Of a stretch of 64,000 bases of DNA, positions 1 to 64,000 are shown one piece after another. Every line of letters starts with the position of its first letter. Position 1 is the first letter of the stretch. Source of the DNA: a virus (lineage: Duplodnaviria; Caudoviricetes). The DNA is taken from the IMG/VR virus record IMGVR_UViG_2837678835_000002, positions 346 to 64,345 of that record; one strand, given 5' to 3'. The translations under genes were made by a program, and so were the position numbers. The notes under the pieces were generated by a model that made no database searches, was not told the DNA's origin, and worked only from the letters and a program-made list of their open reading frames with translations.

Positions 1-261
1 TTGGAGAAACTTTTAGAGCTGCGATCGCTAGAATCGGCGGCTGGTCAGGACGACGAGGCCGAGACGCTGCGGCTTCGCGACGACTTCATGCGCCGGCTGC
101 GGGAACTCGACGCGAGGCGGATCGGCGGGCCCCGGCTGTTCGCTCCATCGTCGGGGTTGGACGGGGCGCCTCGCGACGCCGACACCGCGGCGCATGTGCA
201 GGAGGACGCGAACGAGCCTTGCCGCTCTGCGGCCGGCCGGAGTGCCGATGGCGGAGGATGA
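1..261 (+). CDS. GTA g1-like small terminase candidate (probably 5'-truncated by the window)
   Basis: Short ORF overlapping the start of the large terminase; position matches RcGTA g1. No diagnostic motif. Confidence 0.5.
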   Translation: MEKLLELRSLESAAGQDDEAETLRLRDDFMRRLRELDARRIGGPRLFAPSSGLDGAPRDADTAAHVQEDANEPCRSAAGRSADGGG

Positions 262-1690
262 CAAGGAGATCGTTGCTATCGCGGAGATTGGCGCGGCACC
301 TTCCGGTCTCCCGGCGGGGGATCAGGCGGCCGGCGTTGCAGCTGCCGACGACCCGGCTGGCGGTGATGGTGCGCTGGAGGGAAAAACGCAGCGGCTGACC
401 GACCCGCAATTCTGGGGCGAGGCGGACAATCTCGTCGTCAAGCAACCGGGGCCGGTGCTCGATCGCTCCGGCATCGCCTGGCTGTCCGCCGCCCGTCCGG
501 CACAACTGCCGCCGCCGGGCAACTGGCGGCAGTGGCTGATCGTCGGGGGGCGCGGCTCCGGCAAGACGCGGGCCGGCGCCGAGTGGGTGAAGGCGATGGC
601 GACGGGCGAGCCACCGCTGGCGGCCCGCGCCCACGGCCGGATCGGGCTCGTCGCCGAGACGCTCGCCGATGCCCGCGAGGTGATGATCGACGGGGAGAGC
701 GGGCTTCTCGCCGTCGCCGGCCGGCCGCGCCCGGTCTTCGAGGCCAGCCGGCGGCGGCTGGTCTTTGCCAATGGCGCGATCGCCCAGATCTTTTCCTCGG
801 AGGACCCGGATGCGCTGCGCGGCTATCAGTTCGATCTCGCCTGGGGCGACGAGCTGGCAAAATGGGTGCATGGCGAGGCCTGTTTCGACAATCTCCAGCT
901 GGCCTTGCGGCTCGGGGAGAATCCGCGGGCGCTGTTCACCACGACGCCGCGGCCGATCCCGCTTCTGAAGCGGCTGGTCGCCGACCCGCAGACCGTCGCG
1001 ACGCACATGACGACGGCGGAAAACACCGCCCATCTCGCGCCGGGGTTTCTGGCAGCGATGACCGAGCGCTACGGCGGCACCCGGCTAGGTCGCCAGGAAC
1101 TTATGGGCGAGATCCTCTCGCTGCGCGATGACGCGCTGTTCGACATCGCCAAGATCGAGCGCCAGCGCTGCGCGGCCCCTCCGGACCTGCAGCGGATCGT
1201 CGTGGCGGTGGACCCGCCGGCGACCTCGACCTCCCGCTCGGACGCCTGCGGTATCGTCGCGGCTGGGCGCGGGGCGGACGGGACGATCTACGTTCTCTAC
1301 GACGCGAGCCGGCGGCGGGCGAAACCGCATGAATGGGCGGAGGCGGCGATCGCGCTCTATCAGGCGCTCCAGGCCGACAGGATCGTCGCCGAGGTGAACC
1401 AGGGCGGCGACATGGTCGAGGCGGTGATCCGCGCCGCGGCGCCGGACACGCCGTTCCAGGCGGTGCGGGCGAGCCGCGGCAAGTGGCTGCGCGCCGAGCC
1501 GGTCGCCGCGCTCTACGAACGCGGCCGGGTGCTTCATGCCGGGCGGTTTCCCGAACTCGAGGACGAGATGGCCGATTTCGGCCCGGACGGATTGTCGGGC
1601 GGTCGGTCGCCGGACCGGCTCGACGCGCTGGTCTGGGCGGTGAACGCTCTGGCCGGGAGAGGTGATGCCCCGCGGATCAGGGGATTGTGA
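248..1690 (+). CDS. GTA large terminase (g2)
   Basis: Walker A GGRGSGKTRAGAEW, LRGYQFDLAWGDELAKW, nuclease motifs VVAVDPPA and SPDRLDALVWA. ATG at 248 chosen as start. Confidence 0.95.
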   Translation: MAEDDKEIVAIAEIGAAPSGLPAGDQAAGVAAADDPAGGDGALEGKTQRLTDPQFWGEADNLVVKQPGPVLDRSGIAWLSAARPAQLPPPGNWRQWLIVGGRGSGKTRAGAEWVKAMATGEPPLAARAHGRIGLVAETLADAREVMIDGESGLLAVAGRPRPVFEASRRRLVFANGAIAQIFSSEDPDALRGYQFDLAWGDELAKWVHGEACFDNLQLALRLGENPRALFTTTPRPIPLLKRLVADPQTVATHMTTAENTAHLAPGFLAAMTERYGGTRLGRQELMGEILSLRDDALFDIAKIERQRCAAPPDLQRIVVAVDPPATSTSRSDACGIVAAGRGADGTIYVLYDASRRRAKPHEWAEAAIALYQALQADRIVAEVNQGGDMVEAVIRAAAPDTPFQAVRASRGKWLRAEPVAALYERGRVLHAGRFPELEDEMADFGPDGLSGGRSPDRLDALVWAVNALAGRGDAPRIRGL

Positions 1691-1735
1691 GGGGCGCGCG
1701 AGTGAGCGGCCCTTACCGGTGAGGCCGGAGCGAGG

Positions 1736-1910
1736 CACCCCCCTCTGCCCTGCCGGGCATCTCCCCCTCAAGGGGGGAGATCGGTCTCGCTCTGGCTTCG
1801 CCGCCCGATCGTCCGGCTTGGCGAGTTGCACAGGCGTTTGAGTGAGGGGCCAAGCGGCGACGCCGCCGATTTCTCCCTTGAGGGGGAGATGCCGGCAGGC
1901 AGAGGGGGCT
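1736..1910. repeat. Rhizobial REP/RIME-like inverted palindromic pair
   Basis: CCCCCTCTGCCCTGCCGGGCATCTCCCCCTCAAGGGGGGAGATCGG (~1738-1783) faces its near reverse complement CCGATTTCTCCCTTGAGGGGGAGATGCCGGCAGGCAGAGGGGG (~1866-1908) in the g2-g3 intergenic region. Confidence 0.75.
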
Positions 1911-1995
1911 TCGAAGGGCGGGAGACCTTGAAAAGCTCAGGTCCTCCGCATCACGGCAGACCTGCCGAACGCATTCCACAACATCGGAGCGAGAC

Positions 1996-2814
1996 ATGGG
2001 ACTTGCGCGATCGATCGCCGGCTGGCTCGGCGCCGCGGCGCGGCCGCCGGACGCTGCAGCCGCAGTCCGTGAAAGCGGCATTGAACCGGCAAGCAGCACA
2101 GGGCCAAGCGAGCGGAAGTCCGCCGCCACCGTCGCCGGCACGCTGGTCTTTGCCGGCAGCGGCGAGGGCGTCTGGACCGAGCGGTCCTATGCGGCATTGT
2201 CGCGCAGCGGCTTCATGCAGAACCCCGTCGCCTACCGCTCGGTACGGCTGATCAGCGAGGCGGCGGCGGCGATCCCGCCGGTGCTCTACGACGGTCCCGA
2301 CGAGTTGAGCGAACACCGGCTGCTCGACCTCCTGAAGCGGCCGAACCCGATGATGGACGGGGCCGCCTTCGTCGAGGCGATCTGCGGCCACCTTCTTCTT
2401 TCCGGCAACGCCTATGTGGAGGCAAGCTTCCTCGACGGTGCGCTGCGCGCGCTGCACCTCCTGCGGCCGGATCGGATCCGGCTGATCGAAGGCGGCGACG
2501 GCTGGCCGGAAGCCTACGAATACCGGGCGGGAACGCGGGTGAGGCGTATCGCCGCCGAAGGGCCGGGCGGCGGGCCGGGGACGCTGCTGCAGCTGACGCT
2601 GTTTCATCCGCTCGCGGACCATGAGGGCTATCCGCCGCTCGGTGCGGCGCAGAACGCGCTCGACCTGCACAACGCCGCGGCGCGCTGGAACCGCGCCTTG
2701 ATCGACAATTCGGCGCGGCCCTCAGGGGCGCTGATCTACAAGGCCGAAGGCGGCGGCAACCTTTCGCCGGACCAGTTCGACCGGCTGAAGGCCGAGCTCG
2801 AAAGCGACTTGTAA
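1996..2814 (+). pseudogene. GTA HK97-type portal (g3), 5' part, truncated by prophage insertion
   Basis: Portal motifs GFMQNPVAYRSVRLISEAAA, LLSGNAY, LRPDR, NSARPSGAL. Host frame runs ...GAA AGC GAC T, then the phage end supplies TG TAA (premature stop). Confidence 0.95.
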
Positions 2815-2996
2815 TACGCAATAACATCTGGCGGATGGCGGGATCTGCTGGAAATAAGCGGGATTGAAAGGAATAACCGAACAGCCACGGGGAGTTGAGA
2901 GGCATCAATGCCCGCTTAGCCTGAAGTGGCGCGCAAGATCAAAATGGCGGCATATCGCCGAACACCGTAGTTTCGAGCGCAAGAACAAGATGGCGG
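2810..2996 (+). repeat. Mu left end (attL) with three transposase-binding sites
   Basis: ACGCAATAACATCTGGCGG (2816-2834), GCGCAAGATCAAAATGGCGG (2931-2950), GCGCAAGAACAAGATGGCGG (2977-2996). L1 is separated from L2/L3 by a long spacer, as in Mu. Confidence 0.85.
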
Positions 2997-3058
2997 CGGC
3001 TCAGGGAAACAAAGAGAGGACGGCGTGATTTGCTTAATTGCAAAGCGTCGAACCGTCA

Positions 3059-4165
3059 CTAGCCTCGAAACGGTGTCTCTGACCTCCTCACAGGCACCTC
3101 TGTATACCCGTTTTCATCAAGTGCCTCTCTAATGCCCGCGGCTAATATTTCCGCTACGGAGCAGGGGCCGACCACGACTTCGCTGATCGGAAGTTTTTCT
3201 GGATAATCTCGAGCAATATCTTTTGTGGTCACATAAGGAACGATTGTCTGTCCAACAGTACGGAATCGGCGAGGAGAAAGCGGTTGCCCCAGACTGGACA
3301 TGACTTCAGCGTTTTCCGAATGGACAAGCCTTACTTCGCGCTCATCTTCGAAGTGCCCATCTTTAAAGAACGCCGCAATATCTAGTATTCTATCCGATCC
3401 ATCGCCGTAAAGAGCTTCAGCCTTGCTCGAAAATTCATATCGGTCATGAGGCCATGCCGATGCGGTAAGATGAGCCATAAGATCTAGAAGGCATATTTGT
3501 GTTTCTAGATCATAAATTACAGGACGCATAACACTTGTATTGGAGTAGCCGAACCCAGGATATTTGGTCGAGAAGCCGATAGCAATATTTCCATACCCCC
3601 TCCATTGGCTTAGGCTGTCACCATTAAGCGAAAATGAGGCAATACAGACGCGGTGCCGAGTAATGTCTGGACTGCCCAATGCATTCAGTACAGCTGCGGC
3701 GTCTTGCCGGAAACGTGCCGCTTTTTCGAAACTTGATCGAGCTAGAGATAGGCCATGACGAAGTTCTGAGGCATCATTGAGGTAGGCGTAGTCTGTCAGC
3801 CACAACTCAGACGACGAGATTATGCCAAGAAGGCCGCTTGCCGTCGTATACTGATAAACTGTCGAATGACTGTTAGCATGTGATGGGACAATAGAAAGGC
3901 GTTCTGCCTCTCTCCAAAGTATATTCGGAATCGAAAACCAACGCGGCGAATGGTTATTCCACGAATACGAAGTTGAACCTACGTGATCGACCCAACTAAT
4001 TCTTTTATAGGTAATCTCTTTTCCGAAAGGAAGTGTAGTTAAAAATTCATCCTCCTCGATCCCGTTCGTACAGTTTGGAAATGGACAAACCAGATCGCGA
4101 CTGCAATGTTTTTTGCAGATAAAGTCTGCGCTTATTCGGAAAGGTATTCTTCTGAGAGTTGTCAT
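3059..4165 (-). CDS. DUF2971-family protein (lower-GC moron)
   Basis: YQYTTASGLLGIISSSELWLTDYAYLNDASE, SFSLNGDSLSQWRGYG and FFKDGHFEDEREVR match the DUF2971 pattern. Start uncertain. Confidence 0.8.
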   Translation of the reverse strand: MTTLRRIPFRISADFICKKHCSRDLVCPFPNCTNGIEEDEFLTTLPFGKEITYKRISWVDHVGSTSYSWNNHSPRWFSIPNILWREAERLSIVPSHANSHSTVYQYTTASGLLGIISSSELWLTDYAYLNDASELRHGLSLARSSFEKAARFRQDAAAVLNALGSPDITRHRVCIASFSLNGDSLSQWRGYGNIAIGFSTKYPGFGYSNTSVMRPVIYDLETQICLLDLMAHLTASAWPHDRYEFSSKAEALYGDGSDRILDIAAFFKDGHFEDEREVRLVHSENAEVMSSLGQPLSPRRFRTVGQTIVPYVTTKDIARDYPEKLPISEVVVGPCSVAEILAAGIREALDENGYTEVPVRRSETPFRG

Positions 4166-4372
4166 ATCGAGTGTGATGACCTGTCAGGTAGCCCGGCGGC
4201 GCATAAATCTCGCGTTGGATCGAAGCTGACGAAGCTCGCGGCTGCTTGTGTCGCGTTTGGATTCGCGGGCGCCATTGAACTGTCGCAGCATGGTCGGTTT
4301 GTATGAGGTGATGAGTAGATTAGAAGCAATGGGCTCACGACTGGTAGGATTCCCGTCGACGGTAGCTTGACA

Positions 4373-4618
4373 TCAATCTGTGTCGAAATCAGCAGGCAAT
4401 TGCCCGAAAGTAAAAAGCAGTTTGGGCTCGTCGAGGGTCTCGCCCGTTTCGTCATCCGCGAGCTGTTCGAACGCAACAGCACCGGCAAAGCGAACGGATA
4501 TCCGCGTCGCCTTTGCTATCGCGGCTTCGGCGGACCTTTCCTGAAAGGTCTGGCCTGACGCCAGCTTGCGGCCGTCCTTTACGAAGCCTTGGGCGATGAA
4601 ATAGTGCTTTGCAGTCAT
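4373..4618 (-). CDS. Small hypothetical protein downstream of the repressor
   Basis: MTAKHYFIAQGF...FGQLPADFDTD; ATG at 4618, just after the repressor stop, with GAGGA upstream. Confidence 0.7.
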   Translation of the reverse strand: MTAKHYFIAQGFVKDGRKLASGQTFQERSAEAAIAKATRISVRFAGAVAFEQLADDETGETLDEPKLLFTFGQLPADFDTD

Positions 4619-4628
4619 AGGCCTATCC

Positions 4629-5411
4629 TCACATGTAGCGCAGATGCGCTTTGACCCTGCCGACGATATGCAGGTTCGATAGTTCATGCGGTTCGACGCG
4701 TTCGTCGAGATAGCCGGCTGCCTTGTTGTCGCTGGACAGGATTACCGATCCATCGCGCATCAGTTGCACGCGCTTCACGAGGACCGACTCGTTGTAAACG
4801 ACTGCATAAAGGGCGTTGTCGACGACATGGTCGATCGAGGTATCGATCAAAACCTGATCCTGATCGGTCAGGGTTGGATGCATGGAATCCCCGGAGACTG
4901 GCAGGATTCGGGCGAAGCGCGGATTGACCCCCATCGTCCGTAGGTAAGCGTCCTGGAAGGCCACGAAGGCATCAACGTTTTCGGATTGAGCGATCAGCCC
5001 CGAGCCTGCTGAAGCGCGCGCCTCCATCCGCGGAATAAGGACGAAGGCTCCCTCCTGAAGGTCCTCCGTATCAACGATCTGCAGCATTGGCGGCCCGTTT
5101 TGTTCCTGCTGTGTTCTTCCCGGACCATGACTCGAAATTGCAGAAGAGTCACGCGTTGATTCGGATCCCTTCCCTGTTGCGAGCCAATCGACGGAGACGT
5201 TCGCCGCTCGGCACAGTTCTGCCAGGGCGAAAAAATCCGGTCGCGAGCGGCCGAATTTCCAATTCGTCAGGGTGTCGACTGAGTATCCGGTAATTTCGGC
5301 GGCTTGGTTCTGGTCCGCCATCCGAGAAATTACGGATTCCATCCTCTCGCCGAAGCCGTCCGTGAAAGTGGGAACTCGCTTCCCAGTTTCTTTTCGCGGG
5401 CGTGCCATCAA
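4629..5411 (-). CDS. CI/LexA-like prophage repressor (HTH + S24 peptidase)
   Basis: N-terminal HTH (QNQAAEITGYSVDTLTNWKFG...VSVDWLATG); S24 motifs ASAGSG, VSGDSMHPT, LVKRVQ; divergent from ner. Confidence 0.92.
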   Translation of the reverse strand: MMARPRKETGKRVPTFTDGFGERMESVISRMADQNQAAEITGYSVDTLTNWKFGRSRPDFFALAELCRAANVSVDWLATGKGSESTRDSSAISSHGPGRTQQEQNGPPMLQIVDTEDLQEGAFVLIPRMEARASAGSGLIAQSENVDAFVAFQDAYLRTMGVNPRFARILPVSGDSMHPTLTDQDQVLIDTSIDHVVDNALYAVVYNESVLVKRVQLMRDGSVILSSDNKAAGYLDERVEPHELSNLHIVGRVKAHLRYM

Positions 5412-5591
5412 TTAACATCCTGTTATTTAACGGAATTCCGAGACAATCCGCACATATTCGGAAATCTCGAACTGGGAAGCGGATTACCCCGTTGCCAATC
5501 CGAATAATCTCGGTTAACTCTGTAACACCAACCGTTCACCACACCCCGAAAGAAAGCCGGCCTGCCAGCCGGCCTTCGCTGAGGAGCCCGA
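5412..5591. promoter_or_regulatory. Divergent immunity region with candidate operators TCCG-N8-CGG(A/T)
   Basis: AT-rich spacer with TCCGCACATATTCGGA (5447-5462) and TCCGAATAATCTCGGT (5499-5514). A third copy, TCCGAGAAATTACGGA, lies at 5321-5336 inside the repressor gene. Confidence 0.55.
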
Positions 5592-5915
5592 ATGAAGCGA
5601 GATGCCGCCAAACCGCCTGCACAATGGGACCGCCATTCCATCAAAGCGGAGATCCATCGTCGCGGCATGTCGCTCTCGGGGATCGCGCGTGATGCGGGCC
5701 TTCCGGAAAGCGCCTGCCGGCTCGCCCTGATGGGCATGAACCGGAAAGGCGCGGACGCCATCGCGGCCGCTCTCGGAATTCCCTTCGACACGCTCTTCCC
5801 CGCGGACATGTTTGTCCGCTCGCGTTCGAGCCACGCCAAACCTAACCCAAAAGGCACGGCGACGTCGCGGCAAAAGCGCAAGGTCGCTGCTGCCAGCGAA
5901 AGGGCCTCGGCGTGA
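5592..5915 (+). CDS. ner: Ner-like (HTH_35) early regulator
   Basis: WDRHSIKAEIHRRGMSLSGIARDAGL...IAAALGIPFDTLFP is the Ner/SfsB signature; first gene of the early operon. Confidence 0.88.
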   Translation: MKRDAAKPPAQWDRHSIKAEIHRRGMSLSGIARDAGLPESACRLALMGMNRKGADAIAAALGIPFDTLFPADMFVRSRSSHAKPNPKGTATSRQKRKVAAASERASA

Positions 5916-6028
5916 CCTGGCTGTCGGAATTCACCTTGGCCGCTGCCAGACCCGAAATTGCCATGCTGGCCATCATCTACGGGTGCGCGGCGATTGCCCT
6001 CAGCCTCACACTGCGGCGAGGGCGGTGA
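5912..6028 (+). CDS. 38-aa hydrophobic peptide (not in the ORF track)
   Basis: GTG overlaps the ner stop (GTGA) and its TGA overlaps the next ATG (TGATG). Sequence MTWLSEFTLAAARPEIAMLAIIYGCAAIALSLTLRRGR has one TM-like stretch. Confidence 0.55.
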   Translation: MTWLSEFTLAAARPEIAMLAIIYGCAAIALSLTLRRGR

Positions 6029-6279
6029 TGACCGCTGGCGAGTTCCTCCTGGCTTGCTCCGCCTTCGCCCGCCGGCATCCGGCTGCGGTGCTCGAGATGG
6101 CCGCACCGGAACTTGCCGTAGATCACAGGGCACCCGCCCATCACGTCCACACGACAGTACTCCAGGCCCGCAAGCGGATGCTGACGACCGCGAAGCTGAC
6201 CCTTCGCACAGCAGCGATCGCCGCCGGCGGCCCGACCGATCCCGACCTCTTTACTACGCCAGAGAGACTGACCGCATGA
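6028..6279 (+). CDS. Hypothetical phage protein
   Basis: MTAGEFLLACSAF...; overlaps neighbours at both ends (TGATG, ATGA). Confidence 0.6.
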   Translation: MTAGEFLLACSAFARRHPAAVLEMAAPELAVDHRAPAHHVHTTVLQARKRMLTTAKLTLRTAAIAAGGPTDPDLFTTPERLTA

Positions 6280-7121
6280 CATCCTATTCCATGATCCCGC
6301 TTTCCTCGATCGACACTGGCGCGAGGCTTCGCGCCGCCGATCCTGCCTGGGTCGCGTTCCTCGCGGAGGAAATCGCGGCGGACGGACAGATCGAACCGAT
6401 CCGCGTCGTGATCCGCGGCAACGGCTACAAACTCGTCGATGGGGCAAGGCGCATCGCTGCTTTCATCGACCTTGGCCGCGGAGAAATCGAGGCCCGGATC
6501 GAGCCTGAGCAGGCGCTCGCCGACGACATTGCCGTCCGGTTGGCGGAGATCAAAGGGCACCTTTTACGCGGGGCCCTCACAGCGCTCGAGCATGCAATTT
6601 CCGTCTCCGCCTGGTGCGACGTCTTCCAAGACGTCAACGGTGCACCGAAGCGCGGCCGAAAGCCGAAATCCCCCGATCTCAACTCGCAAGAAGAAATTGG
6701 TGTCGCGTGTGACACTAATTGGAGCGCTGCTGCGCAGGAAGCTTTGGGCATCAGCCGTTCGGTGCTTTTTCGGTGCATCAAGATCGCGCGTATCGACGCT
6801 GACATCCGGTCGCGGATCGCGCTCCATCCGATCGCCGAGGTACAGCGCGAGCTGCTGTTGCTCTCAGAGCTGACGCCGGTTCGCCAGAAGGCGGTGGTCG
6901 ATCTCCTGACCAGCGAGCCGGCAGAAGCCGCGACCGTCACCGAGGCACTGGCACTCCTTGATCATGCGCCGGGCGCCAAGCCGGTGCCGGCTTACGAGCG
7001 GCTCTATGACAGATTCACGCGGCTGAAGGCGCCCGAGAAAGAGGCATTCTTCGACCTCAACGCCGACGCAATCGACGCCTGGATCGCCAAGCGCGCAGCC
7101 AAGAACCGGCGGGCTGCCTGA
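6276..7121 (+). CDS. ParB N-terminal-domain protein
   Basis: IPLSSIDTGARLR...LAEEIAADGQIEPIRV...LVDGARRIAA followed by an HTH-like segment (AAQEALGISRSVLFR). Confidence 0.85.
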   Translation: MTSYSMIPLSSIDTGARLRAADPAWVAFLAEEIAADGQIEPIRVVIRGNGYKLVDGARRIAAFIDLGRGEIEARIEPEQALADDIAVRLAEIKGHLLRGALTALEHAISVSAWCDVFQDVNGAPKRGRKPKSPDLNSQEEIGVACDTNWSAAAQEALGISRSVLFRCIKIARIDADIRSRIALHPIAEVQRELLLLSELTPVRQKAVVDLLTSEPAEAATVTEALALLDHAPGAKPVPAYERLYDRFTRLKAPEKEAFFDLNADAIDAWIAKRAAKNRRAA

Positions 7122-7585
7122 TGAGCCGTCGGCGCGATCCCCATACGCGCGACCTCTTCGCGTCTCCCGAGCCCGTCTCAGTCGGTTTCGATCCTGAGGT
7201 TATCGGGCGCGGCTCCCTCGCCTCGCAGATCGCCAGGGTGGTCAGCCGAACGACGCAAGACGCACGCGAGGAACTCGGGATCACCCGCCGGCAGCTGGCG
7301 GAGCGTCTCACCGACCGTCTTGGCCGCTCCGTCTCGGAGACGACAATCGAAAAATGGGCTTCGGAATCGGCGGAAGAGCATCGGATCCCACTCGACGCCT
7401 TTGTTGCTCTCATCGCCGAGACCAAAGGCTACGAGGCGCTTGGCTTCATTCCCTCGCTGTTCGGCTACGCGGTGGTCGAAGAGAAGTACGTCGAGATCAT
7501 CGAGATGAAGCAGATCGAGGATCACAAGCGCCTCCTAGATGCTCGGATGGCGACGCTTCAGGCCAAGGCAAGGGCTCGGCAATGA
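7121..7585 (+). CDS. Putative DNA-binding phage protein
   Basis: HTH-like TRRQLAERLTDRLGRSVSETTIEKWASES; coupled to both neighbours; typical gene before A in alphaproteobacterial Mu-like phages. Confidence 0.7.
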   Translation: MSRRRDPHTRDLFASPEPVSVGFDPEVIGRGSLASQIARVVSRTTQDAREELGITRRQLAERLTDRLGRSVSETTIEKWASESAEEHRIPLDAFVALIAETKGYEALGFIPSLFGYAVVEEKYVEIIEMKQIEDHKRLLDARMATLQAKARARQ

Positions 7586-9846
7586 AGCAGTGGCTCACGG
7601 CACAAGAACTCGCTGCCCAGGCTCTTCCGCACCTTCCTTCCACGAAGCGCGGAATCAACGATCTGGCGATCCGTGAGTGTTGGAACGAGCATCCAACCTT
7701 CGTGCGACGGCGATCGGGCCGTGGCGGGGGAATGGAGTATCACTTCCACATTCTGCCGACGCTGGCGCAGATCGAGTATTCACGCCGCCACCTCAAGGTC
7801 GGTATCCCCGCCTTGCCGCCTGTAGCGAACGATGAGACGGCTGTCGTGCCCGCCAATCCCATTGGCGCGAAGGCGGCGAAGCGTCGGGATGCGCGGCTGG
7901 CCATCGTCCAGCGGTTCAATTCCTTCCGTAAGGGGCTGACGCTCGGCCACTACGGTGCTCACGACCAGTTCGTCCGCAAGTACAACAACCGTTCTCTTGC
8001 CATCGACGAGTGGGTCGTCGACTTGGTGCCAAAGCTTTCTCAGCGCTCTCTCGAGCGATGGCAGGCCGAAGCGAAGAATGGCGGAGCCAAACTCGCTGTT
8101 GACCGGGCAGCTGCGCGGAAAGGCAAAGGCGTGCTCGATACCGCCAATGGTGGCGCAGTCCGCACGACGATTCTCGCTCTCCTCGCCGACAATCAGCACT
8201 TCACGGCCGAGCATATCCGTGACGTGGTGGCGTCTGAATACGGGAACACGCTTATTGTCCCGGGACGAGACTGTGAGAAGGCGGTGCCGCTGCCGCCAAT
8301 CCGGACCTTCCAGCACTTTTTGAAGGGTCTTCGAAGCTCGCACGCCGTAACGCTGATGCGAGTGCAGAACCCCGATCGCTTCCGCTCCACGATGGCGCCC
8401 AGAGGCCTCGGGACGCTGTCCCATGTCACCGAGCCCAACCAGCTTTGGCAAATCGACGCCTCGCCCGTCGACGCGCTCTGCACGGATGGCCGACACGCGA
8501 TCTACGTCTGCCTCGATATCGCGACACGGCGCATGGTCCTGTTCATTTCGAAGACGCCTCGGGCATCCGCTGTGGCGCTTCTCATTCGAAAGGCCATTCT
8601 CGCCTGGGGTGTCGCCGACAAGATCAAAACCGACAACGGCTCGGATTTCACCGCTCAAGACACAAAACGTCTATTCGCCTTCCTCGATATCGAAATCGAG
8701 CTTTCCGACGCCTACACGCCCACGCAGAAGGCGCATGTTGAGCGGGCGATCGGCGACTTTCAGAAAGACTGCGCGACCATGCTGCCCGGCTTCGTCGGCC
8801 ACAGCGTCGCGGACCGAAAGGCGATCGAGGAGCGCAGAAGTTTCGCGGCGCGACTCGGCACAAGTGACGAGGAGGTCTTCGGCGTCGCGCTTTCTGGCGA
8901 CGCACTGCAGGCCGAGGTCGATCGATGGGCGTCGCTGCGCGAACACGAGCCCCATGCCGGTCTCAAGGGAGAAACACCGTTCGCGGTCGCTGCGCGATCG
9001 ACAAAGCCCCCCCGGCATGTCGACGAGCGCGCTCTCGATCTCCTCCTGATGACCGTGCCGCAGGGCGGCACGCGCCGCGTGACGTCGAGCGGCATCCGGG
9101 TCGACGGCAACCACTACATGACGCCGTCGATCCTGCCTGGGACAGAGGTGCTGGTACGCATGGACAGCGCCGATCTCGGTGTCGTCTACGCCTTCGCACC
9201 GGACGGCGGTGACTTCCTCGGGGCGGGTATCTGCCCGCAACTTTCCGGCATCGACCCCGCGGACGCTGCCCGGGCGCTGAAAGCGATGCAGAACGAGATC
9301 ACCCAGAAGGGCGCAGCGGCAATCAAGGCCGAAATCCGGCGTCTGAAGAAGGGCGGCGCCTGGCACGAACGCATCCTCGGTGTCCGAGAAGCGCGCGCGC
9401 CGAACGTCGTCGCCATGCCGAAGCGAGGCGAGACCCATGTCACGCCGCAGATCGCGGCTGCACTCGAGGCCATGGATGCCGCCGACGATCGGCGGAGACC
9501 TGTGCCTACGGATCCACGCGTAGCGGAAGAGCAGCGCCGTTTGATTGCAGAAATGACGGCCGCCGACGAGCGGGCGCTGTGGGAGCGCGGCCGCGAGAGT
9601 TCGCGCCGGCGCGAGGCGGAGATCGAGGCCGAACGGACGGCCCATCTACCAGTCACCGTCCGAGCGCTGCCGGAATCGCCGCGGGCAAAATACGTCCGCA
9701 TGGAGCTTTTGCGCCGCCGCATCGAGGCCGGCGAACAGGTCGATGTCGAGGATGCGATCCTGCTCGGCCGATACCAGGAAACCCCCGAATTCAAAGGCCA
9801 GCGCGACATGCACGAGGTCTACGGGGACGAATACCTGGCGCTCTGA
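7582..9846 (+). CDS. Mu-like DDE transposase (A)
   Basis: N-terminal Mu DNA-binding domain (WLTAQELA...LPHLPSTKRGIN...GRGGGMEYH); catalytic WQIDASP, KTDNGSDF, KAHVERAIG. Confidence 0.95.
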   Translation: MKQWLTAQELAAQALPHLPSTKRGINDLAIRECWNEHPTFVRRRSGRGGGMEYHFHILPTLAQIEYSRRHLKVGIPALPPVANDETAVVPANPIGAKAAKRRDARLAIVQRFNSFRKGLTLGHYGAHDQFVRKYNNRSLAIDEWVVDLVPKLSQRSLERWQAEAKNGGAKLAVDRAAARKGKGVLDTANGGAVRTTILALLADNQHFTAEHIRDVVASEYGNTLIVPGRDCEKAVPLPPIRTFQHFLKGLRSSHAVTLMRVQNPDRFRSTMAPRGLGTLSHVTEPNQLWQIDASPVDALCTDGRHAIYVCLDIATRRMVLFISKTPRASAVALLIRKAILAWGVADKIKTDNGSDFTAQDTKRLFAFLDIEIELSDAYTPTQKAHVERAIGDFQKDCATMLPGFVGHSVADRKAIEERRSFAARLGTSDEEVFGVALSGDALQAEVDRWASLREHEPHAGLKGETPFAVAARSTKPPRHVDERALDLLLMTVPQGGTRRVTSSGIRVDGNHYMTPSILPGTEVLVRMDSADLGVVYAFAPDGGDFLGAGICPQLSGIDPADAARALKAMQNEITQKGAAAIKAEIRRLKKGGAWHERILGVREARAPNVVAMPKRGETHVTPQIAAALEAMDAADDRRRPVPTDPRVAEEQRRLIAEMTAADERALWERGRESSRRREAEIEAERTAHLPVTVRALPESPRAKYVRMELLRRRIEAGEQVDVEDAILLGRYQETPEFKGQRDMHEVYGDEYLAL

Positions 9847-9857
9847 CGCGCCGAACG

Positions 9858-9885
9858 AAAAAGACCCGGCCACGAGAGCCGGGTC
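9858..9885 (-). terminator. Hairpin between A and B; possible minus-strand intrinsic terminator
   Basis: GACCCGGC-7nt-GCCGGGTC preceded by AAAAA (a U-tract on the minus strand). Confidence 0.4.
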
Positions 9886-9926
9886 CGAAAAGACGGCCAA
9901 AAGGCCGCATGTCCAATGAGGAGAGC

Positions 9927-10688
9927 ATGATGAACATGACGGTCTCGGTCAATCCCCCCGTCAACAAACCGGCACCACTGAGGAATGTGGCTGCCTTCAC
10001 CAGCCTGATCAATCGCGTCGTCGATCGTCGACCAGGCCTGCCGGGCCTTGCCTGCTTCTACGGGCACTCCGGACTCGGAAAGACCAAGAGCGCGATCTTC
10101 GGCGCCAACCGGCACCGCGCCGCATATGTCGAGTGCGGACAGATGACGACCGCCAGGTCGCTTCTGGTGTCGATCCTGATGGAACTTGGACTGCCGAAGC
10201 CGAAGGGCACGGCGACCGACATGCTCAACGAGATCGTCGAGATACTCGCCCGCGATCCCAGGCGGCCGCTGATCATCGACGAGGCGCATCACATCGCTCA
10301 CAAGGCCTTCGTCGATGTCGTGCGCGAGCTGCACGACAAGAGCGACGCACCGATCGTGCTGATCGGCGAAGAGACGCTTCCGAAGCATCTCGAAGCCTAT
10401 GAGCGCGTTCACAATCGGATGCTCGACTGGGTGGCTGCGGTGCCTTGCGACGCCGAGGACTTCGCGATGTTGGCTCGGACCGTGGCGCCACGGCTTTCCA
10501 TTGGCGCTGATCTTGCATCGGAGATGCTGGACGTCACCGCCGGAAATACCCGCCGCATCGTCGTGAACCTGGCGAAGGCCGAGGAGATCGCCGCCCGCGA
10601 CGGCCTGGACACGATCGGTCTCGACCAGTTCGGCGGGCGCGAAGCCATCCTCGGCCTGCGCGCGCCGATGCCGAGGGCAGCCCGATGA
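9927..10688 (+). CDS. Mu B-like AAA+ ATPase
   Basis: Walker A GHSGLGKT, Walker B LIIDEAHH, IVLIGEE; GAGGAG RBS before ATG 9927. Confidence 0.93.
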   Translation: MMNMTVSVNPPVNKPAPLRNVAAFTSLINRVVDRRPGLPGLACFYGHSGLGKTKSAIFGANRHRAAYVECGQMTTARSLLVSILMELGLPKPKGTATDMLNEIVEILARDPRRPLIIDEAHHIAHKAFVDVVRELHDKSDAPIVLIGEETLPKHLEAYERVHNRMLDWVAAVPCDAEDFAMLARTVAPRLSIGADLASEMLDVTAGNTRRIVVNLAKAEEIAARDGLDTIGLDQFGGREAILGLRAPMPRAAR

Positions 10689-11302
10689 CGGCCGCGCGTG
10701 AATCGAAAGACCTTCGCGCCCGTGTCGAGATCTCGCTTCCCAAGGGCGAGGAAGCGATCTGGGCAATGATCCAGAAGCTCGATCGCGAAGGCTGCTGGTC
10801 GACGTCGGATGTGAGCTGCTTCGTCGGCCACAAGACGAAGGTGATTGCCAACTACGTCGCCCGGCTCGAGTCGGCGGGGTACGTCAGGCGGGTCGGGCGC
10901 TCGAAGGTGCGCGGGGAGCCGACGCTCTATGAGATTGCCCGGCCGAGCATCTTCGCGCCGCGGATATCCAGCAGCGGCGACGACCTGCCAGAGCTGGTCA
11001 TCGAGACACTCTGGCGGACAATGCGGATGCTCAAGGTTTTCCGGGCCGAGGACCTTGCCGCCTACCTCGCCGAAACGGGGCGAGCCCCGAATGTGAAGTC
11101 GATCCGGGTCTATCTCTGGCGGCTGCACGGCGCAGGGCTCCTCGCATTCGCCGGCAAACGAGGGCAGCGCCAGGAGCAACGCTTCAGGCTGGTTCGAATT
11201 CCCGGCCCCCGAGCCCCGAAGGTCCTCACCGCCAACGTCGTCTGGGATCCGAACCGCGGCGAGCCGCTCGGAACCGCCCAGGCGGAGGAGGCGGGTCTAT
11301 GA
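10685..11302 (+). CDS. Hypothetical protein with two winged-helix-like segments
   Basis: Coupled to B by ATGA; YVARLESAGYV and YLWRLHGAGLL repeats. Confidence 0.7.
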   Translation: MTAARESKDLRARVEISLPKGEEAIWAMIQKLDREGCWSTSDVSCFVGHKTKVIANYVARLESAGYVRRVGRSKVRGEPTLYEIARPSIFAPRISSSGDDLPELVIETLWRTMRMLKVFRAEDLAAYLAETGRAPNVKSIRVYLWRLHGAGLLAFAGKRGQRQEQRFRLVRIPGPRAPKVLTANVVWDPNRGEPLGTAQAEEAGL

Positions 11303-11685
11303 ACCAGCGGCAGACCTTCGAGGACAAGACTGCCCTCGCATGGGGCAACTCCCGGCCCGACTGGATCATCGAGCTTGCCCGCCTGGCGGACGCGGAAGGC
11401 TTGTCCGGCGCCGAAAAGCGCGTCGGGCGAGCTGCCTCGACCCTCAGCCAGACCCTGTCGAACACCTATCGCGGCGACGTCGGAAAGATCGAAGAGCGGG
11501 TCCGTGGCGCGCTGATGGCTCTCACCGTCGAGTGCCCGGTCCTAGGCGAGATCGGCCGGGACCGCTGCCTCGACGAACAGGGCAAGGACTTCGTCGCGAC
11601 GAGCGCCATGCGCGCTCAGCTCTATCGGGCCTGCCGCTCCGGCTGCCCTCACTCCAAGCACACGAAAGGGAAAGATCATGTCTGA
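11299..11685 (+). CDS. Phage HTH protein with Cys cluster
   Basis: AWGNSRPDWIIELA...VECPVLGEI...CRSGCPH; coupled. Confidence 0.7.
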   Translation: MNQRQTFEDKTALAWGNSRPDWIIELARLADAEGLSGAEKRVGRAASTLSQTLSNTYRGDVGKIEERVRGALMALTVECPVLGEIGRDRCLDEQGKDFVATSAMRAQLYRACRSGCPHSKHTKGKDHV

Positions 11686-11929
11686 GCTACGCTCCTCTCA
11701 GCGCCTGTCGGCACGCATCCGTCAGCTGCGCAGGTTCTTCAGCGAATACGACCGCTCCGGCCTCGCCATGAACGGCACGGCCGTCGATGCGCTCGCCGAA
11801 CGTCTGCGGAGCTTCGAGATCGACGCCGCAGACCTCGAGATTGGCGCCCGGCCCGCGAAAATCATGGCGCGCTCGATGCCGGAGATCGCCCGTCGGTACG
11901 CTTCGAGTGAGGCAGGAGCTGCCCGATGA
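11678..11929 (+). CDS. Hypothetical phage protein
   Basis: Overlapping neighbours in the early operon, with an RBS. Confidence 0.6.
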   Translation: MSELRSSQRLSARIRQLRRFFSEYDRSGLAMNGTAVDALAERLRSFEIDAADLEIGARPAKIMARSMPEIARRYASSEAGAAR

Positions 11930-12153
11930 TCCCGTCTCAAGCACAACCGCTCATCCGGCCCGCTGTCGATCGCATGCTCGCGGCCGAAGAAACGATCCGC
12001 GTGATGCGGCGCCTGATCATCGGCGGTCGCCGCGATGTCGGCTCCGACGAGGCATCGACCGCGATCGACGCGGCGATCGCCGAACTCATCGCCGCCCGGG
12101 CTGAGATCAACGCCGGCAATCTGAAGCGGGCAAGCGAACGGGTGGCGTCATGA
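11926..12153 (+). CDS. Hypothetical phage protein
   Basis: ATGA overlaps on both sides. Confidence 0.6.
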
Positions 12154-12854
12154 ACGCCATCCGAACGATCGCCGAAGCCGTCGCCGAGATCCGGCACATC
12201 ACCTTTGCAGATCTCGTTTCCGACCGCCGACATCGCGAGTTGATCGGTCCAAGGCATGAGGCGATGTATCTGGCCAAGACCCTGACGCCGGCCTCACTGC
12301 CGGCGATCGGACGGCGCCTTGGCGGTCGGGACCACACGACGGTCCTGCACGCCGTCCGAAAGATTGAGGACCGGATCGCGCGCGAAGCGGGCTACGGCGA
12401 CGAGATCGAGGCGATGGGCGCAGCGATTTCCAAGCGTCTGCCTGGCGAGGGTAAGTTCGAGCTCGTGCCGGCTGAAGACGTCGATGCCTCTGATCTCGCT
12501 CGCCGCGTCGAGGAGGCGGTCATATCCGGTGGCCGGATCTCGGTCTTCGCCGATGAGGTTGCCGCCCTCGCAACGGCAGTGATCCAGCTCGAGCAGCGCC
12601 TTAAGGCGCTCGCAAAGCAGACGGCGCGACGCGAGGCCGGGCTCGCCAGACGGCTGGACGCCGCGGAGGCTCGCTTGTCGGCCGCGCAGCCGCATCAGTT
12701 CATCCCTGCCGCGCTTGTGACCCCCGTCATCGAGGCCTTTCGCCAACTCGAAAGCGATCGTTTCAGCGGTCGCGAGCGCTTCTCGCAGGAGCGGCTCGAC
12801 CGGGCTTTGAAAGAACTTAGAGACATCGTCGAACGGAAGGAATTTGCAGCATGA
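12150..12854 (+). CDS. DnaA domain IV (Bac_DnaA_C)-containing protein with coiled-coil tail
   Basis: [53 protein letters not shown] is the DnaA signature; no AAA domain. Confidence 0.88.
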
Positions 12855-13522
12855 GTGCGACCACCCAGACACTGCCGGCGAACGAAGCACCGAGCCTGCC
12901 ACCAGGCGCGGTCGAGGTCGGAGGGCGGCTGTACCTGCCGGACTCCAAAGGCAATCTCGTGCCGCTCGATCTCGTGAAGGCGGAAGACCGGCTCGAGGAC
13001 GAGATGGTACGCAAGTGCCTCTCCTTCGCCGAGGACCTGTCGGCGCAGATCGGCCGCTTCCGCGGTCATACGATGGAGGACATCGGCGCCTTCCAGGCAA
13101 TCCTCGACCAGGAATACGGCGCCAAGCGGGGCGGTGCGAAGGGCAACGCCACCTTCATGAGCTTCGACGGGATGATGAAGGTCCAGGTCCAGCAGGCCGA
13201 CCTCATCGAGTTCGGCGCCCAGCTGCAGACCGCCAAGAAGCTGATCGACGAATATCTGACGGCGCTGACGGCAGATGCCTCGGCGGAGATCCAGGTCTTC
13301 GTCAACCGGGCCTTCGACGTCGACAAGGAAGGTCAGGTGAACCGGTCTGAGCTGTTTCGGCTGCGGCGGCTTCAGATCGACGACAAGCGGTGGCAGGACG
13401 CTATGCGGGCGATCTCGGAGGCCATCCGGGTCGTCGGATCAAAGGAATATGTCCGGTTTTACAAACGCGACAGCCATGATGGCGCTTGGCAGGCGGTCAC
13501 CATCGATCTGGCGAAAGCGTGA
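12851..13522 (+). CDS. DUF3164-family phage protein
   Basis: DSKGNLVP...[14 protein letters not shown]...[11 protein letters not shown]...GSKEYVRFY. Confidence 0.85.
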
Positions 13523-13527
13523 GGGCC

Positions 13528-13800
13528 ATGACCGCGCTCCTCGAAGCCCGGATCATCGCCGAGGTGCCGCTTGCAAAGGGCGGCGGCACCCGCGCCATCG
13601 CCGTCGACAATAACTGCGTCTGTCACGTCTTCACTGTCAGCGGCGGAATGGAGCGGCTAGCTCCCCAGCAGAGCTTCACGCCAGAGACGGCGCGCGAGAT
13701 TGCCCGGAGGGTGCTGGCCGGCGACGAGCGGATTCAGACTGCCCACAACACCTTGCGGATCCTTGCTGCGGCGGTGCTGACAGATGGAGTGACGGGGTGA
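13528..13800 (+). CDS. Hypothetical phage protein
   Basis: GAGG RBS before the ATG; GTGA overlap with gemA. Confidence 0.6.
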   Translation: MTALLEARIIAEVPLAKGGGTRAIAVDNNCVCHVFTVSGGMERLAPQQSFTPETAREIARRVLAGDERIQTAHNTLRILAAAVLTDGVTG

Positions 13801-14438
13801 CGGTGCTCGCGATGATGCACGTCGCCAAGCGCGACCTCGGTCTCGACGACGACACCTATCGGGCCGTGCTCGTCCGGGTGACGGGCAAACGCTCGTCGAA
13901 GGAGATGACCGATCGCGAGCGCCAGGCGGTGCTCGACGAGTTCCGCCGGCAGGGTTTCAAACCCGCTTCGAAGAGCAGCGGAAAGGCGACCAAGCCTTTG
14001 TCCGGCCCCTACGCCAAGAAGGCGCAGGCATTGTGGATTGCGCTGTGGAACCTCGGCGCGGTCGAGGACAGGCGGGATTCCGCGTTGCTCGCCTTCGTCT
14101 GCCGGCAGACCGGCATCGAGCGAACCGAGTGGATCCTCGACGCCAAGCACGGTCGCGCGGTGATCGAGGCGTTGAAGGCGTGGTGCCAGCGCGAGGGCGT
14201 CGACTGGGAGGTCGGGACGATGGCACCTGACCATGGTAAGCGGCACGGATTTCAGATTGCCTTAGCGCAGTGGGAAAAGCTGCGGCCGCACGAGGTGCGG
14301 ACGATGCCCGCCTTCTGGGCCGACGTCGGCTTTGTCCTGCGGCGGGCCGTCATCATCGATAAGCCGACTGACGCCGAGTGGATCACGGTGATGAACGCCT
14401 TCGGCAAGCGGATCCGCGCCGGAAAGGCGGGTGTCTGA
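13797..14438 (+). CDS. gemA: Mu gp16/GemA (DUF1018) protein
   Basis: HVAKRDLGLDDDTYRAVLVRVTGKRSSKEM...VIEALKAW; hallmark of transposable phages. Confidence 0.9.
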   Translation: MTVLAMMHVAKRDLGLDDDTYRAVLVRVTGKRSSKEMTDRERQAVLDEFRRQGFKPASKSSGKATKPLSGPYAKKAQALWIALWNLGAVEDRRDSALLAFVCRQTGIERTEWILDAKHGRAVIEALKAWCQREGVDWEVGTMAPDHGKRHGFQIALAQWEKLRPHEVRTMPAFWADVGFVLRRAVIIDKPTDAEWITVMNAFGKRIRAGKAGV

Positions 14439-14665
14439 TGGCCCGCCGCCGCAAGCTGCGCATCGTCGACCTGACGGCCGAGAAGGCCGCGGTGATCGCC
14501 GCGCATCTCGATCTCGTTGGCCTTACCGAAGGCTACGAGCTGCAGAGTCCTTGCCGCTTCTGGGAGCGCAAGGACGGAAGCTGGACGGGGCGGTTCGTCT
14601 ATACACACCCTGACGATCCGAAGGACAGGATCGTCCTCACCTCGAAGGGCCTGCGGTTCGCATGA
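14438..14665 (+). CDS. Hypothetical phage protein
   Basis: TGATG and ATGA coupling. Confidence 0.55.
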   Translation: MARRRKLRIVDLTAEKAAVIAAHLDLVGLTEGYELQSPCRFWERKDGSWTGRFVYTHPDDPKDRIVLTSKGLRFA

Positions 14666-15375
14666 CGCAGGCGGCGATTCCCCGCTCGATCAATGGCCCG
14701 CGCATCGAGGCGGCGAATTCGCTCGACTATTTTCCGACACCACCCTGGGCGACGCGCGCACTGTTTGCCGAGATCCTCGGCACGAAGGCGTTCCGCGATC
14801 TCATCGTCGAGGACCCCGCCTGCGGCGAAGGGCACATGGCCTATGTCTTGCAGGAGGTCTTCGGCACGGTCTGGGCGAGCGACGTCTACGATCACGGCTA
14901 TCGTCTGAATGGCGGCTTCGCCTTGCGCGACTTCCTGGAGCCCGCCGCCTTCGACGACCTCAAGCGACCCGACTGGATCATCACCAACCCGCCTTTCGGC
15001 ACGAAACTGCTCGCCTTCGTGCGCCGGGCGCTCGCAAGGGCGAGGACCGGCGTCGCCATCTACATGCCGACGGTGAAGCTCGACGGAATCAACCGCCACC
15101 GCTTCGTCTACGGTCCCAGGCCGCCGCATACGATCGCCCAGTTCGTCGAGCGGGCGCCCTGCCACAAGGGGCGCTGGGAGCCCGACGGCGACACTTTTAC
15201 GGCCTATTGCTGGATGATCTGGCGGCTCGATCGCCGCGTGAAAGATCCGGTTTTCCGCTGGATTCCGCCATGCCGATCGCGGCTGACCTTTCAACGCGAC
15301 ATCGACCTGTTCGGGACGTCGTCTGCCCCGCCCTTAAGCTCATCGCGGGGCTCGTCGCTGACGGGGGCCCCGTGA
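14662..15375 (+). CDS. Putative SAM-dependent DNA amino-methyltransferase
   Basis: DYFPTPPWAT, motif I-like EDPACGEGHM, motif IV ITNPPF. Confidence 0.8.
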   Translation: MTQAAIPRSINGPRIEAANSLDYFPTPPWATRALFAEILGTKAFRDLIVEDPACGEGHMAYVLQEVFGTVWASDVYDHGYRLNGGFALRDFLEPAAFDDLKRPDWIITNPPFGTKLLAFVRRALARARTGVAIYMPTVKLDGINRHRFVYGPRPPHTIAQFVERAPCHKGRWEPDGDTFTAYCWMIWRLDRRVKDPVFRWIPPCRSRLTFQRDIDLFGTSSAPPLSSSRGSSLTGAP

Positions 15376-15743
15376 CCGACCGGCTGGAGGACGAACTGGT
15401 CGCGCTTCTCGGAGCCGAAGACTTCATCCGTCTCGCCGAGGCGCATGGCGGCGAGCGGCGCTACATCCCGAAATCCGAGAGCGGGACGGAGATCGCCGAG
15501 GGGCTCGGTACGACGATCGCGGCGAAGCTCGCCCGGCGGTATGGCGGCGACGCCCTCGATATCCCTCTTGCCCGGCGGCTGCGGGCGAGACACTATCGCG
15601 CCGCGGGCCTCAGCAACCGGCACATCGCCAAGCGACTGGGGATCTCCGTCAACGGCGTCGAAAAACTGTTCCGCCGATCGCCGACACCGCGGCCGCCGCG
15701 CAGGCGCGAAGTCGACCCCAGACAGTCGGACCTCTTCAGCTGA
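15372..15743 (+). CDS. Mor/C-family late transcription activator
   Basis: LLGAEDFIRLAEAHGGERRYIP...YGGDALDIP plus C-terminal HTH; last gene before lysis. Confidence 0.85.
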   Translation: MTDRLEDELVALLGAEDFIRLAEAHGGERRYIPKSESGTEIAEGLGTTIAAKLARRYGGDALDIPLARRLRARHYRAAGLSNRHIAKRLGISVNGVEKLFRRSPTPRPPRRREVDPRQSDLFS

Positions 15744-15754
15744 TCTAGCACCGT

Positions 15755-15771
15755 CCCGGGACATGTCCGGG
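15755..15771 (+). promoter_or_regulatory. Candidate late-activator site (Plys-like)
   Basis: Dyad CCCGGGACATGTCCGGG upstream of the endolysin; the core CGGGACATGTCC recurs at 25073-25090. Confidence 0.65.
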
Positions 15772-15836
15772 CTAATTCCGGGATAGGTGATCCCGCATGG
15801 TCGAGCCTCACTCGTGACAGGCGATGAGGCTTTCCG

Positions 15837-16577
15837 ATGACCGCACCGATCCCATTCGCACAGTGGCTGCAGATGCGTCTGACGACGCACGGCTTTGCCT
15901 GCGGCGCGATCGACGGCATCGTTGGGCCGATCACCACGGCCGCGATCAAGGCGTTCGAGAAGGCGCATGGCCTGCCGGTGGACGGGATGGCCGACGACGC
16001 CGTCGTCACGGCGCTGCGCTCCTCGTCAAGTGTGGTCGACGCAGAGACCGCCAAGACGGTCGAGCACCGCGATCCGCCCGAGGAAGAGATCCAGAAAATC
16101 GCCCTCGTCAGCAACACTTGGCCACGGCAGAGCGGAGTCTCCGCATTCTACGGCGGGGTGGGGACGAACCAGACGACGATCGAGATCCCGTTCGACATGT
16201 GGATCGCCTGGTCGAAATCGACCCGCGCTCGCAAGATGACGCTTCACAAGAAGGTCGCGCCGTCGGCTCTGCGCGTCCTTCAGCGTGTCGCTCAGATCTA
16301 CTCTGCCAAGGAAATGCACGAGCTCGGTATCGATCTCTTTGGCGGGTCTCTGAACGTCCGCAGGATGCGCGGCGGGACGTCCTACTCGATGCATAGCTGG
16401 GGCATCGCGATCGACTTCGACCCGGAGCGCAATCAGTTGAGCTGGCACTCCCCGAAGTCGCGGCTGTCGAATTCCGATGCACTGCCGTTCTGGCAGGCCT
16501 GGGAGGCCGAAGGCTGGCTCTCGCTTGGCCGTGCGCGGAACTATGACTGGATGCACGTCCAAGCCGCCCGGCTCTAG
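15837..16577 (+). CDS. Endolysin: peptidoglycan-binding domain + M15 metallopeptidase
   Basis: DGIVGPITTAAIKAFEKAHGLPVDG (PG_binding_1); SMHSWGIAIDFD and DWMHVQ zinc motifs. Confidence 0.92.
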   Translation: MTAPIPFAQWLQMRLTTHGFACGAIDGIVGPITTAAIKAFEKAHGLPVDGMADDAVVTALRSSSSVVDAETAKTVEHRDPPEEEIQKIALVSNTWPRQSGVSAFYGGVGTNQTTIEIPFDMWIAWSKSTRARKMTLHKKVAPSALRVLQRVAQIYSAKEMHELGIDLFGGSLNVRRMRGGTSYSMHSWGIAIDFDPERNQLSWHSPKSRLSNSDALPFWQAWEAEGWLSLGRARNYDWMHVQAARL

Positions 16578-16619
16578 CTCTTCATCGTCCTGTCAAAGCT
16601 GCTTTCGAAAGGGTTCTCC

Positions 16620-17270
16620 ATGCGCTTTCTTTCACAGGTCCTAGGCGGCATCGCCTTCGGCTTTGCCGGGCTCCTCGCGCTGTTTGGACCGGCACCCATA
16701 ATGCCACGGCCGATCGTGGCAGAGGCGCTTGAAGACTCGCCCGCCTGGCGTTGGGTGGCCGCGGCCGTCACATGGTTCATGGCCTTCGGTCTACTGGCTT
16801 TACTGGCGCTGTTGATGTTGGCCGGCATCGCCCACGCCGCCGAGGCGGCGCCGACGGCGATCGATCTCGGCCCGATCGCCGCCAGCCTGATCGAGATCCT
16901 CGCCCCGATCGTCCTCGCCGGGCTTTCGGCGATCGCCGCGTGGGCCTTCGCGCTGTTCCGCAAGAAGACGGGCTGGCAGATCGACCAAAGCGTCGGACTG
17001 ATCGTCGATCAGGGGCTGCAAAAGGCTGTCGACTTCGCGGCTTCGCGGCTTCGCGACCGGGTCGCCGGCGGCATCCCACTGCATCTTCGCAATGAGGCGA
17101 TCAGGATCGCCGCTGGCTACGCCACTCAGAAGCTTCCGGGGGCGCTGAAGCACTTCAAGATCGATCCGGCCAATCCGGAGGATCCGAAGCTAACCCAGAT
17201 GATCGAGGCTCGTCTCGAGGAGTGGCTCGTCGATCCGGAGACGGAACGCTCCGCGTCCGCCGCGGTCTGA
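16620..17270 (+). CDS. Membrane protein (holin-like)
   Basis: Several hydrophobic segments, directly after the endolysin. Confidence 0.55.
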   Translation: MRFLSQVLGGIAFGFAGLLALFGPAPIMPRPIVAEALEDSPAWRWVAAAVTWFMAFGLLALLALLMLAGIAHAAEAAPTAIDLGPIAASLIEILAPIVLAGLSAIAAWAFALFRKKTGWQIDQSVGLIVDQGLQKAVDFAASRLRDRVAGGIPLHLRNEAIRIAAGYATQKLPGALKHFKIDPANPEDPKLTQMIEARLEEWLVDPETERSASAAV

Positions 17271-17285
17271 AGCCGGCGTGACCTG

Positions 17286-17882
17286 ATGGAATGGTACGAC
17301 GTCGTCCTCAAAATCCTGTCTCCACTCGTGGCGCTTGCGGCACTTGGCTTTACCGTCCATTCGACCCGGTCGCGGGCGTCGAAAGAGGAGAGCGACAAGC
17401 TCGATGACCGTCTGTCGGCGCTGGAGCGGACGGCGATTAAGCGCGAGGACGTCGACGGGCTGAAATCCAGCCTCAGCGAGCTTTCTGAGATCGTTCGTGA
17501 TCTCAAGGCGATCGGCAGAGAGGCCGAAGAGGCAAGCGAGCGATCCCAACGTAACGAAGGCCGGGTCATGGCGCTGGAGCGGGACGCCCATCGCTGGAGC
17601 GAGATCGAGGGCCAGGTCGACCGGATCAGCGAGGACCGCCTGAAGGTCGCGCAGATCCACCAGGCGACGTTCGAGCAGCTGCGCGACCGGATCGGCCGGG
17701 TCGAGGAGACTATCAAGCATTCCCCCAGTGCCCACCAGGTCGCAGATCTCAGGACGCTGGTCGAGAAGATGGGCGGTGACATCCGCGTGTTGTCAGAGGG
17801 CATGCGGCCGCTGGCTGCGAGCGTCGGCCGGATCGACGATTTCCTGATGGGGCAGAGCGCCAAGCGAATCGAGGGGCGGTGA
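17286..17882 (+). CDS. Membrane-anchored coiled-coil protein (Mu gp25/DUF2730-like)
   Basis: N-terminal TM, coiled coil, IKHSPS...V motif; position. Confidence 0.6.
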   Translation: MEWYDVVLKILSPLVALAALGFTVHSTRSRASKEESDKLDDRLSALERTAIKREDVDGLKSSLSELSEIVRDLKAIGREAEEASERSQRNEGRVMALERDAHRWSEIEGQVDRISEDRLKVAQIHQATFEQLRDRIGRVEETIKHSPSAHQVADLRTLVEKMGGDIRVLSEGMRPLAASVGRIDDFLMGQSAKRIEGR

Positions 17883-18175
17883 TGGATTACGCGGAACACC
17901 AGCGGCAGGACGGGCGGCTCGCCATGCTGCGGGCGCTCTACGAGCAGGACGACGATCGGTTGAACGAGACGATCCTGATGAAGGTGCTGGAAACCTACGG
18001 CTATCGGAAAACCAAGGAGTGGCTGCGCACCGAACTGCGCGTCATGGAGGATCTCGGCGCCGTCCGACTTTACCGCGCCGGTGAATTTCTCACGGCGGAG
18101 ATCACGGCAGCTGGGGCTGGCCACGTCGAGCGCACCAGCATCATCGAGGGCATCGCACGCCCGTCGCGGAGGTAA
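17879..18175 (+). CDS. Mu gp26-like protein
   Basis: RLAMLRAL...LNETIL...ITAAGAGHVERTSIIEGIARPS. Confidence 0.75.
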   Translation: MMDYAEHQRQDGRLAMLRALYEQDDDRLNETILMKVLETYGYRKTKEWLRTELRVMEDLGAVRLYRAGEFLTAEITAAGAGHVERTSIIEGIARPSRR

Positions 18176-18176
18176 C

Positions 18177-18743
18177 ATGTCGCGTACCTCGCGAGGCCGG
18201 CTTTCCTCTATCGACCTCCTGCCGCCGGAGGCCGATCCGATCGTCCAGTGGGCCGTCGAGGAGTTGCAGGCACGCGAGCGGACCCAGGCCGATATCCTCT
18301 TCGAGATGAACGATCGGCTTGAAGCGATCGGCTGCGAGGCGATCTCGTCCAGCGCCTTCAACCGATATTCGACGCGGCTCGCCGCGACGACGCGCCGGCT
18401 CCAGGAAACCCGGGACATCGCCAAGGCGGTGACCGAGCGGCTCGGGCCCGACCGTGCCGACGACATCACGATCATGCTCGTCGAGATGATCAAGAGTTCG
18501 GTCTATTCGATCCTCGAAACCGGCAATGTCGACACGCAAGGCGTGATGTTCCTGGCGAACGCCGTGAAGTCGGCGCTGGCGGCGCAGAAGGTATCCGCCG
18601 ACGCCCGACGGATCGCGCATTCCGAGATGCAGAAGAAGCTCGACGAGGCAGCGAAGGCCGTCGAGGAAGTCGGTGGGGAAAAGGGCTTTTCGGCTGAAAC
18701 CGTCGAAGCCATCAAGGCTCGAATCCTGGGGGTGAGCCTTTGA
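18177..18743 (+). CDS. Small terminase (Mu gp27/DUF3486)
   Basis: GRLSSIDLLP...ISSSAFNRY...GFSAETVEAIKARILG. Confidence 0.85.
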   Translation: MSRTSRGRLSSIDLLPPEADPIVQWAVEELQARERTQADILFEMNDRLEAIGCEAISSSAFNRYSTRLAATTRRLQETRDIAKAVTERLGPDRADDITIMLVEMIKSSVYSILETGNVDTQGVMFLANAVKSALAAQKVSADARRIAHSEMQKKLDEAAKAVEEVGGEKGFSAETVEAIKARILGVSL

Positions 18744-19999
18744 ATTCTAAAACTCAAACACCGTCAGAAAGGTTCGCAATCGATGAATACAGCATTCTCA
18801 TCGCCTTGGGTAATCGTGACTCTATTCGAGAAGGAATAGGCCACGGACATCGTTTTTTCGTACCAATCAGGGCGACTGGAAGAGGGGCAGACATACATCT
18901 GACTGTGGTTGAAGTCGGACCTTTTGAGCGGTCGCATGACGATTGGACCGCCCGTAACCAGGCGATCAAAATCTGTGGTTTCTGGAATTTCATCGGACCA
19001 AAACCAAGCGCCCTCGAAGTCCGCAGACTCGTCCAGTGCAATGTAAGAAGGGGAAATCCTCGTATTAGAGATATTTGCGTTTGCCAGCGACGAAACCTCC
19101 CGTGTGGGGGCGAGGTCGAGCGTCGAGCCCGAAAGCTTAGCGCCGCTCAGGTCGATATCACCAGTAGAAAAGTCTATTTCGGCGTTAACGATTTCAAGAA
19201 ATCTCAATGGAACGTTCAGAAATTGATAGCGCGGTATGCGCTTAAATTTTACTCCCCGGAATTTCACGCTTCCTCCATCGATCGACACACCTTCCAAATC
19301 GATCTGCGATCCGCTTATCGTCAGATCGACGTCGGTGAATTTGCATCCATTGAGTTTAGCGCCGCTGATTTCAAGTGTAACTTCAAGAGGACCCGCAAAC
19401 AGGCAGTCTCTCATATCAGCGTCATGAACGTTCGCATCGAATGCTCGCTTGACGTTGCTCGAGTTGATCATCTTGAGGCCGCGAAGATAGGTTCCTTGTC
19501 CGGGTATGCATGTGTCCTGATTTGTCATCGCCTTGCACGACAAATCGAGGCCAACAAGGTTTTGATGATTGGCGAAAAGCCATTCGATAGCTTCGACTTT
19601 GCCGCTATTGCCGGAGGCATGCGTGGTCAGGAGTTGCCAGTAGCGCGCGGCTTGTTCGGACTTCAGGTCGTTGAGTTGGACGTTCGTCGCCTCCAGAGTT
19701 TGTCTAGTTGCATACAACGTGAAGAGGAAAGCGGCAGCTGCGACGAGCTTAGTCAAGGGATGATCCTCAACACGTCGCAACCAGTCAAATCGCCACACGG
19801 CCGCGCCACAACCTTTAGCGGCCGCCCACGCTCTGACCGGGCAGATAAGCGCCCGTGCCTTGCCGTATCGGCGAGCAGAGCCCGCTTCATCCCCTGCGGC
19901 AGAATTCGTCGTGGGAAGAAGCGCCATTTCCAAGAACCCTTTAGTCAGATGCGACAAAAGCCTACCGGACTTGGCGCTTGCGGTGCGAGCGGAAAATGA
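18740..19999 (+). other. Sense-strand bridge ORF (419 codons) spanning the antisense moron
   Basis: TTG overlaps the terS stop (TTGA 18740-18743) and its stop overlaps the terL start (ATGA 19996-19999). Translation resembles no family I recognise. Confidence 0.45.
18764..19927 (-). CDS. Membrane-anchored pentapeptide-repeat protein (antisense moron)
   Basis: TM (LVAAAAFLFTLYAT), ARYWQLL...GNSGKVEAIEWL...NLVGLDLS, then A(D/N)LxG-like repeats; lower GC than flanks. Start is 19927 or 20008. Confidence 0.75.
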   Translation of the reverse strand: MALLPTTNSAAGDEAGSARRYGKARALICPVRAWAAAKGCGAAVWRFDWLRRVEDHPLTKLVAAAAFLFTLYATRQTLEATNVQLNDLKSEQAARYWQLLTTHASGNSGKVEAIEWLFANHQNLVGLDLSCKAMTNQDTCIPGQGTYLRGLKMINSSNVKRAFDANVHDADMRDCLFAGPLEVTLEISGAKLNGCKFTDVDLTISGSQIDLEGVSIDGGSVKFRGVKFKRIPRYQFLNVPLRFLEIVNAEIDFSTGDIDLSGAKLSGSTLDLAPTREVSSLANANISNTRISPSYIALDESADFEGAWFWSDEIPETTDFDRLVTGGPIVMRPLKRSDFNHSQMYVCPSSSRPDWYEKTMSVAYSFSNRVTITQGDENAVFIDCEPF

Positions 20000-21603
20000 G
20001 AGAACCAATTCTCCAAACAGAATGGGCAGAGCTGCGTCGTGAGGCGATGGCGGTGATGCCGTCCGAGGTCTCTGGCCTCCCGGACGTTCTCCTCACCTAT
20101 CAGCAGGAGCTGGTCGCCTCAGTCTCCAACTTCGCTTTGACCGTCACAGACAAGTCCCGGCGAATTGGCGCGACTTGGGGCGTCGGCGCGGCGGCTGTGC
20201 TCACCTCCGGCGCCAAGCGCTCCGCCGGCGGGATGGACACGCTCTATCTCGGCTACAATCTCGACATGGCGCGGGAGTTCATCGACACCTGCGCCATGTG
20301 GGCGCGGGCATTCAACCAGGCCTGCTCGAAGGTCCAGGAATATCTCTTCACCGAAGAAGGCGAGAAGGGCGAGGACCGGGCCATCCAGGCGTTCCGGATC
20401 ACGTTCGCTTCCGGTTTTGAGATCGCCGCGCTCTCCTCGAAGCCCCGCAGCTTGCGCGGCCGCCAGGGCTTCGTCATCCTCGACGAGTTCGCCTTTCACG
20501 ACGATGCCGAGGAGCTGCTCAAGGCGGCGATGGCGCTGCTCATCTGGGGCGGCAAGGTGCTGGTGATCTCGACCCACAACGGCGTCGACAATCCCTTCAA
20601 CCTGCTCATTCAGGAGATCCGCGAACAGCGTCGGCCCGGGAACGTCGTGCGATGCACTTTCGACGACGCCCTGGCGCAGGGCCTCTATCAGCGGATCTGT
20701 CTTATCCGCGGCCGCGAATGGTCGCCGGAAGCCGAGGCGAAATTCCGGGACGAGATCCGGGCGTTCTATGGCGACGGCGCGGCCGAGGAACTCGACTGTA
20801 TCCCGAGCCAAGGTTCCGGCGTCTATCTGACGTCGGCCCAGATCGAGGCGGTGATGACACCGGACACGCCGGTCTTTCGGCTGGCTTGTCCGCAAGGCTT
20901 CGAGCTGAAGCCTGACATCGAACGCGCGGCCTACGTCCAGGCATGGCTCGAGCTTATGGTCTCGCCGTGCCTTGAGACGCTCGATCGGCGCTTGCGCCAC
21001 CACTATGGCTTTGACTTCGGACGGTCGGGCGACCTCTCCGTCCTCGTGCCGATCGCCGAGCAGCGCAACCTCGTCCGGCGCGTGCCCTTCGTCGTCGAGC
21101 TGCGCAACGTGCCGTTCCGCCAGCAGGAACAGATCCTCTTCTGGATCGCGGATCGCCTCCCACGATTCGGCAACGGCCGCCATGACGCCCGCGGCAACGG
21201 CCAGTTCCTCGCCGAATACGCGATCCAGCGCTACGGCGCCCTGGCGATCGAAGCGGTGATGCTCTCCCAGGCCTGGTATCTGGAGAACATGCCGCCGATG
21301 AAGGCGGCGATCGAGGACCGGACGCTGCTGATTGCCCGCGACGCCGACCATAAGACCGATCTTCGCCAGATCCAGATGGTGCGCGGCATCCCGATGGTGC
21401 CGAACGACGCCCGCACGAAAGGCGCCGATGGGGGCCAGCGGCACGGCGACTTTGCCGTCGCGCTCTGCCTCGCCCATCAGGCCGCGAAGGCGGAGGTGAT
21501 GGAATACGGCTACACGCCCGCCTCCGCACTCGATGAAACGGGTGGCCTTGGATTTGCGAGCGGCGGGGGCAGCCTCAATACGGGAGACCGAACGCTATGG
21601 TGA
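19996..21603 (+). CDS. Large terminase (Mu gp28-like)
   Basis: LLTYQQ, KSRRIGATW, LRGRQGFVILDEFAFH, ISTHNG, GFDFGRSGDLS, HGDFAVA. Confidence 0.95.
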   Translation: MREPILQTEWAELRREAMAVMPSEVSGLPDVLLTYQQELVASVSNFALTVTDKSRRIGATWGVGAAAVLTSGAKRSAGGMDTLYLGYNLDMAREFIDTCAMWARAFNQACSKVQEYLFTEEGEKGEDRAIQAFRITFASGFEIAALSSKPRSLRGRQGFVILDEFAFHDDAEELLKAAMALLIWGGKVLVISTHNGVDNPFNLLIQEIREQRRPGNVVRCTFDDALAQGLYQRICLIRGREWSPEAEAKFRDEIRAFYGDGAAEELDCIPSQGSGVYLTSAQIEAVMTPDTPVFRLACPQGFELKPDIERAAYVQAWLELMVSPCLETLDRRLRHHYGFDFGRSGDLSVLVPIAEQRNLVRRVPFVVELRNVPFRQQEQILFWIADRLPRFGNGRHDARGNGQFLAEYAIQRYGALAIEAVMLSQAWYLENMPPMKAAIEDRTLLIARDADHKTDLRQIQMVRGIPMVPNDARTKGADGGQRHGDFAVALCLAHQAAKAEVMEYGYTPASALDETGGLGFASGGGSLNTGDRTLW

Positions 21604-23210
21604 AGGCCGCGATCGTCCGCTTCCAGGATCGCTGGGGCCGCTCGCCGGAAGCTTCGAGCCTCGGCTCGGAATTCGCAACGCCGCAGGAATGGGGGCCCCG
21701 TCGTGTGATCGGCGACGCCGTCGTCTCGGGGCTCGGTCCGGAGCGGCTTGCCGCAATCCTCCGCCAGTCGGCCGACGGCGATACGCGGTCCTATCTGACG
21801 CTCGCGATGGAGATGGATGAGCGCTACCTCCACTATGCGTCGCAGCTGCAGACCCGGCGCCTGGCCATCGAAGGCATCCCGGTCACGATCGAGCACGATG
21901 ACAAGGTGCCGAAAAAGATCGTCGACGCGGTGAACGACCTGGTCGAGGATACCCGCTTCGAGGAGATGGCCGGGACGCTGACCGATGCGATCGGCAAGGG
22001 CTATGCGGTCTCCGAGATCATCTGGGACTATGAGCGCGGTTTCCTTCGACCCGTCGACTACCGCTGGCGCGACCAGCGCTTCTTCCAATACGACGAGGCC
22101 ACCCGGACAGAACTGCGGCTCCGCGACAATGGCGACCCCCGCAATGGTCTGGCGCTGCCGGCGGCGAAGTTCCTCATCCATGAGCCGCGCACCCGGATGG
22201 GGCTGCCGATCCGCCGCGGCATGGCCCGGCCTGCGGCCTGGGCGTTCCTGATCCAGAGTTTTGCCCTCAAGGACTGGGCGAGTTTCGCCGAGATCTACGG
22301 CGTGCCGCTCCGCGTCGGCAAGTTCGGGCCGAACGCCTCGGAGGCAGACAAGCGGATCCTCCTGCAGGCGGTCCGCGCCATTGCCAACGACGCGGCCGCG
22401 ATCATCCCGGCCGGAATGGAAATGGAATTCGCCAAGGTCGAAGGGCAGCACGGTGCCGGCGTGTTCGGTGGGCTGATCGACTATGTCGACAAGCAGGTCT
22501 CCAAACTCGTGCTCGGCCAGACGATGACCTCGGACGATGGTTCGTCGAAGGCTCAGGCGACAGTCCACAACGACGTGCGTCTCGATATCCAGATGGCGGA
22601 CGGCAAGCAGCTCGGCCAGACAATCACGCGAGATCTCGTCGTGCCCTTCGTCGCGCTGAATTTCGGGCCGCAGGAGCTTTATCCGCGAGCCGTCTACCAG
22701 GTCGCTGCGCCGGAGGACCTCGAAGGGCTGAAGAATTACGTTACCTCTCTCGTTCCGCTGGGGCTGAAGGTTTCCCAGCGAGAGATGCGGGAGCGCGGCG
22801 GGCTTTCGGAGCCGGAGGATGGCGAGGAGCTGCTGAGGCCGGCAACGCTGCCAACGGAGGGCGGCGAGAAGGACAAAAAGCCGGAGGGACCGGCAGGCGA
22901 TCCGGCGAAAGGGGACGCGTCGAGGACGGCAAGACTCGCGGCCGTTGGTGCACCAGCTGGCGACGCGATCGACCAGGCGGTGGCGGAGGTGCTCGGCGAA
23001 GAGGATTGGGAGCCTCTCGTCGCACCGATGATCGCGGGGCTCGAGGCAAAGCTCTCCGCTGCGGCCGACCTCGATGAAGCGAGGGCGATCCTCGCAGCCC
23101 ACCTGGCGGCGATGGATCCGAGCGCGCTGGCGGAAAAGCTCACCCAGGCGGTCTTCGCCGCGCGGATCGCCGGGGAGGCGGAAGAGCCTCTGATCGACGG
23201 CGGAGCCTGA
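21597..23210 (+). CDS. Portal (Mu gp29/DUF935)
   Basis: DAIGKGYAVSEIIW, FAEIYGVPLRVGKF, SKLVLGQTMT, VHNDVR. Confidence 0.93.
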   Translation: MVKAAIVRFQDRWGRSPEASSLGSEFATPQEWGPRRVIGDAVVSGLGPERLAAILRQSADGDTRSYLTLAMEMDERYLHYASQLQTRRLAIEGIPVTIEHDDKVPKKIVDAVNDLVEDTRFEEMAGTLTDAIGKGYAVSEIIWDYERGFLRPVDYRWRDQRFFQYDEATRTELRLRDNGDPRNGLALPAAKFLIHEPRTRMGLPIRRGMARPAAWAFLIQSFALKDWASFAEIYGVPLRVGKFGPNASEADKRILLQAVRAIANDAAAIIPAGMEMEFAKVEGQHGAGVFGGLIDYVDKQVSKLVLGQTMTSDDGSSKAQATVHNDVRLDIQMADGKQLGQTITRDLVVPFVALNFGPQELYPRAVYQVAAPEDLEGLKNYVTSLVPLGLKVSQREMRERGGLSEPEDGEELLRPATLPTEGGEKDKKPEGPAGDPAKGDASRTARLAAVGAPAGDAIDQAVAEVLGEEDWEPLVAPMIAGLEAKLSAAADLDEARAILAAHLAAMDPSALAEKLTQAVFAARIAGEAEEPLIDGGA

Positions 23211-23214
23211 CGGC

Positions 23215-24426
23215 GTGGCGACCGAACTCCAGGCCCTGCCGTTCGCGGAGGCGATCGCCGCGCTTCAGCGGCGCGGCAAGCTCCTCAAATCGCAGTTCGC
23301 CTGGCAAGACGACTGGCAGGCAGACCATGCCGCAATGTTCACCGTTGCCAAGTCGACCGGCTTCGACATCCTTGGCGATGTCTTCGAAGGGCTTTCGAAG
23401 GCGGTAGCCGAGGGGCGGACGGTCGCCGAATTCTCGAAAGAGCTGCGGCCGCTCCTCGAGGCAAAGGGATGGTGGGGCCAGCAGCGTGTGGTCGACCCGC
23501 TGAGCGGCGAGGAGACGATCGCCCAGCTCGGCTCGACGCGCCGGCTGCAGTTCATCTTCGACGTCAATATGCGCGTCTCCTACGCGGCCCGTCACTGGTC
23601 AAGCTTCGAGCGCAACAAGAGGGCGCGGCCCTATCTCCGCTACGTCCACCTGGAAGGCCAGGAACACCCGCGGCTGCAGCATCAGGCCTGGCACAACATC
23701 GTGCTGCCGGTCGATCATCCCTGGTGGAATACCCATGCCTGCCCGAACGGCTGGGGCTGTCACTGCACCCTGCAGAGCCTTTCCCAGCGCGACGTCGACC
23801 GGCTGATGGCGCAAGGCGTGCCTCTGAAGTTCGCGGCGCCGGCGACGACGTCCCGCGACTGGATCAACAAGCGGACCGGCGAGATCCTCAAGGTGCCGGA
23901 CGGCATCGACCCGGGCTGGGCTTACAATCCGGGCAAGGCCGGTCGTGACGCCGTCGTGCGGGATGCTCTTTCCGCAAAGGTTGCCGAGGCGCCGGAAGAG
24001 CTGCGGCGATCGGCCATTGCAGACGTCGTTGCATCGGACGAGTTCGCGCGCTTCCTCGAGGATCCGCAAGGCAGTCTGCCGGTGATGGCGATCGGGAGGG
24101 AAATTGCGGACGCCCTCGGCGCTGACACGACGGTTGCCCTCCTGTCGGCCGACACCGTCGTCAAGCAGAAACAGCGCCATCCCGAGCTGACCATCGAGGA
24201 CTATCGGCGGCTGCCCGCCATCGGCATCGATCCGACCCTCGTCGTCCAGGACGGCGAGACCACCATGGTCTACGTCAAAGAGGACGACGATCGCTGGCTG
24301 CACGCGGCCGTGAAAGTGACCAGGTCCCGAAAGGCCGCCTTCCTGACGAGCTTCCGTTTTACCGGTGCGTCGAACATCCGCAGCCTCTTCAGGCGCGGTA
24401 TCAGGGTTCTGCTGGATAGAAGGTAG
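23215..24426 (+). CDS. MuF (gp30) minor head protein with C-terminal BECR/PBECR2-like nuclease domain
   Basis: MuF core (AMFTVAK, RPYLRY, HPWWNTHACPNGWGCHC, GIDPGWAYNPG) plus ~120-aa extension LSADTVVKQKQRHPELTIEDYRRLP...AAVKVTR...FLTSFR. Confidence 0.85.
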   Translation: MATELQALPFAEAIAALQRRGKLLKSQFAWQDDWQADHAAMFTVAKSTGFDILGDVFEGLSKAVAEGRTVAEFSKELRPLLEAKGWWGQQRVVDPLSGEETIAQLGSTRRLQFIFDVNMRVSYAARHWSSFERNKRARPYLRYVHLEGQEHPRLQHQAWHNIVLPVDHPWWNTHACPNGWGCHCTLQSLSQRDVDRLMAQGVPLKFAAPATTSRDWINKRTGEILKVPDGIDPGWAYNPGKAGRDAVVRDALSAKVAEAPEELRRSAIADVVASDEFARFLEDPQGSLPVMAIGREIADALGADTTVALLSADTVVKQKQRHPELTIEDYRRLPAIGIDPTLVVQDGETTMVYVKEDDDRWLHAAVKVTRSRKAAFLTSFRFTGASNIRSLFRRGIRVLLDRR

Positions 24427-24517
24427 GTGCGCGGTGGGGCCTCCCAGGAACCCCACATGGCGGTCCCGCCCTTTCGGACGGTCCTACGGCCGGGAGAATT
24501 GCACCGTGTCACGCGCC
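24427..24517 (+). ncRNA. Candidate ~90-nt cloverleaf RNA with loop-loop pseudoknot
   Basis: Outer stem GCGCG/CGCGC, three internal hairpins, and CTCCC/GGGAG complementarity between loop 1 and loop 3 (see findings). Confidence 0.5.
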
Positions 24518-24575
24518 CGGCCAATATGCGGCCGATCCGTTTTCGATTCAATGAACCTCATTTCATCAGGCCCGC

Positions 24576-24899
24576 ATGACCGACGTCGCTCCGGAGTTTC
24601 AGCCGACCCTCAAATGGCGACGGACCTTGCCGGATCAGACCAGGGACGACTTCGTTGCCCTGTCTGACGGCTTCGAGGTCTGTCGCTTCTACCGCTATCG
24701 GGTGTCGTCCGAGCTCCAGGGACAATGGTTCTGGACGGTCTTTGCCTTCCACCGCACGCCGAACGCAGAGACCGGCGCGATGCAGGGCTTCGTGCGCGGA
24801 TCGGCCCGCGACGCCGCGAAGGTGGCAGAAGCGGCATTCGAGCGGGCGAAAGCCGTCTGGGGCATTCCCGATGTCGTCCGTTTCGCCACAGCCGAATAG
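24576..24899 (+). CDS. Hypothetical protein (possible immunity protein or moron)
   Basis: 107-aa ORF (LKWRRT...GQWFWTV) between MuF and protease. Confidence 0.6.
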   Translation: MTDVAPEFQPTLKWRRTLPDQTRDDFVALSDGFEVCRFYRYRVSSELQGQWFWTVFAFHRTPNAETGAMQGFVRGSARDAAKVAEAAFERAKAVWGIPDVVRFATAE

Positions 24900-25072
24900 C
24901 GGGCCGCTGACACGCGACGACGCTGTCCGACGCTTCCTGCCACGGCCGATTGGCACGAATCGCGCCCACGGCCTTTGAAACCCCTTTGACGGCGATCCTC
25001 GTTCGGACCATTGTCCGGCTTCGACGTCGTCGGCGCCGATTCCCGGCCCGCGGCCTCTATGTCGCATCCTTC

Positions 25073-25090
25073 GTCGGGACATGTCCCGAC
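25073..25090 (+). promoter_or_regulatory. Candidate late-activator site (PI-like)
   Basis: Perfect 18-bp palindrome GTCGGGACATGTCCCGAC ending 36 bp before the protease ATG. Confidence 0.7.
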
Positions 25091-25126
25091 TGAAACGCTT
25101 TGTCCGGGCCTGCAATGGTCCGGTCC

Positions 25127-26260
25127 ATGACAAGCACCGCAGCCCCATCCCTTTCTCCCGTCGCAACGGGCCAGGCAGGCATCGCCGTTTCGACCGGCGA
25201 CGTCGTCGTCGCCCTGGCTGCGGCTGCGGCGACGAGTGCGACGCCGGATTGGATCAAGATCGCGCCGCGCGGCCGGGTTTCGACCCGGGACGGCCGTTCC
25301 TATGCGTTCGATCCCGAAGCCCTGGCCGCTCGCTTCCAGGCGGACGAGGTCAAAGTCCCGATCGACTTCGAACACGCGACCGGCCATCTCGCGGCCAAGG
25401 GGCAGCGGGTCGATGCTGTCGGCTGGATTGAAGAGTTGCAGGCCCGTACCGACGGTCTCTACGGCCGTGTCGATTGGCTCGACACCGGCCGCGCCGCGCT
25501 GACCGCTCGCACCCACCGCTACCTCTCGCCGTCTTTCCCGCATGACGCCGCCGGCAATGCCGCGTGGATCCATCACGTGTCGCTGGTGACCGCGCCGGCG
25601 CTCTCGAACATGCCGGCGCTTGCCGGTGCTCACCTCCAGCAAACCGCAACGGACAATGTCATGAGCGACAAGATCGCGGCCGCCCTCGGGCTTGCCGCAG
25701 GAACCAGCGAGACCGCTCTTCTGTCGGCGATCGACGGCATGAAGAAGAAGCTCGACGAGGGCAAGATCACCACCGCCCTCGGCCTTTCGGCCGGTGCGGG
25801 CGAGACCGCGGTGCTTTCGGCGATCGCCGATCTGCAGAAGAAGCCGGAGGCGAATGGCGAGATCGCCACGCTCCAGGCGGCGCTCTCGACGACGCAGACC
25901 GAACTCGCTGCCTTGCAGGCGACGATGCGCAAGGGCGTGATCGATACCCTGCTCGACACCGCGCTGAAGGAAAAGCGCATCGTCCCCGCCCAGCGTGAGT
26001 CCTATGCCGCGCTCTGCGCGAGCGATGACGGGCTGAAGCAGGTGACGGCGCTGCTTGCCGCGACGCCGGCGGCGCTCGGCGCGTCCGGTCTCGACGGCAG
26101 GTCACCTGGCGAGGGCGGAGAGAAGGTCGTCGACCCCGTCGCGCTCGCCGCCAGGGCCAACGCCTACCTCTCGGCCCAGACGTCCGCCGGGAACGCGATC
26201 AGCTACATCGACGCCTTCGCCCATGTGCAGGCCGAAGCCGAAAAGGAGGCCGGCAAATGA
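25127..26260 (+). CDS. Mu I-like prohead protease / scaffold
   Basis: PIDFEHAT, AVGWI, YLSPSF, LVTAPAL. The C-terminal Ala-rich scaffold may have an internal start at ATG 25661, as for Mu Z. Confidence 0.92.
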   Translation: MTSTAAPSLSPVATGQAGIAVSTGDVVVALAAAAATSATPDWIKIAPRGRVSTRDGRSYAFDPEALAARFQADEVKVPIDFEHATGHLAAKGQRVDAVGWIEELQARTDGLYGRVDWLDTGRAALTARTHRYLSPSFPHDAAGNAAWIHHVSLVTAPALSNMPALAGAHLQQTATDNVMSDKIAAALGLAAGTSETALLSAIDGMKKKLDEGKITTALGLSAGAGETAVLSAIADLQKKPEANGEIATLQAALSTTQTELAALQATMRKGVIDTLLDTALKEKRIVPAQRESYAALCASDDGLKQVTALLAATPAALGASGLDGRSPGEGGEKVVDPVALAARANAYLSAQTSAGNAISYIDAFAHVQAEAEKEAGK

Positions 26261-26637
26261 GCTACGCCCTCAATCGCGACATCCGTTCTTTCGAAGCCGC
26301 CAGCGCGATCGGCGGCTACCTGATCGTCGCCGCCTCCGGCACGGCCGGTGCCATCGCGGCCGCCGTCGCCAAAAAGGGCTTCGGCGTTGCCGAGCGTGTC
26401 GGATCCGAGGCCGGCCAGATGTGCGACGTGACTGTCGCCGGCATGACCGAGGTGATCGCGGGCGGCGATCTCGACTTCGACGATCCGGTCACCGCCGATG
26501 ACTCCGGCCGCGCCGTCAAGGCGGTCGCCGTCGCCGGCGAGACGGTCCGCATCGTCGGCTTCATCCGCGCCGAGGGGACGACGGGAGACATCCTGCCGAT
26601 CCAGGTCGCGCCGAGCCTCCTCGTCACGCCGGCCTGA
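26257..26637 (+). CDS. Head decoration/cement protein (DUF2190-like)
   Basis: GGDLDFDDPVTADDSGRAV; position between protease and capsid. Confidence 0.75.
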   Translation: MSYALNRDIRSFEAASAIGGYLIVAASGTAGAIAAAVAKKGFGVAERVGSEAGQMCDVTVAGMTEVIAGGDLDFDDPVTADDSGRAVKAVAVAGETVRIVGFIRAEGTTGDILPIQVAPSLLVTPA

Positions 26638-26717
26638 CGGCTGGCGGTCCGCTTCACCCTTAAGCTCCTCGCGCAGCTCTTCGCTGGTGGAGCCTCGAAG
26701 AACAGGAATTCCGCCCG

Positions 26718-27689
26718 ATGGCACCGAACCGTCCGTTTCCCGTCGATCCGACCCTGACCGCCTTTGCGATCGGCTACCGCAACCCGGCCTATGCCTTCAT
26801 CGCCGACGACGTCCTGCCGCGGACGCCGGTGATGGGGGAGCGCTTCTCCTGGACCGAGTATCCGCTCGAGGAAGGGTTCCGCGTCGTCGACAACCGTGTC
26901 GGCCGGACCGGACGGGTTCCGCGGGTCGAGTTCACCGGCTCGCGCAAGGACTCCTCGGTCGAGGACTTCGGATTGGAGGCGCCGATCCCGAACTCGGACA
27001 TCCGCGAGGCCGAACGGATGAAGGCGCAGGGCCTCGGCAACTTCGACCCGCGTCAGCGCGCCGTGATGGGGATCGAAGACTACAACCAGATCAATCGCGA
27101 GATCCGCGTCGCAACCCTCGTCCAGAGCCCTGCGAGCTACCCGACCTCGCAGAAGATGGCTTTGTCGGGGACCGACCAGTTCTCCGACTACGACAATTCC
27201 GATCCGATCGGCGTCCTCAAGGACGTTCTGGACTCCACGCTCGTCTTCCGACCGAACCAGGTGACGATGGGCCATCGCGACTGGACGATCCTGTCCTCGC
27301 ACCCGAAGCTGATCAACGCCGTGAAGGGCGGACTGACGACGGAAGGAATGATCACCCGTCAGCAGTTCGCCGATCTGTTCGAGCTGAAGAAAGTGCTCGT
27401 CGGCGAGGCCTACATGGACGCCGCGAAATACGGCCATGCCGCCGACATCAAGCGGGTCTGGGGCGGCAACATGGTCTTCCAGTTCGTCAACCCGTCGGCC
27501 GACGTCAACGCGGGCACGATCACCCACGGCTTTACCGCCACCTACGGCACCAAGATCTCCGGCTCTCTGCCCGATCCGAACGTCGGCCTCGAGGGCGGCG
27601 AGACGGTGCGCTCAGGCGAGCGGATCAAGGAGCTGATCGTCGCGCCCGGGGTGAGCTTCCTGCTCCAGGACGTCGTCGCTCCGGCCTGA
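26718..27689 (+). CDS. Major capsid protein
   Basis: PFPVDPTLTAFAIGYRN...IADDVLP...SDPI; size and position. Confidence 0.9.
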   Translation: MAPNRPFPVDPTLTAFAIGYRNPAYAFIADDVLPRTPVMGERFSWTEYPLEEGFRVVDNRVGRTGRVPRVEFTGSRKDSSVEDFGLEAPIPNSDIREAERMKAQGLGNFDPRQRAVMGIEDYNQINREIRVATLVQSPASYPTSQKMALSGTDQFSDYDNSDPIGVLKDVLDSTLVFRPNQVTMGHRDWTILSSHPKLINAVKGGLTTEGMITRQQFADLFELKKVLVGEAYMDAAKYGHAADIKRVWGGNMVFQFVNPSADVNAGTITHGFTATYGTKISGSLPDPNVGLEGGETVRSGERIKELIVAPGVSFLLQDVVAPA

Positions 27690-27763
27690 TCCTGCGGACG
27701 TAGAGCCGGCCACGGCGGCGAGCCGCCGGCGCCCTTAGCGAGTTTCCTGAAAGGCTTTGAACG

Positions 27764-28348
27764 ATGGTGAAAGACACCTCCAAGACCAGGACGGCCAACA
27801 CCCTGCTGGCATCCACCACCGCGGCTTCGAACCCGCCTCCTGCTTCGCCGGCGACGCCCGCGGCGGCAAATCCCGCCGTCACCGGGACGCCTCCGGCCGA
27901 TGCGCCAGCGGTGAAGGTCACCACCGAGGCTGCAACGCAGCCGGTGCTCGAATCCGTCCAGACATCCACTGGTCCCACCGGCGAGCCGCGGTCGGCTGAG
28001 ATCGAGCCGCAGCTGCCTCGCTCCGCGGCGTTCCGGGCCCGGGCTGATGCCAGCTTCGATCCTGAATTCTCCGCCACCGGGCGTTCGACCTATGCCGGCA
28101 CGCTCCCCGCCAAGACGCGGGTCCTGGCGAGCGGCGAGCGGATCGAGATCTCGGCGGTGGCGCCCGACACCGAGACCCGAAAGTTCACCGCGGCAATCCG
28201 GATCCTGAAATCGAAGGTGCTCTACGAGCCCGGCGCCAAGGTGCCGCTGACGCGGATCGACTTCGAGGCCAAGCGCTCGCGGGGATCGATCCTCGAGCGC
28301 TTCTTCGAGGACGGCGAGGAAGCCGGCGAGACGGCTTCGGCGGGGTAG
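27764..28348 (+). CDS. Ala/Pro/Thr-rich hypothetical protein (stop codon inside the tRNA gene)
   Basis: ORF follows the capsid gene; TAG at 28346-28348 is tRNA positions 8-10. Confidence 0.65.
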   Translation: MVKDTSKTRTANTLLASTTAASNPPPASPATPAAANPAVTGTPPADAPAVKVTTEAATQPVLESVQTSTGPTGEPRSAEIEPQLPRSAAFRARADASFDPEFSATGRSTYAGTLPAKTRVLASGERIEISAVAPDTETRKFTAAIRILKSKVLYEPGAKVPLTRIDFEAKRSRGSILERFFEDGEEAGETASAG

Positions 28349-28412
28349 CTCAGAGGTAGAGCGCCGGACTCATAATCCGGTGGGCGCAGGTTCGATTCCT
28401 GCCCCCGCAACC
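28339..28412 (+). tRNA. tRNA with CAT anticodon (Met-type; Ile2 not excluded)
   Basis: GGCGGGG-TA-GCTCAGAGGTAGAGC-G-CCGGA-CTCATAA-TCCGG-TGGGC-GCAGG-TTCGATT-CCTGC-CCCCGCA-A-CC; 1:72 is a G:A mismatch; full CCA not encoded. Confidence 0.9.
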
Positions 28413-28418
28413 GAACCG

Positions 28419-28673
28419 CCGGTGGACGGTGCTTGGTGCCGCCGGCAACCGGCGCGGCCCGATATCCCAGGGCCGCGCCACCCGGATACCCGAGCGCGCT
28501 CGTCGACAGGCGCGAAACGGACGGACGGCTGCAGCGACGAGGCGGCCCTCCAGCGACGCGGATCGCTCAAGGCCTCCGGCCATCCGCTCCGATACCCAGG
28601 ACCGGTCCGGTACGGCTCGCAAGGCTCCCGGCACCCGATGGGGACCTTCGAAGGTAGGGGCGCAGCCCGCCGG
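28419..28673 (+). ncRNA. Candidate ~255-nt structured RNA between tRNA and ACP gene
   Basis: Nested long-range stems CCGGTGG/CCGCCGG and GGTGCCG/CGGCACC enclose several hairpins (see findings). Confidence 0.5.
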
Positions 28674-28704
28674 TCAATCATTCATTTCGCCAGGAGCAGC
28701 CCCC

Positions 28705-28956
28705 GTGTCCGCCGACATCGCCGACAAGATCTGCGCAGTCATCGCCAGACACCTCGCCATCGAGCGCGACGAGGTGAGCGAAGGTGCGCGGCTCGTTGAA
28801 ACCTTGGGCGCCGACAGCCTCGACATCGTCGAACTGGCGATCGAGCTCGAGGAGGAGTTCGGCGTTGAACTCAAGGACGAGGCGGTCGAGCACATCGTCA
28901 CCGTCTCCGACGTCGTCACCGCGGTCGAGGATGCGATCGCGAGGCGCGCGGCATGA
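28705..28956 (+). CDS. acpP: Phage-encoded acyl carrier protein
   Basis: AGGAG RBS then GTG; 83 aa, acidic; LGADSLDIVELAIELEEEFGVEL carries the phosphopantetheine Ser; ATGA overlap with the next gene. Confidence 0.9.
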   Translation: MSADIADKICAVIARHLAIERDEVSEGARLVETLGADSLDIVELAIELEEEFGVELKDEAVEHIVTVSDVVTAVEDAIARRAA

Positions 28957-29387
28957 CCAACTTTGCGACCCAGCAGGATCTCGTCGACCGCTTCGGTTCG
29001 ACCGAACTCGTCCAGCTTACCGACCGGGTCAACCGGCCCCCCACGACGATCGAGGCCACGGCTGTCTCGCAGGCGCTCGCGGACGCGTCGGCCCTCGCAT
29101 CGGGCTATGTCGGCAAGTTCTACAAGCTTCCGATGGCGTCGGTCCCGCAGGCGCTCGTCCGGGCGACGGCCGACATTGCCCGCTTCTACCTCTGGGGCTC
29201 CAAGGCCGAGACCGACGGTGAAGTCGAACGCAACTTCAAGATCGCGGTCGCCTGGCTGAAAGACATCTCGCGCGGTGTCGTCCAACTCGACGTCGAGGGT
29301 GTCGCGCCGGCGCAGCCCGAAGGCGGCTCTGTGCAGATCTCTGCACCGGAGCGTCGCTTCTCCCGCGCCAGCATGCGGGGGCTTTAA
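28953..29387 (+). CDS. Mu gp36-like head-tail adaptor (DUF1320)
   Basis: FATQQDLVDRFGSTELVQLTD...DIARFYL...AVAWLKDISRG. Confidence 0.9.
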   Translation: MTNFATQQDLVDRFGSTELVQLTDRVNRPPTTIEATAVSQALADASALASGYVGKFYKLPMASVPQALVRATADIARFYLWGSKAETDGEVERNFKIAVAWLKDISRGVVQLDVEGVAPAQPEGGSVQISAPERRFSRASMRGL

Positions 29388-29389
29388 CG

Positions 29390-29974
29390 ATGGCGGCAGC
29401 CGGTATTCGGATCACCGTCGACGACGCGGCCGTCATGGGCGCGCTTTCGCGGCTGGAAACGCGCGAGCGCGGTGACGCGATGAACGCGATCGGCGCCTAT
29501 CTGGTGACGGCGACCCAGCAACGCTTCGAGCGGGAGCAGGGGCCCGACGGCAAGCCCTGGCAGCGGCTTTCGCCGCGCACTGCCAACAAGCGGATCGGCA
29601 GGAGCCGTCGCGGCTACGAGCACATCCTCCGGGTCAAGAGCCGGCTCTATTCGAGCATCACCTATCGTGCCGATGCGGCCAGCCTGGCTGTCGGAACGAA
29701 CGTCAAATACGCCGCGATCCAGCAGCTCGGCGGTACGATGGAGCAGTCGGCGCGACGGCAGACGATCTACCAGCGCTACGACCCCAAGAGCGGCGAGATC
29801 GACCAGCGCTTCGTCAAGCGCTCGCGGTCCAATTTCGCCCGCGAGGTCGACGTCAAGGCACACACGATCACGATCCCGGCGCGGCCCTATCTCGGCATTT
29901 CCGACGAAGACCGTGCCGAGCTCCTCGAGATCATTGCCGACACCGAGCGCCGGGCGCTGGGAGGTGGCCGATGA
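29390..29974 (+). CDS. Phage virion morphogenesis protein (Mu G-like)
   Basis: RFEREQGPDGKPWQRLSP, GTNVKYAAIQQLGG, IPARPYLGIS. Confidence 0.9.
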   Translation: MAAAGIRITVDDAAVMGALSRLETRERGDAMNAIGAYLVTATQQRFEREQGPDGKPWQRLSPRTANKRIGRSRRGYEHILRVKSRLYSSITYRADAASLAVGTNVKYAAIQQLGGTMEQSARRQTIYQRYDPKSGEIDQRFVKRSRSNFAREVDVKAHTITIPARPYLGISDEDRAELLEIIADTERRALGGGR

Positions 29975-30399
29975 TCGTTGCCGAGATCGAGCAGCGGCTC
30001 GTCGAACGCTGCCAAGCCCACTTCGCGATCATCGCCGGCGCGATCGACCTTGCGACCGTCAAGGATCGGCCGCCGGCTTCGCCTGCCGCCTATGTCGTGC
30101 CGCTGCGCGACGTCAGCGCCGACAACAGCCGGATGTCCGACGTGCTGCAGCGGACCGAGATGGACGTCGGCGTCGTCATCATCGTCGAGAACGTCTCGGA
30201 CGCGACCGGTGCGGCGGCCGGGCAGGATCTCGAAGTGCTGAAGACCGCGGTTCGCAAAGCGCTCATCGGCTGGCAGCCGGCGAGTGCCGAGGATGTCGTC
30301 ACCCACGTCTCTGGCGAGCTGACCAGCGCCAAGGGCGGCACTGTCTGGTGGGAAGAGCAATTCGCGACCGCCTACTACCAAGAGAGCGAGGAGAGCTGA
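29971..30399 (+). CDS. Tail terminator protein
   Basis: PAAYVVP...ALIGWQP...WWEEQF; position. Confidence 0.75.
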   Translation: MIVAEIEQRLVERCQAHFAIIAGAIDLATVKDRPPASPAAYVVPLRDVSADNSRMSDVLQRTEMDVGVVIIVENVSDATGAAAGQDLEVLKTAVRKALIGWQPASAEDVVTHVSGELTSAKGGTVWWEEQFATAYYQESEES

Positions 30400-30400
30400 G

Positions 30401-30637
30401 ATGCCGGTGAGAGAGGGCGGGCGGTTTGTCCGCGACCCGAAGTCCGGGACGGAAAAGCGCGAGGGCGGGACCCGGCAGGATCTGAACGAGGCGGAGATCC
30501 CCAAGGGCCATCCGGCCGAGGCTCGGCTTGCGGAGATCGCCGACGATCAGAGCGGCACGGCTGAAGTGGAGCCGCCGGTCAGTGAGCCGCCGAAGACCAA
30601 AGGCGGCCCGCCCGCCGGGACCAAAGGAAAGGACTGA
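30401..30637 (+). CDS. Small hypothetical protein
   Basis: GGRFVRDPKSG motif; RBS; lies before the tail tube. Confidence 0.65.
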   Translation: MPVREGGRFVRDPKSGTEKREGGTRQDLNEAEIPKGHPAEARLAEIADDQSGTAEVEPPVSEPPKTKGGPPAGTKGKD

Positions 30638-30640
30638 TCG

Positions 30641-31570
30641 ATGGCGAAGCGCTACTATCGCAAGCTTGCGGTCCTGGGGAAGCTCGAAGCCACCTATGGC
30701 GTTGACGCCGCGCCCACCGGCGCAGCCAACGCCATGCGGATGACCGACGTTCAGTTTTCCCCGATGGAAGGGCAGGAGGTTCCGCACGAATCCCTGTTGC
30801 CCTATCTCGGCCATCAGGGCGTCGAGCTTGCCGGTCTCTACGCCAGGCTCGAGGGCTCGATCGAAGTCGCCGGCGCCGGTGCTGCCGGGACCGCTCCGGC
30901 CTACGGCCCGCTGCTTCGGGCCTGCGGCATGGCAGAGACGATCACCGCCGCCACCAAGGTCTCCTACGACCCGGTCTCGACAGGCTTCGAGGCGGCATCG
31001 CTCTACTTCAACGCCGACGGCGTCAGGCATGTGCTCCTCGGCGCGCGCGGGACCTGCACCGTCAATCTCACGCCAAACCAGATCCCGCGGTTCCGATTCA
31101 ACCTGATGGGCCTTCTCGGAACGATCTCCGACCAGGCACTGCCGACGGTCGACCACGCCGGCTTCGTCAAGGCGAGCGTCGTCAACAAGCAGAACACGGT
31201 GATGTCGCTGCATGGTTGGACGGCGATCGCCGAGAGCCTGGCGCTCGATCTCGGCAACCAGGTCGAGATGAGGTTCCTCGTCGGCGACGAGGGGGTCGAG
31301 ATCGTCGATCGCCAGTCGACCGGCACCTTCGTCGTCGAGGCAAAGAGCCTCGCCACCAAGAACTGGTTCTCAATCGCTAAGGCTCGCACCCGCGGTGCCT
31401 TGTCGGCCGTTCACGGAACGACCGCAGGCAACATCGTCGAGTTCAATGCCAACCAGGTCGAGATCGGCCGCCCGAACCAAGGCCAGACCCAGGGCATCCT
31501 CAATTATTCGCTGCCGCTGATGCTGTGCTCGGGCACCGGCGACGACGAGATGTCGATCGTCGTCCGCTGA
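30641..31570 (+). CDS. Major tail tube protein
   Basis: KLEATYGVDAAPT...PAYGPLLRACG...HGTTAGNIV; no sheath gene nearby. Confidence 0.85.
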   Translation: MAKRYYRKLAVLGKLEATYGVDAAPTGAANAMRMTDVQFSPMEGQEVPHESLLPYLGHQGVELAGLYARLEGSIEVAGAGAAGTAPAYGPLLRACGMAETITAATKVSYDPVSTGFEAASLYFNADGVRHVLLGARGTCTVNLTPNQIPRFRFNLMGLLGTISDQALPTVDHAGFVKASVVNKQNTVMSLHGWTAIAESLALDLGNQVEMRFLVGDEGVEIVDRQSTGTFVVEAKSLATKNWFSIAKARTRGALSAVHGTTAGNIVEFNANQVEIGRPNQGQTQGILNYSLPLMLCSGTGDDEMSIVVR

Positions 31571-31636
31571 CGGCGCACGCACCACGCCGTCAGGCGTGGT
31601 GCCCCGACCATTCAAACGCCCTTCGAAGGATCTTCC

Positions 31637-32011
31637 ATGGCTCAGTTCGTTCTCGCCGAGACCTATCGCTACCCCTGGCCGGTCACGGTCCACGTCCCCG
31701 ATCCGGCAAAGGCCGGGGCGACGATCGAGCAGACCTTCGAGGCCTTGTTCGAGGCGGTGTCCCTGGACGAAGCCGAAGCCATGAATGCCGACTATCTCGC
31801 GCTGAAAACCGACGCCGAGCGGTCTGCACATCAGCACGATTTCCTCAAACGCGCCCTCAAGGGCTGGAGCGGCGTCCAAGGGCCCGGGGGCGCCGAGGTG
31901 CCGTTCACGGATGAGACTTTCGCGACGGCGCTGCAGCACGCCTGGTTCCGGCAGGGCGTCTACCGCGCCTATTCGCAGTCTCTCTCCGGTGAGGCCCGAA
32001 CGGGAAACTGA
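31637..32011 (+). CDS. Tail assembly chaperone (G)
   Basis: GWSGVQG...VPFT; ends in slippery G GGA AAC TGA. Confidence 0.85.
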   Translation: MAQFVLAETYRYPWPVTVHVPDPAKAGATIEQTFEALFEAVSLDEAEAMNADYLALKTDAERSAHQHDFLKRALKGWSGVQGPGGAEVPFTDETFATALQHAWFRQGVYRAYSQSLSGEARTGN

Positions 32012-32388
32012 GGGCGGCGGCCCGCGCCGCCGCCTTCGCCTGGGCCGGACGTGCCGATCCGTCCCTATCGGCACGGATCGACGACGACATGCAGCGGCAG
32101 TTCGCGGCGCTCGGCGTCGCGGTGGAACTCGAAGAAGCAGATGACGGGGAGAATAACGACGTGGCGGTGTGGGTGGTCAATTGGCGGACGGTGCTGGCGT
32201 TCCTCGCCTGCGCGACGTGCTGGCGGTTTGCCGCCGGCATGTCGGGCATGATCCGCCTCGGCCTCGACTATGCCGGCGTCGACGTCATGCTCCGCCGCCG
32301 CGGCTATGACGACGTCGACTTTGCCGACATGCAGCTGATGGAAGAGGCGGCACTGGAAGCCTTCGGCGAAGTGGCGGAGGCAGCCTGA
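32008..32388 (+). CDS. Tail chaperone frameshift extension (T, DUF1799-like)
   Basis: The -1 frame from 32008 is open into NWRTVLAFLACATCWR...GLDYAGV...QLMEEAAL. Confidence 0.8.
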   Translation: MRAAARAAAFAWAGRADPSLSARIDDDMQRQFAALGVAVELEEADDGENNDVAVWVVNWRTVLAFLACATCWRFAAGMSGMIRLGLDYAGVDVMLRRRGYDDVDFADMQLMEEAALEAFGEVAEAA

Positions 32389-35300
32389 TGGTTCAGCCGC
32401 TGCAGTTCTCGATGGTCATGACCCTCGACGCCAAGGGCGTCGGGCAGGGCGCACGCGAAGCGCGGCAGGAGATCTCGGCGACTGGCCAGGCCGCGAAGTC
32501 CGCCGGCGGCGACCTCGGGACGATGACGACGGCCATGCAGGCCGAGGCCGCAGCCGCGCGCCAGGTCAAAGACGCTCTGACCGGCGCTACGGGGGCCGAG
32601 GCGGCCTATCGCCAGGAGCTGCAGCGGCGAGTTGGCGCGAACCAGAACCTCTCCGGCAGGGCTCCAACGCCCGCTGCGGGTGGCGGAGCCGGTGCAGGGG
32701 GACTGCCGCCGACGAACCAGACGGCGATGCTCGACCAGGTCCGCGAGCGCTACAATCCGCTCTACAAGATCGGCCAGGATTACAAGCGCACGCTGGGCGA
32801 GATCGCCGCTGCCGAGCGCACGGCCGGTCTCGCGGTGTCCGAGGCGAATGTCTATCGCCGCCAGGCGGCCGAACTTGCCGAGCGCCAGATGCGGGCGCTG
32901 ATGCGGGGCGAGCGCAACCAACCGACTTCGGGTGGCTTTCTCAGCCGCGTCGGGTTCCGGCCCGACCAGGGCATGAACCTCCTTCGGCAGGGCGGCGACG
33001 TCGGCACCATGGCGCTGATGGGCGCCTCGGCGAGCCAGATTCTGACGAGCCAGGGCTTTCAGATCGCCGAAGTTTTCGCCGACGCCGAGGGTGGCGCAAA
33101 GAAGGCACTGAAGGGAATCGGCCAGGAGCTTCTTGGACTGACGCGGTTCGTCAATCCGCTGACGATCGGCCTGACAGCCGCCGGGGGTGCAGTCCTTTAT
33201 TTTGCCACCCGCTCTTCGGCGGCTGAACGCTCGGTCGAAGCATCAACGAAGGCTACAGCCGCTTATGTCGAGGCGCTGAAGGACGTGAAGATGGCCGCAG
33301 GTGACGCGGCTGAAGGCGCTGGACGGATCTTCGAGCGAGAGACTCGCGTGTCCGAGACCACAGCGCGTGCGCAAATGGACGCCGCGTTAAAGGCCCAGCG
33401 CGATGCCCGCCAGGCGGCGGTGGAGGCAGCTGGCTCTCGCCTGAGCCGGGATCTCCTCGGCTCCATGGGCGGCCTTGGCGATAACAACCGGCAGCGCCAG
33501 TTCGCTCTGCTCGACAATGCCATTACGCGTCTCGAAGACGGAACTATCACCGCAAAGCAGTTTCGCGAGGAGATTTCCGCGATACGCGTCGACGGAAATC
33601 TGAGCCGACCTTTTCGGGATGTTGCCGACGCCCTCGAGCAGGATGCGAAGGCAGCCGTTGAGGCGGAAGCGCGCGTCGATTCGCTGAAAGGCGCCGTCGA
33701 GGAACTCCACCGCGTCGCCGCACAGCGGCGGCTCGGCGATGCCATGGAGGCTCTGCGCGGTTATGTGCCCGATCTGAGGACGCCCCGGCAGAGAATCGCG
33801 GAAGACTATAGCCGCGCGATCGGTGCAATCGACTCCATCCCACGCTTCGACAATGCCCGTGGTGGCGAAGGCGAGCGAGCGGCGGCCGATGCACAACGGC
33901 AAAAAGCGCTGGAAGAACTCACCCGACAGGAGGAGATTCGCCGGCGCGGCGTGCTGCTGGATATTGCGGCGACCGGCGCGCGAACGACGGCCGAGCGCGC
34001 GGCGATCGAAAGCGCTAGGGCCTTCAACCAGGCGCTGGCCGATCCAAGCCTCGAAGACCACGAGCGGCAGCTGAGGGCCAACGAGGCGGCGTTGCGCGTC
34101 TACGCCGAGGCGCAGCGGGAAGCGACCGACGCGCTGCAAGGTGCGGTGGACGATCTCGCGCTTGCCGGCCTCGAAGGGGCCGCTCGTGAACTCGCAGCGA
34201 TCAATCAGGAAGTCACCCGGCAGATCGCGCTCAATCCGCAGGCGGCCGACAGCTGGCGGGCCTATGGCGAGGCGCGGCGCGCGGCGCTGGAGATCGAGAC
34301 CAACCGGAACCTCTTCCGCCCGCAGGAGGAGGAGCGCGCCGAGATCGAAGCGCTGGCGGCGGCGCTCGGCAAGAGCACGGCCGAGCGCCGCAGGATCATG
34401 ACGGATCTCAAGTCCGAGCAGGAGCTGCGCCGCGCCGGCATCGATCTGACCAGCCGCGAGGCCGAGGCCTACCGCCGCAATGCGCGAGCGCTCGCTGACT
34501 GGCGCGCGAACGTTGAGAAGTCAGGAAAGGCGCTCGATGATCTCCAGGCGACGGGGCTCGACGCGATCGACAAGCTTGTCGACGGCATCACGGATCTCGA
34601 CGAGAAGGCAGACTTCGAAGCGATCTTTGGCGACATCGCCAAGGACTTCGCCAAACAGTTCATCGACCTGTCTGTCCGCAATCCGCTGAAGAACCTCGCC
34701 GGCGGAGATCTTCCAACGCTGTCGGATATTGGCGGCTTCGAGGGCCTTTGGGCGACGATCACTGGCAAGGCGGTGCCGAAACCGCAGGCGCCGACCATCG
34801 CACTCGCGGAGCGCGGCGCGACGCCGTTCAATCCGCTATTCGTCTCGCTGGTCGGGTCGGGACTACCTGGTTCGATCGGTGGCGGCCTTCTGGCTCCCGC
34901 CGGCGCTAGTGCCGCGACTGTCGGCGGGGTCACTCGCGGTGGGGCACTGGCGCCTGTCACCGCCCTCGATCCTGCGAGCCGGCGGGTGGCCGAGGCCTTT
35001 TCAGTGACGGCGCCCGCCGCGGACGGACTCGTCCCGATTGACCAGATGGCCGATTACATCCGCCAGGCGGCAGCCGCCCGCGGCATCGATCCGGAGACCG
35101 CGCTGCGCGTCGCGAGATCCGAAGGGCTGGGCGAAGGCATCTGGCAGTCGAACTATCGGCGCGGCAGCTACAGAGAACCGTCCTATGGTCCTTTCCAGCT
35201 CCTGAAGGGGGGACCCGGAACCGGCTTCGGACAGGGCCTCGGCAATGCCTTCATGCGGGAGACCGGTCTTGATCCGGCCGATCCGCGGAATGCCTATTCG

Positions 35301-36152
35301 GGCGTCGACTACGCCCTCAACCGGGCTGCTCGAAATGGCTGGAGTGACTGGTACGGTGCGGCGAAGGTAGGGGTCGGCCGTTGGGATGGACTTGCAGGAG
35401 CCCAGGCCCTGCCGTTCGACCAGGCGGCAATCCAGAAGCAGATCGAGGCTTCGCCCTCGGCCCTGTCTCGAAGCGCAGAAGCGCTCGCCCCTGCCGCGAC
35501 CCAGTTTCAAACCGGCTTCGACGGCGCCTTGAACCAGCAGCTGCTCGGCGGCCTCGGTTCGGCTGTCGATCAGTTCCTGCCGGGCTGGGGTGGCATCCTG
35601 CAGAAACTGCTGTCTCAGATGGGGGGTGGGGGCGGCCTCGGGGCTTTGTTCGGCGGCGACCTGGGCTTGCCCGCCATGCCGGCCTATACGGGGCCGGGAC
35701 CTGCCGGCTTCTACGACACCGGCGGCTATACCGGCCCAGGCCCCCGGCACAAGGTTTCGGGTTACGTCCATGCCGGCGAGGTCGTCTGGAACCAGGACGA
35801 CGTGGCAGCCGCCGGCGGCCCGGCCGCGGCCGAGGCCATCCGGATCGGCATGCGCGCGGGGGCGGGATACGAGCGAGGCGGCGTCGTGGCGAAAGCTGTC
35901 GCGCCCTCCTCGTCGCGTCTGCGAGAGGCGGCGCAGTCCAGCGCTTCAGGGGGCCCGTCCAAGACAGTCGTGAACGTCAACAACTACGGGAAGGATGGAG
36001 CCGAGGTCTCGGAGCGCACCGATTCCAACGGTGACCGGATCATCGATGTCACGATCAGGCGCGTCGCGCGAGACGAAGTGACCAGGCGAGGCACGCCGAC
36101 CAATCGCGCGCTTCGGGCCGGTGGGCTGCAGATGCCGGTGACAATTCGATGA
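32388..36152 (+). CDS. Tape measure protein with internal lysozyme/transglycosylase-like domain
   Basis: 1254 aa, Ala-rich helical; YIRQAAAARGIDPETALRVARSEG...SYGPFQL (~35050-35400); GYTGPG...VHAGEVV near the C-terminus. Confidence 0.9.
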   Translation: MVQPLQFSMVMTLDAKGVGQGAREARQEISATGQAAKSAGGDLGTMTTAMQAEAAAARQVKDALTGATGAEAAYRQELQRRVGANQNLSGRAPTPAAGGGAGAGGLPPTNQTAMLDQVRERYNPLYKIGQDYKRTLGEIAAAERTAGLAVSEANVYRRQAAELAERQMRALMRGERNQPTSGGFLSRVGFRPDQGMNLLRQGGDVGTMALMGASASQILTSQGFQIAEVFADAEGGAKKALKGIGQELLGLTRFVNPLTIGLTAAGGAVLYFATRSSAAERSVEASTKATAAYVEALKDVKMAAGDAAEGAGRIFERETRVSETTARAQMDAALKAQRDARQAAVEAAGSRLSRDLLGSMGGLGDNNRQRQFALLDNAITRLEDGTITAKQFREEISAIRVDGNLSRPFRDVADALEQDAKAAVEAEARVDSLKGAVEELHRVAAQRRLGDAMEALRGYVPDLRTPRQRIAEDYSRAIGAIDSIPRFDNARGGEGERAAADAQRQKALEELTRQEEIRRRGVLLDIAATGARTTAERAAIESARAFNQALADPSLEDHERQLRANEAALRVYAEAQREATDALQGAVDDLALAGLEGAARELAAINQEVTRQIALNPQAADSWRAYGEARRAALEIETNRNLFRPQEEERAEIEALAAALGKSTAERRRIMTDLKSEQELRRAGIDLTSREAEAYRRNARALADWRANVEKSGKALDDLQATGLDAIDKLVDGITDLDEKADFEAIFGDIAKDFAKQFIDLSVRNPLKNLAGGDLPTLSDIGGFEGLWATITGKAVPKPQAPTIALAERGATPFNPLFVSLVGSGLPGSIGGGLLAPAGASAATVGGVTRGGALAPVTALDPASRRVAEAFSVTAPAADGLVPIDQMADYIRQAAAARGIDPETALRVARSEGLGEGIWQSNYRRGSYREPSYGPFQLLKGGPGTGFGQGLGNAFMRETGLDPADPRNAYSGVDYALNRAARNGWSDWYGAAKVGVGRWDGLAGAQALPFDQAAIQKQIEASPSALSRSAEALAPAATQFQTGFDGALNQQLLGGLGSAVDQFLPGWGGILQKLLSQMGGGGGLGALFGGDLGLPAMPAYTGPGPAGFYDTGGYTGPGPRHKVSGYVHAGEVVWNQDDVAAAGGPAAAEAIRIGMRAGAGYERGGVVAKAVAPSSSRLREAAQSSASGGPSKTVVNVNNYGKDGAEVSERTDSNGDRIIDVTIRRVARDEVTRRGTPTNRALRAGGLQMPVTIR

Positions 36153-36502
36153 AAGCCTGGCCCGCGACGCTTCCGCAGAATTTTGACCGGCCCGACTATC
36201 TCGACACGATAGGCGACAATCGCCTGTTGACCGAGCAGGAGAGCGGCGCCGTCAAAGGCCGGCCACGCTTCTCCTACATCCCCGATCCGTTCCAGGGGTC
36301 GATGCGCATGACCAGTGCGCAGTATGAGATATTGCGGACGTTCTGGAAGGACGTGGGCGGCGTTCTGCCTTTCAGCATGCCGGAGCCTGGAAAGACCGGC
36401 GCTACCTGGATCGTTCAGTTCGGGCGAAAGCCGTTCTCCAGGACCAATCTTGGCGGCGATCGCTGGCGCGTGCAGCTCGACATGGTGAGGCTGCCGCAAT
36501 GA
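36149..36502 (+). CDS. Distal tail protein
   Basis: WPATLPQ...GAVKGRPRF...GVLPF; follows the tape measure gene. Confidence 0.7.
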   Translation: MKAWPATLPQNFDRPDYLDTIGDNRLLTEQESGAVKGRPRFSYIPDPFQGSMRMTSAQYEILRTFWKDVGGVLPFSMPEPGKTGATWIVQFGRKPFSRTNLGGDRWRVQLDMVRLPQ

Positions 36503-37011
36503 GGACCGTCTCGGCAAATTTTCGCCAGGCCATGTTCGATGAGAACACCACCGAGATCCCGGTGCTGCTTCTGACGATCAGCCATCCGGACCTCGAGAAT
36601 GGCGACCTCTTCCTGTCCACCGACAACGCCGACCTTCTCGACTTCGAAACGCAGCGGCGCGGCACGGTCAGCCGAGGACTGAATTTCGAATTCCTTCCGA
36701 TGCAGCTGTCGCTCCCGGAGGACGCCGAAGACGCTTCGCCGATGCTGCAGCTCAGTATGAGCGACATCGATCAGGAGGCGAGCACGATCCTCCGGTCGAC
36801 CGTGACCCCGGCCTACGTGACGATCGAGGTCGTGCTCGCCTCGGATCCCGATTTCGTTGAAATGGAGTTCGTCTCGTTCGAGCTCTCTTCAGCGGATGTG
36901 ACGGCAGAGAGCGTCTCGCTCAACCTGACCGTCGATACCCTGGCTTCCGAGCCATACCCCGCAGACACGTTCACGCCCGGCCGCTTCGGCGGCCTGTGGA
37001 CGGAATACTGA
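36499..37011 (+). CDS. Tail tip protein (DUF1833-like)
   Basis: LLTISHPDL...VLASDPDFVE...PYPADTFTPGRFGGL. Confidence 0.8.
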   Translation: MRTVSANFRQAMFDENTTEIPVLLLTISHPDLENGDLFLSTDNADLLDFETQRRGTVSRGLNFEFLPMQLSLPEDAEDASPMLQLSMSDIDQEASTILRSTVTPAYVTIEVVLASDPDFVEMEFVSFELSSADVTAESVSLNLTVDTLASEPYPADTFTPGRFGGLWTEY

Positions 37012-37036
37012 TCAACCATCCCTCAGGAGAAGAGCA

Positions 37037-37231
37037 GTGGCGACCACACCGAATTTCAAACTCGTCTCGATGCCCACCGACCCGGTGCAGAAGTCGCTTT
37101 CGGCGACCTTCCAGAACCAGGAAAACGCGAGCCAGTCCGTGAATGTCCATTTGTCCGGCGCGACTGGCGATGCCAAGGCCAACATCAAAGCCGCCCTCGA
37201 GGCCTGCCTGAAGGGCCTGGAGGCGATCTGA
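37037..37231 (+). CDS. Small hypothetical protein
   Basis: AGGA RBS, GTG start, TGATG coupling. Confidence 0.55.
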   Translation: MATTPNFKLVSMPTDPVQKSLSATFQNQENASQSVNVHLSGATGDAKANIKAALEACLKGLEAI

Positions 37232-37509
37232 TGGAACGGCGCGGCTTTCTTCGCGCACTTGCCGGCCTGCCGCTTGCGGCGGCCGGTGCCGCGCTCGCCG
37301 GCGGGCAGGCAGCTGCGTCAGGCCTGATCTTCGACGGATCGATTACGGCTCGCCGGATCACGGCAACCAAGATCTATCCCGGAAAAATCATGGTCCAAGG
37401 ATCGACCATTCGTTCCATCGACGCAGGATCGTTCCCTCGCGGCACTATCAGGTCTAATCATCCTGATCTCCGGACATCGACGATGGAACCGACCAGCTCG
37501 GAGACGTAG
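37231..37509 (+). CDS. Small protein with twin-arginine signal-like N-terminus
   Basis: MERRGFLRALAGLPLAAAGAALAGGQAAA then LIFDGSITARRITATKI. Confidence 0.55.
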   Translation: MERRGFLRALAGLPLAAAGAALAGGQAAASGLIFDGSITARRITATKIYPGKIMVQGSTIRSIDAGSFPRGTIRSNHPDLRTSTMEPTSSET

Positions 37510-37730
37510 CTGGTCGCGACCGCCCGCATATAGCTGTCGGTCGCTTCGTTGGCGCCGGGATAAAGCGGCCGATCGAGTGCCGCAGTCACCGCCTCTTCGA
37601 ATGTCACGAGACGCCTGCGGGTCTCCTCCGGATCGTCGGCCACATAGACGTCGGCGATCAGCCGCAGCACCACCTCACGAAGGGCTGCGAAGATCGCCAG
37701 GTCGCCGGCGCGTCGCTCATCATCAGTCAT
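37458..37730 (-). CDS. Antisense moron, hypothetical helical protein
   Basis: MTDDERRAGDLAIFAALREVVLRLIAD...; fills the gap in the + strand operon. Confidence 0.55.
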   Translation of the reverse strand: MTDDERRAGDLAIFAALREVVLRLIADVYVADDPEETRRRLVTFEEAVTAALDRPLYPGANEATDSYMRAVATSYVSELVGSIVDVRRSG

Positions 37731-37756
37731 CTCGAAGCTTTCAAGGAACAACTCTC

Positions 37757-38101
37757 ATGCGACTTTTCATGCTCACCCAGACGCTGGTGATGGACCTCGA
37801 CCAGATGAACGTTTCGCCTTCCATCGTGCAGCTCACCGAAGAGACCGGCAAGGGCAAGGCGAAAAAGACCGAGCAGACCGGCTGGGCGCTGCAGGTGCCG
37901 CAGAAAGACAGCAACCCGGTCTACGTGAAGTCGGACTGCGCGCCCGAGGACAGGCCGACGGATCTTCACCGCATCATCGAGCGCATCGTCCGAGCGACCT
38001 GGAACGGCGTCGAAGAGGCCATCGTGCCGATGATCCCGCTGCCCGCAACGCCGCCGCTGCCCGGCGTCGATGGGCCGGGAGAGAACGACACGGTCCAGTG
38101 A
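37757..38101 (+). CDS. Hypothetical phage protein
   Basis: AAGGA RBS then MRLFMLTQ. Confidence 0.6.
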   Translation: MRLFMLTQTLVMDLDQMNVSPSIVQLTEETGKGKAKKTEQTGWALQVPQKDSNPVYVKSDCAPEDRPTDLHRIIERIVRATWNGVEEAIVPMIPLPATPPLPGVDGPGENDTVQ

Positions 38102-38111
38102 GGGTAGCGCA

Positions 38112-38363
38112 ATGCGCGACAAACCGTCGATGACGCAAGCGGAGGTCGTCGCCTGGCTGAGCCAGGTCAACCTGCGGATGGCCGATCTTCGCAGAACGCT
38201 GAACGCCAGCCCGAACAGCAGGAAGACCGCCTGTTGGACGGAAGGCCTGGACGCTCATGCGCTGAACAGGTTCATCTATCAGATCGAAGACGCTCGTCTG
38301 GGCATTGTCGGCCTCACGCACGAGCTGCTTGCTCGTCACGAGACGGGTGACTTTTCGGTCTGA
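38112..38363 (+). CDS. Hypothetical phage protein
   Basis: GAGG RBS; TGATG coupling to the NlpC gene. Confidence 0.55.
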   Translation: MRDKPSMTQAEVVAWLSQVNLRMADLRRTLNASPNSRKTACWTEGLDAHALNRFIYQIEDARLGIVGLTHELLARHETGDFSV

Positions 38364-38737
38364 TGTCGCCCTTCGACCCCTTTGTCGGTCTTCCCTATGG
38401 CGTGCGCAGTCGCGGGCCGACGGCATACGACTGCTGGGGCCTGGTCGTCGAGGTCTATCGCCAAGCGCTCGGCATCCATCTTCCCCTCTTTGGCGATGCA
38501 GCCTCGGGCGCCGACGAAGACCGGCTATTCCGCGAGGAGCGCGATTTCGTGCGCCCGGTTGAGCGGGCCGAGCTCTTCGACCTCGTCCTGATCCGCGAGC
38601 GCCCTTGGCATATCGGCCTCTGGGCAGGGCGAGCCTCGATCCTTCACATGCCCTTCGAAGGCACTTCGATCATCGAGCCGGTGACCCGCTTTGGCCGCCG
38701 GATCGAAGGATATTATCGCCATGTCGAGCGTCTTTGA
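38363..38737 (+). CDS. NlpC/P60 tail-associated peptidase
   Basis: VGLPY...GPTAYDCWGLV...WHIGL...ILH. Confidence 0.88.
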   Translation: MSPFDPFVGLPYGVRSRGPTAYDCWGLVVEVYRQALGIHLPLFGDAASGADEDRLFREERDFVRPVERAELFDLVLIRERPWHIGLWAGRASILHMPFEGTSIIEPVTRFGRRIEGYYRHVERL

Positions 38738-41700
38738 TCTTGATCGACCCACGCGCCCCGTCGCCAAAAGGCGGCTGGATCTCAACGGGGAGGTTCTGAC
38801 CCCGGAAGACGCTGTGCTGGTCACAGCGGCAATGCACCCGCTGAAGACAGCCCACGAATTCGTGGCCGTCCGGACTGGCTCGAGCGTCGCCGAACTTGTG
38901 CATGAATGCGAGCGCGGCTGTGGCTCGCCCCGCATGGGTGCCAATGCCCATGTCACGATCAACGGCCTCGTTATTGCCAGGAGCGATTGGGACGACATCC
39001 GCGTCCTCAAGCGCGACCAGGTCGTCGTGCGAGCGGTTCCCGGCAAGGGAATGGGCAACATCCTGCGGTCGCTTCTGCAGATCGCCCTGGTCGTGCTCGC
39101 CGCAGCGATCGTCGGTCCGGCTGGTCTCGGGATCGCAGGAACCGCCATCGGGACGATCGTCACCGGTGCCATAGTTATCGGCGGCTCGTTCCTTCTCAAC
39201 AGCCTCTTCCCGCCATCACAGCAGAAGGCGCAGGACGAGGAGAAGTTCTATTCAATCTCGTCGAGGCAAAACACCTCGGCGAAGTGGCAGCCGATCCCGC
39301 TGATGCACGGCAAGCAGCGCATCGCGCCGAAATACGCCTCGAGTCCCTACACGAGCTTCGTTGGCAACGACCAATATGTGACGATGCTCTTCGTCTGGGG
39401 GCATGGTCCGCTCGACGTCAACGACTTCAAGATCCGGCAGACCTCCCTCGATCTCTACGACGACGTCGAGATCCAGCATCGCGCCGGCTATCCGGACGAC
39501 GAGCCACAGACGCTCTATCCGACGGAGGTCGTGCAAGAAGAGCCCAATATCGAGACGTCGAAGGATTTCGGTCCTCATGAAGTGACCGGCGCCGCAAACA
39601 GCGTGCGGGACGAGATCGACTTCATTGCACCGGGCGGGATCTACGAGGTCGTCGAGGGTGAATATGACGAGCAGAACGTCGACTTCGACATCTACAAGCG
39701 CGCTGCAGGCAGCAGCGACCCTTGGGTGTTCGAGCAGTATGTGAACCTCGTCGGCGACGACAGCAAGCCGATCCGCAAGACAGTCACGATCGACAAGGAT
39801 GCTGCCGTTCAACAGGAATACCAGATCAGACGTCTCACCCGTGACGACGACGATACGCTGCACTCGCTCAGCGTCACGCTGACGGCCATTCGGTCCTTCC
39901 GCGCTGGGGATCCGCCGATCGAATACGATGGGCCGTTGGCTTACACCGCGATCCGCATCCGCGGGACGAAGCAGCTGAACGGCATCATCACCGATCTCAC
40001 CGGTGTCGCGACCAGTCGCGTGAAATCGTGGAATGGGACCGAGTGGGTCGACGATCAGCCGTCCCGCAACAACGCTGATCACTTCCGGCATATCCTGCAG
40101 GGGCCGGGCAACAAGCGGCCGGTTCCGAATTCGCGGATAGACCTTCCGACCATCGAGGCATGGGCAGAGTTTTGCACGTCGAAGGGGTTTACCTTCGACA
40201 TGTACTGCGACTTCAAATCGAGCGTCCGCGAAACCCTCGCCGCCTGCTGTGCGGCGGGCCGCGCCGTCCCGGTCTTCCGCGATGGCCGGTGGTCCGTGGC
40301 GATGGAGGACGAATATCAGCCGGTCGTCCAGCATTTCACGCCACGCAACAGCCGGGATTTTTCCTGGTCGCAGGTCTACGCGGAGCAGCCTCATGCACTG
40401 CGCGTCAAGTTCGTCAACGAACGGAAGGATTGGGCCGAGGACGAATTCCTCGTCTACAATGACGGCTATTCCCGACTGAATGCGACACTCTTCGAGCAGG
40501 TCGAGTTCCCCGGCATCACCAATCCGGAGGTCATCTTCAAGATGGCCCGCTACCGGCTGGCGGAGAGAAAGCTCCGTCCGGCGACCTACAAGCTGACGAC
40601 CGATTTAGAGCATCTCATCTGCACGCGCGGCGACAGGGTTCATGTCTCCCACGACGTGATCAAGAAGGGCCTGTCGTCAGGCCGCGTCGTTTCGGTGGTC
40701 AATCGTGCGGTGACCCTCGACGAGCCCGTCACAATCCAGGACAGCCTCAACTATGGTCTGAGGATCCGCTCGAACGACGGCACGTCGCGGGTCGTGAACG
40801 TCGTCCGAACGATCGGCACCTCGAAGACGATCACGATCGCGAGCGGGTTCACACCGCCAGCTGTCGGCGAGCTGGTGATGTTCGGACTCCGTGGCCAGGA
40901 GGCTGGCACTTACCGGATCCTCGCGATCCAGCCTGGCTATGAACTGTCCGCCGACATCACGCTCGTCGACGACGCCCCCGGCATCTCCATCGCCGATACC
41001 GGCCCGATCATCGGCGACCCTGTCGTTCAACCGCCGACGCCACTCGATCAGCTGAAGCCGCGAAACCTGCGAGTGGTGTCGCAGGTCATCACCGAGGGCG
41101 GGGCGGTCTCGCGGATCCACCGCCTCTACTGGACAATGCCGTTCGGGCCCGATGTCGCTTCCTTCGAAGTGTCGGCCGTGAAGACCAACAAGTCGATCCT
41201 CGTCACCGTGGATGCCGGACAGCTCTATGCCGACTTTTCGGATCTTTCCGCCGGCGACTGGACCTTCGCCGTCCGCGCCAAGCTGACGGACGGCAAATGG
41301 ACCCCTCCCGCCATTCGTGCCGAGACGATCACCAGCGTCAGCAACCCGCTGGGTATCGTCGCCGATCTGGCGCTGGCGACAGGCGGGGTGACCTTTACGG
41401 GTACCGATGCCGAGTTCGTCTGGTCGCACGTCTTTCCGGGGCAGGAGCGTGCCCTCTACGCCCGCAACCTCGTGCGGGTCTATGACACCGCCACGAACAC
41501 GCTGTTGCGCGAGACATCGACGACCGAGCCGCGCTTCGTCTACACGATCGCCGCCAATCGGCTGGACAACGCACCATTCGGCCGGGCAGCCAGTCGCGCC
41601 TTCCGCGTCGAGGTCGCCGTCGTCGACGTCTACGGCAACCTTTCCCCGTACCTTGCGCTCGCTGTTTCCAACCCGGCGCCGGCGGCGATCACGCCGAACG

Positions 41701-44700
41701 TCATCCAGAGCTATGGGAACGTCACGGTCACCTGGACGCTGCCAAGCGAGCCGGACATCCAGGGCGCCTATCTCTGGGCCAGTCCAACCAACGGCTTCGA
41801 CCCGCTCGTCACGGTGCCGTTCTACGACGGCAACGCCAATCTCTCCATCGTGCCGGTGCCGATCGGTGAGAAGCGATACATCCGTATTGCAGCCTACGAT
41901 GCCTTCTCGCGGTCGGGCTTGGCGATCAGCCAGCAGATCGAGGTCACATCGCTCAATCCGGACAATGTCGACCTTACGCCGCCGGCGGTGCCGACCGGTC
42001 TCACGATCATTTCGGTGCTGGACACGGACGGCACGGCTCTCGTCACCGCGGGCGTCGATGCCAATACGACCGACGACGATTTCGCGTCGTTCGAATTCGA
42101 GCTATCGATCGCTGGCGGCAATTTCGTTTCCTACCCCGGTTATCGGAACACCCGGCAGTGGCGGCTTGCGCCAGGCAGCGCGATCGCCGTGCAAGTCCTC
42201 GCCCGGGACACCCACGGCAATCCCTCGGATTATTGCATACCCAAGCTCCACACGGTCATTCGGGACTTGGTCGCGCCGGCCAAACCGACATGGCCCGATG
42301 CCGGCGCCGTATCGACCTCTTCGGGCGCCGTCTGGCTGGACTGGGACGACAATGTCGAGACCGACTTTGCCAAGTACGAGGTCTATGAGAGCGACAGCGC
42401 AACGACGCCGGACGCCGCCGCCAAGCCGATCGCCGTGGTGCTTGCATCGTCTTTCGTCCGGACCGGTCTTCCGGCCGAGACGACGAAGAACTATTGGGTC
42501 AAGGCCGTCGACACCTCGGGAAACAAGTCCGCGTTCTCTGCCCGCAAGGTTGCGACAACGCCGGTGGCTTTTGCGGTCACGGCAGCTGCGATCGACGCCG
42601 CCATCAATCAGACAGCCTACGCGAACTCGATCGCTGCCCCGAAGATCGCCACCAGCGCCCCCGGAGCCGCCACGAGCGGCGATCCGAGCTATGTCAGCTA
42701 CAACGGGCGCCTCTATCAAAAGAACGCTGCCGGCAGCGCTTATGTCGCTCTCAACGACGCCTCGCAGATCGGCGGCATCATTCAGGCCGCACAGATTGCC
42801 GGGATAGCTGCTTCGCAGGTCACTGGACAGCTGACGAATGCGCAGCTGGCAGCGATCGACGCGGCCAAGGTCTCCGGGCAACTGACCGCGGCGCAGATCG
42901 CATCTGTCAATGCGGCCGCGGTGGCAGGGCAGCTTACCGCCTCGCAGATTGCCTCGATCGCTGCGACGCAGGTCACCGGCCAGATCGTCGCCGCACAGAT
43001 TGCGGATGCAGCGCTCACGGCGGCGAAATTCGCAGCATCGATCAGGCCGGTGGAGATCGTCTCTTCACTGCCCTCGAGCGCCAACACAGTCGGGCGCGTC
43101 GTGATGCTCACGAGCGACGGCAAGCTCTATCGTTACACGTCCGCCGGCTGGAGTTCGGCGACCGCGGCAGGCGACATTTCGGGACAGCTTTCGGCGGCGC
43201 AGATCGCCTCCCTGGCAGCCTCGCAGGTCACCGGACAACTCTCGGACGCTCAACTCGGCGCCATTTCAGCCGCCAAGGTTTCGGGACAGCTCTCCGACGC
43301 GCAACTCGCAAGCATCTCGGCGACCAAGCTGACCGGGCAGATCGTCGCAACGCAGATCGCCGATGCCACCCTCACCGCGAACAAACTCGCTGCGGGGCTG
43401 AAGCCCGTTGAGATCGTTTCGGCTCTTCCGTCATCGGGCAATGCGCCGGGGCGGGTCGCCTTTCTGTCGAGCGACAACAAGCTCTATCGCTACACGTCCT
43501 CGGGCTGGAGCGCGGCGACTGCCGCGCCAGACATATCAGGGCAGCTTGCGGCAGCGCAGATCGCCTCCCTGACGGCTTCTCAGATCACCGGTCAATTGTC
43601 CGACGGCCAGCTAGCGGCGATTTCAGCAGCCAAGGTGTCAGGTCAATTGACCGCGTCGCAGATCGCATCGGTGAACGCCGCCGCGGTTTCGGGGCAGCTG
43701 ACCAACGCACAGATATCCGACATTGCAGCCTCGAAACTGACCGGCACGATCGCTTCCGGGCAGATCGCCGACGCTGCGATCACCGCGGCGAAGTTCGCTT
43801 CCGGACTTCGGCCGGTCGAGATTGTTTCGTCGCTGCCCTCGAGCGGCAACCTCGAGGGGCGCGTCGTCGTCATGGGCGGCGTGCTATATCGCTACACGTC
43901 CGGCGCCTGGACGAAGTCCGTCGCATCGAGCGACATCTCGGGACAGATTGCCGCCGCACAGATCGCATCGGTCGCTGCTTCTCAGGTCACGGGACAATTG
44001 TCGGCCGCGCAGATCGCCTCGGTCGCCGCAGCCCAGGTGACCGGCCAGATTGTCGCGACACAGATCACCGACGGCGCTGTCACGACTGCGAAGGTTGCCG
44101 CAGGTGCGATCACCGCCAATGAAGTTGCTGCCGGCGCGATCGTTGCCGGCAAGATCGCTGCCGCGGCTGTAACCACTGCCAATCTCCAGGCGGGTGCGGT
44201 CACTGCCACGGAGCTGGCCGCCGGCGCCGTGGTCGCGGGCAAGATCGCCGCCGGCGCTGTCACGGCCGGAACGATCGTTGCAGGCTCGATCACCGGCGAT
44301 CGCCTGGCAGCCAATACGGTCACAGCGGCGCAGATCGCGGCGAATACCATCACTGCCGCCCAGATCGCCGCAGGGGCCATCTCGGCGACCGAGATCGCCT
44401 CCAACGCGATCACGGCCAAGCAGCTCGTCATCACCGATTTCGAGAACCTCGTCCCGAACGGCAATTTCTCGCAGGCCGGCATCCTCGCCGACATGTTCCT
44501 GGCGAGCGCCGGCGTGGCGGAAACCACCACCGCCTATCAGGGCGGCAACGCGGTCTTCATGCCGGCGCAGGGCGGCTATGCCGTCCAGACGCGCGACTAC
44601 ATCCCGGTCATTGCCGGCTCGGCCTACTACGTCGAGATGGCGATCAAGGCCGCGACGGCGACCGTCACGGCGAATGGCCAGACCATGCGGCTGTTCTGGT

Positions 44701-47700
44701 TCGATGCGTCGAAGAGCCCGCTCACCCCGAACTCGACCGATCCGATCTCCAATGCTCCCTCGACGACGTCCTGGGCGCTGCAGACGAACAAGGTCACCGT
44801 CCCGGCAGCCGCCGCGTTCTGCCGGATCGCCGTCTACAACACCCAGAACAGCGGCGGCGTCATTCTCGGCCGCCTGGGCATGCGCAGGGCAAATGCGGCC
44901 TCGCTGATCCTCGACGGCTCGCTGACGGCGAACATGATCCTGGCCGGCTCGATCACCGCCGACCGGCTCGCGGCCAACTCGATCACGGCGGCCCAGATCG
45001 CGGCGGCGACCATCACCGGCACCCAGATGGCAGCGAACGCCATCACTGCCCGGGAGATCGCGGCCGAGGCGATCGTCGGTGGGCATATCGCGGCGGGCGT
45101 GATCACCGGCGGCAAGATCGCCGCGCAGACGATCAGCGGCAACAACCTCGTCGCCAACACGATCACCGCGGCGCAGATCGCGGCGAACACCATCACAGCC
45201 GCGCAGATTGCCGCCGGAACGATTACCTCCGCCCAGATCGCCGCGGGGACCATCCTCGCCTCGAACATCGCCGCGGGAACCATCACCGGCGATCGCATCG
45301 CGGCCAACACCATTGCGACGCGCGAGCTGGCCGCAAATGCGGTGACCGCCAACGAGATCCTGGCAGGCACCATCACCGGGGCAAAGATCGCCGCGCAAAC
45401 GATCGCGGCTTCCAACCTCGTTGCAAATACGATCACCGCCGCCCAAATCGCGGCGGCGACCATCACCGGTACCCAGATGGCAGCGAACGCCATCACCGCC
45501 CGGGAGATCGCGGCCGAGGCGATCGTCGGCGGGCATATCGCGGCGGGCGTGATCACCGGCGGCAAGATCGCTGCGCAGACGATCAGCGGCAACAACCTCG
45601 TCGCCAATACCATCACCGCGGCGCAGATCGCGGCGGGTGCGGTCACTGCCACGGAGCTGGCCGCCGGCGCCGTGGTCGCGGGCAAGATCGCCGCCGGCGC
45701 TGTCACGGCCGGAACGATCGTTGCAGGCTCGATCACCGGCGATCGCCTGGCAGCCAATACGGTCACAGCGGCGCAGATCGCGGCGAATACCATCACTGCC
45801 GCCCAGATCGCCGCAGGGGCCATCTCGGCGACCGAGATCGCCTCCAACGCGATCACGGCCAAGCAGCTCGTCATCACCGATTTCGAGAACCTCGTCCCGA
45901 ACGGCAATTTCTCGCAGGCCGGCATCCTCGCCGACATGTTCCTGGCGAGCGCCGGCGTGGCGGAAACCACCACCGCCTATCAGGGCGGCAACGCGGTCTT
46001 CATGCCGGCGCAGGGCGGCTATGCCGTCCAGACGCGCGACTACATCCCGGTCATTGCCGGCTCGGCCTACTACGTCGAGATGGCGATCAAGGCCGCGACG
46101 GCGACCGTCACGGCGAATGGCCAGACCATGCGGCTGTTCTGGTTCGATGCGTCGAAGAGCCCGCTCACCCCGAACTCGACCGATCCGATCTCCAATGCTC
46201 CCTCGACGACGTCCTGGGCGCTGCAGACGAACAAGGTCACCGTCCCGGCAGCCGCCGCGTTCTGCCGGATCGCCGTCTACAACACCCAGAACAGCGGCGG
46301 CGTCATTCTCGGCCGCCTGGGCATGCGCAGGGCAAATGCGGCCTCGCTGATCCTCGACGGCTCGCTGACGGCGAACATGATCCTGGCCGGCTCGATCACC
46401 GCCGACCGGCTCGCGGCCAACTCGATCACGGCGGCCCAGATCGCGGCGGCGACCATCACCGGCACCCAGATGGCAGCGAACGCCATCACTGCCCGGGAGA
46501 TCGCGGCCGAGGCGATCGTCGGTGGGCATATCGCGGCGGGCGTGATCACCGGCGGCAAAATCGCCGCGCAGACGATCAGCGGCAACAACCTCGTCGCCAA
46601 CACGATCACCGCGGCGCAGATCGCGGCGAACACCATCACGGCCGCGCAGATTGCCGCCGGAACGATTACCTCCGCCCAGATCGCCGCCGGGACCATCCTC
46701 GCCTCGAACATCGCCGCAGGAACCATCACCGGCGATCGCATCGCGGCCAACACCATCGGCGCGGACCGGCTCATCGCCAACTCGATCACGGCCAGCCAGA
46801 TCGCCGCCGGTGCCATCGGCGCTTCGCAAATCGCCGCCGGAGCAATTACCACGGCGCATCTGACGATCGCCGAGTTCTCGAACCTCGTCGGGTCCGATTT
46901 CACCGGTGGGGACTTGTCCGGCTGGACGCTCGCTTCGGGCGCCATCTACAGCTATTCGGCCGGGGACGCCGCGGCAGCGCAGGGTGCGCACCGACTGCGC
47001 GGCAATGGCAACATCATCGGTACCTCGCGCTTCATCAGCGTCCAGCCGAACGATGCCTATTATCTCTCGACCTGGGTCTTCGACCAGGCGGCGACGACGA
47101 ACGCCCGCCTTTATGTCCAGTCGACGGACAGTATCGGCGGCAACGTCCAGAACACCCCGATCGCGCTCAACCCCAGCCGGTCGACATGGAACAAGCTATC
47201 CGACACCTACATCGTCCCGCCGGGTGTCTCGCAGATCGCTCTGATGCTTGTTCAGGCAAACGGCACAGGCTCAGAAAACTCCTTCTGGGCCAAGCCGGTG
47301 CTCCGGCGTGCAGCGAGCGCCGAGGTCATCGTCGACGGCTCGATCTCGGCCGCCAAGCTGGTCGCCAACGCGGCAGTGATCACCGGTACGATCCAGATTG
47401 CCGACGCGATCATTACTGACTCCAAGGTCGCAAACCTATCAGCTGCCAAGCTGATCGCCGGCACCGCCTTGGCCAACACGATCACGGTCTCAGGTGACAC
47501 GCTGGGCACGATCCAGTCGCGCGCTGCCGACCCTGCGGCTCAAATCAATGTCGCTCTGACAAAGGTCGACCCCGGCAAGATCCTGGTCAGTGGCGGCTCG
47601 ACCCAGACCCTGGCAGGCATGGCCTCGGCGATCACGATGGGCGGAGACTTCACGCTCATCAACGGCGGCGCGATCTCGGCGAACACGATCGACACCAACA

Positions 47701-48704
47701 AGCTGAGGATCGGCAACCGCAACGTCTCCCTGGACGGGATCGTCTTCGAGCACAATTCGCCGAGCGCCAACAGCGTCAGTTGGAGCGGCGGCGGCTCCAT
47801 CAGCTACATCAACAATTCCGGCGTGTCCGTCTCGACGGCCATCAGCGCCGGCAACGCGCCCTGGACGAGCGGAACCCTCTACCTCTACTGGACACAGGGT
47901 GCCTCGACCATCTCGGCAACCACGTCCATCTCGACGGCGAACGGGCCGAACAATGTCGTCCTCGCCTCTTATCGGGGTGGCACGCTTCTCCGCTCCGTCG
48001 GTCAAGCCGTCATCGATGGCTCACTTCTCAAGATCAACTCTGTCGACACCGCCCAGCTCAAGGCGGACTCCGTCACGGCGGCCGTTGTCGCAGCCGGTGC
48101 GATCACGGCCACGCATCTTGCCGCGAATTCGGTAACCGCCGTCAGCATCCAGAGCGGGGCCGTCACCGCTGACAAGATCAATGTCGCCAACCTTGCGGCC
48201 CTCAACATCACCGTCGTCAACGCCGATATCGCGAACCTCACGATCGGCGGCGAAAAGCTCCAGAACGGCGCAGTCTCCGACGTCTATCTCGATATCTCCG
48301 CCGTCACGACGGCAGGTATCAGCGCGATCACGACGCTGTGCACGAGGACGCTGTCGCTTCAGCCTTACGAGCGGCTTGTGATCAATGGGAACGCGCTCTT
48401 CAGCGCGACCGCCGGGTACAACCCCGACTTCGCCTACATCGGGGATGTCGAAATCGTCGTTGCAGGGACCGTGATCACGACAGTGCCTCTGGTCGGCATC
48501 GTCATCGAGAACTTCGGCACCATGCAGGGCTCGCCGTCGGCATCGTTCACCAACGGAGCGGCAGCTCAGTCCGTCACGATCGTCCTGCGCGTCAACATGG
48601 GGTCCGGCGGATCCGCCAAGCAGATGAACAAGAACCTCAACAAGCTGCAGAACCCGCCGAACGTTCTTGCCGGCGCGATTACCACCATCCGGGCGAAGAA
48701 ATGA
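38721..48704 (+). CDS. Giant central tail fibre / host-specificity protein (TipJ-like, ~3327 aa)
   Basis: N-terminal tip domains (PIPLMHGKQRIAP, PHALRVKF, TRGDRV), FN3-like domains, long AxQIA/ITAxxIAA repeats, three carbohydrate-binding-like inserts; AAGGA RBS before ATG 38721. Confidence 0.92.
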   Translation: MSSVFDLDRPTRPVAKRRLDLNGEVLTPEDAVLVTAAMHPLKTAHEFVAVRTGSSVAELVHECERGCGSPRMGANAHVTINGLVIARSDWDDIRVLKRDQVVVRAVPGKGMGNILRSLLQIALVVLAAAIVGPAGLGIAGTAIGTIVTGAIVIGGSFLLNSLFPPSQQKAQDEEKFYSISSRQNTSAKWQPIPLMHGKQRIAPKYASSPYTSFVGNDQYVTMLFVWGHGPLDVNDFKIRQTSLDLYDDVEIQHRAGYPDDEPQTLYPTEVVQEEPNIETSKDFGPHEVTGAANSVRDEIDFIAPGGIYEVVEGEYDEQNVDFDIYKRAAGSSDPWVFEQYVNLVGDDSKPIRKTVTIDKDAAVQQEYQIRRLTRDDDDTLHSLSVTLTAIRSFRAGDPPIEYDGPLAYTAIRIRGTKQLNGIITDLTGVATSRVKSWNGTEWVDDQPSRNNADHFRHILQGPGNKRPVPNSRIDLPTIEAWAEFCTSKGFTFDMYCDFKSSVRETLAACCAAGRAVPVFRDGRWSVAMEDEYQPVVQHFTPRNSRDFSWSQVYAEQPHALRVKFVNERKDWAEDEFLVYNDGYSRLNATLFEQVEFPGITNPEVIFKMARYRLAERKLRPATYKLTTDLEHLICTRGDRVHVSHDVIKKGLSSGRVVSVVNRAVTLDEPVTIQDSLNYGLRIRSNDGTSRVVNVVRTIGTSKTITIASGFTPPAVGELVMFGLRGQEAGTYRILAIQPGYELSADITLVDDAPGISIADTGPIIGDPVVQPPTPLDQLKPRNLRVVSQVITEGGAVSRIHRLYWTMPFGPDVASFEVSAVKTNKSILVTVDAGQLYADFSDLSAGDWTFAVRAKLTDGKWTPPAIRAETITSVSNPLGIVADLALATGGVTFTGTDAEFVWSHVFPGQERALYARNLVRVYDTATNTLLRETSTTEPRFVYTIAANRLDNAPFGRAASRAFRVEVAVVDVYGNLSPYLALAVSNPAPAAITPNVIQSYGNVTVTWTLPSEPDIQGAYLWASPTNGFDPLVTVPFYDGNANLSIVPVPIGEKRYIRIAAYDAFSRSGLAISQQIEVTSLNPDNVDLTPPAVPTGLTIISVLDTDGTALVTAGVDANTTDDDFASFEFELSIAGGNFVSYPGYRNTRQWRLAPGSAIAVQVLARDTHGNPSDYCIPKLHTVIRDLVAPAKPTWPDAGAVSTSSGAVWLDWDDNVETDFAKYEVYESDSATTPDAAAKPIAVVLASSFVRTGLPAETTKNYWVKAVDTSGNKSAFSARKVATTPVAFAVTAAAIDAAINQTAYANSIAAPKIATSAPGAATSGDPSYVSYNGRLYQKNAAGSAYVALNDASQIGGIIQAAQIAGIAASQVTGQLTNAQLAAIDAAKVSGQLTAAQIASVNAAAVAGQLTASQIASIAATQVTGQIVAAQIADAALTAAKFAASIRPVEIVSSLPSSANTVGRVVMLTSDGKLYRYTSAGWSSATAAGDISGQLSAAQIASLAASQVTGQLSDAQLGAISAAKVSGQLSDAQLASISATKLTGQIVATQIADATLTANKLAAGLKPVEIVSALPSSGNAPGRVAFLSSDNKLYRYTSSGWSAATAAPDISGQLAAAQIASLTASQITGQLSDGQLAAISAAKVSGQLTASQIASVNAAAVSGQLTNAQISDIAASKLTGTIASGQIADAAITAAKFASGLRPVEIVSSLPSSGNLEGRVVVMGGVLYRYTSGAWTKSVASSDISGQIAAAQIASVAASQVTGQLSAAQIASVAAAQVTGQIVATQITDGAVTTAKVAAGAITANEVAAGAIVAGKIAAAAVTTANLQAGAVTATELAAGAVVAGKIAAGAVTAGTIVAGSITGDRLAANTVTAAQIAANTITAAQIAAGAISATEIASNAITAKQLVITDFENLVPNGNFSQAGILADMFLASAGVAETTTAYQGGNAVFMPAQGGYAVQTRDYIPVIAGSAYYVEMAIKAATATVTANGQTMRLFWFDASKSPLTPNSTDPISNAPSTTSWALQTNKVTVPAAAAFCRIAVYNTQNSGGVILGRLGMRRANAASLILDGSLTANMILAGSITADRLAANSITAAQIAAATITGTQMAANAITAREIAAEAIVGGHIAAGVITGGKIAAQTISGNNLVANTITAAQIAANTITAAQIAAGTITSAQIAAGTILASNIAAGTITGDRIAANTIATRELAANAVTANEILAGTITGAKIAAQTIAASNLVANTITAAQIAAATITGTQMAANAITAREIAAEAIVGGHIAAGVITGGKIAAQTISGNNLVANTITAAQIAAGAVTATELAAGAVVAGKIAAGAVTAGTIVAGSITGDRLAANTVTAAQIAANTITAAQIAAGAISATEIASNAITAKQLVITDFENLVPNGNFSQAGILADMFLASAGVAETTTAYQGGNAVFMPAQGGYAVQTRDYIPVIAGSAYYVEMAIKAATATVTANGQTMRLFWFDASKSPLTPNSTDPISNAPSTTSWALQTNKVTVPAAAAFCRIAVYNTQNSGGVILGRLGMRRANAASLILDGSLTANMILAGSITADRLAANSITAAQIAAATITGTQMAANAITAREIAAEAIVGGHIAAGVITGGKIAAQTISGNNLVANTITAAQIAANTITAAQIAAGTITSAQIAAGTILASNIAAGTITGDRIAANTIGADRLIANSITASQIAAGAIGASQIAAGAITTAHLTIAEFSNLVGSDFTGGDLSGWTLASGAIYSYSAGDAAAAQGAHRLRGNGNIIGTSRFISVQPNDAYYLSTWVFDQAATTNARLYVQSTDSIGGNVQNTPIALNPSRSTWNKLSDTYIVPPGVSQIALMLVQANGTGSENSFWAKPVLRRAASAEVIVDGSISAAKLVANAAVITGTIQIADAIITDSKVANLSAAKLIAGTALANTITVSGDTLGTIQSRAADPAAQINVALTKVDPGKILVSGGSTQTLAGMASAITMGGDFTLINGGAISANTIDTNKLRIGNRNVSLDGIVFEHNSPSANSVSWSGGGSISYINNSGVSVSTAISAGNAPWTSGTLYLYWTQGASTISATTSISTANGPNNVVLASYRGGTLLRSVGQAVIDGSLLKINSVDTAQLKADSVTAAVVAAGAITATHLAANSVTAVSIQSGAVTADKINVANLAALNITVVNADIANLTIGGEKLQNGAVSDVYLDISAVTTAGISAITTLCTRTLSLQPYERLVINGNALFSATAGYNPDFAYIGDVEIVVAGTVITTVPLVGIVIENFGTMQGSPSASFTNGAAAQSVTIVLRVNMGSGGSAKQMNKNLNKLQNPPNVLAGAITTIRAKK
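44190..46756 (+). repeat. Near-identical in-frame direct repeat (~1.12 kb, period 1443 bp) in the tail fibre
   Basis: ~44190-45313 vs ~45633-46756; ORF-track shadows 44194..44907 and 45637..46350 are identical. Confidence 0.95.
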
Positions 48705-49102
48705 TCTGGTTCCTGCTTCATCGAGAGGGCGTACCGACACAGCAGGGTAATGCGGCGACTGCCGTCGAGGCCCTGCTGCAGGGCGGCGAGATGGGCAATG
48801 TCGTCATCATCTCCAGCCCGATCTCAGATCTCTCGAAGGTGTATGTCGGTGACGGCGTCGTGCAGGTGCGGCCGCAGCCGGCAATCTCTCTATCGAAGAC
48901 GCAGATCATGGCTGACGGCGTGGACGCCGCGCAGATCAGCAATCTGCCGGCAAACTGTTCGCTTCTCGTCGACGGCGTCGCAGTCCCGGTGTCAGGCGGC
49001 ACAGCGACGCTCAAAAGCCGCGTCGCCAGGGTCTACAGCCTGAGGGTCGAGGCATGGCCTGCGCTCCCCTGGTCAGCGACCGTCACAGCAAAGGCACCAT
49101 GA
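48701..49102 (+). CDS. Tail fibre-associated protein
   Basis: ATGA overlap; MIWFLLHREG...ADGVDAAQISNLP...VEAWP. Confidence 0.7.
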   Translation: MIWFLLHREGVPTQQGNAATAVEALLQGGEMGNVVIISSPISDLSKVYVGDGVVQVRPQPAISLSKTQIMADGVDAAQISNLPANCSLLVDGVAVPVSGGTATLKSRVARVYSLRVEAWPALPWSATVTAKAP

Positions 49103-49103
49103 G

Positions 49104-49532
49104 ATGCCCGAAATCTTCCTGGACGACACTATCCCGCCGGTGACCGGTGAGCAGGTGAATGCCGAGCGGGACCGGCGCATCAACAGCGGCGTCATCTTCA
49201 ACGGCAAGCACTACCAGACCGGTCAGGATGATCGCGAGAACATCGCAGGGAAGTCTCTGGCCGCCTTCATGGCGATCGTCGGAGGCGCCCAGCCGGGCGA
49301 CATCTACTGGAGCGGCAAGAAGGACGCTGCCGGCACCCCCATCCCATTCGTGTGGATCGCCACCGACAACAGCTACAACCCGATGGACGCCCAAACGATG
49401 GTGGCGTTCGGGACGGCCGTCGCCGATCGAAAAGAGCTGCTGATCTTCAGGGCCTCGGCCATGAAAAAACAGAACCCCATCCCGCTTGACTACAAGAGCG
49501 ACGTCCATTGGCCGGAAGGACTGGATCCGTGA
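49104..49532 (+). CDS. DUF4376-like tail fibre assembly protein
   Basis: VNAERDRRI...YQT...WIATDNS...MDAQTM...DYKSDVHWP. Confidence 0.8.
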   Translation: MPEIFLDDTIPPVTGEQVNAERDRRINSGVIFNGKHYQTGQDDRENIAGKSLAAFMAIVGGAQPGDIYWSGKKDAAGTPIPFVWIATDNSYNPMDAQTMVAFGTAVADRKELLIFRASAMKKQNPIPLDYKSDVHWPEGLDP

Positions 49533-49876
49533 GCGCCTACACCGATTGGGAAGGAGAATTCCTCCTCGAGGACGGCCGCTACCGCGCGACCCTGCCGCTG
49601 CCCTGGGACGTTGGCTGCAAAGGGTCTGGCGTGTCGGTCACGGTGCCCGCGGAATTCCGGCACAATGTTTCTGTGCCGGCGCCGCTCCGCTGGGCGTTCC
49701 CTCCCGACGAGCCTGAGTTTCAGCGCGGAGCGCGTCTCCACGATTTCCTGCTCGCCGCCGGCTGGTCGCCACCCGAGGCCGCCGGCGTCTTCCACGCCGC
49801 TCTGAAGGCTGACGGCGTCTCGAGCTGGCGCCGCCTCTGCATGTTCGTCGGCGTAGCACTTTGGCACTGGCGATAG
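49529..49876 (+). CDS. DUF1353-like protein
   Basis: VTVPAEF...SVP...ARLHDFL...FHAALKADGVS; GTGA overlap. Confidence 0.75.
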   Translation: MSAYTDWEGEFLLEDGRYRATLPLPWDVGCKGSGVSVTVPAEFRHNVSVPAPLRWAFPPDEPEFQRGARLHDFLLAAGWSPPEAAGVFHAALKADGVSSWRRLCMFVGVALWHWR

Positions 49877-49997
49877 AGGATGGCTGAAAGGCACAGCTGA
49901 GCATGCGACGGGGGCAGGCGCCTCGAGCAAATCTCTATGCAAAATAGCAATCCGACGCGTTTCCAATCAAATTGCTTAGGGTTAGAAAAAGTGTGTC

Positions 49998-51617
49998 GTG
50001 AATCCGCGGGGAATGAACATGAAGAGTCGACGGCCGCCGTTGGGAAATGATCTTCAGCGCATCGGCGACATCGGCGAAAACAAATTCAAGGACCTATGCG
50101 ACAAAGCGGGATTGCACTGCAGTAAACCCGTGCCCGATCGGACAGGGAAAGACTGGTTAGTCGAGTTCCCACTGGAGGGCTTCGATATTTTGATGCCTTA
50201 CGACAAACGTCCCGCGGCTAAATGCGTCGTCGTTCAGGTGAAGACCGTCACTTCAACCAAACGCCCCGTCACGATGAAGCTGTCAGCCGCAGAACGTTTG
50301 GCCAAGGATCTGAAGCCTGCCGTCGTGTGCATGATGGTTTACGATCGAGATGAAGGCGAGGTCATTGAAGCGAGGTTTGTGCACATTCTTGGTGACAACC
50401 TCGCGAGCATTCTAAAGCGGCTTCGGAAGGGGCAGAAGCGCATGGAGGACGCGCTTCACAAACTGACAATCGGGTTCGGCGCGGATAAGGGCTTTGAAGT
50501 TCCTCTAACCAAGGAAGGATTCTACGACGCGCTCTCAGCCGTGGCGGCGCCTTCGATGGACCGTTATGCGGCGGAGAAGCAGCGCCAAATTGACACGGTT
50601 GGTTATGGTTTTGACCGGTTAAGCGGCAAGCTTAAATTTTTTGAAATGAGCCGTGAGGATCTCGCCGACGTGTTCCTTGGGATCAAGCAAGTGCCACTAC
50701 GAGAGCTTCAGATTTCCGAAAAGCGCTTCGACATAGAACTGCCCTTCCTCTCAATCTCGGAAAACGTCGAAGGCGCGATGGTCAGCATCGAACCCGAGCC
50801 AGTCACCGAATGCATTTTGTCGACTGTTGATCCAGATAGCCAAGAAATCAAGGCGGTGCCTAGCAAGCTCTACGCTGTTGAAGCCGCAATTTTGGGTGAC
50901 GGACCGGCCGCTCTGTATAGGTGGGCGATGGGGGAAATAAAGGTCGATTTCGCGACCCGGAAACTAACGGTCAAGCTTCAGGTCAAGGCTGATGGCGAAC
51001 GACCAATAGCGGAGTGGTTAAGCGAATTTGGCTTCATCAACGAACTCTTATCTGGAGAACGCGTCGTGACTGCAGCCAGTGACCGAGGGCAGGTCGAGGT
51101 TGGCAAGCTCAATATGAACGGCGTGGATGAGCCGGATTGGTTTCGTCCGGTTCTGCAGATGTTGGAAAAATATGACGGTGTGTTTCGCGAGGCTGGCGGC
51201 TGTCAAACGTCGTTTTCGCTGCAGAGCCTGATCGAAGATCGCAATCGGATGGCGGCGATCTCCCTTATGGACGAAAGAACTCTGCGCGTTGAAGCGAACG
51301 TGTCAGAGATCGATGGTGATATCGGCGAGGAGGGTGTTGCCGGGCTGTTTATCGCAGCCGTGTGTTTGGCGGGACAATGGGTTTCGATAGCTGCGCCGAC
51401 GCGCGTGTGGGGCGAACGTGACAACGACTCTTGGAAGCTGAGAGCATTCTCATGCGCTCGGCCTACAATCGAGCTCCTGCAAAGCGACGACAACGATGAA
51501 TTCCACACTTATGTTGAGCGCTGCAGAAAGCTGAGGGGTGCGGAATGCGTCATCGTCCAAGAACCCGGCAAATTCTTAGCTTCCGAGTGCGTGCTGGTTC
51601 GAACTGACCTTCAATGA
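49998..51617 (+). CDS. PD-(D/E)xK nuclease-fold (DUF4365-like N-terminus) moron protein
   Basis: IGDIGENKFKDLC...PDRTGKDWLVE...VQVKT; lower GC; preceded by its own AT-rich leader. Start 49998 or slightly downstream. Confidence 0.7.
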   Translation: MNPRGMNMKSRRPPLGNDLQRIGDIGENKFKDLCDKAGLHCSKPVPDRTGKDWLVEFPLEGFDILMPYDKRPAAKCVVVQVKTVTSTKRPVTMKLSAAERLAKDLKPAVVCMMVYDRDEGEVIEARFVHILGDNLASILKRLRKGQKRMEDALHKLTIGFGADKGFEVPLTKEGFYDALSAVAAPSMDRYAAEKQRQIDTVGYGFDRLSGKLKFFEMSREDLADVFLGIKQVPLRELQISEKRFDIELPFLSISENVEGAMVSIEPEPVTECILSTVDPDSQEIKAVPSKLYAVEAAILGDGPAALYRWAMGEIKVDFATRKLTVKLQVKADGERPIAEWLSEFGFINELLSGERVVTAASDRGQVEVGKLNMNGVDEPDWFRPVLQMLEKYDGVFREAGGCQTSFSLQSLIEDRNRMAAISLMDERTLRVEANVSEIDGDIGEEGVAGLFIAAVCLAGQWVSIAAPTRVWGERDNDSWKLRAFSCARPTIELLQSDDNDEFHTYVERCRKLRGAECVIVQEPGKFLASECVLVRTDLQ

Positions 51618-51791
51618 GCCGTAGGCGGCGCTAGCACGCACCGCGCTGGTATCTTCTCGACGCCGTCATTGCAGCGCAACTCGTGCGATCGTCAAACCTA
51701 TCGCAGTATGGTCTTTGGCGGCCCGCCATTGGCCTTGCGCGTCACACTTTCGAACATGCTTTGAACGGGCGAAACCCGCCCGGAATTTGAT

Positions 51792-51836
51792 CCCATTTGA
51801 AATGTCGCGTCGTCTCATTTGAAATCGCGCGCTACA
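51792..51836 (-). repeat. Relic second Mu-type right end
   Basis: CATTTGAAAT twice at 22-bp spacing, ending GCGCGCTACA (51827-51836). Confidence 0.65.
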
Positions 51837-51933
51837 TGAGGTTCCTGAAGTGCCTCTTAAGCTATAACCGGGCCGACCCACCTTCAGCAATTATCGGCAG
51901 CCGCTTTGACGGTGTTGTTTGTCTCCCAAACTG

Positions 51934-51980
51934 CCGCCGTTTGATCTTGCGCGGCCCGCCATTTGGTTTTGCGCGCTACA
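51934..51980 (-). repeat. Mu right end (attR) with R2 and R1 sites
   Basis: Reverse strand: TGTAGC-GCGCAAAACCAAATGGCGG (51956-51974) and GCGCAAGATCAAACGGCGG (51934-51952), matching the left-end consensus. Confidence 0.9.
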
Positions 51981-52419
51981 CGACTATTCCGGCGCGTCGC
52001 GGGCCGGCAGGCCGCTGCTCCTGGAAGGCGGCCTCGACTGGAAGACGATGGCGCTGTCGCCGAAGGACATGGACTTCATCGAGGCGAAGAACGGCGCTGC
52101 GCGGGACATCGCGCTCGCCTTCGGGGTGCCGCCCATGCTCGTCGGCATTCCGGGCGACCTCACCTATGCCAACTATGCCGAAGCGAATCGGGCGCTCTAC
52201 CGGCTGACCGTCCTGCCGATCGTCAAGCGCATCCTCGGTGCCCTCGGCGGCTGGCTGGGAAGCCATCTCGGCGAACCGGAGCTGCGGCTTTCGATCGACC
52301 TCGACGCTGTCGAAGGGCTTTCGGCCGAGCGCGAGGCGCTGTGGTCGAGGGTCGGCAGCGCCGACTTCCTGACACGGGACGAGAAGCGGGAGGCCGTCGG
52401 CTATGGCCTCGGGGCTTGA
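51981..52419 (+). pseudogene. GTA portal (g3), 3' part
   Basis: DYSGASRAGRPLLLEGGLDWKTMALSPKDMDF...AFGVPPML...TYANYAEAN...EKREAVGY. Confidence 0.95.
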
Positions 52420-52900
52420 GACGCGCGGTGCCACCGCGGTGGCGGACTTTCGCAACGCGGCGCCATTGCCGCGGGACGGCATGCCGCCGCCGGGACGTTT
52501 CATCGGCTATGCGGCGATCTTCGGTTCGACCGACCTGGCCGGCGACCGGATCGAGCCTGGCGCCTTCGCCGCCTCGCTGATCGGCCGGAGGGCAGGCGAC
52601 GTGCGCATGCTCTGGCAGCACGATCCGGCAAGGCCGATCGGCCGCTGGCTGGAAATCGTGGAGGACCGCACCGGGCTGCGGGTCGCCGGCGAATTCGCCC
52701 TCGACACCAAGGGCGGACGCGAGGCCGCGGCGCTCGCTGCGGCCGGCGCCATCGACGGGCTGTCGATCGGCTTTCGCACCCGCCTGGCGCGGCGCGAGCC
52801 GGGCGGCGCCAGCCGCCGGCTGGTGACCATCGATCTCTGGGAGATTTCGCTCGTCACCTTCCCGATGCAGGAACTGGCCCGGCTCACGGTCGTCGCCTGA
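52403..52900 (+). CDS. GTA prohead protease (g4)
   Basis: FIGYAAIF, MLWQHDP, DGLSIGFR, LWEISLVTFPM. Start uncertain. Confidence 0.92.
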   Translation: MASGLETRGATAVADFRNAAPLPRDGMPPPGRFIGYAAIFGSTDLAGDRIEPGAFAASLIGRRAGDVRMLWQHDPARPIGRWLEIVEDRTGLRVAGEFALDTKGGREAAALAAAGAIDGLSIGFRTRLARREPGGASRRLVTIDLWEISLVTFPMQELARLTVVA

Positions 52901-52941
52901 GGCGCTGCCTTCGATCAATCCGGAAACACAGGAGACAGGAC

Positions 52942-54192
52942 ATGGACGAAACCGCGCTTGCCGGCTTCGAAACGAAGACGGTCACCCCCGAACTCCGCGG
53001 TCTGCAGGACGAGATGCGGCGGACCTTCGAGAGCTTTCGCGAGGCGAACGACACCCGGCTGGACGAACTGGAAAAGCGCATGGGCGGCGACGTCGTCACT
53101 GCCGAGAAGGTGGACAGGATCGCCGCGGCGCTCGACGCCCAGAACCAGCGCATCGAGCGCCTGGCGCTGAAGGAGATGCGCCCGGCGCTCGGTCAGGAGA
53201 GGGCGGTTCGCGGCGAGCCGGCGAGCGAACACAAGAGTGCCTTCGAGCGCTATGTGCGCGGCGGCGACGAGGCGCCGCTCCGCCGCTTCGAGGCAAAGGC
53301 CATGTCCAGCCTGACCGGCGCCGATGGCGGCTTCCTCGTCCCGGACGAGACCGAAACGGAGATCGGCCGGCGGCTCGCGGCGATCTCGCCGATCCGTTCG
53401 ATCGCCGCAGTCAGGACCGTCTCGACGGCGGTCCTGAAAAAGCCCTTCGCGATCTCCGGCGCCGAGAGCGGCTGGGTGAGCGAGACCGCCGACCGCGACC
53501 AGACCGCCGCGCCGCAGCTCGCCGAACTGACCTTCCCGACCATGGAACTCTACGCCATGCCGGCAGCAACGGCGGCGCTGCTCGACGATGCGGCGGTCGA
53601 TATCGACCGCTGGATCGGCGAGGAGGTCGAACAGGCGTTCGCCGCGCAGGAGGGGGCTGCCTTCGTCAATGGCGACGGACTGACCCAGCCGAAGGGCTTC
53701 ATGACCTATCCGAAGGTCGACGAAAGCGCCTGGACATGGGGCAAGGTCGGAACGGTGGCGAGCGGCGAGGACGGCGGCTTTGCCGACGGCGAGGCGGCCG
53801 ATGCGCTGATCGAACTCGTCTATGAGCTGAAGGCGGGCTACCGGCAGAATGCCAGCTTCGTCATGAACCGGCGCAGCCAGGCCGCGGTCCGCAAGCTGAA
53901 GGACAATGACGGCAACTATCTCTGGCTGCCGCCCGCCTCGGCCGGCGCCCGGGCGACGCTGATGGGCTTTCCGCTGGTCGAGGCGGAGGAGATGCCGGAC
54001 ATCGCCACCGGCAACTGCGCCATCGCCTTCGGCGATTTCGCACGGTTCTATCTCGTCGTCGACCGCCAGGGTGTCCGAGTGCTGCGCGATCCCTACACCG
54101 CCAAGCCCTACGTCCTGTTCTATACGACCAAGCGTGTCGGCGGCGGAATCCAGGACTTCGACGCGGCCAAGCTGCTCGACTTCTCGGCCTGA
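52942..54192 (+). CDS. GTA major capsid protein (g5)
   Basis: DGGFLVP, ELYAMPAATAALLDD, LRDPYTAKPYVLFYTTKRVGGG. Confidence 0.96.
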   Translation: MDETALAGFETKTVTPELRGLQDEMRRTFESFREANDTRLDELEKRMGGDVVTAEKVDRIAAALDAQNQRIERLALKEMRPALGQERAVRGEPASEHKSAFERYVRGGDEAPLRRFEAKAMSSLTGADGGFLVPDETETEIGRRLAAISPIRSIAAVRTVSTAVLKKPFAISGAESGWVSETADRDQTAAPQLAELTFPTMELYAMPAATAALLDDAAVDIDRWIGEEVEQAFAAQEGAAFVNGDGLTQPKGFMTYPKVDESAWTWGKVGTVASGEDGGFADGEAADALIELVYELKAGYRQNASFVMNRRSQAAVRKLKDNDGNYLWLPPASAGARATLMGFPLVEAEEMPDIATGNCAIAFGDFARFYLVVDRQGVRVLRDPYTAKPYVLFYTTKRVGGGIQDFDAAKLLDFSA

Positions 54193-54263
54193 GGCTTTCG
54201 GCGGGCGGGTATCGCAGCTGGCCCGGCCGTTGCGGCCGGGCCCATCCATTTCAGGAGACGACG

Positions 54264-54821
54264 ATGACGACGATCGACCTCGGTCTTGCCGCCGAGCCGC
54301 TTTCGCTCGCCGAGGCGAAAGCCTGGGCGCGCATCGAGCGGGACGACGAGGACGCGCTGATCGCCGAACTGATCCGCGCCGCGCGCGAGGCGATCGAGCG
54401 GGAGACCGGGTTGGCGCTGTCCTCCCGCAGTTTCCAGCTCGTCCTCGACCCGGCACCACGGGACGGCTGGGTGGAGGCGACGCGCCATCCGCTCGTCTCG
54501 ATCGACGGCGTCACCGCCTATGATGCAGCGGGCAATCCGGTCGTCTTTGCCGCAGATCAGGCGATCGCCGAGCGGCCCCGCGGCGGCGAGGGCTTCCGGC
54601 TCTCGGCGGCGGTGATCGAACAGGCCGCGAACGGCATCGAGATCGAGCTTTCGGCAGGCTTCGGAGACGCGGACCGCCCGGCCGATCTGATGCTCGCTTT
54701 GAAGGTGATCGTCGCCGCAAGCTACGAGGCGCGGGCGCTCGTCGAGCCCGGTATGCAGCCGGCGCTTCGGCCGGCGCTTGCCGAGCGGCTGATCGCACCT
54801 TACCGGCGGGTGCGGCTCTGA
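54264..54821 (+). CDS. GTA head-tail connector (g6)
   Basis: EPLSLAEAKAWARIE...LIAPYRRVRL. Confidence 0.9.
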   Translation: MTTIDLGLAAEPLSLAEAKAWARIERDDEDALIAELIRAAREAIERETGLALSSRSFQLVLDPAPRDGWVEATRHPLVSIDGVTAYDAAGNPVVFAADQAIAERPRGGEGFRLSAAVIEQAANGIEIELSAGFGDADRPADLMLALKVIVAASYEARALVEPGMQPALRPALAERLIAPYRRVRL

Positions 54822-55153
54822 TGGCGCCGTTGTTTCTCGATCCCGGCCTGTTCAGCCGCCGCGTCGCCCTGGACGAACCCGTGATCGTGCCTGACGGGGC
54901 AGGCGGCGGCGAAACCGGATGGCAGGAGGTTCGCAATCTCTCGGTGCGCATCGAGCCGCTGTCCGTCGAGGCGCGGGAGCGCTTCGACCAGCGCGAGGCG
55001 CTGGTGACGCACCGGGTGCTGTTGCGCAAGACGGTCTCTGTCGAGCGGGGCATGTCGTTCCGCATCGGTGGCCGGCGGCTGGTCATCCTCTCCGTCCACG
55101 ACCCGGACGAGAGCGGGCGCTATCTCGTCTGCCGCTGCGAAGAGGAGCGCTGA
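54821..55153 (+). CDS. GTA head closure protein (g7)
   Basis: DGAGGG...W...THRV...VHDPDESGRYLVCRCEE. Confidence 0.9.
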   Translation: MAPLFLDPGLFSRRVALDEPVIVPDGAGGGETGWQEVRNLSVRIEPLSVEARERFDQREALVTHRVLLRKTVSVERGMSFRIGGRRLVILSVHDPDESGRYLVCRCEEER

Positions 55154-55156
55154 GCG

Positions 55157-55384
55157 ATGCAGCTCAAGGTCGCGGTGAAGCGCGTGAGGCTGGCGGCAAG
55201 CCTCCGCAAGGTCATCGAGGAGGCATTACTCAAACGGGGCAAGCCAGGGCGCGACCGGAACGCCGGCCGGCTTCCCGCGACCTCGCGCCTCGCAAAAGCC
55301 CCTGAAATCGATGCGATTTTCAAAGCCCCGTTCGAAGATGGCGGCGGCTCGCAAGGGTCGGGGACGGCGCAGACGGTAAGGTAG
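55157..55384 (+). CDS. Small hypothetical protein
   Basis: ORF right after g7; no motif. Confidence 0.35.
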   Translation: MQLKVAVKRVRLAASLRKVIEEALLKRGKPGRDRNAGRLPATSRLAKAPEIDAIFKAPFEDGGGSQGSGTAQTVR

Positions 55385-55494
55385 CGAAAAAGTTAAAATC
55401 GCGGCGTTGAACTTGGTGCAGGTCAAACCATTTCCAGTTATGTTTCATCGCAGCAATCATCGTGAACGAGGCATCCTGAACGAGGGCGACGGCG

Positions 55495-55905
55495 ATGGCG
55501 CATCCAAGCACTGACCTGCAGGAATCGATCTTTTCCGCTCTGACCTCCGACCCGTCGCTGACGGCACTGCTCGGCGGGCCGAAAGTCTTCGACCGGCGCC
55601 CGGAGCGGGCGAGCTTTCCCTATCTCACCCTTGGCCGCACGGCGGTGGTCGATTGGTCGACCGGCACCGAGGACGGCGCCGAGCACATCCTGACCCTGCA
55701 TGTCTGGGCGAAGGGCGGCGGCAAGGCCGAGACCTACGAGATCATGGACAAGGTCGCCGGCAAGCTGAACGACGCCGCGCTGCAGCTCGAGGGCCACCAT
55801 CTGGTGAATCTGCGGCTGCAATTTGCCGAGGCGCGGCGGGAGGCGGATTCGTCCGCCTATCACGGCATTCTCAGGTTTCGGGCGGTGACCGAACCGCTGG
55901 CGTGA
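55495..55905 (+). CDS. GTA tail terminator (g8, DUF3168)
   Basis: [19 protein letters not shown]...[11 protein letters not shown]. Confidence 0.92.
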
Positions 55906-55906
55906 C

Positions 55907-56260
55907 GTGGTCAAGCACCGAATCTTCACGACGAGCGTTTCGTCCGTCTATCCTCTCTACGTCGCCAAAGCAGAGAGGAAGGGGCGCGAGAAAGACGAGG
56001 TCGACCAGATTATCCGCTGGCTGACGGGTTACAGCCAGGAAGAGTTGGAGGCCCACCTCCAGGACAAGACGGATTTCGAGACGTTCTTCGCGATTGCTCC
56101 TCAACTCAATCCGAACCGCGCCTTGATCAAGGGCGTGATCTGCGGGGTCCGGGTGGAGGACATCGAGGATCCGACGATGCGGGAAATCCGCTACCTCGAC
56201 AAGCTGGTCGACGAACTTGCGAGAGGGAAGAAGCTGGAGACGATCTTGCGGACGTCGTGA
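55907..56260 (+). CDS. DUF2200-family protein inserted in the GTA cluster
   Basis: [14 protein letters not shown]...[35 protein letters not shown]. Confidence 0.88.
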
Positions 56261-56451
56261 CGCTTCAGAGCTGCTCGTGTTTGCTTCATCTGCGTTGCAG
56301 ACATTCGAGACAGCTCCGTGACACGGCACCGGCAACGCCGCCCGACCCGCTGGAAAAACCGGTGGTGGCCATCCTTGCCGCGGTCGCAAGGAGCGTCCGA
56401 GCTTGGCAATACCGGAAAGGCGTGTTGCCTCGAGTTTCAAGAGAGTTGGTG

Positions 56452-56483
56452 AGGGCGGTCCTTGGGGCCGCCCTTTTTCGTTT
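56452..56483 (+). terminator. Intrinsic terminator upstream of GTA g9
   Basis: AGGGCGGTCC-TTG-GGGCCGCCCT followed by TTTTCGTTT. Confidence 0.75.
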
Positions 56484-56529
56484 GCGGCAGGCGATCGCCG
56501 CCGGTTCGACGCGAGCAAGGGATGGATCG

Positions 56530-56943
56530 ATGAGCGCGCAGAAAGGCAAGGATCTCCTCCTCAAGATCGACGAGGATGGGGACGGCAGCTTCACCACCAT
56601 CGCGGGCCTGCGCAGCCGCCGGATCGCCTTCAACGCCGAGGTCGTCGACGTCACGGACTCCGAGAGCGCCGGGCGATGGCGCGAACTCCTCGGCGGAGCC
56701 GGGGTGCAGCGTGCCTCGCTGTCGGGCTCCGGCATCTTCAAGGATGCGGCGTCGGACGCGGCGTTGCGGCAAGTGTTCTTCGAGTCCCGTGTCGCGGCCT
56801 TTCAGGCGGTGATCCCGGACTTCGGCAGGGTGACCGGCCCGTTCCAGGTGACGGCGCTCGAATATGGCGGCGAGCATGACGGCGAGGTGACCTTCGAGGC
56901 GACGCTGGAATCGGCCGGCGCGCTCTCCTTCGAGGCGATCTGA
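56530..56943 (+). CDS. GTA tail tube (g9, TP901-1 family)
   Basis: MSAQKGKDLLLKI...GRWRELL...LESAGALSF. Confidence 0.95.
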   Translation: MSAQKGKDLLLKIDEDGDGSFTTIAGLRSRRIAFNAEVVDVTDSESAGRWRELLGGAGVQRASLSGSGIFKDAASDAALRQVFFESRVAAFQAVIPDFGRVTGPFQVTALEYGGEHDGEVTFEATLESAGALSFEAI

Positions 56944-56945
56944 CC

Positions 56946-57311
56946 ATGCCGGCGAACCGCAGGCGGGGCGAGGTCTCCGCGATCATCGACGGTCATGAGA
57001 TGAGGCTTTGCCTGACCCTCGGGGCGTTGGCGGAACTCGAGGATGCCTTCGCGGCCGACAATCTCTCCGACCTTGCCGAGCGGTTTCGCGGCGGCAGGCT
57101 GTCGGCGCGGGACCTGACGCGGATCATCGCAGCAGGGCTGCGCGGCACCGGCGCGGAGGTGACCGACGGCGACGTCGCCGCCATGCGCATCGACGGTGGC
57201 GCGGCCGGCGCCGCGGCGCTCGCCGTCGCGCTGCTGACGGCCGCATTCGGCGGCGCAGACGGGGAGGCGGCCGGGACAGGCAACGCAAACCCTTCGCCGG
57301 CGGGGATCTGA
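56946..57311 (+). CDS. GTA tail chaperone (g10)
   Basis: ANRRRGEV...LCLTLGALAELEDAF...RF. Confidence 0.92.
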   Translation: MPANRRRGEVSAIIDGHEMRLCLTLGALAELEDAFAADNLSDLAERFRGGRLSARDLTRIIAAGLRGTGAEVTDGDVAAMRIDGGAAGAAALAVALLTAAFGGADGEAAGTGNANPSPAGI

Positions 57312-57550
57312 GCGGCGACGCTCGAAATCGCCCCCCCAGGGGCGAGGCGGGTGGCCTGGAGCCTGCGGCCTTTCCCTGGGACGAGGCGATGGCCGTCGGC
57401 TTCGGCCTGCTGCGGCTCTCATCCGACGCCTTCTGGAAGCTGACGCCGCGCGAACTGGCGAGCGCCATCGCCCCGGCGCGGGGCCGCGCCGCGCCGTCGC
57501 CTGGGGAGCTCGCCGGGCTGATGCGCCGCTTTCCCGATGCCCGGCGCTGA
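57287..57550 (+). CDS. GTA g10.1 tail chaperone extension
   Basis: FPWDEAMAVGFGLLRLSSDAFWKLTPREL...LMRRFPD. Start unclear; possibly entered by a -1 frameshift. Confidence 0.8.
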   Translation, partial: KPFAGGDLSGDARNRPPRGEAGGLEPAAFPWDEAMAVGFGLLRLSSDAFWKLTPRELASAIAPARGRAAPSPGELAGLMRRFPDARR

Positions 57551-57583
57551 CGCGCCAACATCCTTCCGACACGGGACGAGACC

Positions 57584-58153
57584 ATGGACGAGGACGAGAC
57601 CTTCACCGTCGCGATCGAGGCCGACACCACCAGTCTCGATCGGGCGCTGGCGGACCTTTCCGACCGCGCCGACAGGTTCGGCTCGGCGCTGACGTCGGCC
57701 TTCGCCGGCGCCGTGACCGGCAGCCGGTCCCTCGACAGCGCCCTGAAACAGCTCGCGACGCGGCTTTCGGCGATTGCGCTCGATGCGGCGTTGAAGCCGC
57801 TCGGCGATTTTGCATCGAGCGCCATCGGCCAGCTCTTTTCGGCGGTTGCCGGAGCTGCCGGCGGGGGAGGCGGTGCCGTGATGCCCTTCGCCAAGGGCGG
57901 CGTCGTCGCTGCGCCGAGCTATTTTCCGGCCGGCGGCAGGGTGGGGCTGATGGGCGAGGCGGGGGCGGAAGCGATCCTGCCTCTGTCGCGCGGCGCCGAC
58001 GGCACACTGGGCGTCGCGGCCCCCGCCGGACGGGAGGGACAGACGATCGTCTTCAACGTCACCACGCCTGACGCGCCGAGCTTCAAGCGGGCCGAGGCGC
58101 AGATCCAGGCAATGCTGACCCGGGCGGCAGCGCGCGGGCGCAGGGGCGTCTGA
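57584..58153 (+). CDS. GTA short tape measure protein (g11)
   Basis: PFAKGGVV...GLMGEAGAEAILPLSRGADG...TTPD...RGRRG. Confidence 0.92.
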   Translation: MDEDETFTVAIEADTTSLDRALADLSDRADRFGSALTSAFAGAVTGSRSLDSALKQLATRLSAIALDAALKPLGDFASSAIGQLFSAVAGAAGGGGGAVMPFAKGGVVAAPSYFPAGGRVGLMGEAGAEAILPLSRGADGTLGVAAPAGREGQTIVFNVTTPDAPSFKRAEAQIQAMLTRAAARGRRGV

Positions 58154-58155
58154 CC

Positions 58156-58785
58156 ATGGCGATCGAGGCCTTCAGCGAGGAGCGATTTCCGCTGCGCATC
58201 GCCTTCGGCACCAGCGGCGGGCCGGAGCGGCGCACCGACATCGTCCGGCTTTCAACGGGGTTCGAGGCGCGCAACCAGCGCCAGGCCCGCTCGATGCGCC
58301 GCTACGATGCGGGCTCGGGCCTGAAGAGCCTCGCGGATCTCGCAGCCGTCCTCGAATTCTTCGAGGCGATGCGCGGGCGGCTGACGGCATTCCGCTTTCG
58401 CGATCCGCTCGACCATGCGTCGGCGCGCCTCGGTCAGCCGATCACGCCGCTCGACCAACGGATCGGCACCGGCGACGGCGAAACCCGGGAATTTCCGCTG
58501 GCCAAGCTCTATGGCAGCGGCGAAGGCGCCTATCGACGACCGATCGAAAAGCCCGTCGCCGGCAGCGTCCGCATCGCGATCGCGGGGGCGGAGACCGTCG
58601 CGTCCGTCGATGCGACGACCGGTCTCGTCGGCTTCGAGGTGGCCCCTGCACTGGGCGCGGCAATCACCGCCGGCTTCGAATTCGACGTGCCGGTTCGCTT
58701 CGACACCGACCAGATCGCCATCAACATCGCCGCCTTCGAGGCCGGCGACATCCCGACCATTCCGCTGATCGAGGTGCGGCCATGA
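58156..58785 (+). CDS. GTA distal tail protein (g12, DUF2460)
   Basis: GGPERRTDIV...RRYDAG...FRFRDPLD...GFEFDVPVRFDTD. Confidence 0.95.
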   Translation: MAIEAFSEERFPLRIAFGTSGGPERRTDIVRLSTGFEARNQRQARSMRRYDAGSGLKSLADLAAVLEFFEAMRGRLTAFRFRDPLDHASARLGQPITPLDQRIGTGDGETREFPLAKLYGSGEGAYRRPIEKPVAGSVRIAIAGAETVASVDATTGLVGFEVAPALGAAITAGFEFDVPVRFDTDQIAINIAAFEAGDIPTIPLIEVRP

Positions 58786-59672
58786 GGACGCTTCCGCCGG
58801 AGCTTGCAGCGGCGATCGAGCGGCCGGTGACGACGCTCGCCAATTGCTGGCGCCTGACGAGGCGCGACGGGATGGTGTTCGGCTTCACCGACCATGACGA
58901 GGCGATCAGCTTCGACGACACGCGCTTCGAGGCGGCGACGGGGCTTTCCGCCAGCGAGGCCGAGGCGGCCCTCGGGCTCGGTGCGACGACCGGCGAGGTC
59001 GAAGGCGCGCTCTCCGCCGCCGCGATCGACGAGGCCGACATCGCCGCCGGCCGCTTCGACGGCGCTAGGATCGAGACCTTCGTCGTCGACTGGCAGAACG
59101 TCTCTGCCCATGTCAGGGTCGACGTGTCGGATCTCGGCGAGGTTCGGCGCGGCGAGACCGCCTTCACCGCCGAGCTGAGGAGCATCGTCGCACGTCTCGA
59201 GGCAGTGCGCGGCAGGCTCTATCGCCGGCGCTGCGACGCCGTGCTCGGCGACGCCCGCTGCCGCGTCGACCTCTCCGCGCCGCCCTTCACGGTCGATTGC
59301 GAGGTTCATGCTGCCGGCGACGGCTGGGTCGAGACCGCGACCGGGCTTGGCGCGGCGCCCGATCGCTACGCCTTCGGGCGGTTGACGATGCACGGCGGGG
59401 AGGCGGCCGGTCTCGCCGCGGACATCGCCTCGGCCGTCGCGCTCGCCACGGGACGGGTGCGGTTCACGCTTGCCGAGACGATCGTCGCGAGGATCGCGGC
59501 CGGCGACCCTTTCCGCATCGTCCAGGGCTGCGACAAGCGCTTTGCGACCTGTCGGGATCGCTTCGCCAACCAGCTGAACTTTCGCGGCTTTCCTCATATT
59601 CCCGGCACCGATGCCGGGCTGGCGATCGCCAAGACCGGCGGGCGCAACGACGGCTCGCCGGTGGTGCGATGA
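58782..59672 (+). CDS. GTA baseplate hub (g13, DUF2163)
   Basis: CWRLTRRDG..FGFTDHD...CDAVLGDARC...GCDKRFATC...NFRGFPHIPG. Confidence 0.95.
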   Translation: MRTLPPELAAAIERPVTTLANCWRLTRRDGMVFGFTDHDEAISFDDTRFEAATGLSASEAEAALGLGATTGEVEGALSAAAIDEADIAAGRFDGARIETFVVDWQNVSAHVRVDVSDLGEVRRGETAFTAELRSIVARLEAVRGRLYRRRCDAVLGDARCRVDLSAPPFTVDCEVHAAGDGWVETATGLGAAPDRYAFGRLTMHGGEAAGLAADIASAVALATGRVRFTLAETIVARIAAGDPFRIVQGCDKRFATCRDRFANQLNFRGFPHIPGTDAGLAIAKTGGRNDGSPVVR

Positions 59673-60115
59673 GCAAGGATAACCGCCTGCGCGCCCTCGG
59701 GATCGCGCGAAGCTGGCTCGGCACCCCCTACCGGCACCAGGGCTCGACGAAAGGCATCGGATGCGACTGCCTCGGCCTGCTTCGCGGCGTCTGGCGCGAG
59801 CTTTGCGGCGCCGAGCCCGAGGAGCCGGGCGCCTATGCCAGGTCCTGGAGCCTGCGGGCCGGGCCGGACAGGCTGATGGACGCGGCGCAGCAGCACCTTG
59901 TGCCGGTTGAGCCGGACAGTGCGATGCCGGGCGATGTCCTGTTGTTTCGCTGGCGAAGCGGCGCGCCGGCCACCCATTGTGCCATCCTCGACGAGGGCGG
60001 CCGGATCATCCACGCCTATCAGGGCGCCGCCGTCGTCTCGACGGCGCTGCCGAAAAGCTGGCGGGGGCGGATCGCCGGCGCCTTCCGTTACCCGTCCAGC
60101 CAGCTTGTGGAGTGA
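59669..60115 (+). CDS. GTA NlpC/P60 peptidase (g14)
   Basis: ARSWLGTPYRHQGSTKGIGCDCLGLLRGVWR. Confidence 0.95.
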   Translation: MSKDNRLRALGIARSWLGTPYRHQGSTKGIGCDCLGLLRGVWRELCGAEPEEPGAYARSWSLRAGPDRLMDAAQQHLVPVEPDSAMPGDVLLFRWRSGAPATHCAILDEGGRIIHAYQGAAVVSTALPKSWRGRIAGAFRYPSSQLVE

Positions 60116-60118
60116 ACC

Positions 60119-63100
60119 TTGGCGACCATCGTTCTGCAGGCGGCGGGCGCGGCGCTCGGCAGCTTTCTCGGCGGCCCGATCGGCGCGGTGATCGGCCGGG
60201 CGGCCGGCGCGCTCGCCGGCTCGGCCATCGACCGCCAGCTGTTCGCCGAGACCCGGCGCTTCGAGGGGCCGCGGCTCGAGACCGCGCGGATCATGACGGC
60301 CGACGAGGGCGGCGGCATCGCCCGCGTCTACGGCACGGCGCGGGTGGCCGGGCAGGTGATCTGGACGACCCGCTTCGAGGAGGAGAAGGAAACCGAACGG
60401 CAGGGCGGCAAGGGCGGCGAGCCCGCCACCGAAGTCACCACCTACAGCTATTTCGGCAATGTCGCCGTCGGGCTCTGCGAAGGGCCGGTGGCGGCGATCC
60501 GGCGGATCTGGGCAGATGGCGAGGAGATCGACCTCTCCGAAATTGACGTCCGCTTCTATCCGGGCGACGAGGACCAGCTGCCGGACCCGCTGATCGAGGT
60601 GAAGCAGGGCGCCGGCAATGCGCCTGCCTATCGCGGGCTCGCCTATCTCGTCTTCGAGCGCCTGCCGCTCGAAAGCTGGGGCAACCGCATCCCGCAGATC
60701 GCCTGCGAGGTGCTGCGGCCGATCGGCGAGCTCGAAGAGCGGCTGCGTGCCGTCACCATCATCCCCGGTGCCAGCGAGCACGGGCTCGATCCGAAACCCG
60801 TCCGCGAGCGGCTGGCGGAAGGCGAGGACCGGCTGATCAACCGCAATATCCTCTTCGGCGACAGCGACCTCGTCGCCTCCATCGACGAACTGGTCGCGCT
60901 CTGCCCCGATCTGGAACGGGCGGCGCTGGTCGTCTCGTGGTTCGGCGACGACCTTCGCGCCGGCACCTGCAGGATCCGCCCGAAGGTCGAAACCGCCCGG
61001 CGCGACGAGAGCGAGGACTGGCGGGTCAGCGGCCTCCGGCGCGGCGATGCCGCAACGGTCTCCAGCCTCGATGGCAGCCCGGCCTATGGCGGCACGCCGA
61101 GCGATGCCGGCGTCATCCGCGCCATCGCGGCGCTGAAGGACCGCGGACTGAAGGTCACCTTCTACCCGTTTCTGCTGATGGACATCCCCGCCGGCAACGG
61201 CCTGCCGGACCCTTATGGCGACACGGAACAGGCCGCCTTTCCCTGGCGCGGGAGGATCAGTCTCGACGTCGCCGTCGGCCGGGCGGGCAGCGCTGACGGA
61301 ACCGCGGCGGCGCGGGACGCGATCGCGGCCTTTCTCGGCAATGCCGCGCCCGGCGACTTCACGATCGACGGCAGCCGCATCAACTATTCCGGCCCGGCCG
61401 AATGGTCCTATCGGCGGATGATCTTCCACCAGGCGCATCTTGCCGCGCGCGGCGGCGCCGACGCCTTCGTCATCGGCTCGGAGCTGCATGGCCTCACCCG
61501 CATCCGCGACGAGGCGGGACGCTTTCCCTTCGTCGAGGGGCTGATCGCCATTGCCGAAGGCGTGAGACAGATCCTGCCGGACGCGACCATCACCTATGCC
61601 GCCGACTGGAGCGAGTATTTCGGCTATCATCCCGAGGACGGCTCGGGCGACGTCTTCTTCAATCTCGATCCGCTCTGGGCCTTTTCGGCAATCGATGCCA
61701 TCGGGATCGACAACTATCTGCCGATCGCCGACTGGCGCGACGGCGATCCAGAGCCCGAGGCGCCCTCCATCCACGATCGCGCCGGGCTCGCCGCCGGCAT
61801 CGCCGCGGGCGAATATTTCGACTGGTACTATGAAAGCGAGGCCGACCGGGCGGAGAAGCAGCGCAAGCCGATCTCCGACGGGGCCCATGGCAAGCCCTGG
61901 GTCTTCCGGCCGAAGGATCTCGTCTCCTGGTGGTCGAACGAACATTTCGAGCGCCGCGGCGGCTTAGAGCTTGCCGAACCGACCGCCTATGTGCCGATGG
62001 CAAAGCCGCTCTGGCTGACCGAACTCGGCTGTCCGGCGATCGACAAGGGGCCGAACCAGCCCAACCTCTTCGTTGATCCGAAGTCCTCCGAAAGCGCCTT
62101 TCCGCATTTTTCGACCGGCGGGCGCGACGACCTTGTCCAGCGGCGGTTTCTCGCGGCGCATCTCGGCCACTGGACGCCCGGCCACGCCGGATTTTCCGAT
62201 GCGGCGAACCCGCTCTCGCCGCTCTATGGCGGGCGGATGGTCGATCCGGCGGCGATCCATCTCTGGACCTTCGACGCGCGGCCGTTTCCCGCCTTTCCCG
62301 GACGCAACGACGTCTGGAGCGACGGCGAGAACTGGCGGCTCGGCCACTGGCTGACCGGCCGGCTCGCCGATGCGCCGCTCGACCGGCTGGTCGCCGCGAT
62401 CCTCGAAGGTCATGGCATCTCCGACTACGACCTGACGGGGCTCGACGCCGTGCTCGGCGGCTGGGTGGAGACCGGCCCGGCCTCGGCGCGCGACAGCCTC
62501 GAAAGCCTGTTCCAGCTTGTCGGCGCCGTCGGCCATGTCGAAGACGGCAGGCTCGTCGCGCACTCGCTGCAGCGGCTGCGTGCCGGCAGCGCGGTCACCG
62601 CTTTCGTCGACGCCGACGACGAGCCCTATGTCGAATTGCGCCGGGCGGAGGCGGCAGAGACCGTCGATGCCGTGGCGCTGTCCTTCCTCGATCCGTGGCG
62701 CGACTATCAGGCGGGCAGCGCCGAGGCGATGCGGGCGAGCGTCGGCTCGCCGCGCCGCCAGATCGTCAGCGTGCCGGCGGTGCTCGGCGAGAGCGAGGCG
62801 ATCAGCCTTGCAGCGGGGATCCTCGCCGAAAGCGGCGCCGTCTCCGAAACGGCAAGCTTCGCGGTGCCGGCGAGCCTTCTGTCGCTCAGCGTCGGCGACG
62901 TCCTCTCGCTCGGCGGTCATGGCGGCGAATGGCTGGTGACGCGGATCGAGACGGGGCTGTCCCAGCGGGTGACGGCCCGGCGCCTGCCTGCATGGCGCGG
63001 CAGCGTCCCCGGCGGCGATGCGATCGTCACCACCACGCCCACCCGGCCGAACCTTGCCTCGCGCCCCTTCGCGGCCTTCCTCGACCTGCCGCTGCCGCCG

Positions 63101-64000
63101 GGCGAAAGCGGGTTCGACGGTGCCAGGGTCGCCGTCGGGGCCTCGCCCTTCGCCGGATACGAGGTCGCGAGCCTTTCCAACGATGGCGTGCTGAAACCGC
63201 GTGCGCGCGTCTCACGGCCTGCCATCCTCGGCCGGCTGACCTCCGACCTCCTGCCCGGCCCCGAAGGGCGGGTCGACCCCGCCAACGCCTTCACCGTGTC
63301 GCTGCCACGGGGCGCGCTTGCCTCGGTCTCGCCGGCATCGCTCTTTGCGGGCGGCAATGTCTGTGCCGTCGAATGCGCCGATGGCGGGTTCGAGGTGCTG
63401 CAGTTCGAGAGCGCCGCGGAAATCGCGCCGGGAGAATTCCGGCTGAGCCGCCTCCTCAGGGCGCAGGGCGGGACCGAGGATGCGATGGCGGCGGGCGCTC
63501 TGACCGGCGCGTTGTTCGCCCTTCTCGACGGGTCGAGCGAGGCGTTAAGTGTCACCGCCGGCGAGATCGGCCGCGTCCTCGACTATCGCGTGCAGCCGCT
63601 CGGCCGCAGCCGAAGCGACGCGGCGGTCGTCTCGCAGAGCCACGCCATCGGTGCGCGGTCGGTGCGGCCGCTCTCGCCGGTGCATCTCTCCGCCGATTTT
63701 GCCGGCGACGGAGCGATTTCGCTCGCCTGGATCCGGCGCACGCGCATCGGTGGCGACAACTGGGCGGCGAACGAGGTGCCGCTCGGCGAAGAGGCGGAAC
63801 GCTACCGGGTCGAGATCGGCGACGGCGCGGGGAGCAATCTGACCGTAGAGACCGTCGAGCCCCGTTACAACCTTTCGACGGCAGCCCAGATCGACCGCTT
63901 CGGCGCGCTGCCGGCGGCGCTCGACATCGCCGTCGCCCAGCTCAGCCCGGTCTGGGGCGCCGGCACGGTGCGGCGTGCCCGCTTCCTTCGGCCGCTGTGA
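60119..64000 (+). CDS. GTA baseplate megatron / TIM-barrel host-specificity protein (g15)
   Basis: GQVIW, APAYRGLAY, YGGTPSD, YAADWSEYFG, GIDNYLP, NWRLGHWLTGR, WIRRTRIGGD. Confidence 0.96.
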   Translation: MATIVLQAAGAALGSFLGGPIGAVIGRAAGALAGSAIDRQLFAETRRFEGPRLETARIMTADEGGGIARVYGTARVAGQVIWTTRFEEEKETERQGGKGGEPATEVTTYSYFGNVAVGLCEGPVAAIRRIWADGEEIDLSEIDVRFYPGDEDQLPDPLIEVKQGAGNAPAYRGLAYLVFERLPLESWGNRIPQIACEVLRPIGELEERLRAVTIIPGASEHGLDPKPVRERLAEGEDRLINRNILFGDSDLVASIDELVALCPDLERAALVVSWFGDDLRAGTCRIRPKVETARRDESEDWRVSGLRRGDAATVSSLDGSPAYGGTPSDAGVIRAIAALKDRGLKVTFYPFLLMDIPAGNGLPDPYGDTEQAAFPWRGRISLDVAVGRAGSADGTAAARDAIAAFLGNAAPGDFTIDGSRINYSGPAEWSYRRMIFHQAHLAARGGADAFVIGSELHGLTRIRDEAGRFPFVEGLIAIAEGVRQILPDATITYAADWSEYFGYHPEDGSGDVFFNLDPLWAFSAIDAIGIDNYLPIADWRDGDPEPEAPSIHDRAGLAAGIAAGEYFDWYYESEADRAEKQRKPISDGAHGKPWVFRPKDLVSWWSNEHFERRGGLELAEPTAYVPMAKPLWLTELGCPAIDKGPNQPNLFVDPKSSESAFPHFSTGGRDDLVQRRFLAAHLGHWTPGHAGFSDAANPLSPLYGGRMVDPAAIHLWTFDARPFPAFPGRNDVWSDGENWRLGHWLTGRLADAPLDRLVAAILEGHGISDYDLTGLDAVLGGWVETGPASARDSLESLFQLVGAVGHVEDGRLVAHSLQRLRAGSAVTAFVDADDEPYVELRRAEAAETVDAVALSFLDPWRDYQAGSAEAMRASVGSPRRQIVSVPAVLGESEAISLAAGILAESGAVSETASFAVPASLLSLSVGDVLSLGGHGGEWLVTRIETGLSQRVTARRLPAWRGSVPGGDAIVTTTPTRPNLASRPFAAFLDLPLPPGESGFDGARVAVGASPFAGYEVASLSNDGVLKPRARVSRPAILGRLTSDLLPGPEGRVDPANAFTVSLPRGALASVSPASLFAGGNVCAVECADGGFEVLQFESAAEIAPGEFRLSRLLRAQGGTEDAMAAGALTGALFALLDGSSEALSVTAGEIGRVLDYRVQPLGRSRSDAAVVSQSHAIGARSVRPLSPVHLSADFAGDGAISLAWIRRTRIGGDNWAANEVPLGEEAERYRVEIGDGAGSNLTVETVEPRYNLSTAAQIDRFGALPAALDIAVAQLSPVWGAGTVRRARFLRPL

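What the first reader, a model, noticed from the sequence alone, without database searches (positions are those of the whole stretch)
18740..20008. Antisense moron between terminase genes is spanned by a doubly coupled sense-strand bridge ORF
Seen: a lower-GC minus-strand gene (18764-19927) separates terS and terL. On the plus strand a 419-codon frame starts exactly on the terS stop (TTGA) and ends exactly on the terL start (ATGA). It is in codon register with the moron, so the moron contains no TTA, CTA or TCA codon despite many Leu and Ser residues and moderate GC. Inference: selection keeps ribosomes on the late mRNA across 1.25 kb of foreign DNA, preserving terS-terL coupling and avoiding Rho polarity. 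This would be a general way to host lysogeny-expressed cargo inside a lytic operon. In-register antisense ORFs are common shadows, but exact overlaps at both ends are not expected of a shadow.
Basis: partly seen in the sequence, partly recalled or inferred. Interest (0 to 1): 0.75.

Follow-up and report, generated by a model that had tools for sequence, protein, structure and literature searches.

The report
Stop-free bridge frame over backward prophage gene
A gene that sits backwards between the two DNA-packaging genes of a Mu-like prophage avoids every codon that would read as a stop on the opposite strand, apparently so that ribosomes on the phage's late messenger RNA can read straight across it into the next gene.

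Summary
A 387-codon, 52.6% GC pentapeptide-repeat gene (18764-19927, minus) lies between Mu-type terS and terL. The plus strand carries a codon-aligned 419-codon frame that starts TTGA on the terS stop and ends ATGA on the terL start.

Zero TTA/CTA/TCA among 36 Leu and 32 Ser is not chance: P is about 1e-4 using other low-GC genes of this genome and 6e-8 using the window's two other morons.

The closest relative prophage (Fulvimarina pelagi) has a 33%-identical homologue at the same site. Synonymous sites are saturated, yet the frame is again open and GTGA/ATGA-joined. The bridge peptide itself is not conserved.

Five further backward genes in three other loci behave alike (seven in all), as do two unrelated small backward inserts at terS|terL in other Mu-like phages. 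Six homologues not embedded backwards carry 6-27 such stops.

The end overlaps are partly inherited: relatives without the insert join terS and terL by ATGA.

Translation, Rho involvement and lysogenic expression remain untested.

This scan has noted the same pattern on other DNA. My literature searches found no description for DNA phages; the nearest are ambigrammatic narnaviruses, noncontiguous operons and P4 eta.

The parts
18177..18743 (+). terS, small terminase subunit of Mu type (gp27), 188 aa
   Evidence: Pfam PF11985 Phage_Mu_Gp27 E 1.1e-35, profile 1-172 of 173. PHROG 426 terminase small subunit E 1.6e-37. The C-terminus LGVSL* has the same length as LGVxx* in relatives.
18728..18736 (+). 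G-rich Shine-Dalgarno-like stretch (GGGGGTGAG, the L-G-V codons of terS) 3-11 nt before the bridge's TTG
   Evidence: Sequence. The same GGGGTG stretch precedes terL's ATG in relatives without the insert. Its use as a ribosome-binding site is inferred.
18740..18743 (+). TTGA: the bridge start codon TTG overlaps the terS stop TGA
   Evidence: It occupies the position of the ancestral terS-stop/terL-start ATGA. The F. pelagi relative has GTGA here.
18740..19999 (+). Bridge ORF, 419 codons, codon-aligned with the backward gene; its peptide appears meaningless
   Evidence: No Pfam or PHROG family. No homologue at E <= 1e-3 among 4151 candidates. Against the F. pelagi bridge, the only significant alignment is a 58-residue stretch at 29% identity (E 6e-6), which I read as the mirror of the backward gene's conserved core. 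Codon-aligned identity is 20% against 33% for the backward gene. Arg is the commonest residue, 47 of 419.
18764..19927 (-). Backward cargo gene ('moron'): 387-aa protein with a predicted N-terminal membrane helix and a pentapeptide-repeat beta-helix; 52.6% GC; no TTA, CTA or TCA codon
   Evidence: Pfam PF00805 at 22.7 bits against a cut-off of 20.2. Homologues P0002 (E 4.5e-33) and P0003 (E 4.1e-30), plus eight Pfam-annotated pentapeptide proteins. AlphaFold model with mean pLDDT 72.5: helix 45-101, then beta strands. Foldseek best matches are the pentapeptide proteins HetL, MfpA and QnrB1, E from 4.5e-4 with low TM. Codon counts. The membrane anchoring is inferred from the hydrophobic stretch.
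19996..19999 (+). ATGA: the bridge stop TGA overlaps the terL start ATG
   Evidence: The same overlap occurs in the F. pelagi locus. In 28 of 30 insert-bearing Mu-like loci, the last ORF before terL ends this way.
19996..21603 (+). terL, large terminase subunit, 535 aa
   Evidence: PHROG 2 terminase large subunit E 1.3e-28. Pfam PF03237 at 22.5 bits against a cut-off of 22. 82% identical to the F. pelagi terL.
21597..23210 (+). Mu-type portal gene (context; next gene of the late operon)
   Evidence: Pfam PF06074 Portal_Mu E 3.9e-95.

Best explanation
The backward pentapeptide-repeat gene is foreign cargo that was inserted exactly at the terS-stop/terL-start overlap of a Mu-like late operon. 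Selection keeps the operon strand across it free of stop codons. It does this by forbidding three codons (TTA, CTA, TCA) in the cargo gene, which costs that gene no amino-acid change.

The proposed relay during lytic growth is as follows:
1. Ribosomes finish terS at TGA.
2. They restart one base back at TTG, behind terL's old ribosome-binding stretch.
3. They translate 419 meaningless codons.
4. They stop on the TGA that overlaps terL's ATG and restart there.

This relay would keep 1.25 kb of late mRNA covered by ribosomes, so that Rho cannot load and the transcript is not left naked. It would also deliver ribosomes to terL.

Shown: the anatomy, the codon purge, its recurrence in diverged and unrelated loci, and the non-conservation of the bridge peptide.

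Inferred: translation of the bridge, re-initiation at both joints, the role of Rho, and expression of the cargo in the lysogen.
For: 1. The codon purge is far beyond chance.

2. The F. pelagi relative (L031 = L034 = L050) has terL 82% and terS 85% identical. It carries a homologous 387-aa backward gene at the same site, 33% identical over 341 aligned codons.
- Third-position identity is 0.30, that is, saturated.
- The 16 shared Leu columns use CTC, CTT, CTG and TTG freely, and never CTA or TTA.
- The gene has 35 Leu and 31 Ser and zero TTA/CTA/TCA.
- GTGA sits on the terS stop and ATGA on the terL start.

3. Within this genome, only 3 loci among the 29 ORFs of at least 300 codons with GC below 0.60 show a codon-aligned sense/antisense pair. 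These are this gene and two paralogous membrane-protein genes lying backwards in the early operon of a second prophage. The two paralogues are 33% identical (E 3e-29). Each is bridged by an NTGA-joined frame.

4. Homologues of the cargo gene:
- 7 of 7 genes embedded backwards have 0 stops in the codon-aligned opposite frame, and 5-28 stops in each of the other four frames. The seven are the window gene, F. pelagi, L038 twice, L045 and L046 twice.
- 6 of 6 homologues not so embedded have 6-27 stops in that frame (L035, L036, L037, L039, L042, L043).
- Fisher P = 5.8e-4. The groups were assigned after seeing the data and the rows are not independent.

5. All six bridges start NTGA on the upstream stop and end NTGA on the downstream start.

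6. Of 75 IMG/VR Mu-like loci with both terS and terL, 30 carry inserts of 151-1225 nt. Every one of the 30 is tiled by plus-strand ORFs. Besides F. pelagi, the two distinct backward-looking inserts are each spanned by one codon-aligned, doubly joined frame. These are L060 (identical to L061), whose protein has a 44%-identical homologue, and L112, whose minus ORF is the one a public annotation calls.

7. The F. pelagi terL has no Shine-Dalgarno-like motif before its ATG, so it would depend on the relay.

8. The host has rho.

9. In phage lambda, whose late transcription I recall to be Q-antiterminated, the backward genes bor and lambdap78 carry 3 and 14 such stops.

10. In print, P4 eta translation coupled to the upstream gene prevents termination (PMC10111431, passages). 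The authors of the noncontiguous-operon atlas name the untranslated stretch as a puzzle (PMC11034616, passage).
Against: - There is no expression evidence of any kind. No sequencing run was listed and no ribosome data exist.
- TTG is a weak start.
- A 419-aa junk peptide per pass is costly.
- The NTGA ends are largely inherited from the ancestral junction, so they add less than they seem to.
- L039 (Paraglaciecola) has a homologue opposite to both neighbours that carries 18 stops. It lies 586 and 177 nt from those neighbours, so it may not be inside an operon.
- The 'embedded' class was assigned after I had seen the stop counts. Several rows share ancestry: window with F. pelagi, the two L038 genes, and the two L046 genes.
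- For L060 and L112 the internal-stop statistic alone is weak (P about 0.12-0.13 each).
- No convincing promoter upstream of the cargo gene and no terminator for it was found, so its 'lysogeny-expressed' status is an assumption.
- The mean C and G contents of the bridge RNA are equal (0.26 each). On average it is not a C-over-G Rho substrate.
Confidence: 0.6

Rival explanations
1. Filter on arrival. Only cassettes that already had an open mirror frame could insert without killing the phage. Such pre-adapted cassettes then circulate between operon junctions. There is no continuing selection in place.
For: - One cassette of the second prophage is flanked by a direct repeat, 21 of 24 nt by my count from the printed alignment (36 of 64 positions in the whole comparison). 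The repeat is the duplicated ribosome-binding stretch, ATGA and first codons of the downstream gene, which suggests a stereotyped insertion.
- The two cassettes there share a 61-nt end at 75% identity.
- The same protein family is found backwards in five loci.
Against: - For genes of this composition, the chance of being open on arrival is about 1e-4 to 1e-2, and free homologues carry 6-27 stops.
- The window and F. pelagi copies share site, length and frame yet are saturated at synonymous sites. If they descend from one insertion, openness was kept through many substitutions.
- Even under this rival the open frame is what is selected; only the time of selection differs.
Confidence: 0.12
2. 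The frame is kept open because translation protects the late mRNA in some way other than blocking Rho. For example, it could hinder pairing with the cargo gene's own transcript and so prevent RNase III cleavage or other decay. Coupling to terL would be secondary.
For: - Both strands are presumably transcribed at some time. Antisense regulation by collision and double-stranded RNA is what the noncontiguous-operon papers discuss (PMC11087260 and PMC11034616, passages).
- For ambigrammatic narnaviruses, ribosome coating of the RNA is the favoured idea (10.1101/2020.12.18.423567, abstract and passages).
- The mean C and G contents of the bridge RNA are equal, so on average it is not a C-over-G Rho substrate.
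Against: - Nothing distinguishes this from the Rho reading in sequence.
- The NTGA joints at both ends in 6 of 6 bridges fit a relay that hands ribosomes on.
- The F. pelagi terL lacks its own Shine-Dalgarno-like motif.
Confidence: 0.1
3. Ordinary shadow ORF. Codon bias of a GC-rich host, together with the inherited ATGA junction, produces the picture by chance.
For: - In this 66.5% GC genome, about a quarter of ORFs of at least 300 codons lack TTA/CTA/TCA altogether (for example 1020 of 3864 at GC 0.65-0.70).
- The end overlaps are inherited.
- Long codon-aligned antisense frames are described in print as statistical by-products (PMC3454372 and 10.1101/724807, search listing and start of abstract only).
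Against: - This gene is not GC-rich. Of the 23 other ORFs with GC below 0.60, none has zero such codons (range 1-21).
- P(0) is about 1e-4 here, and between 3.5e-5 and 6.7e-3 for each of six further backward genes.
- Free homologues at the same GC3 (L035, GC3 0.57) carry 12 stops.
Confidence: 0.05
4. The plus-strand ORF encodes a functional protein, making this a true antisense overlapping gene pair.
For: - It is long, has a start and is coupled to its neighbours.
- Antisense overlapping genes with functions are claimed in Pseudomonas (PMC8850804, listing only).
- They are also claimed in the Mu-like phage Fc02, where lytic gene 10 overlaps the lysogenic exclusion gene olg1 (PMC9936078, abstract and sections 15 and 17).
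Against: - No family and no homologue.
- Against the F. pelagi bridge only 58 residues align, at 29% identity. I read that stretch as the mirror of the cargo's conserved core.
- In that core the cargo protein is 72-78% identical and the bridge 33%.
- Bridges over unrelated cargo genes are unrelated to each other.
Confidence: 0.05

Closest known systems
Ambigrammatic narnaviruses (reverse ORF over the RdRp gene of Culex narnavirus 1 and relatives; Retallack et al., bioRxiv 10.1101/2020.12.18.423567, abstract and passages seen)
   Same: - A codon-aligned reverse frame is kept open by avoiding exactly UUA, CUA and UCA in the forward gene.
- The presence of the reverse ORF is conserved while its sequence is not.
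- The favoured idea is that translation itself, not the product, matters.
   Different: - Those are RNA viruses of eukaryotes with the whole genome ambigrammatic. Here a single cargo gene in a DNA prophage of a bacterium is affected.
- Here the open frame is joined stop-to-start to real genes on both sides and serves an operon.
- The proposed benefit here (coupling and Rho polarity) is specific to bacteria.
Noncontiguous operons (Staphylococcus aureus atlas, PMC11034616; phage 80alpha tha/ith, PMC11087260; passages seen)
   Same: A gene with the opposite orientation is nested between genes of one operon. In phages this architecture ties a cargo or defence gene to the lysogeny/lysis switch.
   Different: - Those papers treat the stretch opposite the backward gene as untranslated. 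They explain its tolerance by uncoupled 'runaway' transcription in Gram-positives (PMC11034616 discussion).
- In the 80alpha paper, 'rho' and 'translat' do not occur in the main text.
- Here the stretch is an open, coupled frame in a proteobacterium.
Satellite phage P4 eta/kil (Forti et al. 1999, known to me only through PMC10111431, passage seen)
   Same: Translation of an ORF, coupled to the upstream gene, prevents premature transcription termination so that a phage operon is read through.
   Different: eta is a real gene on the operon strand with a product. There is no backward gene under it and no synonymous-codon purge.
Shadow ORFs of GC-rich genomes (PMC3454372; 10.1101/724807; listing and start of abstract only)
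   Same: A long codon-aligned antisense frame without detectable function of its own.
   Different: Shadows follow from GC3-rich codon usage. This gene has GC3 0.57 and an expectation of 8-14 stops.
Phage morons in the sense of Hendrix and colleagues (recalled, not read here)
   Same: An extra gene absent from close relatives (L003 has none), with deviating GC, inserted between two conserved genes.
   Different: - Classical morons bring their own promoter and terminator and mostly point the same way as the operon.
- This one points backwards and leaves 20 nt to terS.
- No terminator and no convincing promoter was found.

Membership tests
Shadow ORF explained by codon bias | The number of TTA/CTA/TCA codons in the real gene agrees with the codon usage of comparable genes | tested here: not met
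   0 observed against 8.5 expected (P 9.5e-5) or 14.2 expected (P 6e-8).
Ambigrammatic sequence (narnavirus sense) | The forward gene avoids UUA/CUA/UCA, so that the codon-aligned reverse frame spans the whole gene | tested here: met
Ambigrammatic sequence (narnavirus sense) | The reverse ORF is conserved in presence across diverged relatives but not in sequence | tested here: met
   The F. pelagi relative has an open frame. The bridge is 20% identical and the cargo 33%; third positions are 0.30 identical.
Ambigrammatic sequence (narnavirus sense) | The reverse ORF is translated and needed | not testable with these tools
   No RNA or ribosome data; no run was listed.
Noncontiguous operon | A gene of opposite orientation is nested between genes of one operon | tested here: met
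   terS(+), cargo(-), terL(+), with 20 and 68 nt between them.
Noncontiguous operon | One transcript spans the flanking genes and the backward gene, and the backward gene has its own promoter | not testable with these tools
   No transcript data. The consensus scan found no convincing promoter upstream of 19927.
Translational coupling by overlapping stop and start (NTGA) | The stop of the upstream ORF overlaps the start of the downstream ORF | tested here: met
   TTGA at 18740-18743 and ATGA at 19996-19999. The same holds at both ends of 6 of 6 bridges.
Translational coupling by overlapping stop and start (NTGA) | Downstream translation depends on upstream translation | not testable with these tools
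   This needs reporter or mutant data.
Functional antisense overlapping gene | The amino-acid sequence of the antisense frame is under purifying selection | tested here: not met
   In the conserved core the bridge is 33% identical and the cargo 72-78%. No homologues.
Phage moron | Extra gene absent from close relatives, with deviating base composition | tested here: met
   L003 (terL 81% identical) joins terS and terL directly. GC is 0.50-0.54 against 0.64-0.67.
Phage moron | Own promoter and terminator | tested here: inconclusive
   The consensus scan found one promoter-like site, inside the gene, and one weak terminator-like site on the plus strand. Neither count exceeds that of shuffled sequence.
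Pentapeptide repeat protein (PF00805) | Profile match above Pfam's cut-off | tested here: met
   22.7 bits against 20.2, which is marginal. Homologues score up to 126.8 bits.
Pentapeptide repeat protein (PF00805) | Right-handed quadrilateral beta-helix fold | tested here: inconclusive
   The model shows stacked strands from residue 124 on. Foldseek lists HetL, MfpA, QnrB1 and AlbG first, but with TM 0.14-0.23 for the whole model.
Known anti-phage defence families (PADLOC 2.0) | Match to a defence-system model | tested here: not met
   0 families for 7 of 7 cargo proteins.
Mu-type terminase pair | gp27-type small subunit followed by a large subunit and a Mu portal | tested here: met
   PF11985 E 1.1e-35; PHROG 2 E 1.3e-28; PF06074 E 3.9e-95.

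The most novel reading that the evidence does not exclude
A general design rule of phages and other mobile elements in bacteria with coupled transcription and translation: a gene may sit backwards inside a tightly coupled operon only if it is 'ambigrammatic', meaning purged of TTA, CTA and TCA so that a meaningless bridge frame, joined NTGA to both neighbours, relays ribosomes across it.

Some cargo families would be specialised for this life. Examples here are the membrane-anchored pentapeptide proteins and the two-helix membrane proteins of the second prophage. Such cassettes would move between operon junctions and duplicate the junction as they insert.

Phages with processive antitermination (lambda-type) would be exempt.
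Probability: 0.4. Interest if true: 0.85.

Novelty: new variant of a known kind. Interest (0 to 1): 0.72.

Why it matters
If the reading holds, it answers for proteobacteria a puzzle that the authors of the noncontiguous-operon atlas state in print: how an operon transcript survives a long stretch opposite a backward gene.

It would show that a synonymous-codon constraint can be imposed on a gene purely by the needs of the other strand's mRNA.

It would give annotators a rule. A long 'shadow' ORF that is NTGA-joined to real genes over a low-GC backward gene marks real cargo, not a mis-call.

It would also give a cheap sequence signature for finding lysogeny-type cargo, such as candidate defence or exclusion genes, hidden inside lytic operons.

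It extends the 'ambigrammatic' principle from eukaryotic RNA viruses to DNA phages, and it is directly testable with one synonymous point change.

Tried and rejected
Expression and context:
- Expression data: no RNA holder was listed and no run of any kind.
- tblastn of the cargo protein against the phage and plasmid collections found no match.
- The two-helix cargo family of the second prophage had no match outside G000 in 401 genomes of the order. In IMG/VR only its own sequence was found.

Family and signal searches:
- A profile comparison of that family with the pentapeptide family gave probability 0.3%, so I treat them as unrelated.
- PADLOC found nothing. NCBIfam gave only generic pentapeptide matches below cut-off.
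- PHROGs and Pfam found nothing for either strand of the L060 and L112 inserts. Which strand codes there rests on a 44%-identical homologue, on a public annotation of the minus ORF and on my impression that the plus-strand translations look non-protein-like.
- The promoter and terminator scan was uninformative.

Two screens for counter-examples in the 80 Mu-like loci failed as tests:
- Tiling by any plus ORF of at least 50 codons leaves no gap at all in GC-rich DNA.
- A GC3-based pick of minus ORFs is swamped by shadows of plus genes.
So 'no counter-example' holds only for the terS|terL slot that I inspected.

Ideas rejected:
- The minus gene as the artefact. It has homologues and a conserved core.
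- The bridge as a remnant of a longer terS tail. terS has full profile length and the same C-terminal length as its relatives.

Literature:
- The search for 'ambigrammatic' with 'prophage' listed no paper holding both terms.
- With 'bacteriophage' and 'operon', only the Pseudomonas overlapping-gene paper holds all three.
- The searches found no description of bridge frames over backward genes in DNA phages.
- The term 'non-stop frame' occurred in none of the papers listed. The nylonase 'non-stop frame' papers are recalled, not seen.
- Supplements are closed. Those of PMC11034616 and PMC11087260 might list ORFs opposite the backward genes, and I could not check.

Full report
**What is there**

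The window holds a Mu-like prophage.
- At 18177-18743 lies a gp27-type small terminase gene (PF11985, E 1.1e-35; PHROG 426).
- At 19996-21603 lies the large terminase gene (PHROG 2, E 1.3e-28).
- At 21597-23210 lies a Mu portal gene (PF06074, E 3.9e-95).

Between terS and terL, on the minus strand, lies an ORF at 18764-19927 (387 codons from its ATG). Its GC is 52.6%, in flanks of 64-67%.

On the plus strand a frame of 419 codons begins with TTG at 18740. That TTG overlaps the terS stop (TTGA). The frame ends with TGA at 19997-19999, which overlaps the terL ATG (ATGA). The TTG is the first start after an in-frame stop 42 nt upstream. The two frames use the same triplets, so every stop of the plus frame would be a TTA, CTA or TCA codon of the minus gene. 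That gene has 36 Leu and 32 Ser and none of the three codons.

**Which strand codes**

The minus strand is a real gene.
- It matches Pfam Pentapeptide just above the cut-off.
- It has homologues at E 4.5e-33 and 4.1e-30, and eight more distant ones that carry Pfam pentapeptide families.
- It shows a strongly conserved core (TM helix, then a GNSGK-containing motif) in an 18-sequence alignment.
- Its model has a long N-terminal helix followed by a stack of strands. The best fold neighbours are HetL, MfpA and Qnr-type pentapeptide proteins, though with low TM-scores.

The plus frame shows no sign of being a gene.
- It has no family.
- It has no homologue among 4151 candidates.

**Is the missing-codon pattern chance?**

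Three nulls were computed.
- From the gene's own use of A-ending codons in the other four-fold boxes (30 of 145): P(0) = 3.7e-6.
- From the 23 other ORFs of this genome with at least 300 codons and GC below 0.60 (CTA 73 of 822, TCA 86 of 475, TTA 50 of 205): 8.5 expected, P(0) = 9.5e-5.

None of those 23 ORFs has zero; their range is 1 to 21. The other four non-coding frames of the gene hold 12 to 28 stops each. In the GC-rich bulk of the genome about a quarter of long ORFs lack the three codons. The shadow explanation is therefore right in general, but not for this gene.

**The relative with the same insert**

Among 301 genomes of the family, 27 have a terL match. Only one of the 29 other loci holds a homologue of the cargo gene. 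It is the closest one: terL 82% and terS 85% identical. The tools title the same sequence Fulvimarina pelagi HTCC2506.
- A 387-codon homologue sits at the same site, backwards, at 50% GC.
- It has 35 Leu, 31 Ser and no TTA, CTA or TCA.
- The plus frame across it is open, has GTG on the terS stop (GTGA) and ends ATGA on terL.

The two cargo proteins are 33% identical over 341 aligned codons.
- Third positions are 0.30 identical, that is, random.
- In the conserved core the cargo is 72-78% identical and the mirror frame 33%.
- The 16 shared Leu columns use CTC, CTT, CTG and TTG interchangeably.
- The two bridge peptides align significantly over only 58 residues (29% identity), which I read as the mirror of that core.

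The flanking terS and terL are themselves far diverged at synonymous sites (four-fold identity 0.47-0.57). So openness is conserved and the bridge sequence is not.

**The same thing elsewhere**

In this genome only three loci among the low-GC long ORFs show codon-aligned pairs. Two of them lie in a second prophage (L046), inside an early operon with CII-like, GcrA-like and MT-A70 genes.
- The minus ORFs are paralogues (33% identical, E 3e-29), with apparent hydrophobic membrane segments by my reading of the translations.
- The plus translations look non-protein-like to me.
- The plus frames are joined ATGA, ATGA, GTGA and ATGA to their neighbours.

Homologues of the pentapeptide gene from other collections fall into two sets.
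- In L038 (a Roseibium MAG) two tandem copies are spanned by one 808-codon frame on the strand of the neighbouring genes.
- In L045 the homologue lies backwards between a 158-codon gene and a C5 methylase gene. Their strands are shown by third-position GC of 0.93-0.95, and the mirror frame is joined ATGA and GTGATG.
- These homologues have zero mirror stops, with P(0) between 3.5e-5 and 6.7e-3 each.
- Six homologues that are co-directional with their neighbours, convergent or isolated carry 6 to 27 mirror stops. One of them (L035) has the same GC3 of 0.57.

The totals are seven of seven against none of six. I assigned the classes after seeing the counts and the rows are not independent, so Fisher's P of 5.8e-4 is only a guide. 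L039 lies opposite to both neighbours but hundreds of bases from them and has 18 stops. It is either outside any operon or a counter-example.

**Different cargo at the same site**

Of 80 Mu-like loci from IMG/VR, 75 have both terS and terL.
- 37 of the 75 join them by a 4-nt overlap.
- 45 of the 75 join them within 2 nt.
- 30 of the 75 carry inserts of 151-1225 nt.

All 30 inserts are tiled by plus-strand ORFs joined mostly by NTGA. In 28 of the 30 the last ORF ends on terL's ATG. Most inserts are small genes in the operon's own direction.

Besides F. pelagi, two inserts look backward.
- L060 (identical to L061) has a 106-aa acidic minus ORF with a 44%-identical homologue.
- L112 has a 128-aa minus ORF, which is the one a public annotation calls.

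Each of these has lower GC than its flanks. Each is spanned by one codon-aligned plus frame that is joined at both ends and whose translation looks non-protein-like to me. They are too short for the stop count alone to be significant (P about 0.12-0.13). I found no backward insert with a closed frame at this site.

**What the ends mean**

In relatives without the insert, terS and terL overlap as ATGA or GTGA in 16 of 27 loci. terS ends LGV plus two residues, as it does here.
- The TTG therefore stands where terL's ATG stood, behind the same G-rich stretch.
- The closing TGA is simply terL's ATG followed by A.
- The insertion thus kept or duplicated the junction. One cassette in L046 still shows such a duplication, 21 of 24 nt by my count from the alignment printed.

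What is not given by history is that the cargo gene's register matches both joints, which is about one chance in nine per insertion. This holds in all six bridges examined.

**How it most likely works**

The relay is inferred: stop at terS, restart at TTG, read 419 codons, stop on terL's ATG, restart.
- It would keep the late mRNA covered, so that Rho, which the host has, cannot act on 1.25 kb of naked RNA.
- It would supply terL with ribosomes. In F. pelagi no Shine-Dalgarno-like motif precedes terL.
- The codon-aligned frame is the only antisense frame that can be cleared by synonymous changes alone, which explains why it is always this frame.

Precedents in print:
- Translation of P4 eta, coupled to the upstream gene, prevents termination (PMC10111431, passage).
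- The noncontiguous-operon atlas names the untranslated stretch as a puzzle and resolves it for Gram-positives by uncoupled transcription (PMC11034616, passage).
- Ambigrammatic narnaviruses avoid the same three codons (10.1101/2020.12.18.423567, passage).

As a contrast, lambda's backward genes bor and lambdap78 carry 3 and 14 mirror stops. I recall lambda's late transcription to be Q-antiterminated.

**What is not known**

- No transcript or ribosome data exist.
- The cargo gene's promoter, its expression in the lysogen and its function are unknown. PADLOC finds no defence family.
- Rho's role is untested. Protection from pairing with the antisense transcript, or from decay, would explain the same sequence facts.
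- A filter on arrival, rather than selection in place, is not excluded.

**Novelty**

My searches found no description of stop-free bridge frames over backward genes in DNA phages or bacterial operons. This scan has noted the same pattern on other DNA many times. Those are unchecked AI notes and not independent evidence.

I class the finding as a new variant of known kinds: ambigrammatic coding, noncontiguous operons and translation-dependent anti-polarity.

Noticed in passing
L046 (G000:C24:428000-446000), 7125-8243 and 9001-10446: A second prophage of the same genome has two paralogous low-GC membrane-protein genes lying backwards in its early operon (CII-like, GcrA-like, MT-A70). Each lies under an NTGA-joined bridge frame. 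The second cassette is flanked by a direct repeat, 21 of 24 nt by my count, which is the duplicated junction of the downstream methylase gene.
   Followed up: partly
L038 3812-6238 (minus strand): An 808-codon stop-free frame spans two tandem pentapeptide-repeat genes in a Roseibium MAG. It runs between a 527-aa gene and a 102-aa gene. A NusG-like paralogue lies further down the same strand.
   Followed up: partly
L045 3767-4873 (minus strand): A pentapeptide homologue lies backwards between a 158-aa gene and a C5 cytosine methylase gene. Only its C-terminal half is low in GC (0.40-0.46).
   Followed up: partly
L050-L129 (IMG/VR Mu-like loci), terS|terL junction: The terS|terL junction is an insertion hot spot. 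30 of 75 loci carry 151-1225 nt of extra genes there, and the inserts are almost always joined NTGA to both neighbours.
   Followed up: partly
L017 (G251), between terS stop 928 and terL start 1498: A 118-codon plus ORF joined ATGA at both ends lies opposite a minus ORF of about 100 codons. At 64% GC I could not tell which strand codes.
   Followed up: no
The preceding ORF ends at 28348, so only about 80 nt are without an open plus frame.
   Followed up: no
L004 (G097), upstream of terL: The terL reading frame is open for 837 codons, about 300 more than the gene, running back over terS. This is probably a GC-rich shadow.
   Followed up: no
L130 (lambda NC_001416 46459-47575): Lambda's backward genes bor and lambdap78, which lie in the path of late transcription, carry 3 and 14 codon-aligned mirror stops. 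They are not bridged.
   Followed up: partly
window 19928-20008 (minus strand): The cargo ORF can be extended 27 codons upstream to a TTG at 20008, inside terL. The extension contains the TCA that is the bridge's stop. The ATG at 19927 is the more likely start, but its ribosome-binding site is weak.
   Followed up: no

Follow-up and report, generated by a model that had tools for sequence, protein, structure and literature searches.

A conserved, covarying RNA family with a cloverleaf arm order in phage operons

In the 64,000-nt stretch of viral DNA analysed here (the window), positions 28591-28675 are a member of a conserved, covarying RNA family of phages and prophages. This member lies in a gap of the late head operon, between a tRNA gene and an acyl-carrier-protein (ACP) gene, and its arms follow one another as in a cloverleaf with an acceptor-like closing stem. 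Judged from sequence, the best explanation is that it is a co-transcribed tRNA-like module that would be excised by tRNA-processing enzymes, a reading given a little less than an even chance. An earlier note on this DNA had proposed that the gap holds a structured non-coding RNA, and the covarying homologues found bear this out. The size that it gave, about 255 nt, has to be revised, since the conserved unit is a 76-nt core plus a leader in the last third of the interval.

The element and the gap around it

The core spans 28600..28675 on the plus strand, as delimited by a covariance-model match, covariation and minimum free energy (MFE) folding. Its closing helix P1 (28600-05 / 28670-75) is separated by U28606 from P2 (28607-10 / 28628-31), which is followed by UAC (28611-13) and by P2a (28614-17 / 28623-26), capped by CGCAA. 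P3 (28634-36 / 28640-42), P4 (28644-47 / 28652-55) and P5 (28658-61 / 28665-68, with a GCA loop) come next, and G28669 precedes the 3' strand of P1. Just 5' of the core, on the same strand, lies a conserved single-stranded leader, GAUACCC plus AG (28591..28599, GAUACCC at 28591-97). The covariance model, R1, was built from 13 relatives and matches 28585-28681 over model positions 1-98 with 90.3 bits and an E-value of about 1e-27, the window being one of these 13 seed sequences; other members score 33.7-106.7 bits.

The helices are maintained by covariation. In the 13-sequence seed, 98.8% of cells are paired, which 0 of 500 shuffles attained, and 11 of 25 pairs are changed on both sides. Across 74 members, standard pairs fill 97.8% of pair cells, against 77.0% in shuffled and 38-55% in slid controls, and both sides have changed in 20 of the 25 pairs and in 312 cells. 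The sequence of P1 is highly diverse, with an exact downstream complement each time, and P1, P2, P2a and P5, all four of which the window has, are preserved by compensatory change. DNA identity of the core is 88% in a prophage of another genus and 84% in one of another family. G-U pairs occur on the sense strand only (U-G in 72/74 members at one P2a pair and in 20/74 at one P5 pair).

The family architecture begins with an AAUACCC leader and a short spacer mostly ending in A, followed by a 6-7-bp P1, an invariant U and a 4-bp P2, within which lie an internal loop, UAC/C, that does not vary and P2a with its GNRA cap. The middle varies between members, being P3 and P4 in the window. In the 3' part, P5 (4 bp) carries an NNA triloop, and an invariant G leads into the 3' strand of P1, after which one purine is unpaired. 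Within the 15 nt before P1, ATACC is found in 46/74 members and variants of it in 17/74; the window has GATACCC. The first base after P1 is a purine in 63/74 members. CCA starts one base after P1 in 16/74, against 1-3 members at each of the other 11 offsets and 1.1 expected per offset, a count that, like that of the tRNA-bearing loci below, overstates independence because the family members are related. The window copy has no encoded CCA, its tail being AAUC. Other roles for the leader were tried and rejected: an outer helix enclosing leader and element (helix lengths no longer than in mismatched controls), pairing with P2 (by eye, the upstream CCAG does not covary with P2), pairing with P3 or the loop GGG (P3 covaries locally), and a promoter (no conserved sequence upstream of the leader, no promoter-like site called).

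The gap as a whole is non-coding by composition, as had been claimed from its want of a credible ORF. Frame 0 has a GC content of 0.70/0.69/0.76 at the three codon positions and the other two frames are about as flat, in contrast to 0.73/0.36/0.87 in the ACP gene, and a protein-coding reading was rejected on this ground. Extending the ACP gene in frame back to 28429 did not improve its PHROG match and was likewise rejected. No second copy of the gap was found elsewhere in its own genome.

All the strings on which the earlier note based a single, highly nested fold are present where it placed them: CCGGTGG (28419-25) and CCGCCGG (28667-73), complementary over 7 pairs including one G-U; GGTGCCG (28435-41) and CGGCACC (28629-35), perfectly complementary; GCGGAT (28558-63) and ATCCGC (28582-87), also complementary; ACCT-TCGA-AGGT (28644-55); C-GCAA-G (28618-23); and GATATCCC (28461-68). 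The nested fold itself is not upheld, as the 293-nt gap folds no better than shuffles (MFE -134.3 vs a shuffle mean of -135.1, z +0.15, with 109/200 shuffles folding as well); the minus strand gives z +0.62. The folding z-score, which had been proposed as a check, is uninformative here, since the true 76-nt element itself has z -0.07 despite a single-sequence MFE structure with the same helices as the covariation model. Folding z-scores are thus unfit for rejecting structured RNAs in DNA of 65-70% GC. Both long-range pairings fail because their bases are claimed by covariation-supported local helices: CCGGTGG/CCGCCGG clashes with the 3' strand of P1 (28670-75) and with P5 (28665-68), and GGTGCCG/CGGCACC with the 3' strand of P2 (28628-31) and with P3 (28634-36). 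The GCGGAT/ATCCGC pairing fares no better, sitting in a stretch that has no detectable homologue and a fold z of 0.04. The ACCT/AGGT hairpin (P4) and the GCAA-capped hairpin (P2a) do stand above chance, as parts of the conserved element.

Upstream of the element, a perfect 10-bp GC hairpin (28451..28479, plus strand, 28451-60 / 28470-79, 9-nt loop GATATCCCA) is also above chance, as had been suspected (MFE -25.6, z -3.98, 0/200 shuffles). Its stem is kept and its loop varies in four same-genus loci and in genome G034, and it is probably the 3' stem-loop of the upstream message. A role as intrinsic terminator was rejected, as the sequence downstream of the stem, ACCCGGAT, has no U tract. The hairpin is immediately followed by a first leader-like copy, GATACCCGAG (28485..28494, plus strand). 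The GATACCC copies start at 28485 and 28591, and RATACCC occurs 10 times on both strands of the 64-kb window, vs 4.0 +/- 2.0 expected. Of the GAT(A/AT)CCC repeat described earlier, all three strings are thus present, and the above-chance count covers the two RATACCC that lie within 107 nt. A GC-rich, lineage-specific filler (28495..28590, plus strand) separates the leader copies; it has no BLAST match in related loci at E<=1 and no match to R1; the fold z of 0.04 was obtained over 28480-28599. There is no support for a function of this filler. G034 lacks this insert: there the hairpin is followed by the leader, which runs straight into P1.

Genomic setting and the link to tRNA-Met

The gap follows the major head protein gene (26718-27689) and ORF194 (27764..28348, plus strand, from the ORF list), a capsid-side protein with neither a Pfam nor a PHROG match. 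ORF194 has 76-77% DNA matches in four same-genus prophage loci, from which its C-terminus departs where the tRNA begins, its last codons overlapping the tRNA gene. The element ends 16 nt before the AGGAG ribosome-binding site (28692-96, plus strand) of the ACP gene (28692..28956 including this site, plus strand, GTG 28705, stop 28954-56; Pfam PP-binding 1.8e-11, PHROG acyl carrier protein 3.1e-16), whose end overlaps the start of a Mu gp36-type head-tail adaptor gene (28953..29387, plus strand, Pfam PF07030 1.8e-31). The conserved RNA is co-oriented with these late head genes, in agreement with the earlier proposal, and no promoter-like or terminator-like sites were found in window positions 26500-29500. 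Across the family the gp36 adaptor is the commonest downstream neighbour (PF07030 matches 14/53 downstream ORFs, and phrog_195 matches 14). The motif usually follows genes for the major head protein, FluMu_N, tail tube or sheath and precedes adaptor genes; DNA primase genes adjoin the motif too (4/54 upstream and 5/53 downstream ORFs). Coding-like ORFs within 3 kb are mainly on the element's strand in 63/74 loci. The upstream stop codon is at most about 20 nt from the leader in at least 23/79 loci, and the distance from element to next start ranges from tens to hundreds of nt.

The tRNA at 28339..28412 (plus strand) is a genuine, initiator-like tRNA-Met(CAU), called by ARAGORN and matched by Rfam RF00005 at 70.2 bits. 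It has a G1-A72 mismatch, A73 and no complete encoded CCA, and its acceptor stem equals that of the host initiator (C24:1901) at every base but base 1. Among 79 non-redundant loci, nine have a tRNA, and all nine are tRNA-Met(CAU) on the same strand as the element, within 600 nt of it in eight. In all nine, position 72 is A and faces a base 1 with which it pairs weakly or not at all, and eight have A73, as has the host's own initiator. In six other loci the tRNA lies directly before the leader, with 22-44 nt from its end to the conserved GGUAC in the core, and tRNA 3' processing would therefore set the 5' side of the element there. Release by tRNA 3' processing, as earlier suggested for this gap, is consistent with that recurrence, but the window tRNA lies 187 nt upstream of the core, with the hairpin and unconserved filler between.

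The element occurs as one copy per genome and per locus. About 70 distinct family members are found in public viral contigs, and the motif is present in 9/151 sampled genomes of the host's order; a phylum-wide sample gave only G000 and one 25-bit match without the P2 core. Ten of the 17-mer loci (L031, L032, L035, L064, L082, L093, L094, L117, L069, L070) were judged by eye to be chance or coding matches and excluded before counting. In seven loci the simple P1 rule gave no closing helix; four without one (L038, L066, L105, L119) and near-identical duplicates were excluded from the 74-member alignment search, L092 was retained, and L099 is cut by a contig end. In cultured-phage records, a 1.3-kb query matched nothing but tRNAs, apart from one short match outside the element, and a 98-nt member matched the uncultured record MT835534.1 (83% over 77 nt) plus one chance match.

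Presence is patchy among close relatives. The slot upstream of gp36 holds the element only (G034), the tRNA then the element (G055 and the window), the element then the tRNA (L025), the tRNA only (L146), or, in the four same-genus loci, in which no tRNA was called, a different structured, GC-rich stretch that has the same hairpin and a leader reading AAUACC; in some loci it is empty. It is thus the same place with interchangeable content. The closest prophages have neither tRNA nor element, from which it follows that the element is not needed for head assembly.

Excision, self-cleavage and other readings

In the favoured reading, the element would be transcribed as part of the late head operon, without its own promoter or terminator, and the host tRNA-maturation machinery would excise it. 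RNase P would make its cut at the P1 5' end and an endonuclease another in the leader, which contains A and U; the 3' end would be trimmed to purine-CCA, with CCA added where it is not encoded. Such a cut would split the message between capsid-side and connector genes and free a stable tRNA-like RNA of 76-130 nt. The module may have come to the window together with, or next to, the tRNA, and its recurrent pairing with a phage initiator-type tRNA-Met suggests that both serve translation or act against host defences directed at tRNAs. Excision is favoured by the positional purine-CCA peak after P1, the exclusive tRNA-Met(CAU) link, the one slot of interchangeable content upstream of gp36, the co-oriented operon context with no promoter or terminator of its own, and the covariation of family and structure. 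The precedent of ribozymes in Mu-like phages, as described in the accessible text of PMC10085705 and PMC3088659, also speaks for it. As no known self-cleaving ribozyme was found in the 15 gp36 loci, the argument for an interchangeable cleavage module rests on this literature rather than on the present sample.

Several features argue against excision. RF00005 and ARAGORN are silent on the element, and D- and T-loop signatures are absent. The acceptor/T stack of a tRNA is 12 bp, and P1 plus P5, with about 10 bp and an intervening G, is shorter. A conserved 5' leader is unexpected for a mere RNase P leader, CCA is encoded in only 22% of members and absent from the window copy, and the GNRA cap and the unvarying internal loop suggest a specific tertiary fold or a specific partner, for which excision alone gives no reason.

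These invariants could instead belong to a new class of self-cleaving ribozyme cutting in or beside the conserved leader, which on the present sequence comparisons is thought unlikely. It would occupy the same niche as the hammerhead, twister, twister-sister, pistol and hatchet ribozymes, which are intergenic in Mu-like operons, and its site between Mu head genes would match the strongest gene association of bacterial self-cleaving ribozymes (accessible text of PMC10085705 and, for the niche, PMC3088659). Like them it is a compact multi-helix junction with invariant junction and loop nucleotides (the U after P1, the UAC/C loop, the GNRA cap, the G before the 3' strand of P1 and the A closing the P5 loop). 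It also has a single-stranded conserved leader just 5' of P1 and stands in tandem with another cleaved RNA, the tRNA. However, no Rfam ribozyme model matches at E<=10, no catalytic core is recognisable, and self-cleavage leaves the purine-CCA tail unexplained. A bolder proposal, given a low probability, is that the motif might be either such a new ribozyme class or a new tRNA mimic working with the phage initiator tRNA. In the latter case, their joint role could be the takeover of translation initiation or the blunting of host nucleases directed at initiator tRNA. Cleavage or recognition would then take place at the AAUACCC leader, a site common to a wider leader-plus-structure superfamily upstream of Mu gp36.

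It is judged quite improbable that the element stays in the message as a regulator or stabiliser acting in cis (by binding a protein or ligand, or by blocking nucleases) and sets the expression ratio of abundant capsid-side proteins to low-copy connector proteins. Its usual site after head, FluMu_N, tube or sheath genes and before adaptor genes fits, as do the closeness of leader to upstream stop and of the window element to the ACP ribosome-binding site. The distance to the next start nevertheless varies from tens to hundreds of nt, no terminator or Shine-Dalgarno-sequestering platform was seen, the element also lies beside DNA primase genes, and the CCA peak and tRNA pairing would be unexplained. 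That the element has no RNA function and is a recombination hotspot or a miniature mobile insert travelling with tRNA genes is very doubtful. Patchy presence, the duplication-like flanking of the 96-nt filler by two leader copies and the modular swapping of the middle part would suit such DNA. Against it stand the single copy per genome and locus, helices kept by compensatory changes across very different P1 sequences, and the sense-strand-only G-U pairs, whose counterparts on the opposite strand would be mismatched A-C; outer repeats or helices flanking the element do not exceed chance. Hardly credible is one nested ncRNA of about 255 nt (28419-28673) freed by tRNA 3' processing: complementary strings exist and some of them pair in the single-sequence MFE structure of the gap, but the gap folds at z +0.15, the long-range partners are taken by covarying local helices, the middle 96 nt have no homologue, and the hairpin abuts the element in G034 and the tRNA abuts it in G055, so that the interval is not a unit.

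Comparison with known RNAs

No Rfam 15 family matches the element, and the motif family is new to that collection. At E<=10, window positions 27000-30000 gave the tRNA-Met and no family at the element; RF00005 did not match it and ARAGORN made no call there. Further scans covered 5 related loci (E<=1), 8 loci (E<=10), 15 gp36 loci (E<=0.05) and, at gathering score, 14 + 12 viral loci of about 237 kb. All scans together gave only tRNAs, one suhB/mmgR match 7 kb away and chance-level matches elsewhere. Models of known ribozyme classes had no match at E<=10 in the window region and 8 other loci, nor at gathering score in the 26 loci (about 237 kb), and no known self-cleaving ribozymes were found in the 15 gp36 loci of the host's order. 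Four core 16-mers were not found in published papers; the supplements of PMC10690425 and PMC5737381 may list the motif. In the former, an IMG/VR survey of 8495 candidate structured RNAs, some tRNA-like, the accessible text names none with the element's features, and the supplementary tables may list the motif under a number. The motif's context terms are absent from bioRxiv 10.64898/2026.10.21.760802.

Large phage ncRNAs such as GOLLD are, like the element, phage-borne and near a tRNA gene, but the conserved unit here is 76-130 nt rather than several hundred, and the GOLLD likeness put forward earlier finds no Rfam match at E<=10. Mu-gpT-DE is, like the element, a structured RNA downstream of the major head gene of Mu-like prophages; unlike it, it is described by a 53-position model that has no match at the element in G000, G034 or G055. 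This model (accession RF03012; PMC7657543) gave nothing at the element in five genomes, nor in window positions 27000-30000, at E<=10. Its best matches were 17 bits in G000, G034 and G055, elsewhere than the element, and 27.8 bits over all five genomes (in G004), vs a gathering cut-off of 49 bits.

The ribozymes of Mu-like phages resemble the element in size and junction-rich architecture; the element differs in having no Rfam ribozyme match and no known catalytic core. As the accessible text of PMC10085705 has it, the strongest association of hammerhead and twister ribozymes is with genes of Mu-like phages, whose intergenic regions have yielded more bacterial self-cleaving ribozymes than any other known source; these phages' need for cut RNA is still unexplained. 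Hammerheads also flank genes in prophages of related bacteria and cut polycistronic RNAs of ~2 kb in vitro (accessible text of PMC3088659). To this niche is added a complex, strongly covarying RNA family, absent from Rfam 15. Two of its traits are unexpected: a purine-CCA end in the style of a tRNA, and a tRNA link that is exclusively to initiator-type tRNA-Met genes. If the element self-cleaves, it would be a new ribozyme class.

A further comparison is with tRNAs and with tRNA-like RNAs freed from longer transcripts, such as mascRNA from MALAT1, the stable RNAs in the tRNA cluster of phage T4 and the tRNA-like structures of plant viruses. The element differs from a tRNA in its D-like arm with a 17-nt conserved insert including the GNRA hairpin, its T-like arm of 4 bp and a 3-nt loop, and its conserved 5' leader, and it has neither a conserved anticodon-like loop nor D- and T-loop signatures. 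It shares with them the acceptor-like closing stem, followed by a purine and CCA in 16/74 members, the invariant U after the stem, the cloverleaf arm order and, in some loci, a position in tandem with a true tRNA. Excision by RNase P, if it occurs, would make it a bacterial-phage counterpart of tRNA-like 3'-end processing.

The interval between tRNA-Met and the ACP gene

The window (GC content 65%) includes, on its + strand, the head module of a Mu-like prophage. Here the ORF list and family or domain matches place a Mu-type portal (21597-23207), Mu F (23215-24423), a protease (25100-26257), a scaffold-like gene (26257-26634) and the major head protein (26718-27686), followed in the ORF list by an unknown 194-aa ORF (ORF194, 27764-28345). 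A tRNA-Met(CAU) (28339-28412, +) overlaps the final codons of ORF194, and a non-coding gap of 293 nt separates it from an acyl carrier protein (ACP) gene (GTG at 28705, to 28956; PP-binding, 1.8e-11). The ACP gene lies inside the head operon, and its end overlaps the start of the Mu gp36 adaptor (28953-29384), 3' of which is a tail completion protein gene. A single 3337-aa open frame with a coding-like GC3 of 0.82 (38691-48704) is found 3' of the tail genes.

An earlier note proposed that the gap encodes one nested ncRNA of ~255 nt. All the strings listed in support are present at their coordinates, and composition agrees that the gap is devoid of coding signal. The single fold is not supported, the gap having an MFE of -134.3 kcal/mol when 200 dinucleotide-shuffled versions give -135.1 +/- 5.3 (z +0.15; reverse strand, z +0.62). 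Among the proposed pairings, the ACCT/AGGT hairpin and GCAA loop are true parts of the element described below, whereas both long-range pairings were rejected because their 3' partners sit in P1/P5 and in P2/P3. By energy, the 10-bp hairpin at 28451-79 is the outlier among gap pieces (z -3.98), with nothing unusual in bases 28480-28599 (z 0.04) and no outlier in bases 28600-28675 either (z -0.07); an Rfam search of the gap region (E<=10) reported the tRNA alone. Altogether, the observation is partly confirmed and its interpretation partly supported, and the finding, shifted in place and narrowed, is a new RNA family.

A DNA search over 61 related genomes yielded four same-genus prophage loci, all with the 194-aa ORF, the hairpin region and the ACP gene. 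The hairpin match in these loci spans 46-56 nt at 84-89% identity. It is followed by an AAUACC leader and then, before ACP, by a different GC-rich region of ~200 nt (L003, about 1195-1445, minus strand; L004, 1188-1440; L022, 1305-1560; L005, 1968-2215) that is a candidate for a second, related RNA; L005 has other sequence in place of one internal hairpin of this region. No tRNA was found in these four loci, nor the element, to which the covariance model R1 gave no match there. Relative to them, the window tRNA-Met takes the place of the ORF194 3' end. The hairpin at 28451-79 is present in five comparators with a variable loop, and no U tract follows it; the probable role of this hairpin is to end or protect the message that lies 5' of it.

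Matches were also found in two more distant prophages, both within Mu-like head modules: 28591-28683 in G034, from another genus (88%), and 28602-28673 in G055, from another family (84%). In G034, the hairpin homologue is followed directly by the conserved segment and gp36, with neither tRNA nor ACP; in G055, tRNA-Met is followed at once by the conserved segment and gp36. The ACP gene is absent from this position in both genomes. Since two leader copies in the window, at 28485 and 28591, flank 96 nt without homologue, the locus has a mosaic appearance, in the order tRNA, hairpin, leader, filler, leader and element.

The element is a conserved structured RNA

On the + strand, the leader GAUACCC (28591-97) precedes P1 (28600-05/28670-75), an unpaired U (28606), P2 (28607-10/28628-31), UAC (28611-13), P2a with a GCAA cap (28614-17/28623-26), P3 (28634-36/28640-42), P4 (28644-47/28652-55), P5 with a GCA loop (28658-61/28665-68) and an unpaired G (28669). 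The MFE structure of the single window sequence consists of exactly these helices, and compensatory changes are visible already in the three-way alignment of window, G034 and G055.

An exact gapped pattern retrieved three genome records and four metagenome contigs, and the 17-mer GGTACGGCTCGCAAGGC occurred in 96 viral stretches, ~85 of which have a much broader common architecture; ten were excluded as chance matches. The closing helix, 70-130 nt downstream, comprises 6-7 bp of highly diverse sequence. In the seed alignment (13 members of the window's subtype, structure drawn by hand), 98.8% of cells pair and both sides change in 11/25 pairs, a level reached in 0/500 shuffles; sliding the 3' partners lowers pairing to 34-52%. 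R1, the model built from this seed, recovered every expected locus (window, 90.3 bits). Its 74-member alignment, fitted to R1 and thus biased towards the structure, pairs in 97.8% of cells vs 77.0% shuffled and 38-55% slid, with both-side changes in 20/25 pairs (312 cells). P1, P2 and P5 are complementary despite free variation across the 74 members, and divergent whole-genome members add P2a changes from G-C to U-A and from U-G to C-G. What stays constant across the family is the leader, P1, P2/P2a, P5 and a number of bases at the junctions; the middle is modular, and sorting by a rough text rule gives at least three frequent versions (23, 20 and 16 members; 15 unclassified).

Searched against Rfam 15, the element has no match in the window or in related and viral loci, and neither the tRNA model nor ARAGORN calls it. 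Mu-gpT-DE, the named RNA motif of the region 3' to Mu head genes (accession from PMC7657543), gave no match at the locus in five genomes. None of the papers searched contains the core 16-mers; the supplements of an IMG/VR structured-RNA survey (PMC10690425) may list the motif. Of 151 genomes sampled from the host's order, R1 matches nine, once each (one a weak 22-bit partial match); among 151 sampled across the phylum, it matches the window's genome only, plus one 25-bit match without the core. Among cultured or deposited phage records there is a single carrier, an uncultured record. RATACCC occurs without an R1 element at window 10545-10551, in an apparent intergenic gap before a gene at 10685, and at 54207-54213, in an apparent gap between 54192 and 54264 on the minus strand. 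The viral contig L052 has a suhB/mmgR-family sRNA match (12835-12919; 47.1 bits, above the gathering score) ~7 kb from its element.

Genomic neighbourhood and tRNA-related traits

By a crude coding-strand measure, the element shares its strand with its neighbours in 63/74 loci (5 contrary, 6 without data). Downstream ORFs (n=53) include Mu gp36 adaptor (14), DNA primase (5) and scattered small terminase, portal and tail terminator genes; upstream ORFs (n=54) include FluMu_N small proteins (8), capsid families (~12), primase (4), head proteases and tail tube or sheath genes. At least 23/79 loci have an upstream ORF that reaches the leader, ending <=45 nt before the conserved GGUAC. No promoter or terminator of its own was called for the element.

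Within the sample of the host's order, 15 genomes have a gp36 gene (17 loci). The element lies <=400 nt upstream of gp36 in four, tRNA-Met alone takes that place in one, several have other GC-rich stretches starting with an ATA(A)CC that resembles the leader, and some have zero gap. There are hints of a wider family of leader-plus-structure modules before gp36. Immediately 5' of gp36, leader-like ATA(A)CC(C) is also seen in Mu-like prophages without an R1 element (L155, L157, L151, L152, L159), with an additional P5-like hairpin (UCA loop) in L155.

A tRNA gene occurs in 9/79 non-redundant loci (roughly 0.7 Mb), in every case tRNA-Met(CAU) on the element's strand. Six end 22-44 nt before the core's GGUAC, directly before the leader; the others lie 78 nt downstream of it (one), 196 nt upstream (window) and 1.3 kb upstream (one). 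All nine have A72 facing a base 1 that is mismatched or pairs weakly, and eight have A73. A position-1 mismatch marks bacterial initiator tRNAs, and the A72/A73 pattern is that of the host's own initiator, unlike the host elongator and third CAU tRNA. These tRNA-Met(CAU) genes with initiator-like acceptor ends (window, L025, L026, L037, L077, L084, L087, L116, L146) are the only tRNA genes seen, L087 being the A73 exception; the window acceptor stem differs from the host initiator's solely at base 1. As for the element itself, 63/74 members have a purine directly after P1, and CCA starts exactly one base past P1 in 16/74 (other offsets, 1-3 each; 1.1 expected). This arrangement, a purine then CCA after P1, is that of a tRNA 3' end.

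Possible role in message processing

From sequence, we infer that the element acts as an excised tRNA-like module. Consistent with this are the order of its arms, an invariant U behind the closing helix, a purine-CCA tail, a genuine tRNA as tandem neighbour and the absence of any dedicated promoter or terminator. The module would be transcribed with the rest of the long operon and then cut out by the enzymes of tRNA processing, which would divide the message and release a small stable RNA. The conserved leader, invariant internal loop and GNRA cap go beyond what excision alone explains; the element may belong to a new ribozyme class, or may act with a specific partner (the phage initiator tRNA or a protein, for example). 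Known self-cleaving ribozymes were not found in our sample (26 viral loci at gathering score; 15 gp36 loci). Self-cleaving ribozymes are reported to occupy the same Mu-like phage niche (PMC10085705), and hammerheads are described as cutting prophage polycistronic RNA (PMC3088659); there is therefore precedent for RNA cleavage at such junctions.

Follow-up and report, generated by a model that had tools for sequence, protein, structure and literature searches.

An acyl carrier protein gene at the junction of the head and neck/tail modules in a small lineage of Mu-like prophages

THE PROPHAGE AND THE LOCUS

The window, by which we mean the whole stretch of 64,000 nucleotides analyzed here, carries a Mu-like transposable siphoprophage whose late structural operon includes a gene for an acyl carrier protein (ACP). 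The principal features are listed below; unless another basis is given, the genes up to the protease/scaffold were assigned by profile matches.

2810..51980, plus strand: Mu-like transposable siphoprophage carrying the ACP gene, 49,171 bp, with a 5-bp duplication (CGACT) at its flanks
4629-5411, minus strand: S24 repressor
7354-9846: MuA-like transposase
9579-10688: MuB-like ATPase
19978-21603: large terminase
21597-23210: Mu portal
23215-24426: Mu F
25100-26260: Mu I protease/scaffold
26718..27689, plus strand: major head protein (PHROG 1005), 95-96% identical in the ACP-bearing relatives
27764..28348, plus strand: p194, a lineage-specific protein of 194 aa after the major head protein, family unknown
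28339..28412, plus strand: tRNA-Met (CAT), overlapping the p194 stop (Rfam)
28413..28704, plus strand: non-coding spacer of 292 nt before the ACP gene
28692..28696, plus strand: AGGAG ribosome-binding site of the ACP gene, 8 nt 5′ of the GTG (from the sequence)
28705..28956, plus strand: AcpP-type ACP gene, 83 aa, GTG start, Ser38 in LGADSLD (Pfam, PHROG and NCBIfam matches; AlphaFold2 model)
28953..28956, plus strand: ATGA overlap of the ACP stop and the adaptor start
28953..29387, plus strand: Mu gp36-like head-tail adaptor, the first recognizable neck gene (PF07030, E 1.8e-31; PHROG 195)

The identification of the prophage draws on the MuA-like, MuB-like, S24 repressor, GemA, Mu gp27, Portal_Mu, Mu F and Mu I matches together with its ends (TGTA...TACA), which are intact and flanked by the CGACT duplication (2805-2814 and 51976-51985). 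A DUF3164 gene was likewise found by profile match, and downstream of the adaptor follow a Phage_tail_S protein, a tail terminator, a tail tube, a chaperone, and a tape measure of 1254 aa. The whole element interrupts the portal gene of an RcGTA-like gene transfer agent cluster and splits the match to the portal profile into 1996-2814 (profile positions 1-184) and 51919-52419 (positions 185-320). The cluster's genes lie at 194-2814 and 51919-64000 and comprise the terminase, the split portal, protease, capsid, connectors, tube, and DUF2460 through GTA_TIM; the gene transfer agent of the host strain has probably been disabled by the prophage insertion.

Upstream of the ACP gene, p194 has no match in Pfam, PHROG, NCBIfam or PADLOC. 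Its homologues number nine, the window's own included, and are present in ACP-less relatives as well; its Atlas model is poor (pLDDT 0.53), with weak leads to a DUF7210 / Rho_N-like C-terminal motif.

THE ENCODED PROTEIN

The gene at 28705-28956 is a genuine, canonical AcpP-type ACP gene located in a late structural operon. An earlier note, made from the letters of the sequence, had described an acidic open reading frame of 83 aa with an intact GADSLD motif and its own ribosome-binding site, and each element of this description is borne out: LGADSLD occupies residues 34-40, the protein has 21 D+E and 7 K+R residues, and the AGGAG before the start has a GGAG or AGGAG counterpart at the equivalent position in four relatives. 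Family profiles concur. The PP-binding domain (PF00550) scores 44.6 bits, above its curated Pfam cut-off of 20.8, PHROG 5934 (annotated "acyl carrier protein") matches residues 4-78 (E 3.1e-16), and the NCBIfam ACP subfamily NF002148 reaches 78.9 bits against a cut-off of 71. The equivalog for the housekeeping AcpP, TIGR00517, is narrowly missed (70.3 against 70.45 bits). The genes adjoining the ACP gene are phage head and neck genes rather than fab genes, and its GC content, 0.651, is similar to the 0.66-0.69 of its neighbors.

An AlphaFold2 model built from 42 aligned sequences (mean pLDDT 88.2) predicts a four-helix protein with helices at residues 2-16, 38-52, 58-62, and 67-82, in which Ser38 marks the start of helix II; this serine is invariant in the five prophage ACPs described below and in both ACPs of the host. 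When the model is compared with the PDB by Foldseek, acyl carrier proteins, free or complexed with enzymes, head the matches (TM scores 0.8-0.9, rmsd about 1 Å).

The earlier note had further reported that FAS, PKS, and phosphopantetheinyl transferase genes are absent from the prophage, and the tools used here agree. The sole match in the genome to the phosphopantetheinyl transferase family PF01648 lies on another contig (C21), outside the prophage; none of the 42 genome matches to the GNAT family PF00583 falls inside it; and the lone prophage match to the ketosynthase family PF00109 is below threshold (19.9 against 20.8 bits) and located in the Ala-rich start of the protease/scaffold gene. 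Among 80 different prophage or flanking open reading frames scanned with Pfam, none carries a FAS, PKS, or acyltransferase domain above cut-off. As far as these profiles reach, the phage appears to bring no recognizable phosphopantetheinyl transferase or acyl-transfer enzyme for its ACP.

COMPARISON WITH KNOWN ACYL CARRIER PROTEINS

The host genome encodes two ACPs of its own. The housekeeping copy (L001, contig C23) lies beside fabG and fabF and belongs to type II fatty-acid synthesis; the prophage protein shares with it the PP-binding domain, the LGADSLD serine, an acidic helix II (17 of 24 residues identical at positions 33-56) and the four-helix fold. In contrast to this AcpP, to which it is 44% identical, the prophage ACP resides in a late operon devoid of fab neighbors, ends in an Ala-Arg-Arg tail, sits on a long branch, is under relaxed constraint, and falls just below TIGR00517. 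The second host ACP (L003, contig C22), beside ketosynthase-like genes, is 27% identical to the prophage protein, and we take it to be AcpXL-like. With specialized rhizobial ACPs such as AcpXL, the prophage ACP has in common that it is an extra carrier beside a housekeeping one and that its set of partners is presumably restricted. It differs from the host's AcpXL-like protein in sequence and in lacking dedicated enzymes such as the ketosynthase-like neighbors of the latter.

Phage-encoded ACPs are widespread: 66 phage records match the protein, all at less than 60% identity, and 429 IMG/VR stretches encode a relative. Stand-alone members such as PHROG 5934 and the ACPs of Brevundimonas phage Bajun and Prochlorococcus phage P-HM2 are similarly small and without a phage phosphopantetheinyl transferase. 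The same holds, to judge from the accessible parts of the two reports, for ORF32 of Erythrobacter phage vB_EliS-R6L (PMC5463345) and for the acpP of roseobacter prophages (PMC8224337). These genes are annotated as auxiliary metabolic genes, whereas the ACP of the window is translationally coupled to an adaptor.

Their genomic surroundings are diverse. When the neighbors of the ACP in 77 IMG/VR loci were scanned with Pfam (150 of 151 open reading frames), most of the 150 had no Pfam match. The remainder included FabG-like reductases with or without a ketosynthase (five loci), NifU or IscA iron-sulfur assembly proteins (four loci: L044, L048, L075, and L112), fatty-acid desaturases, accompanied by a radical SAM protein in three (four loci: L058, L059, L061, and L063), 2OG oxygenases (four loci), RecT or ERF (three loci), M15 endolysins (three loci), a tail sheath (L078), a terminase (L060), and, in several loci, other single families such as sugar enzymes, NAD synthase, and a deoxynucleoside kinase. 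A structural or packaging neighbor thus occurs in only two of the 77 loci, and no adaptor stands beside an ACP outside the present lineage.

The available portion of the Erythrobacter phage paper calls the function of such phage ACPs unclear (PMC5463345). A survey of Rhodobacteraceae prophages, in its accessible text, lists acpP in eight prophages, in two of them as the sole auxiliary gene, and its authors speculate on membrane fluidity (PMC8224337). A 2026 preprint, as far as its available text goes, predicts host FabZ as a contact of one phage ACP (bioRxiv 10.64898/2026.03.01.708874). According to the accessible parts of studies on cellular ACPs, that of E. coli has documented partners beyond fatty-acid synthesis, namely SpoT, MukB, and the ISC machinery (PMC3340395, PMC8602292, PMC13343975), and over-expressed ACP can be toxic in its apo form by inhibiting glycerol-3-phosphate acyltransferase (PMC4736557). 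Our literature search yielded neither a report of an ACP gene within a head or neck operon of Mu-like type nor an experimental study of any phage-encoded ACP. The prophage ACP is a further case of a known, uncharacterized class of phage proteins, found in an unusual and rare position.

RELATIVES WITH AND WITHOUT THE GENE

With the major head protein as a probe, eight loci were returned, of which seven are distinct genome-contig loci (L010 is the contig of L004; L014 is a 546-bp fragment of a head gene). Four of the seven carry an ACP in the equivalent slot:

L004 and L009: two prophages of Aurantimonas sp. 22II-16-19i
L007: a Fulvimarina metagenome-assembled genome
L008: Jiella pacifica

Including the window's own, the ACP-bearing prophages total five in four genomes. 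The four relatives are 95-96% identical to the window in the head protein, 69-80% in p194, 49-66% in the ACP and 67-74% in the adaptor. IMG/VR contributes no further independent copy, since L116 and L118 are contigs of L009 and L004, respectively, and the figures for L117 and L062 match those of L007. A search of 5.8 billion proteins gave a best non-self match of 66% identity, again from Aurantimonas sp. 22II-16-19i, with all remaining matches at 53% or below; these next-best homologues (39-53%) come from mixed sources. The ACP is absent from relatives whose head proteins are 83% (L115, the same as L166), 74% (L167), and 65% (L011, the same as L168) identical to that of the window, and from those at 49-54% (L012, L013, and L119-L123). 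L009, the second of the two Aurantimonas prophages, is probably decaying: an in-frame stop behind codon 100 interrupts its adaptor gene (1815-2249). Its ACP frame is still open.

To place the arrangement in a wider context, gp36-family loci were collected from two genome samples, and the 2.5 kb upstream of each (less where a contig end intervened) was scanned with a purpose-built ACP profile that recovers four of four known ACPs used as positive controls. In the host's GTDB family, gp36 occurs in 16 of 121 genomes, and none of the 20 loci fetched from 21 matches other than the window's own has an upstream ACP. In the host's class, gp36 occurs in 37 of 401 genomes, and the 40 loci fetched of 47 such matches are equally devoid of one. 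Altogether, an upstream ACP was found at 0 of the 60 other gp36 loci examined. p194 is present in 5 of the 401 family genomes, the window's own counted. Among the best 80 of the 429 IMG/VR stretches with an ACP, gp36 adjoins the gene only in the three loci of this lineage. An ACP upstream of gp36 is rare.

A MODULE JUNCTION AND A COUPLED GENE CHAIN

All open reading frames of the window's prophage were compared with those of two whole and two partial ACP-bearing prophages and of three ACP-less ones. The early and head genes of the window recur in the ACP-less relatives, with identities of 83, 73, and 65% for the head protein and of 45, 44, and 41% for p194. For the adaptor, terminator, tube, chaperone, and tape measure of the window, these relatives yield no match at E up to 1e-5, and for the Phage_tail_S protein they yield only matches of 25-29% identity. 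The ACP-bearing prophages, for their part, have the whole neck and tail block in common. Because the ACP-less kin share the head and the ACP-bearing kin share the neck and tail, the ACP stands where a head module meets a neck/tail module. The slot itself is variable, given that Mu-like relatives carry differing small genes between the head protein and gp36.

The earlier note had also proposed that the ACP is coupled through an ATGA to a gp36-like adaptor, and this reading withstands comparison: in all five prophages, the stop of the ACP gene and the start of its successor overlap in this manner. Furthermore, the conserved C-terminal Ala-Arg-Arg codons of the ACP hold a GAGG (AAGG in L008) spaced to serve that next gene. 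In the window and L009 this gene is the adaptor, and in L004, L007, and L008 it is an open reading frame for a hydrophobic peptide of 42 aa. The latter (L004 1644-1772, L007 7162-7290, and L008 7127-7255) is conserved and coupled to both the ACP and the adaptor. The gene order and overlaps show the ACP at the head of a series of translationally coupled genes, comprising the ACP, an optional 42-aa membrane peptide, the adaptor, and the later neck and tail genes.

Such an arrangement invites the idea of an ACP, possibly in its acylated form, that attaches to the adaptor or another neck or tail protein and serves as a chaperone, as a structural subunit, or as an acyl donor to a virion protein. 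Mitochondrial ACP, a structural subunit of LYR-protein complexes, offers an analogue. The ACP heads the coupled neck/tail chain in five of five prophages and travels with this particular neck/tail module, the ACP-less head relatives having other neck and tail genes. However, no acyltransferase was recognized in the prophage, the ACP evolves faster than the adaptor, and the survey of 60 other gp36 loci shows that the adaptor family is ordinarily found without an upstream ACP; even the nearest adaptors outside the lineage (L018 54%, L137 51%, L015 50%, and L012 49% identical) manage without one. On balance, a role in assembly or in the virion is unlikely. Its most specific form, in which acyl-ACP is a true component of neck assembly that docks on, or hands its acyl chain to, the adaptor or another neck or tail protein, is compatible with the strict linkage to one neck/tail module and with the translational coupling to the adaptor, and we hold it to be distinctly improbable. 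Should it be true, a structural or lipidating function in the building of a tailed-phage virion would be seen in a carrier protein for the first time.

THE UPSTREAM tRNA AND SPACER

The tRNA-Met occurs in the window only and is missing from all four ACP-bearing relatives. It stands out in the alignment as a clean insertion exactly where p194 stops, its 5′ end supplying the last codons and the TAG stop of p194. Among host tRNAs it is closest to a tRNA-Met of contig C11, with identity at 59 of 78 aligned positions, and its 3′ CCA is apparently not fully encoded.

The spacer that follows has a different distribution. It aligns with the pre-gp36 spacers of the ACP-less L011 and L167, and in the ACP-less comparison the spacer part of the long frame alone gave a 68% match. 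Since it precedes gp36 in relatives without the ACP, the spacer is older than the ACP. A perfect 10-bp GC hairpin at 28451-28479, directly after p194, is invariant in the ACP-bearing group. As an observation in its own right, a conserved pre-neck spacer of about 250-290 nt (28413-28704 in the window, about 6485-6750 in L011, and about 1255-1510 on the minus strand in L167) may represent a late promoter, an attenuator, or a processing site. Its fold is indistinguishable from that of shuffled sequence (z 0.23), its consensus fold is weak with no favorable covariation (term +0.89), and an Rfam search at E up to 1 returned only the tRNA and two sub-threshold, chance-level matches.

These results dismantle the suggestion, made in the earlier note from the adjacency of the three elements in the window, that the tRNA, a noncoding RNA, and the ACP form a counter-defense cassette. 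The tRNA accompanies the ACP in one of five prophages, the spacer exists without the ACP in relatives, and it has neither a signal of RNA structure nor an Rfam family. Neither the ACP nor p194 has a PADLOC match at E up to 0.01, although PADLOC models defense proteins and not phage counter-defense, on which the lack of a match is hardly informative. Such a cassette can be regarded as very improbable indeed.

The same spacer could instead house a promoter active in the repressed prophage, from which the ACP would be transcribed as a lysogenic-conversion moron that alters the lipid or envelope chemistry of the host to the benefit of the lysogen. Module junctions are typical sites of moron insertion, and the ACP lies at one, behind 292 nt of non-coding DNA. 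A precedent is found in roseobacter prophages in which acpP is the sole auxiliary gene and is discussed, in the accessible text, with respect to membrane fluidity (PMC8224337). What speaks against this scenario is the fabric of the locus: the spacer predates the ACP, no terminator follows the gene, which overlaps the next late gene in five of five prophages, and its GC content matches that of its neighbors. A scan of 27600-29500 found no promoter-like (sigma-70-like) or terminator-like sites, which is a weak test because the scan expects next to none in this DNA. The gene thus has neither the terminator nor the deviant composition of a moron, nor, with the caveat just given, a promoter of its own, and we judge the scenario improbable.

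ORIGIN AND SELECTION

A maximum-likelihood tree built from 63 ACP rows and 82 columns unites the five prophage ACPs in a single clade (support 99/96), whose stem measures 0.64. Within it are two subtypes, one consisting of the window and L004 and the other of L007, L008, and L009, which have a 19-residue N-terminal extension. The host AcpP falls elsewhere in the tree on a short end branch (0.095), whereas the path from the window to L007 amounts to 1.3 changes per column. The single clade, its long stem, and the separate position of the host AcpP indicate that the ACP was acquired once, not recently and not from the present host.

The earlier note had named a sporadic, recent capture from the host, with neither syntenic homologues nor purifying selection, as something that would speak against its reading. 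None of this applies. A recent capture is rejected by the 44% identity to the host AcpP and by the separate, long-stemmed 99/96 clade; the equivalent slot is filled in four other prophages; and purifying selection is evident within the subtypes, with dN/dS values of 0.29 between the window and L004 (bootstrap CI 0.14-0.52) and 0.53 between L007 and L008 (0.30-0.94). Two independent acquisitions of the two subtypes were also considered and rejected on the strength of the 99/96 clade, to whose support the shared C-terminal codons, constrained as a ribosome-binding site, may add slightly.

Between subtypes, dN/dS rises to 0.49-0.73, and the interval for the window and L008 (0.43-1.20) includes 1. 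The neighbors give about 0.25 for the adaptor, about 0.3 for p194, and about 0.07 for the major head protein; the higher between-subtype values of the ACP therefore mean that constraint on it is weaker than on its neighbors. This constraint is unevenly distributed along the protein. Among the five prophages, 15 of 24 positions in residues 33-56 are invariant versus 17 of 59 elsewhere, and the host AcpP agrees with the prophage ACP at 17 of 24 positions in that segment and at 18 of 55 outside it. Helix II and the serine site are thus conserved while the remainder of the protein evolves fast.

The open frame itself was examined as a possible proof of function and rejected as such. When neutral evolution by substitution alone is simulated in DNA as GC-rich as this, an 83-codon frame remains open in 15-38% of the runs, so survival by chance is likely enough for the intact frame alone to be weak evidence. 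Furthermore, because the five ACP-bearing prophages are close kin, they represent few retention events.

In a nearly neutral alternative, the ACP was gained once by illegitimate recombination at the junction and survives by hitch-hiking and because its 3′ end supplies the ribosome-binding site of the next gene. The narrow distribution of the ACP, the raised dN/dS between subtypes, the not improbable survival of an open frame, and the coincidence of the conserved C-terminal codons with the GAGG of the next gene would all be expected of such a passenger. It would not readily account for dN/dS significantly below 1 in two independent pairs, nor for the way in which helix II and the functional motif have been selectively preserved at dS values of up to 0.98 (0.9 between the window and L004). 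We consider a passenger quite unlikely.

A TENTATIVE MODEL OF FUNCTION

The best explanation of the locus is that the ACP is fixed at the junction of the head and neck/tail modules in one small lineage of Mu-like transposable siphophages of Aurantimonadaceae. As to what it does there, we tentatively favor, with a probability of roughly 45%, a late-acting mimic of AcpP that depends on the host AcpS and has few partners. In this model, the ACP would be made late in infection alongside the neck and tail proteins, would be activated by the single AcpS-type enzyme of the host, and would act on host proteins that normally bind AcpP. It would serve a narrow set of partners instead of replacing AcpP across fatty-acid synthesis, and might supply or divert acyl groups for one lipid or envelope pathway of the host or, alternatively, tie up one AcpP-dependent host protein. 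Supply and sequestration are not distinguishable from sequence.

The narrowness of the partner set is suggested by the pattern of conservation: only the universal surface by which AcpS and acyl-ACP enzymes recognize a carrier, comprising the LGADSLD serine and the acidic helix II, is conserved and host-like, and the rest changes faster than in cellular AcpPs, which serve many partners and barely change. We count in favor of the AcpP mimic the identity of the protein, its retention in five prophages, the selective conservation and fast evolution just described, the lack of enzymes of its own, the coupling, and the precedent of other phage ACPs; against it stand the weaker constraint relative to the neighbors, the chance survival of the open frame, and the small number of retention events. 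The tight coupling to neck genes fits an assembly role equally well.

In practical terms, we are left with a real, retained ACP gene whose immediate context is accounted for, and with a putative counter-defense cassette that falls apart. The lineage provides a simple test case, in which an ACP occurs without phage partner enzymes and close natural relatives exist with and without the gene, in what is probably an active, temperate Mu-like phage of culturable marine bacteria (alphaproteobacteria). The binding partner of the ACP would tell whether it feeds host lipid metabolism, blocks it, or serves the virion.

OTHER FEATURES OF THE PROPHAGE

Three further stretches of the prophage deserve mention. 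Between Mu gp27 and the terminase, a low-GC stretch (18740-20008) contains two long overlapping frames of 419 and 414 aa on opposite strands, the minus-strand frame having a weak pentapeptide-repeat match. In the low-GC (about 0.55) right end of the prophage, an open reading frame of 539 aa (49998-51617), which has no Pfam match, a chance-level PADLOC match, and no match in any compared prophage, may be cargo. Finally, 38691-48704 encodes a tail protein of 3337 aa whose one weak Pfam match is to the FNIII-A domain of GpJ.
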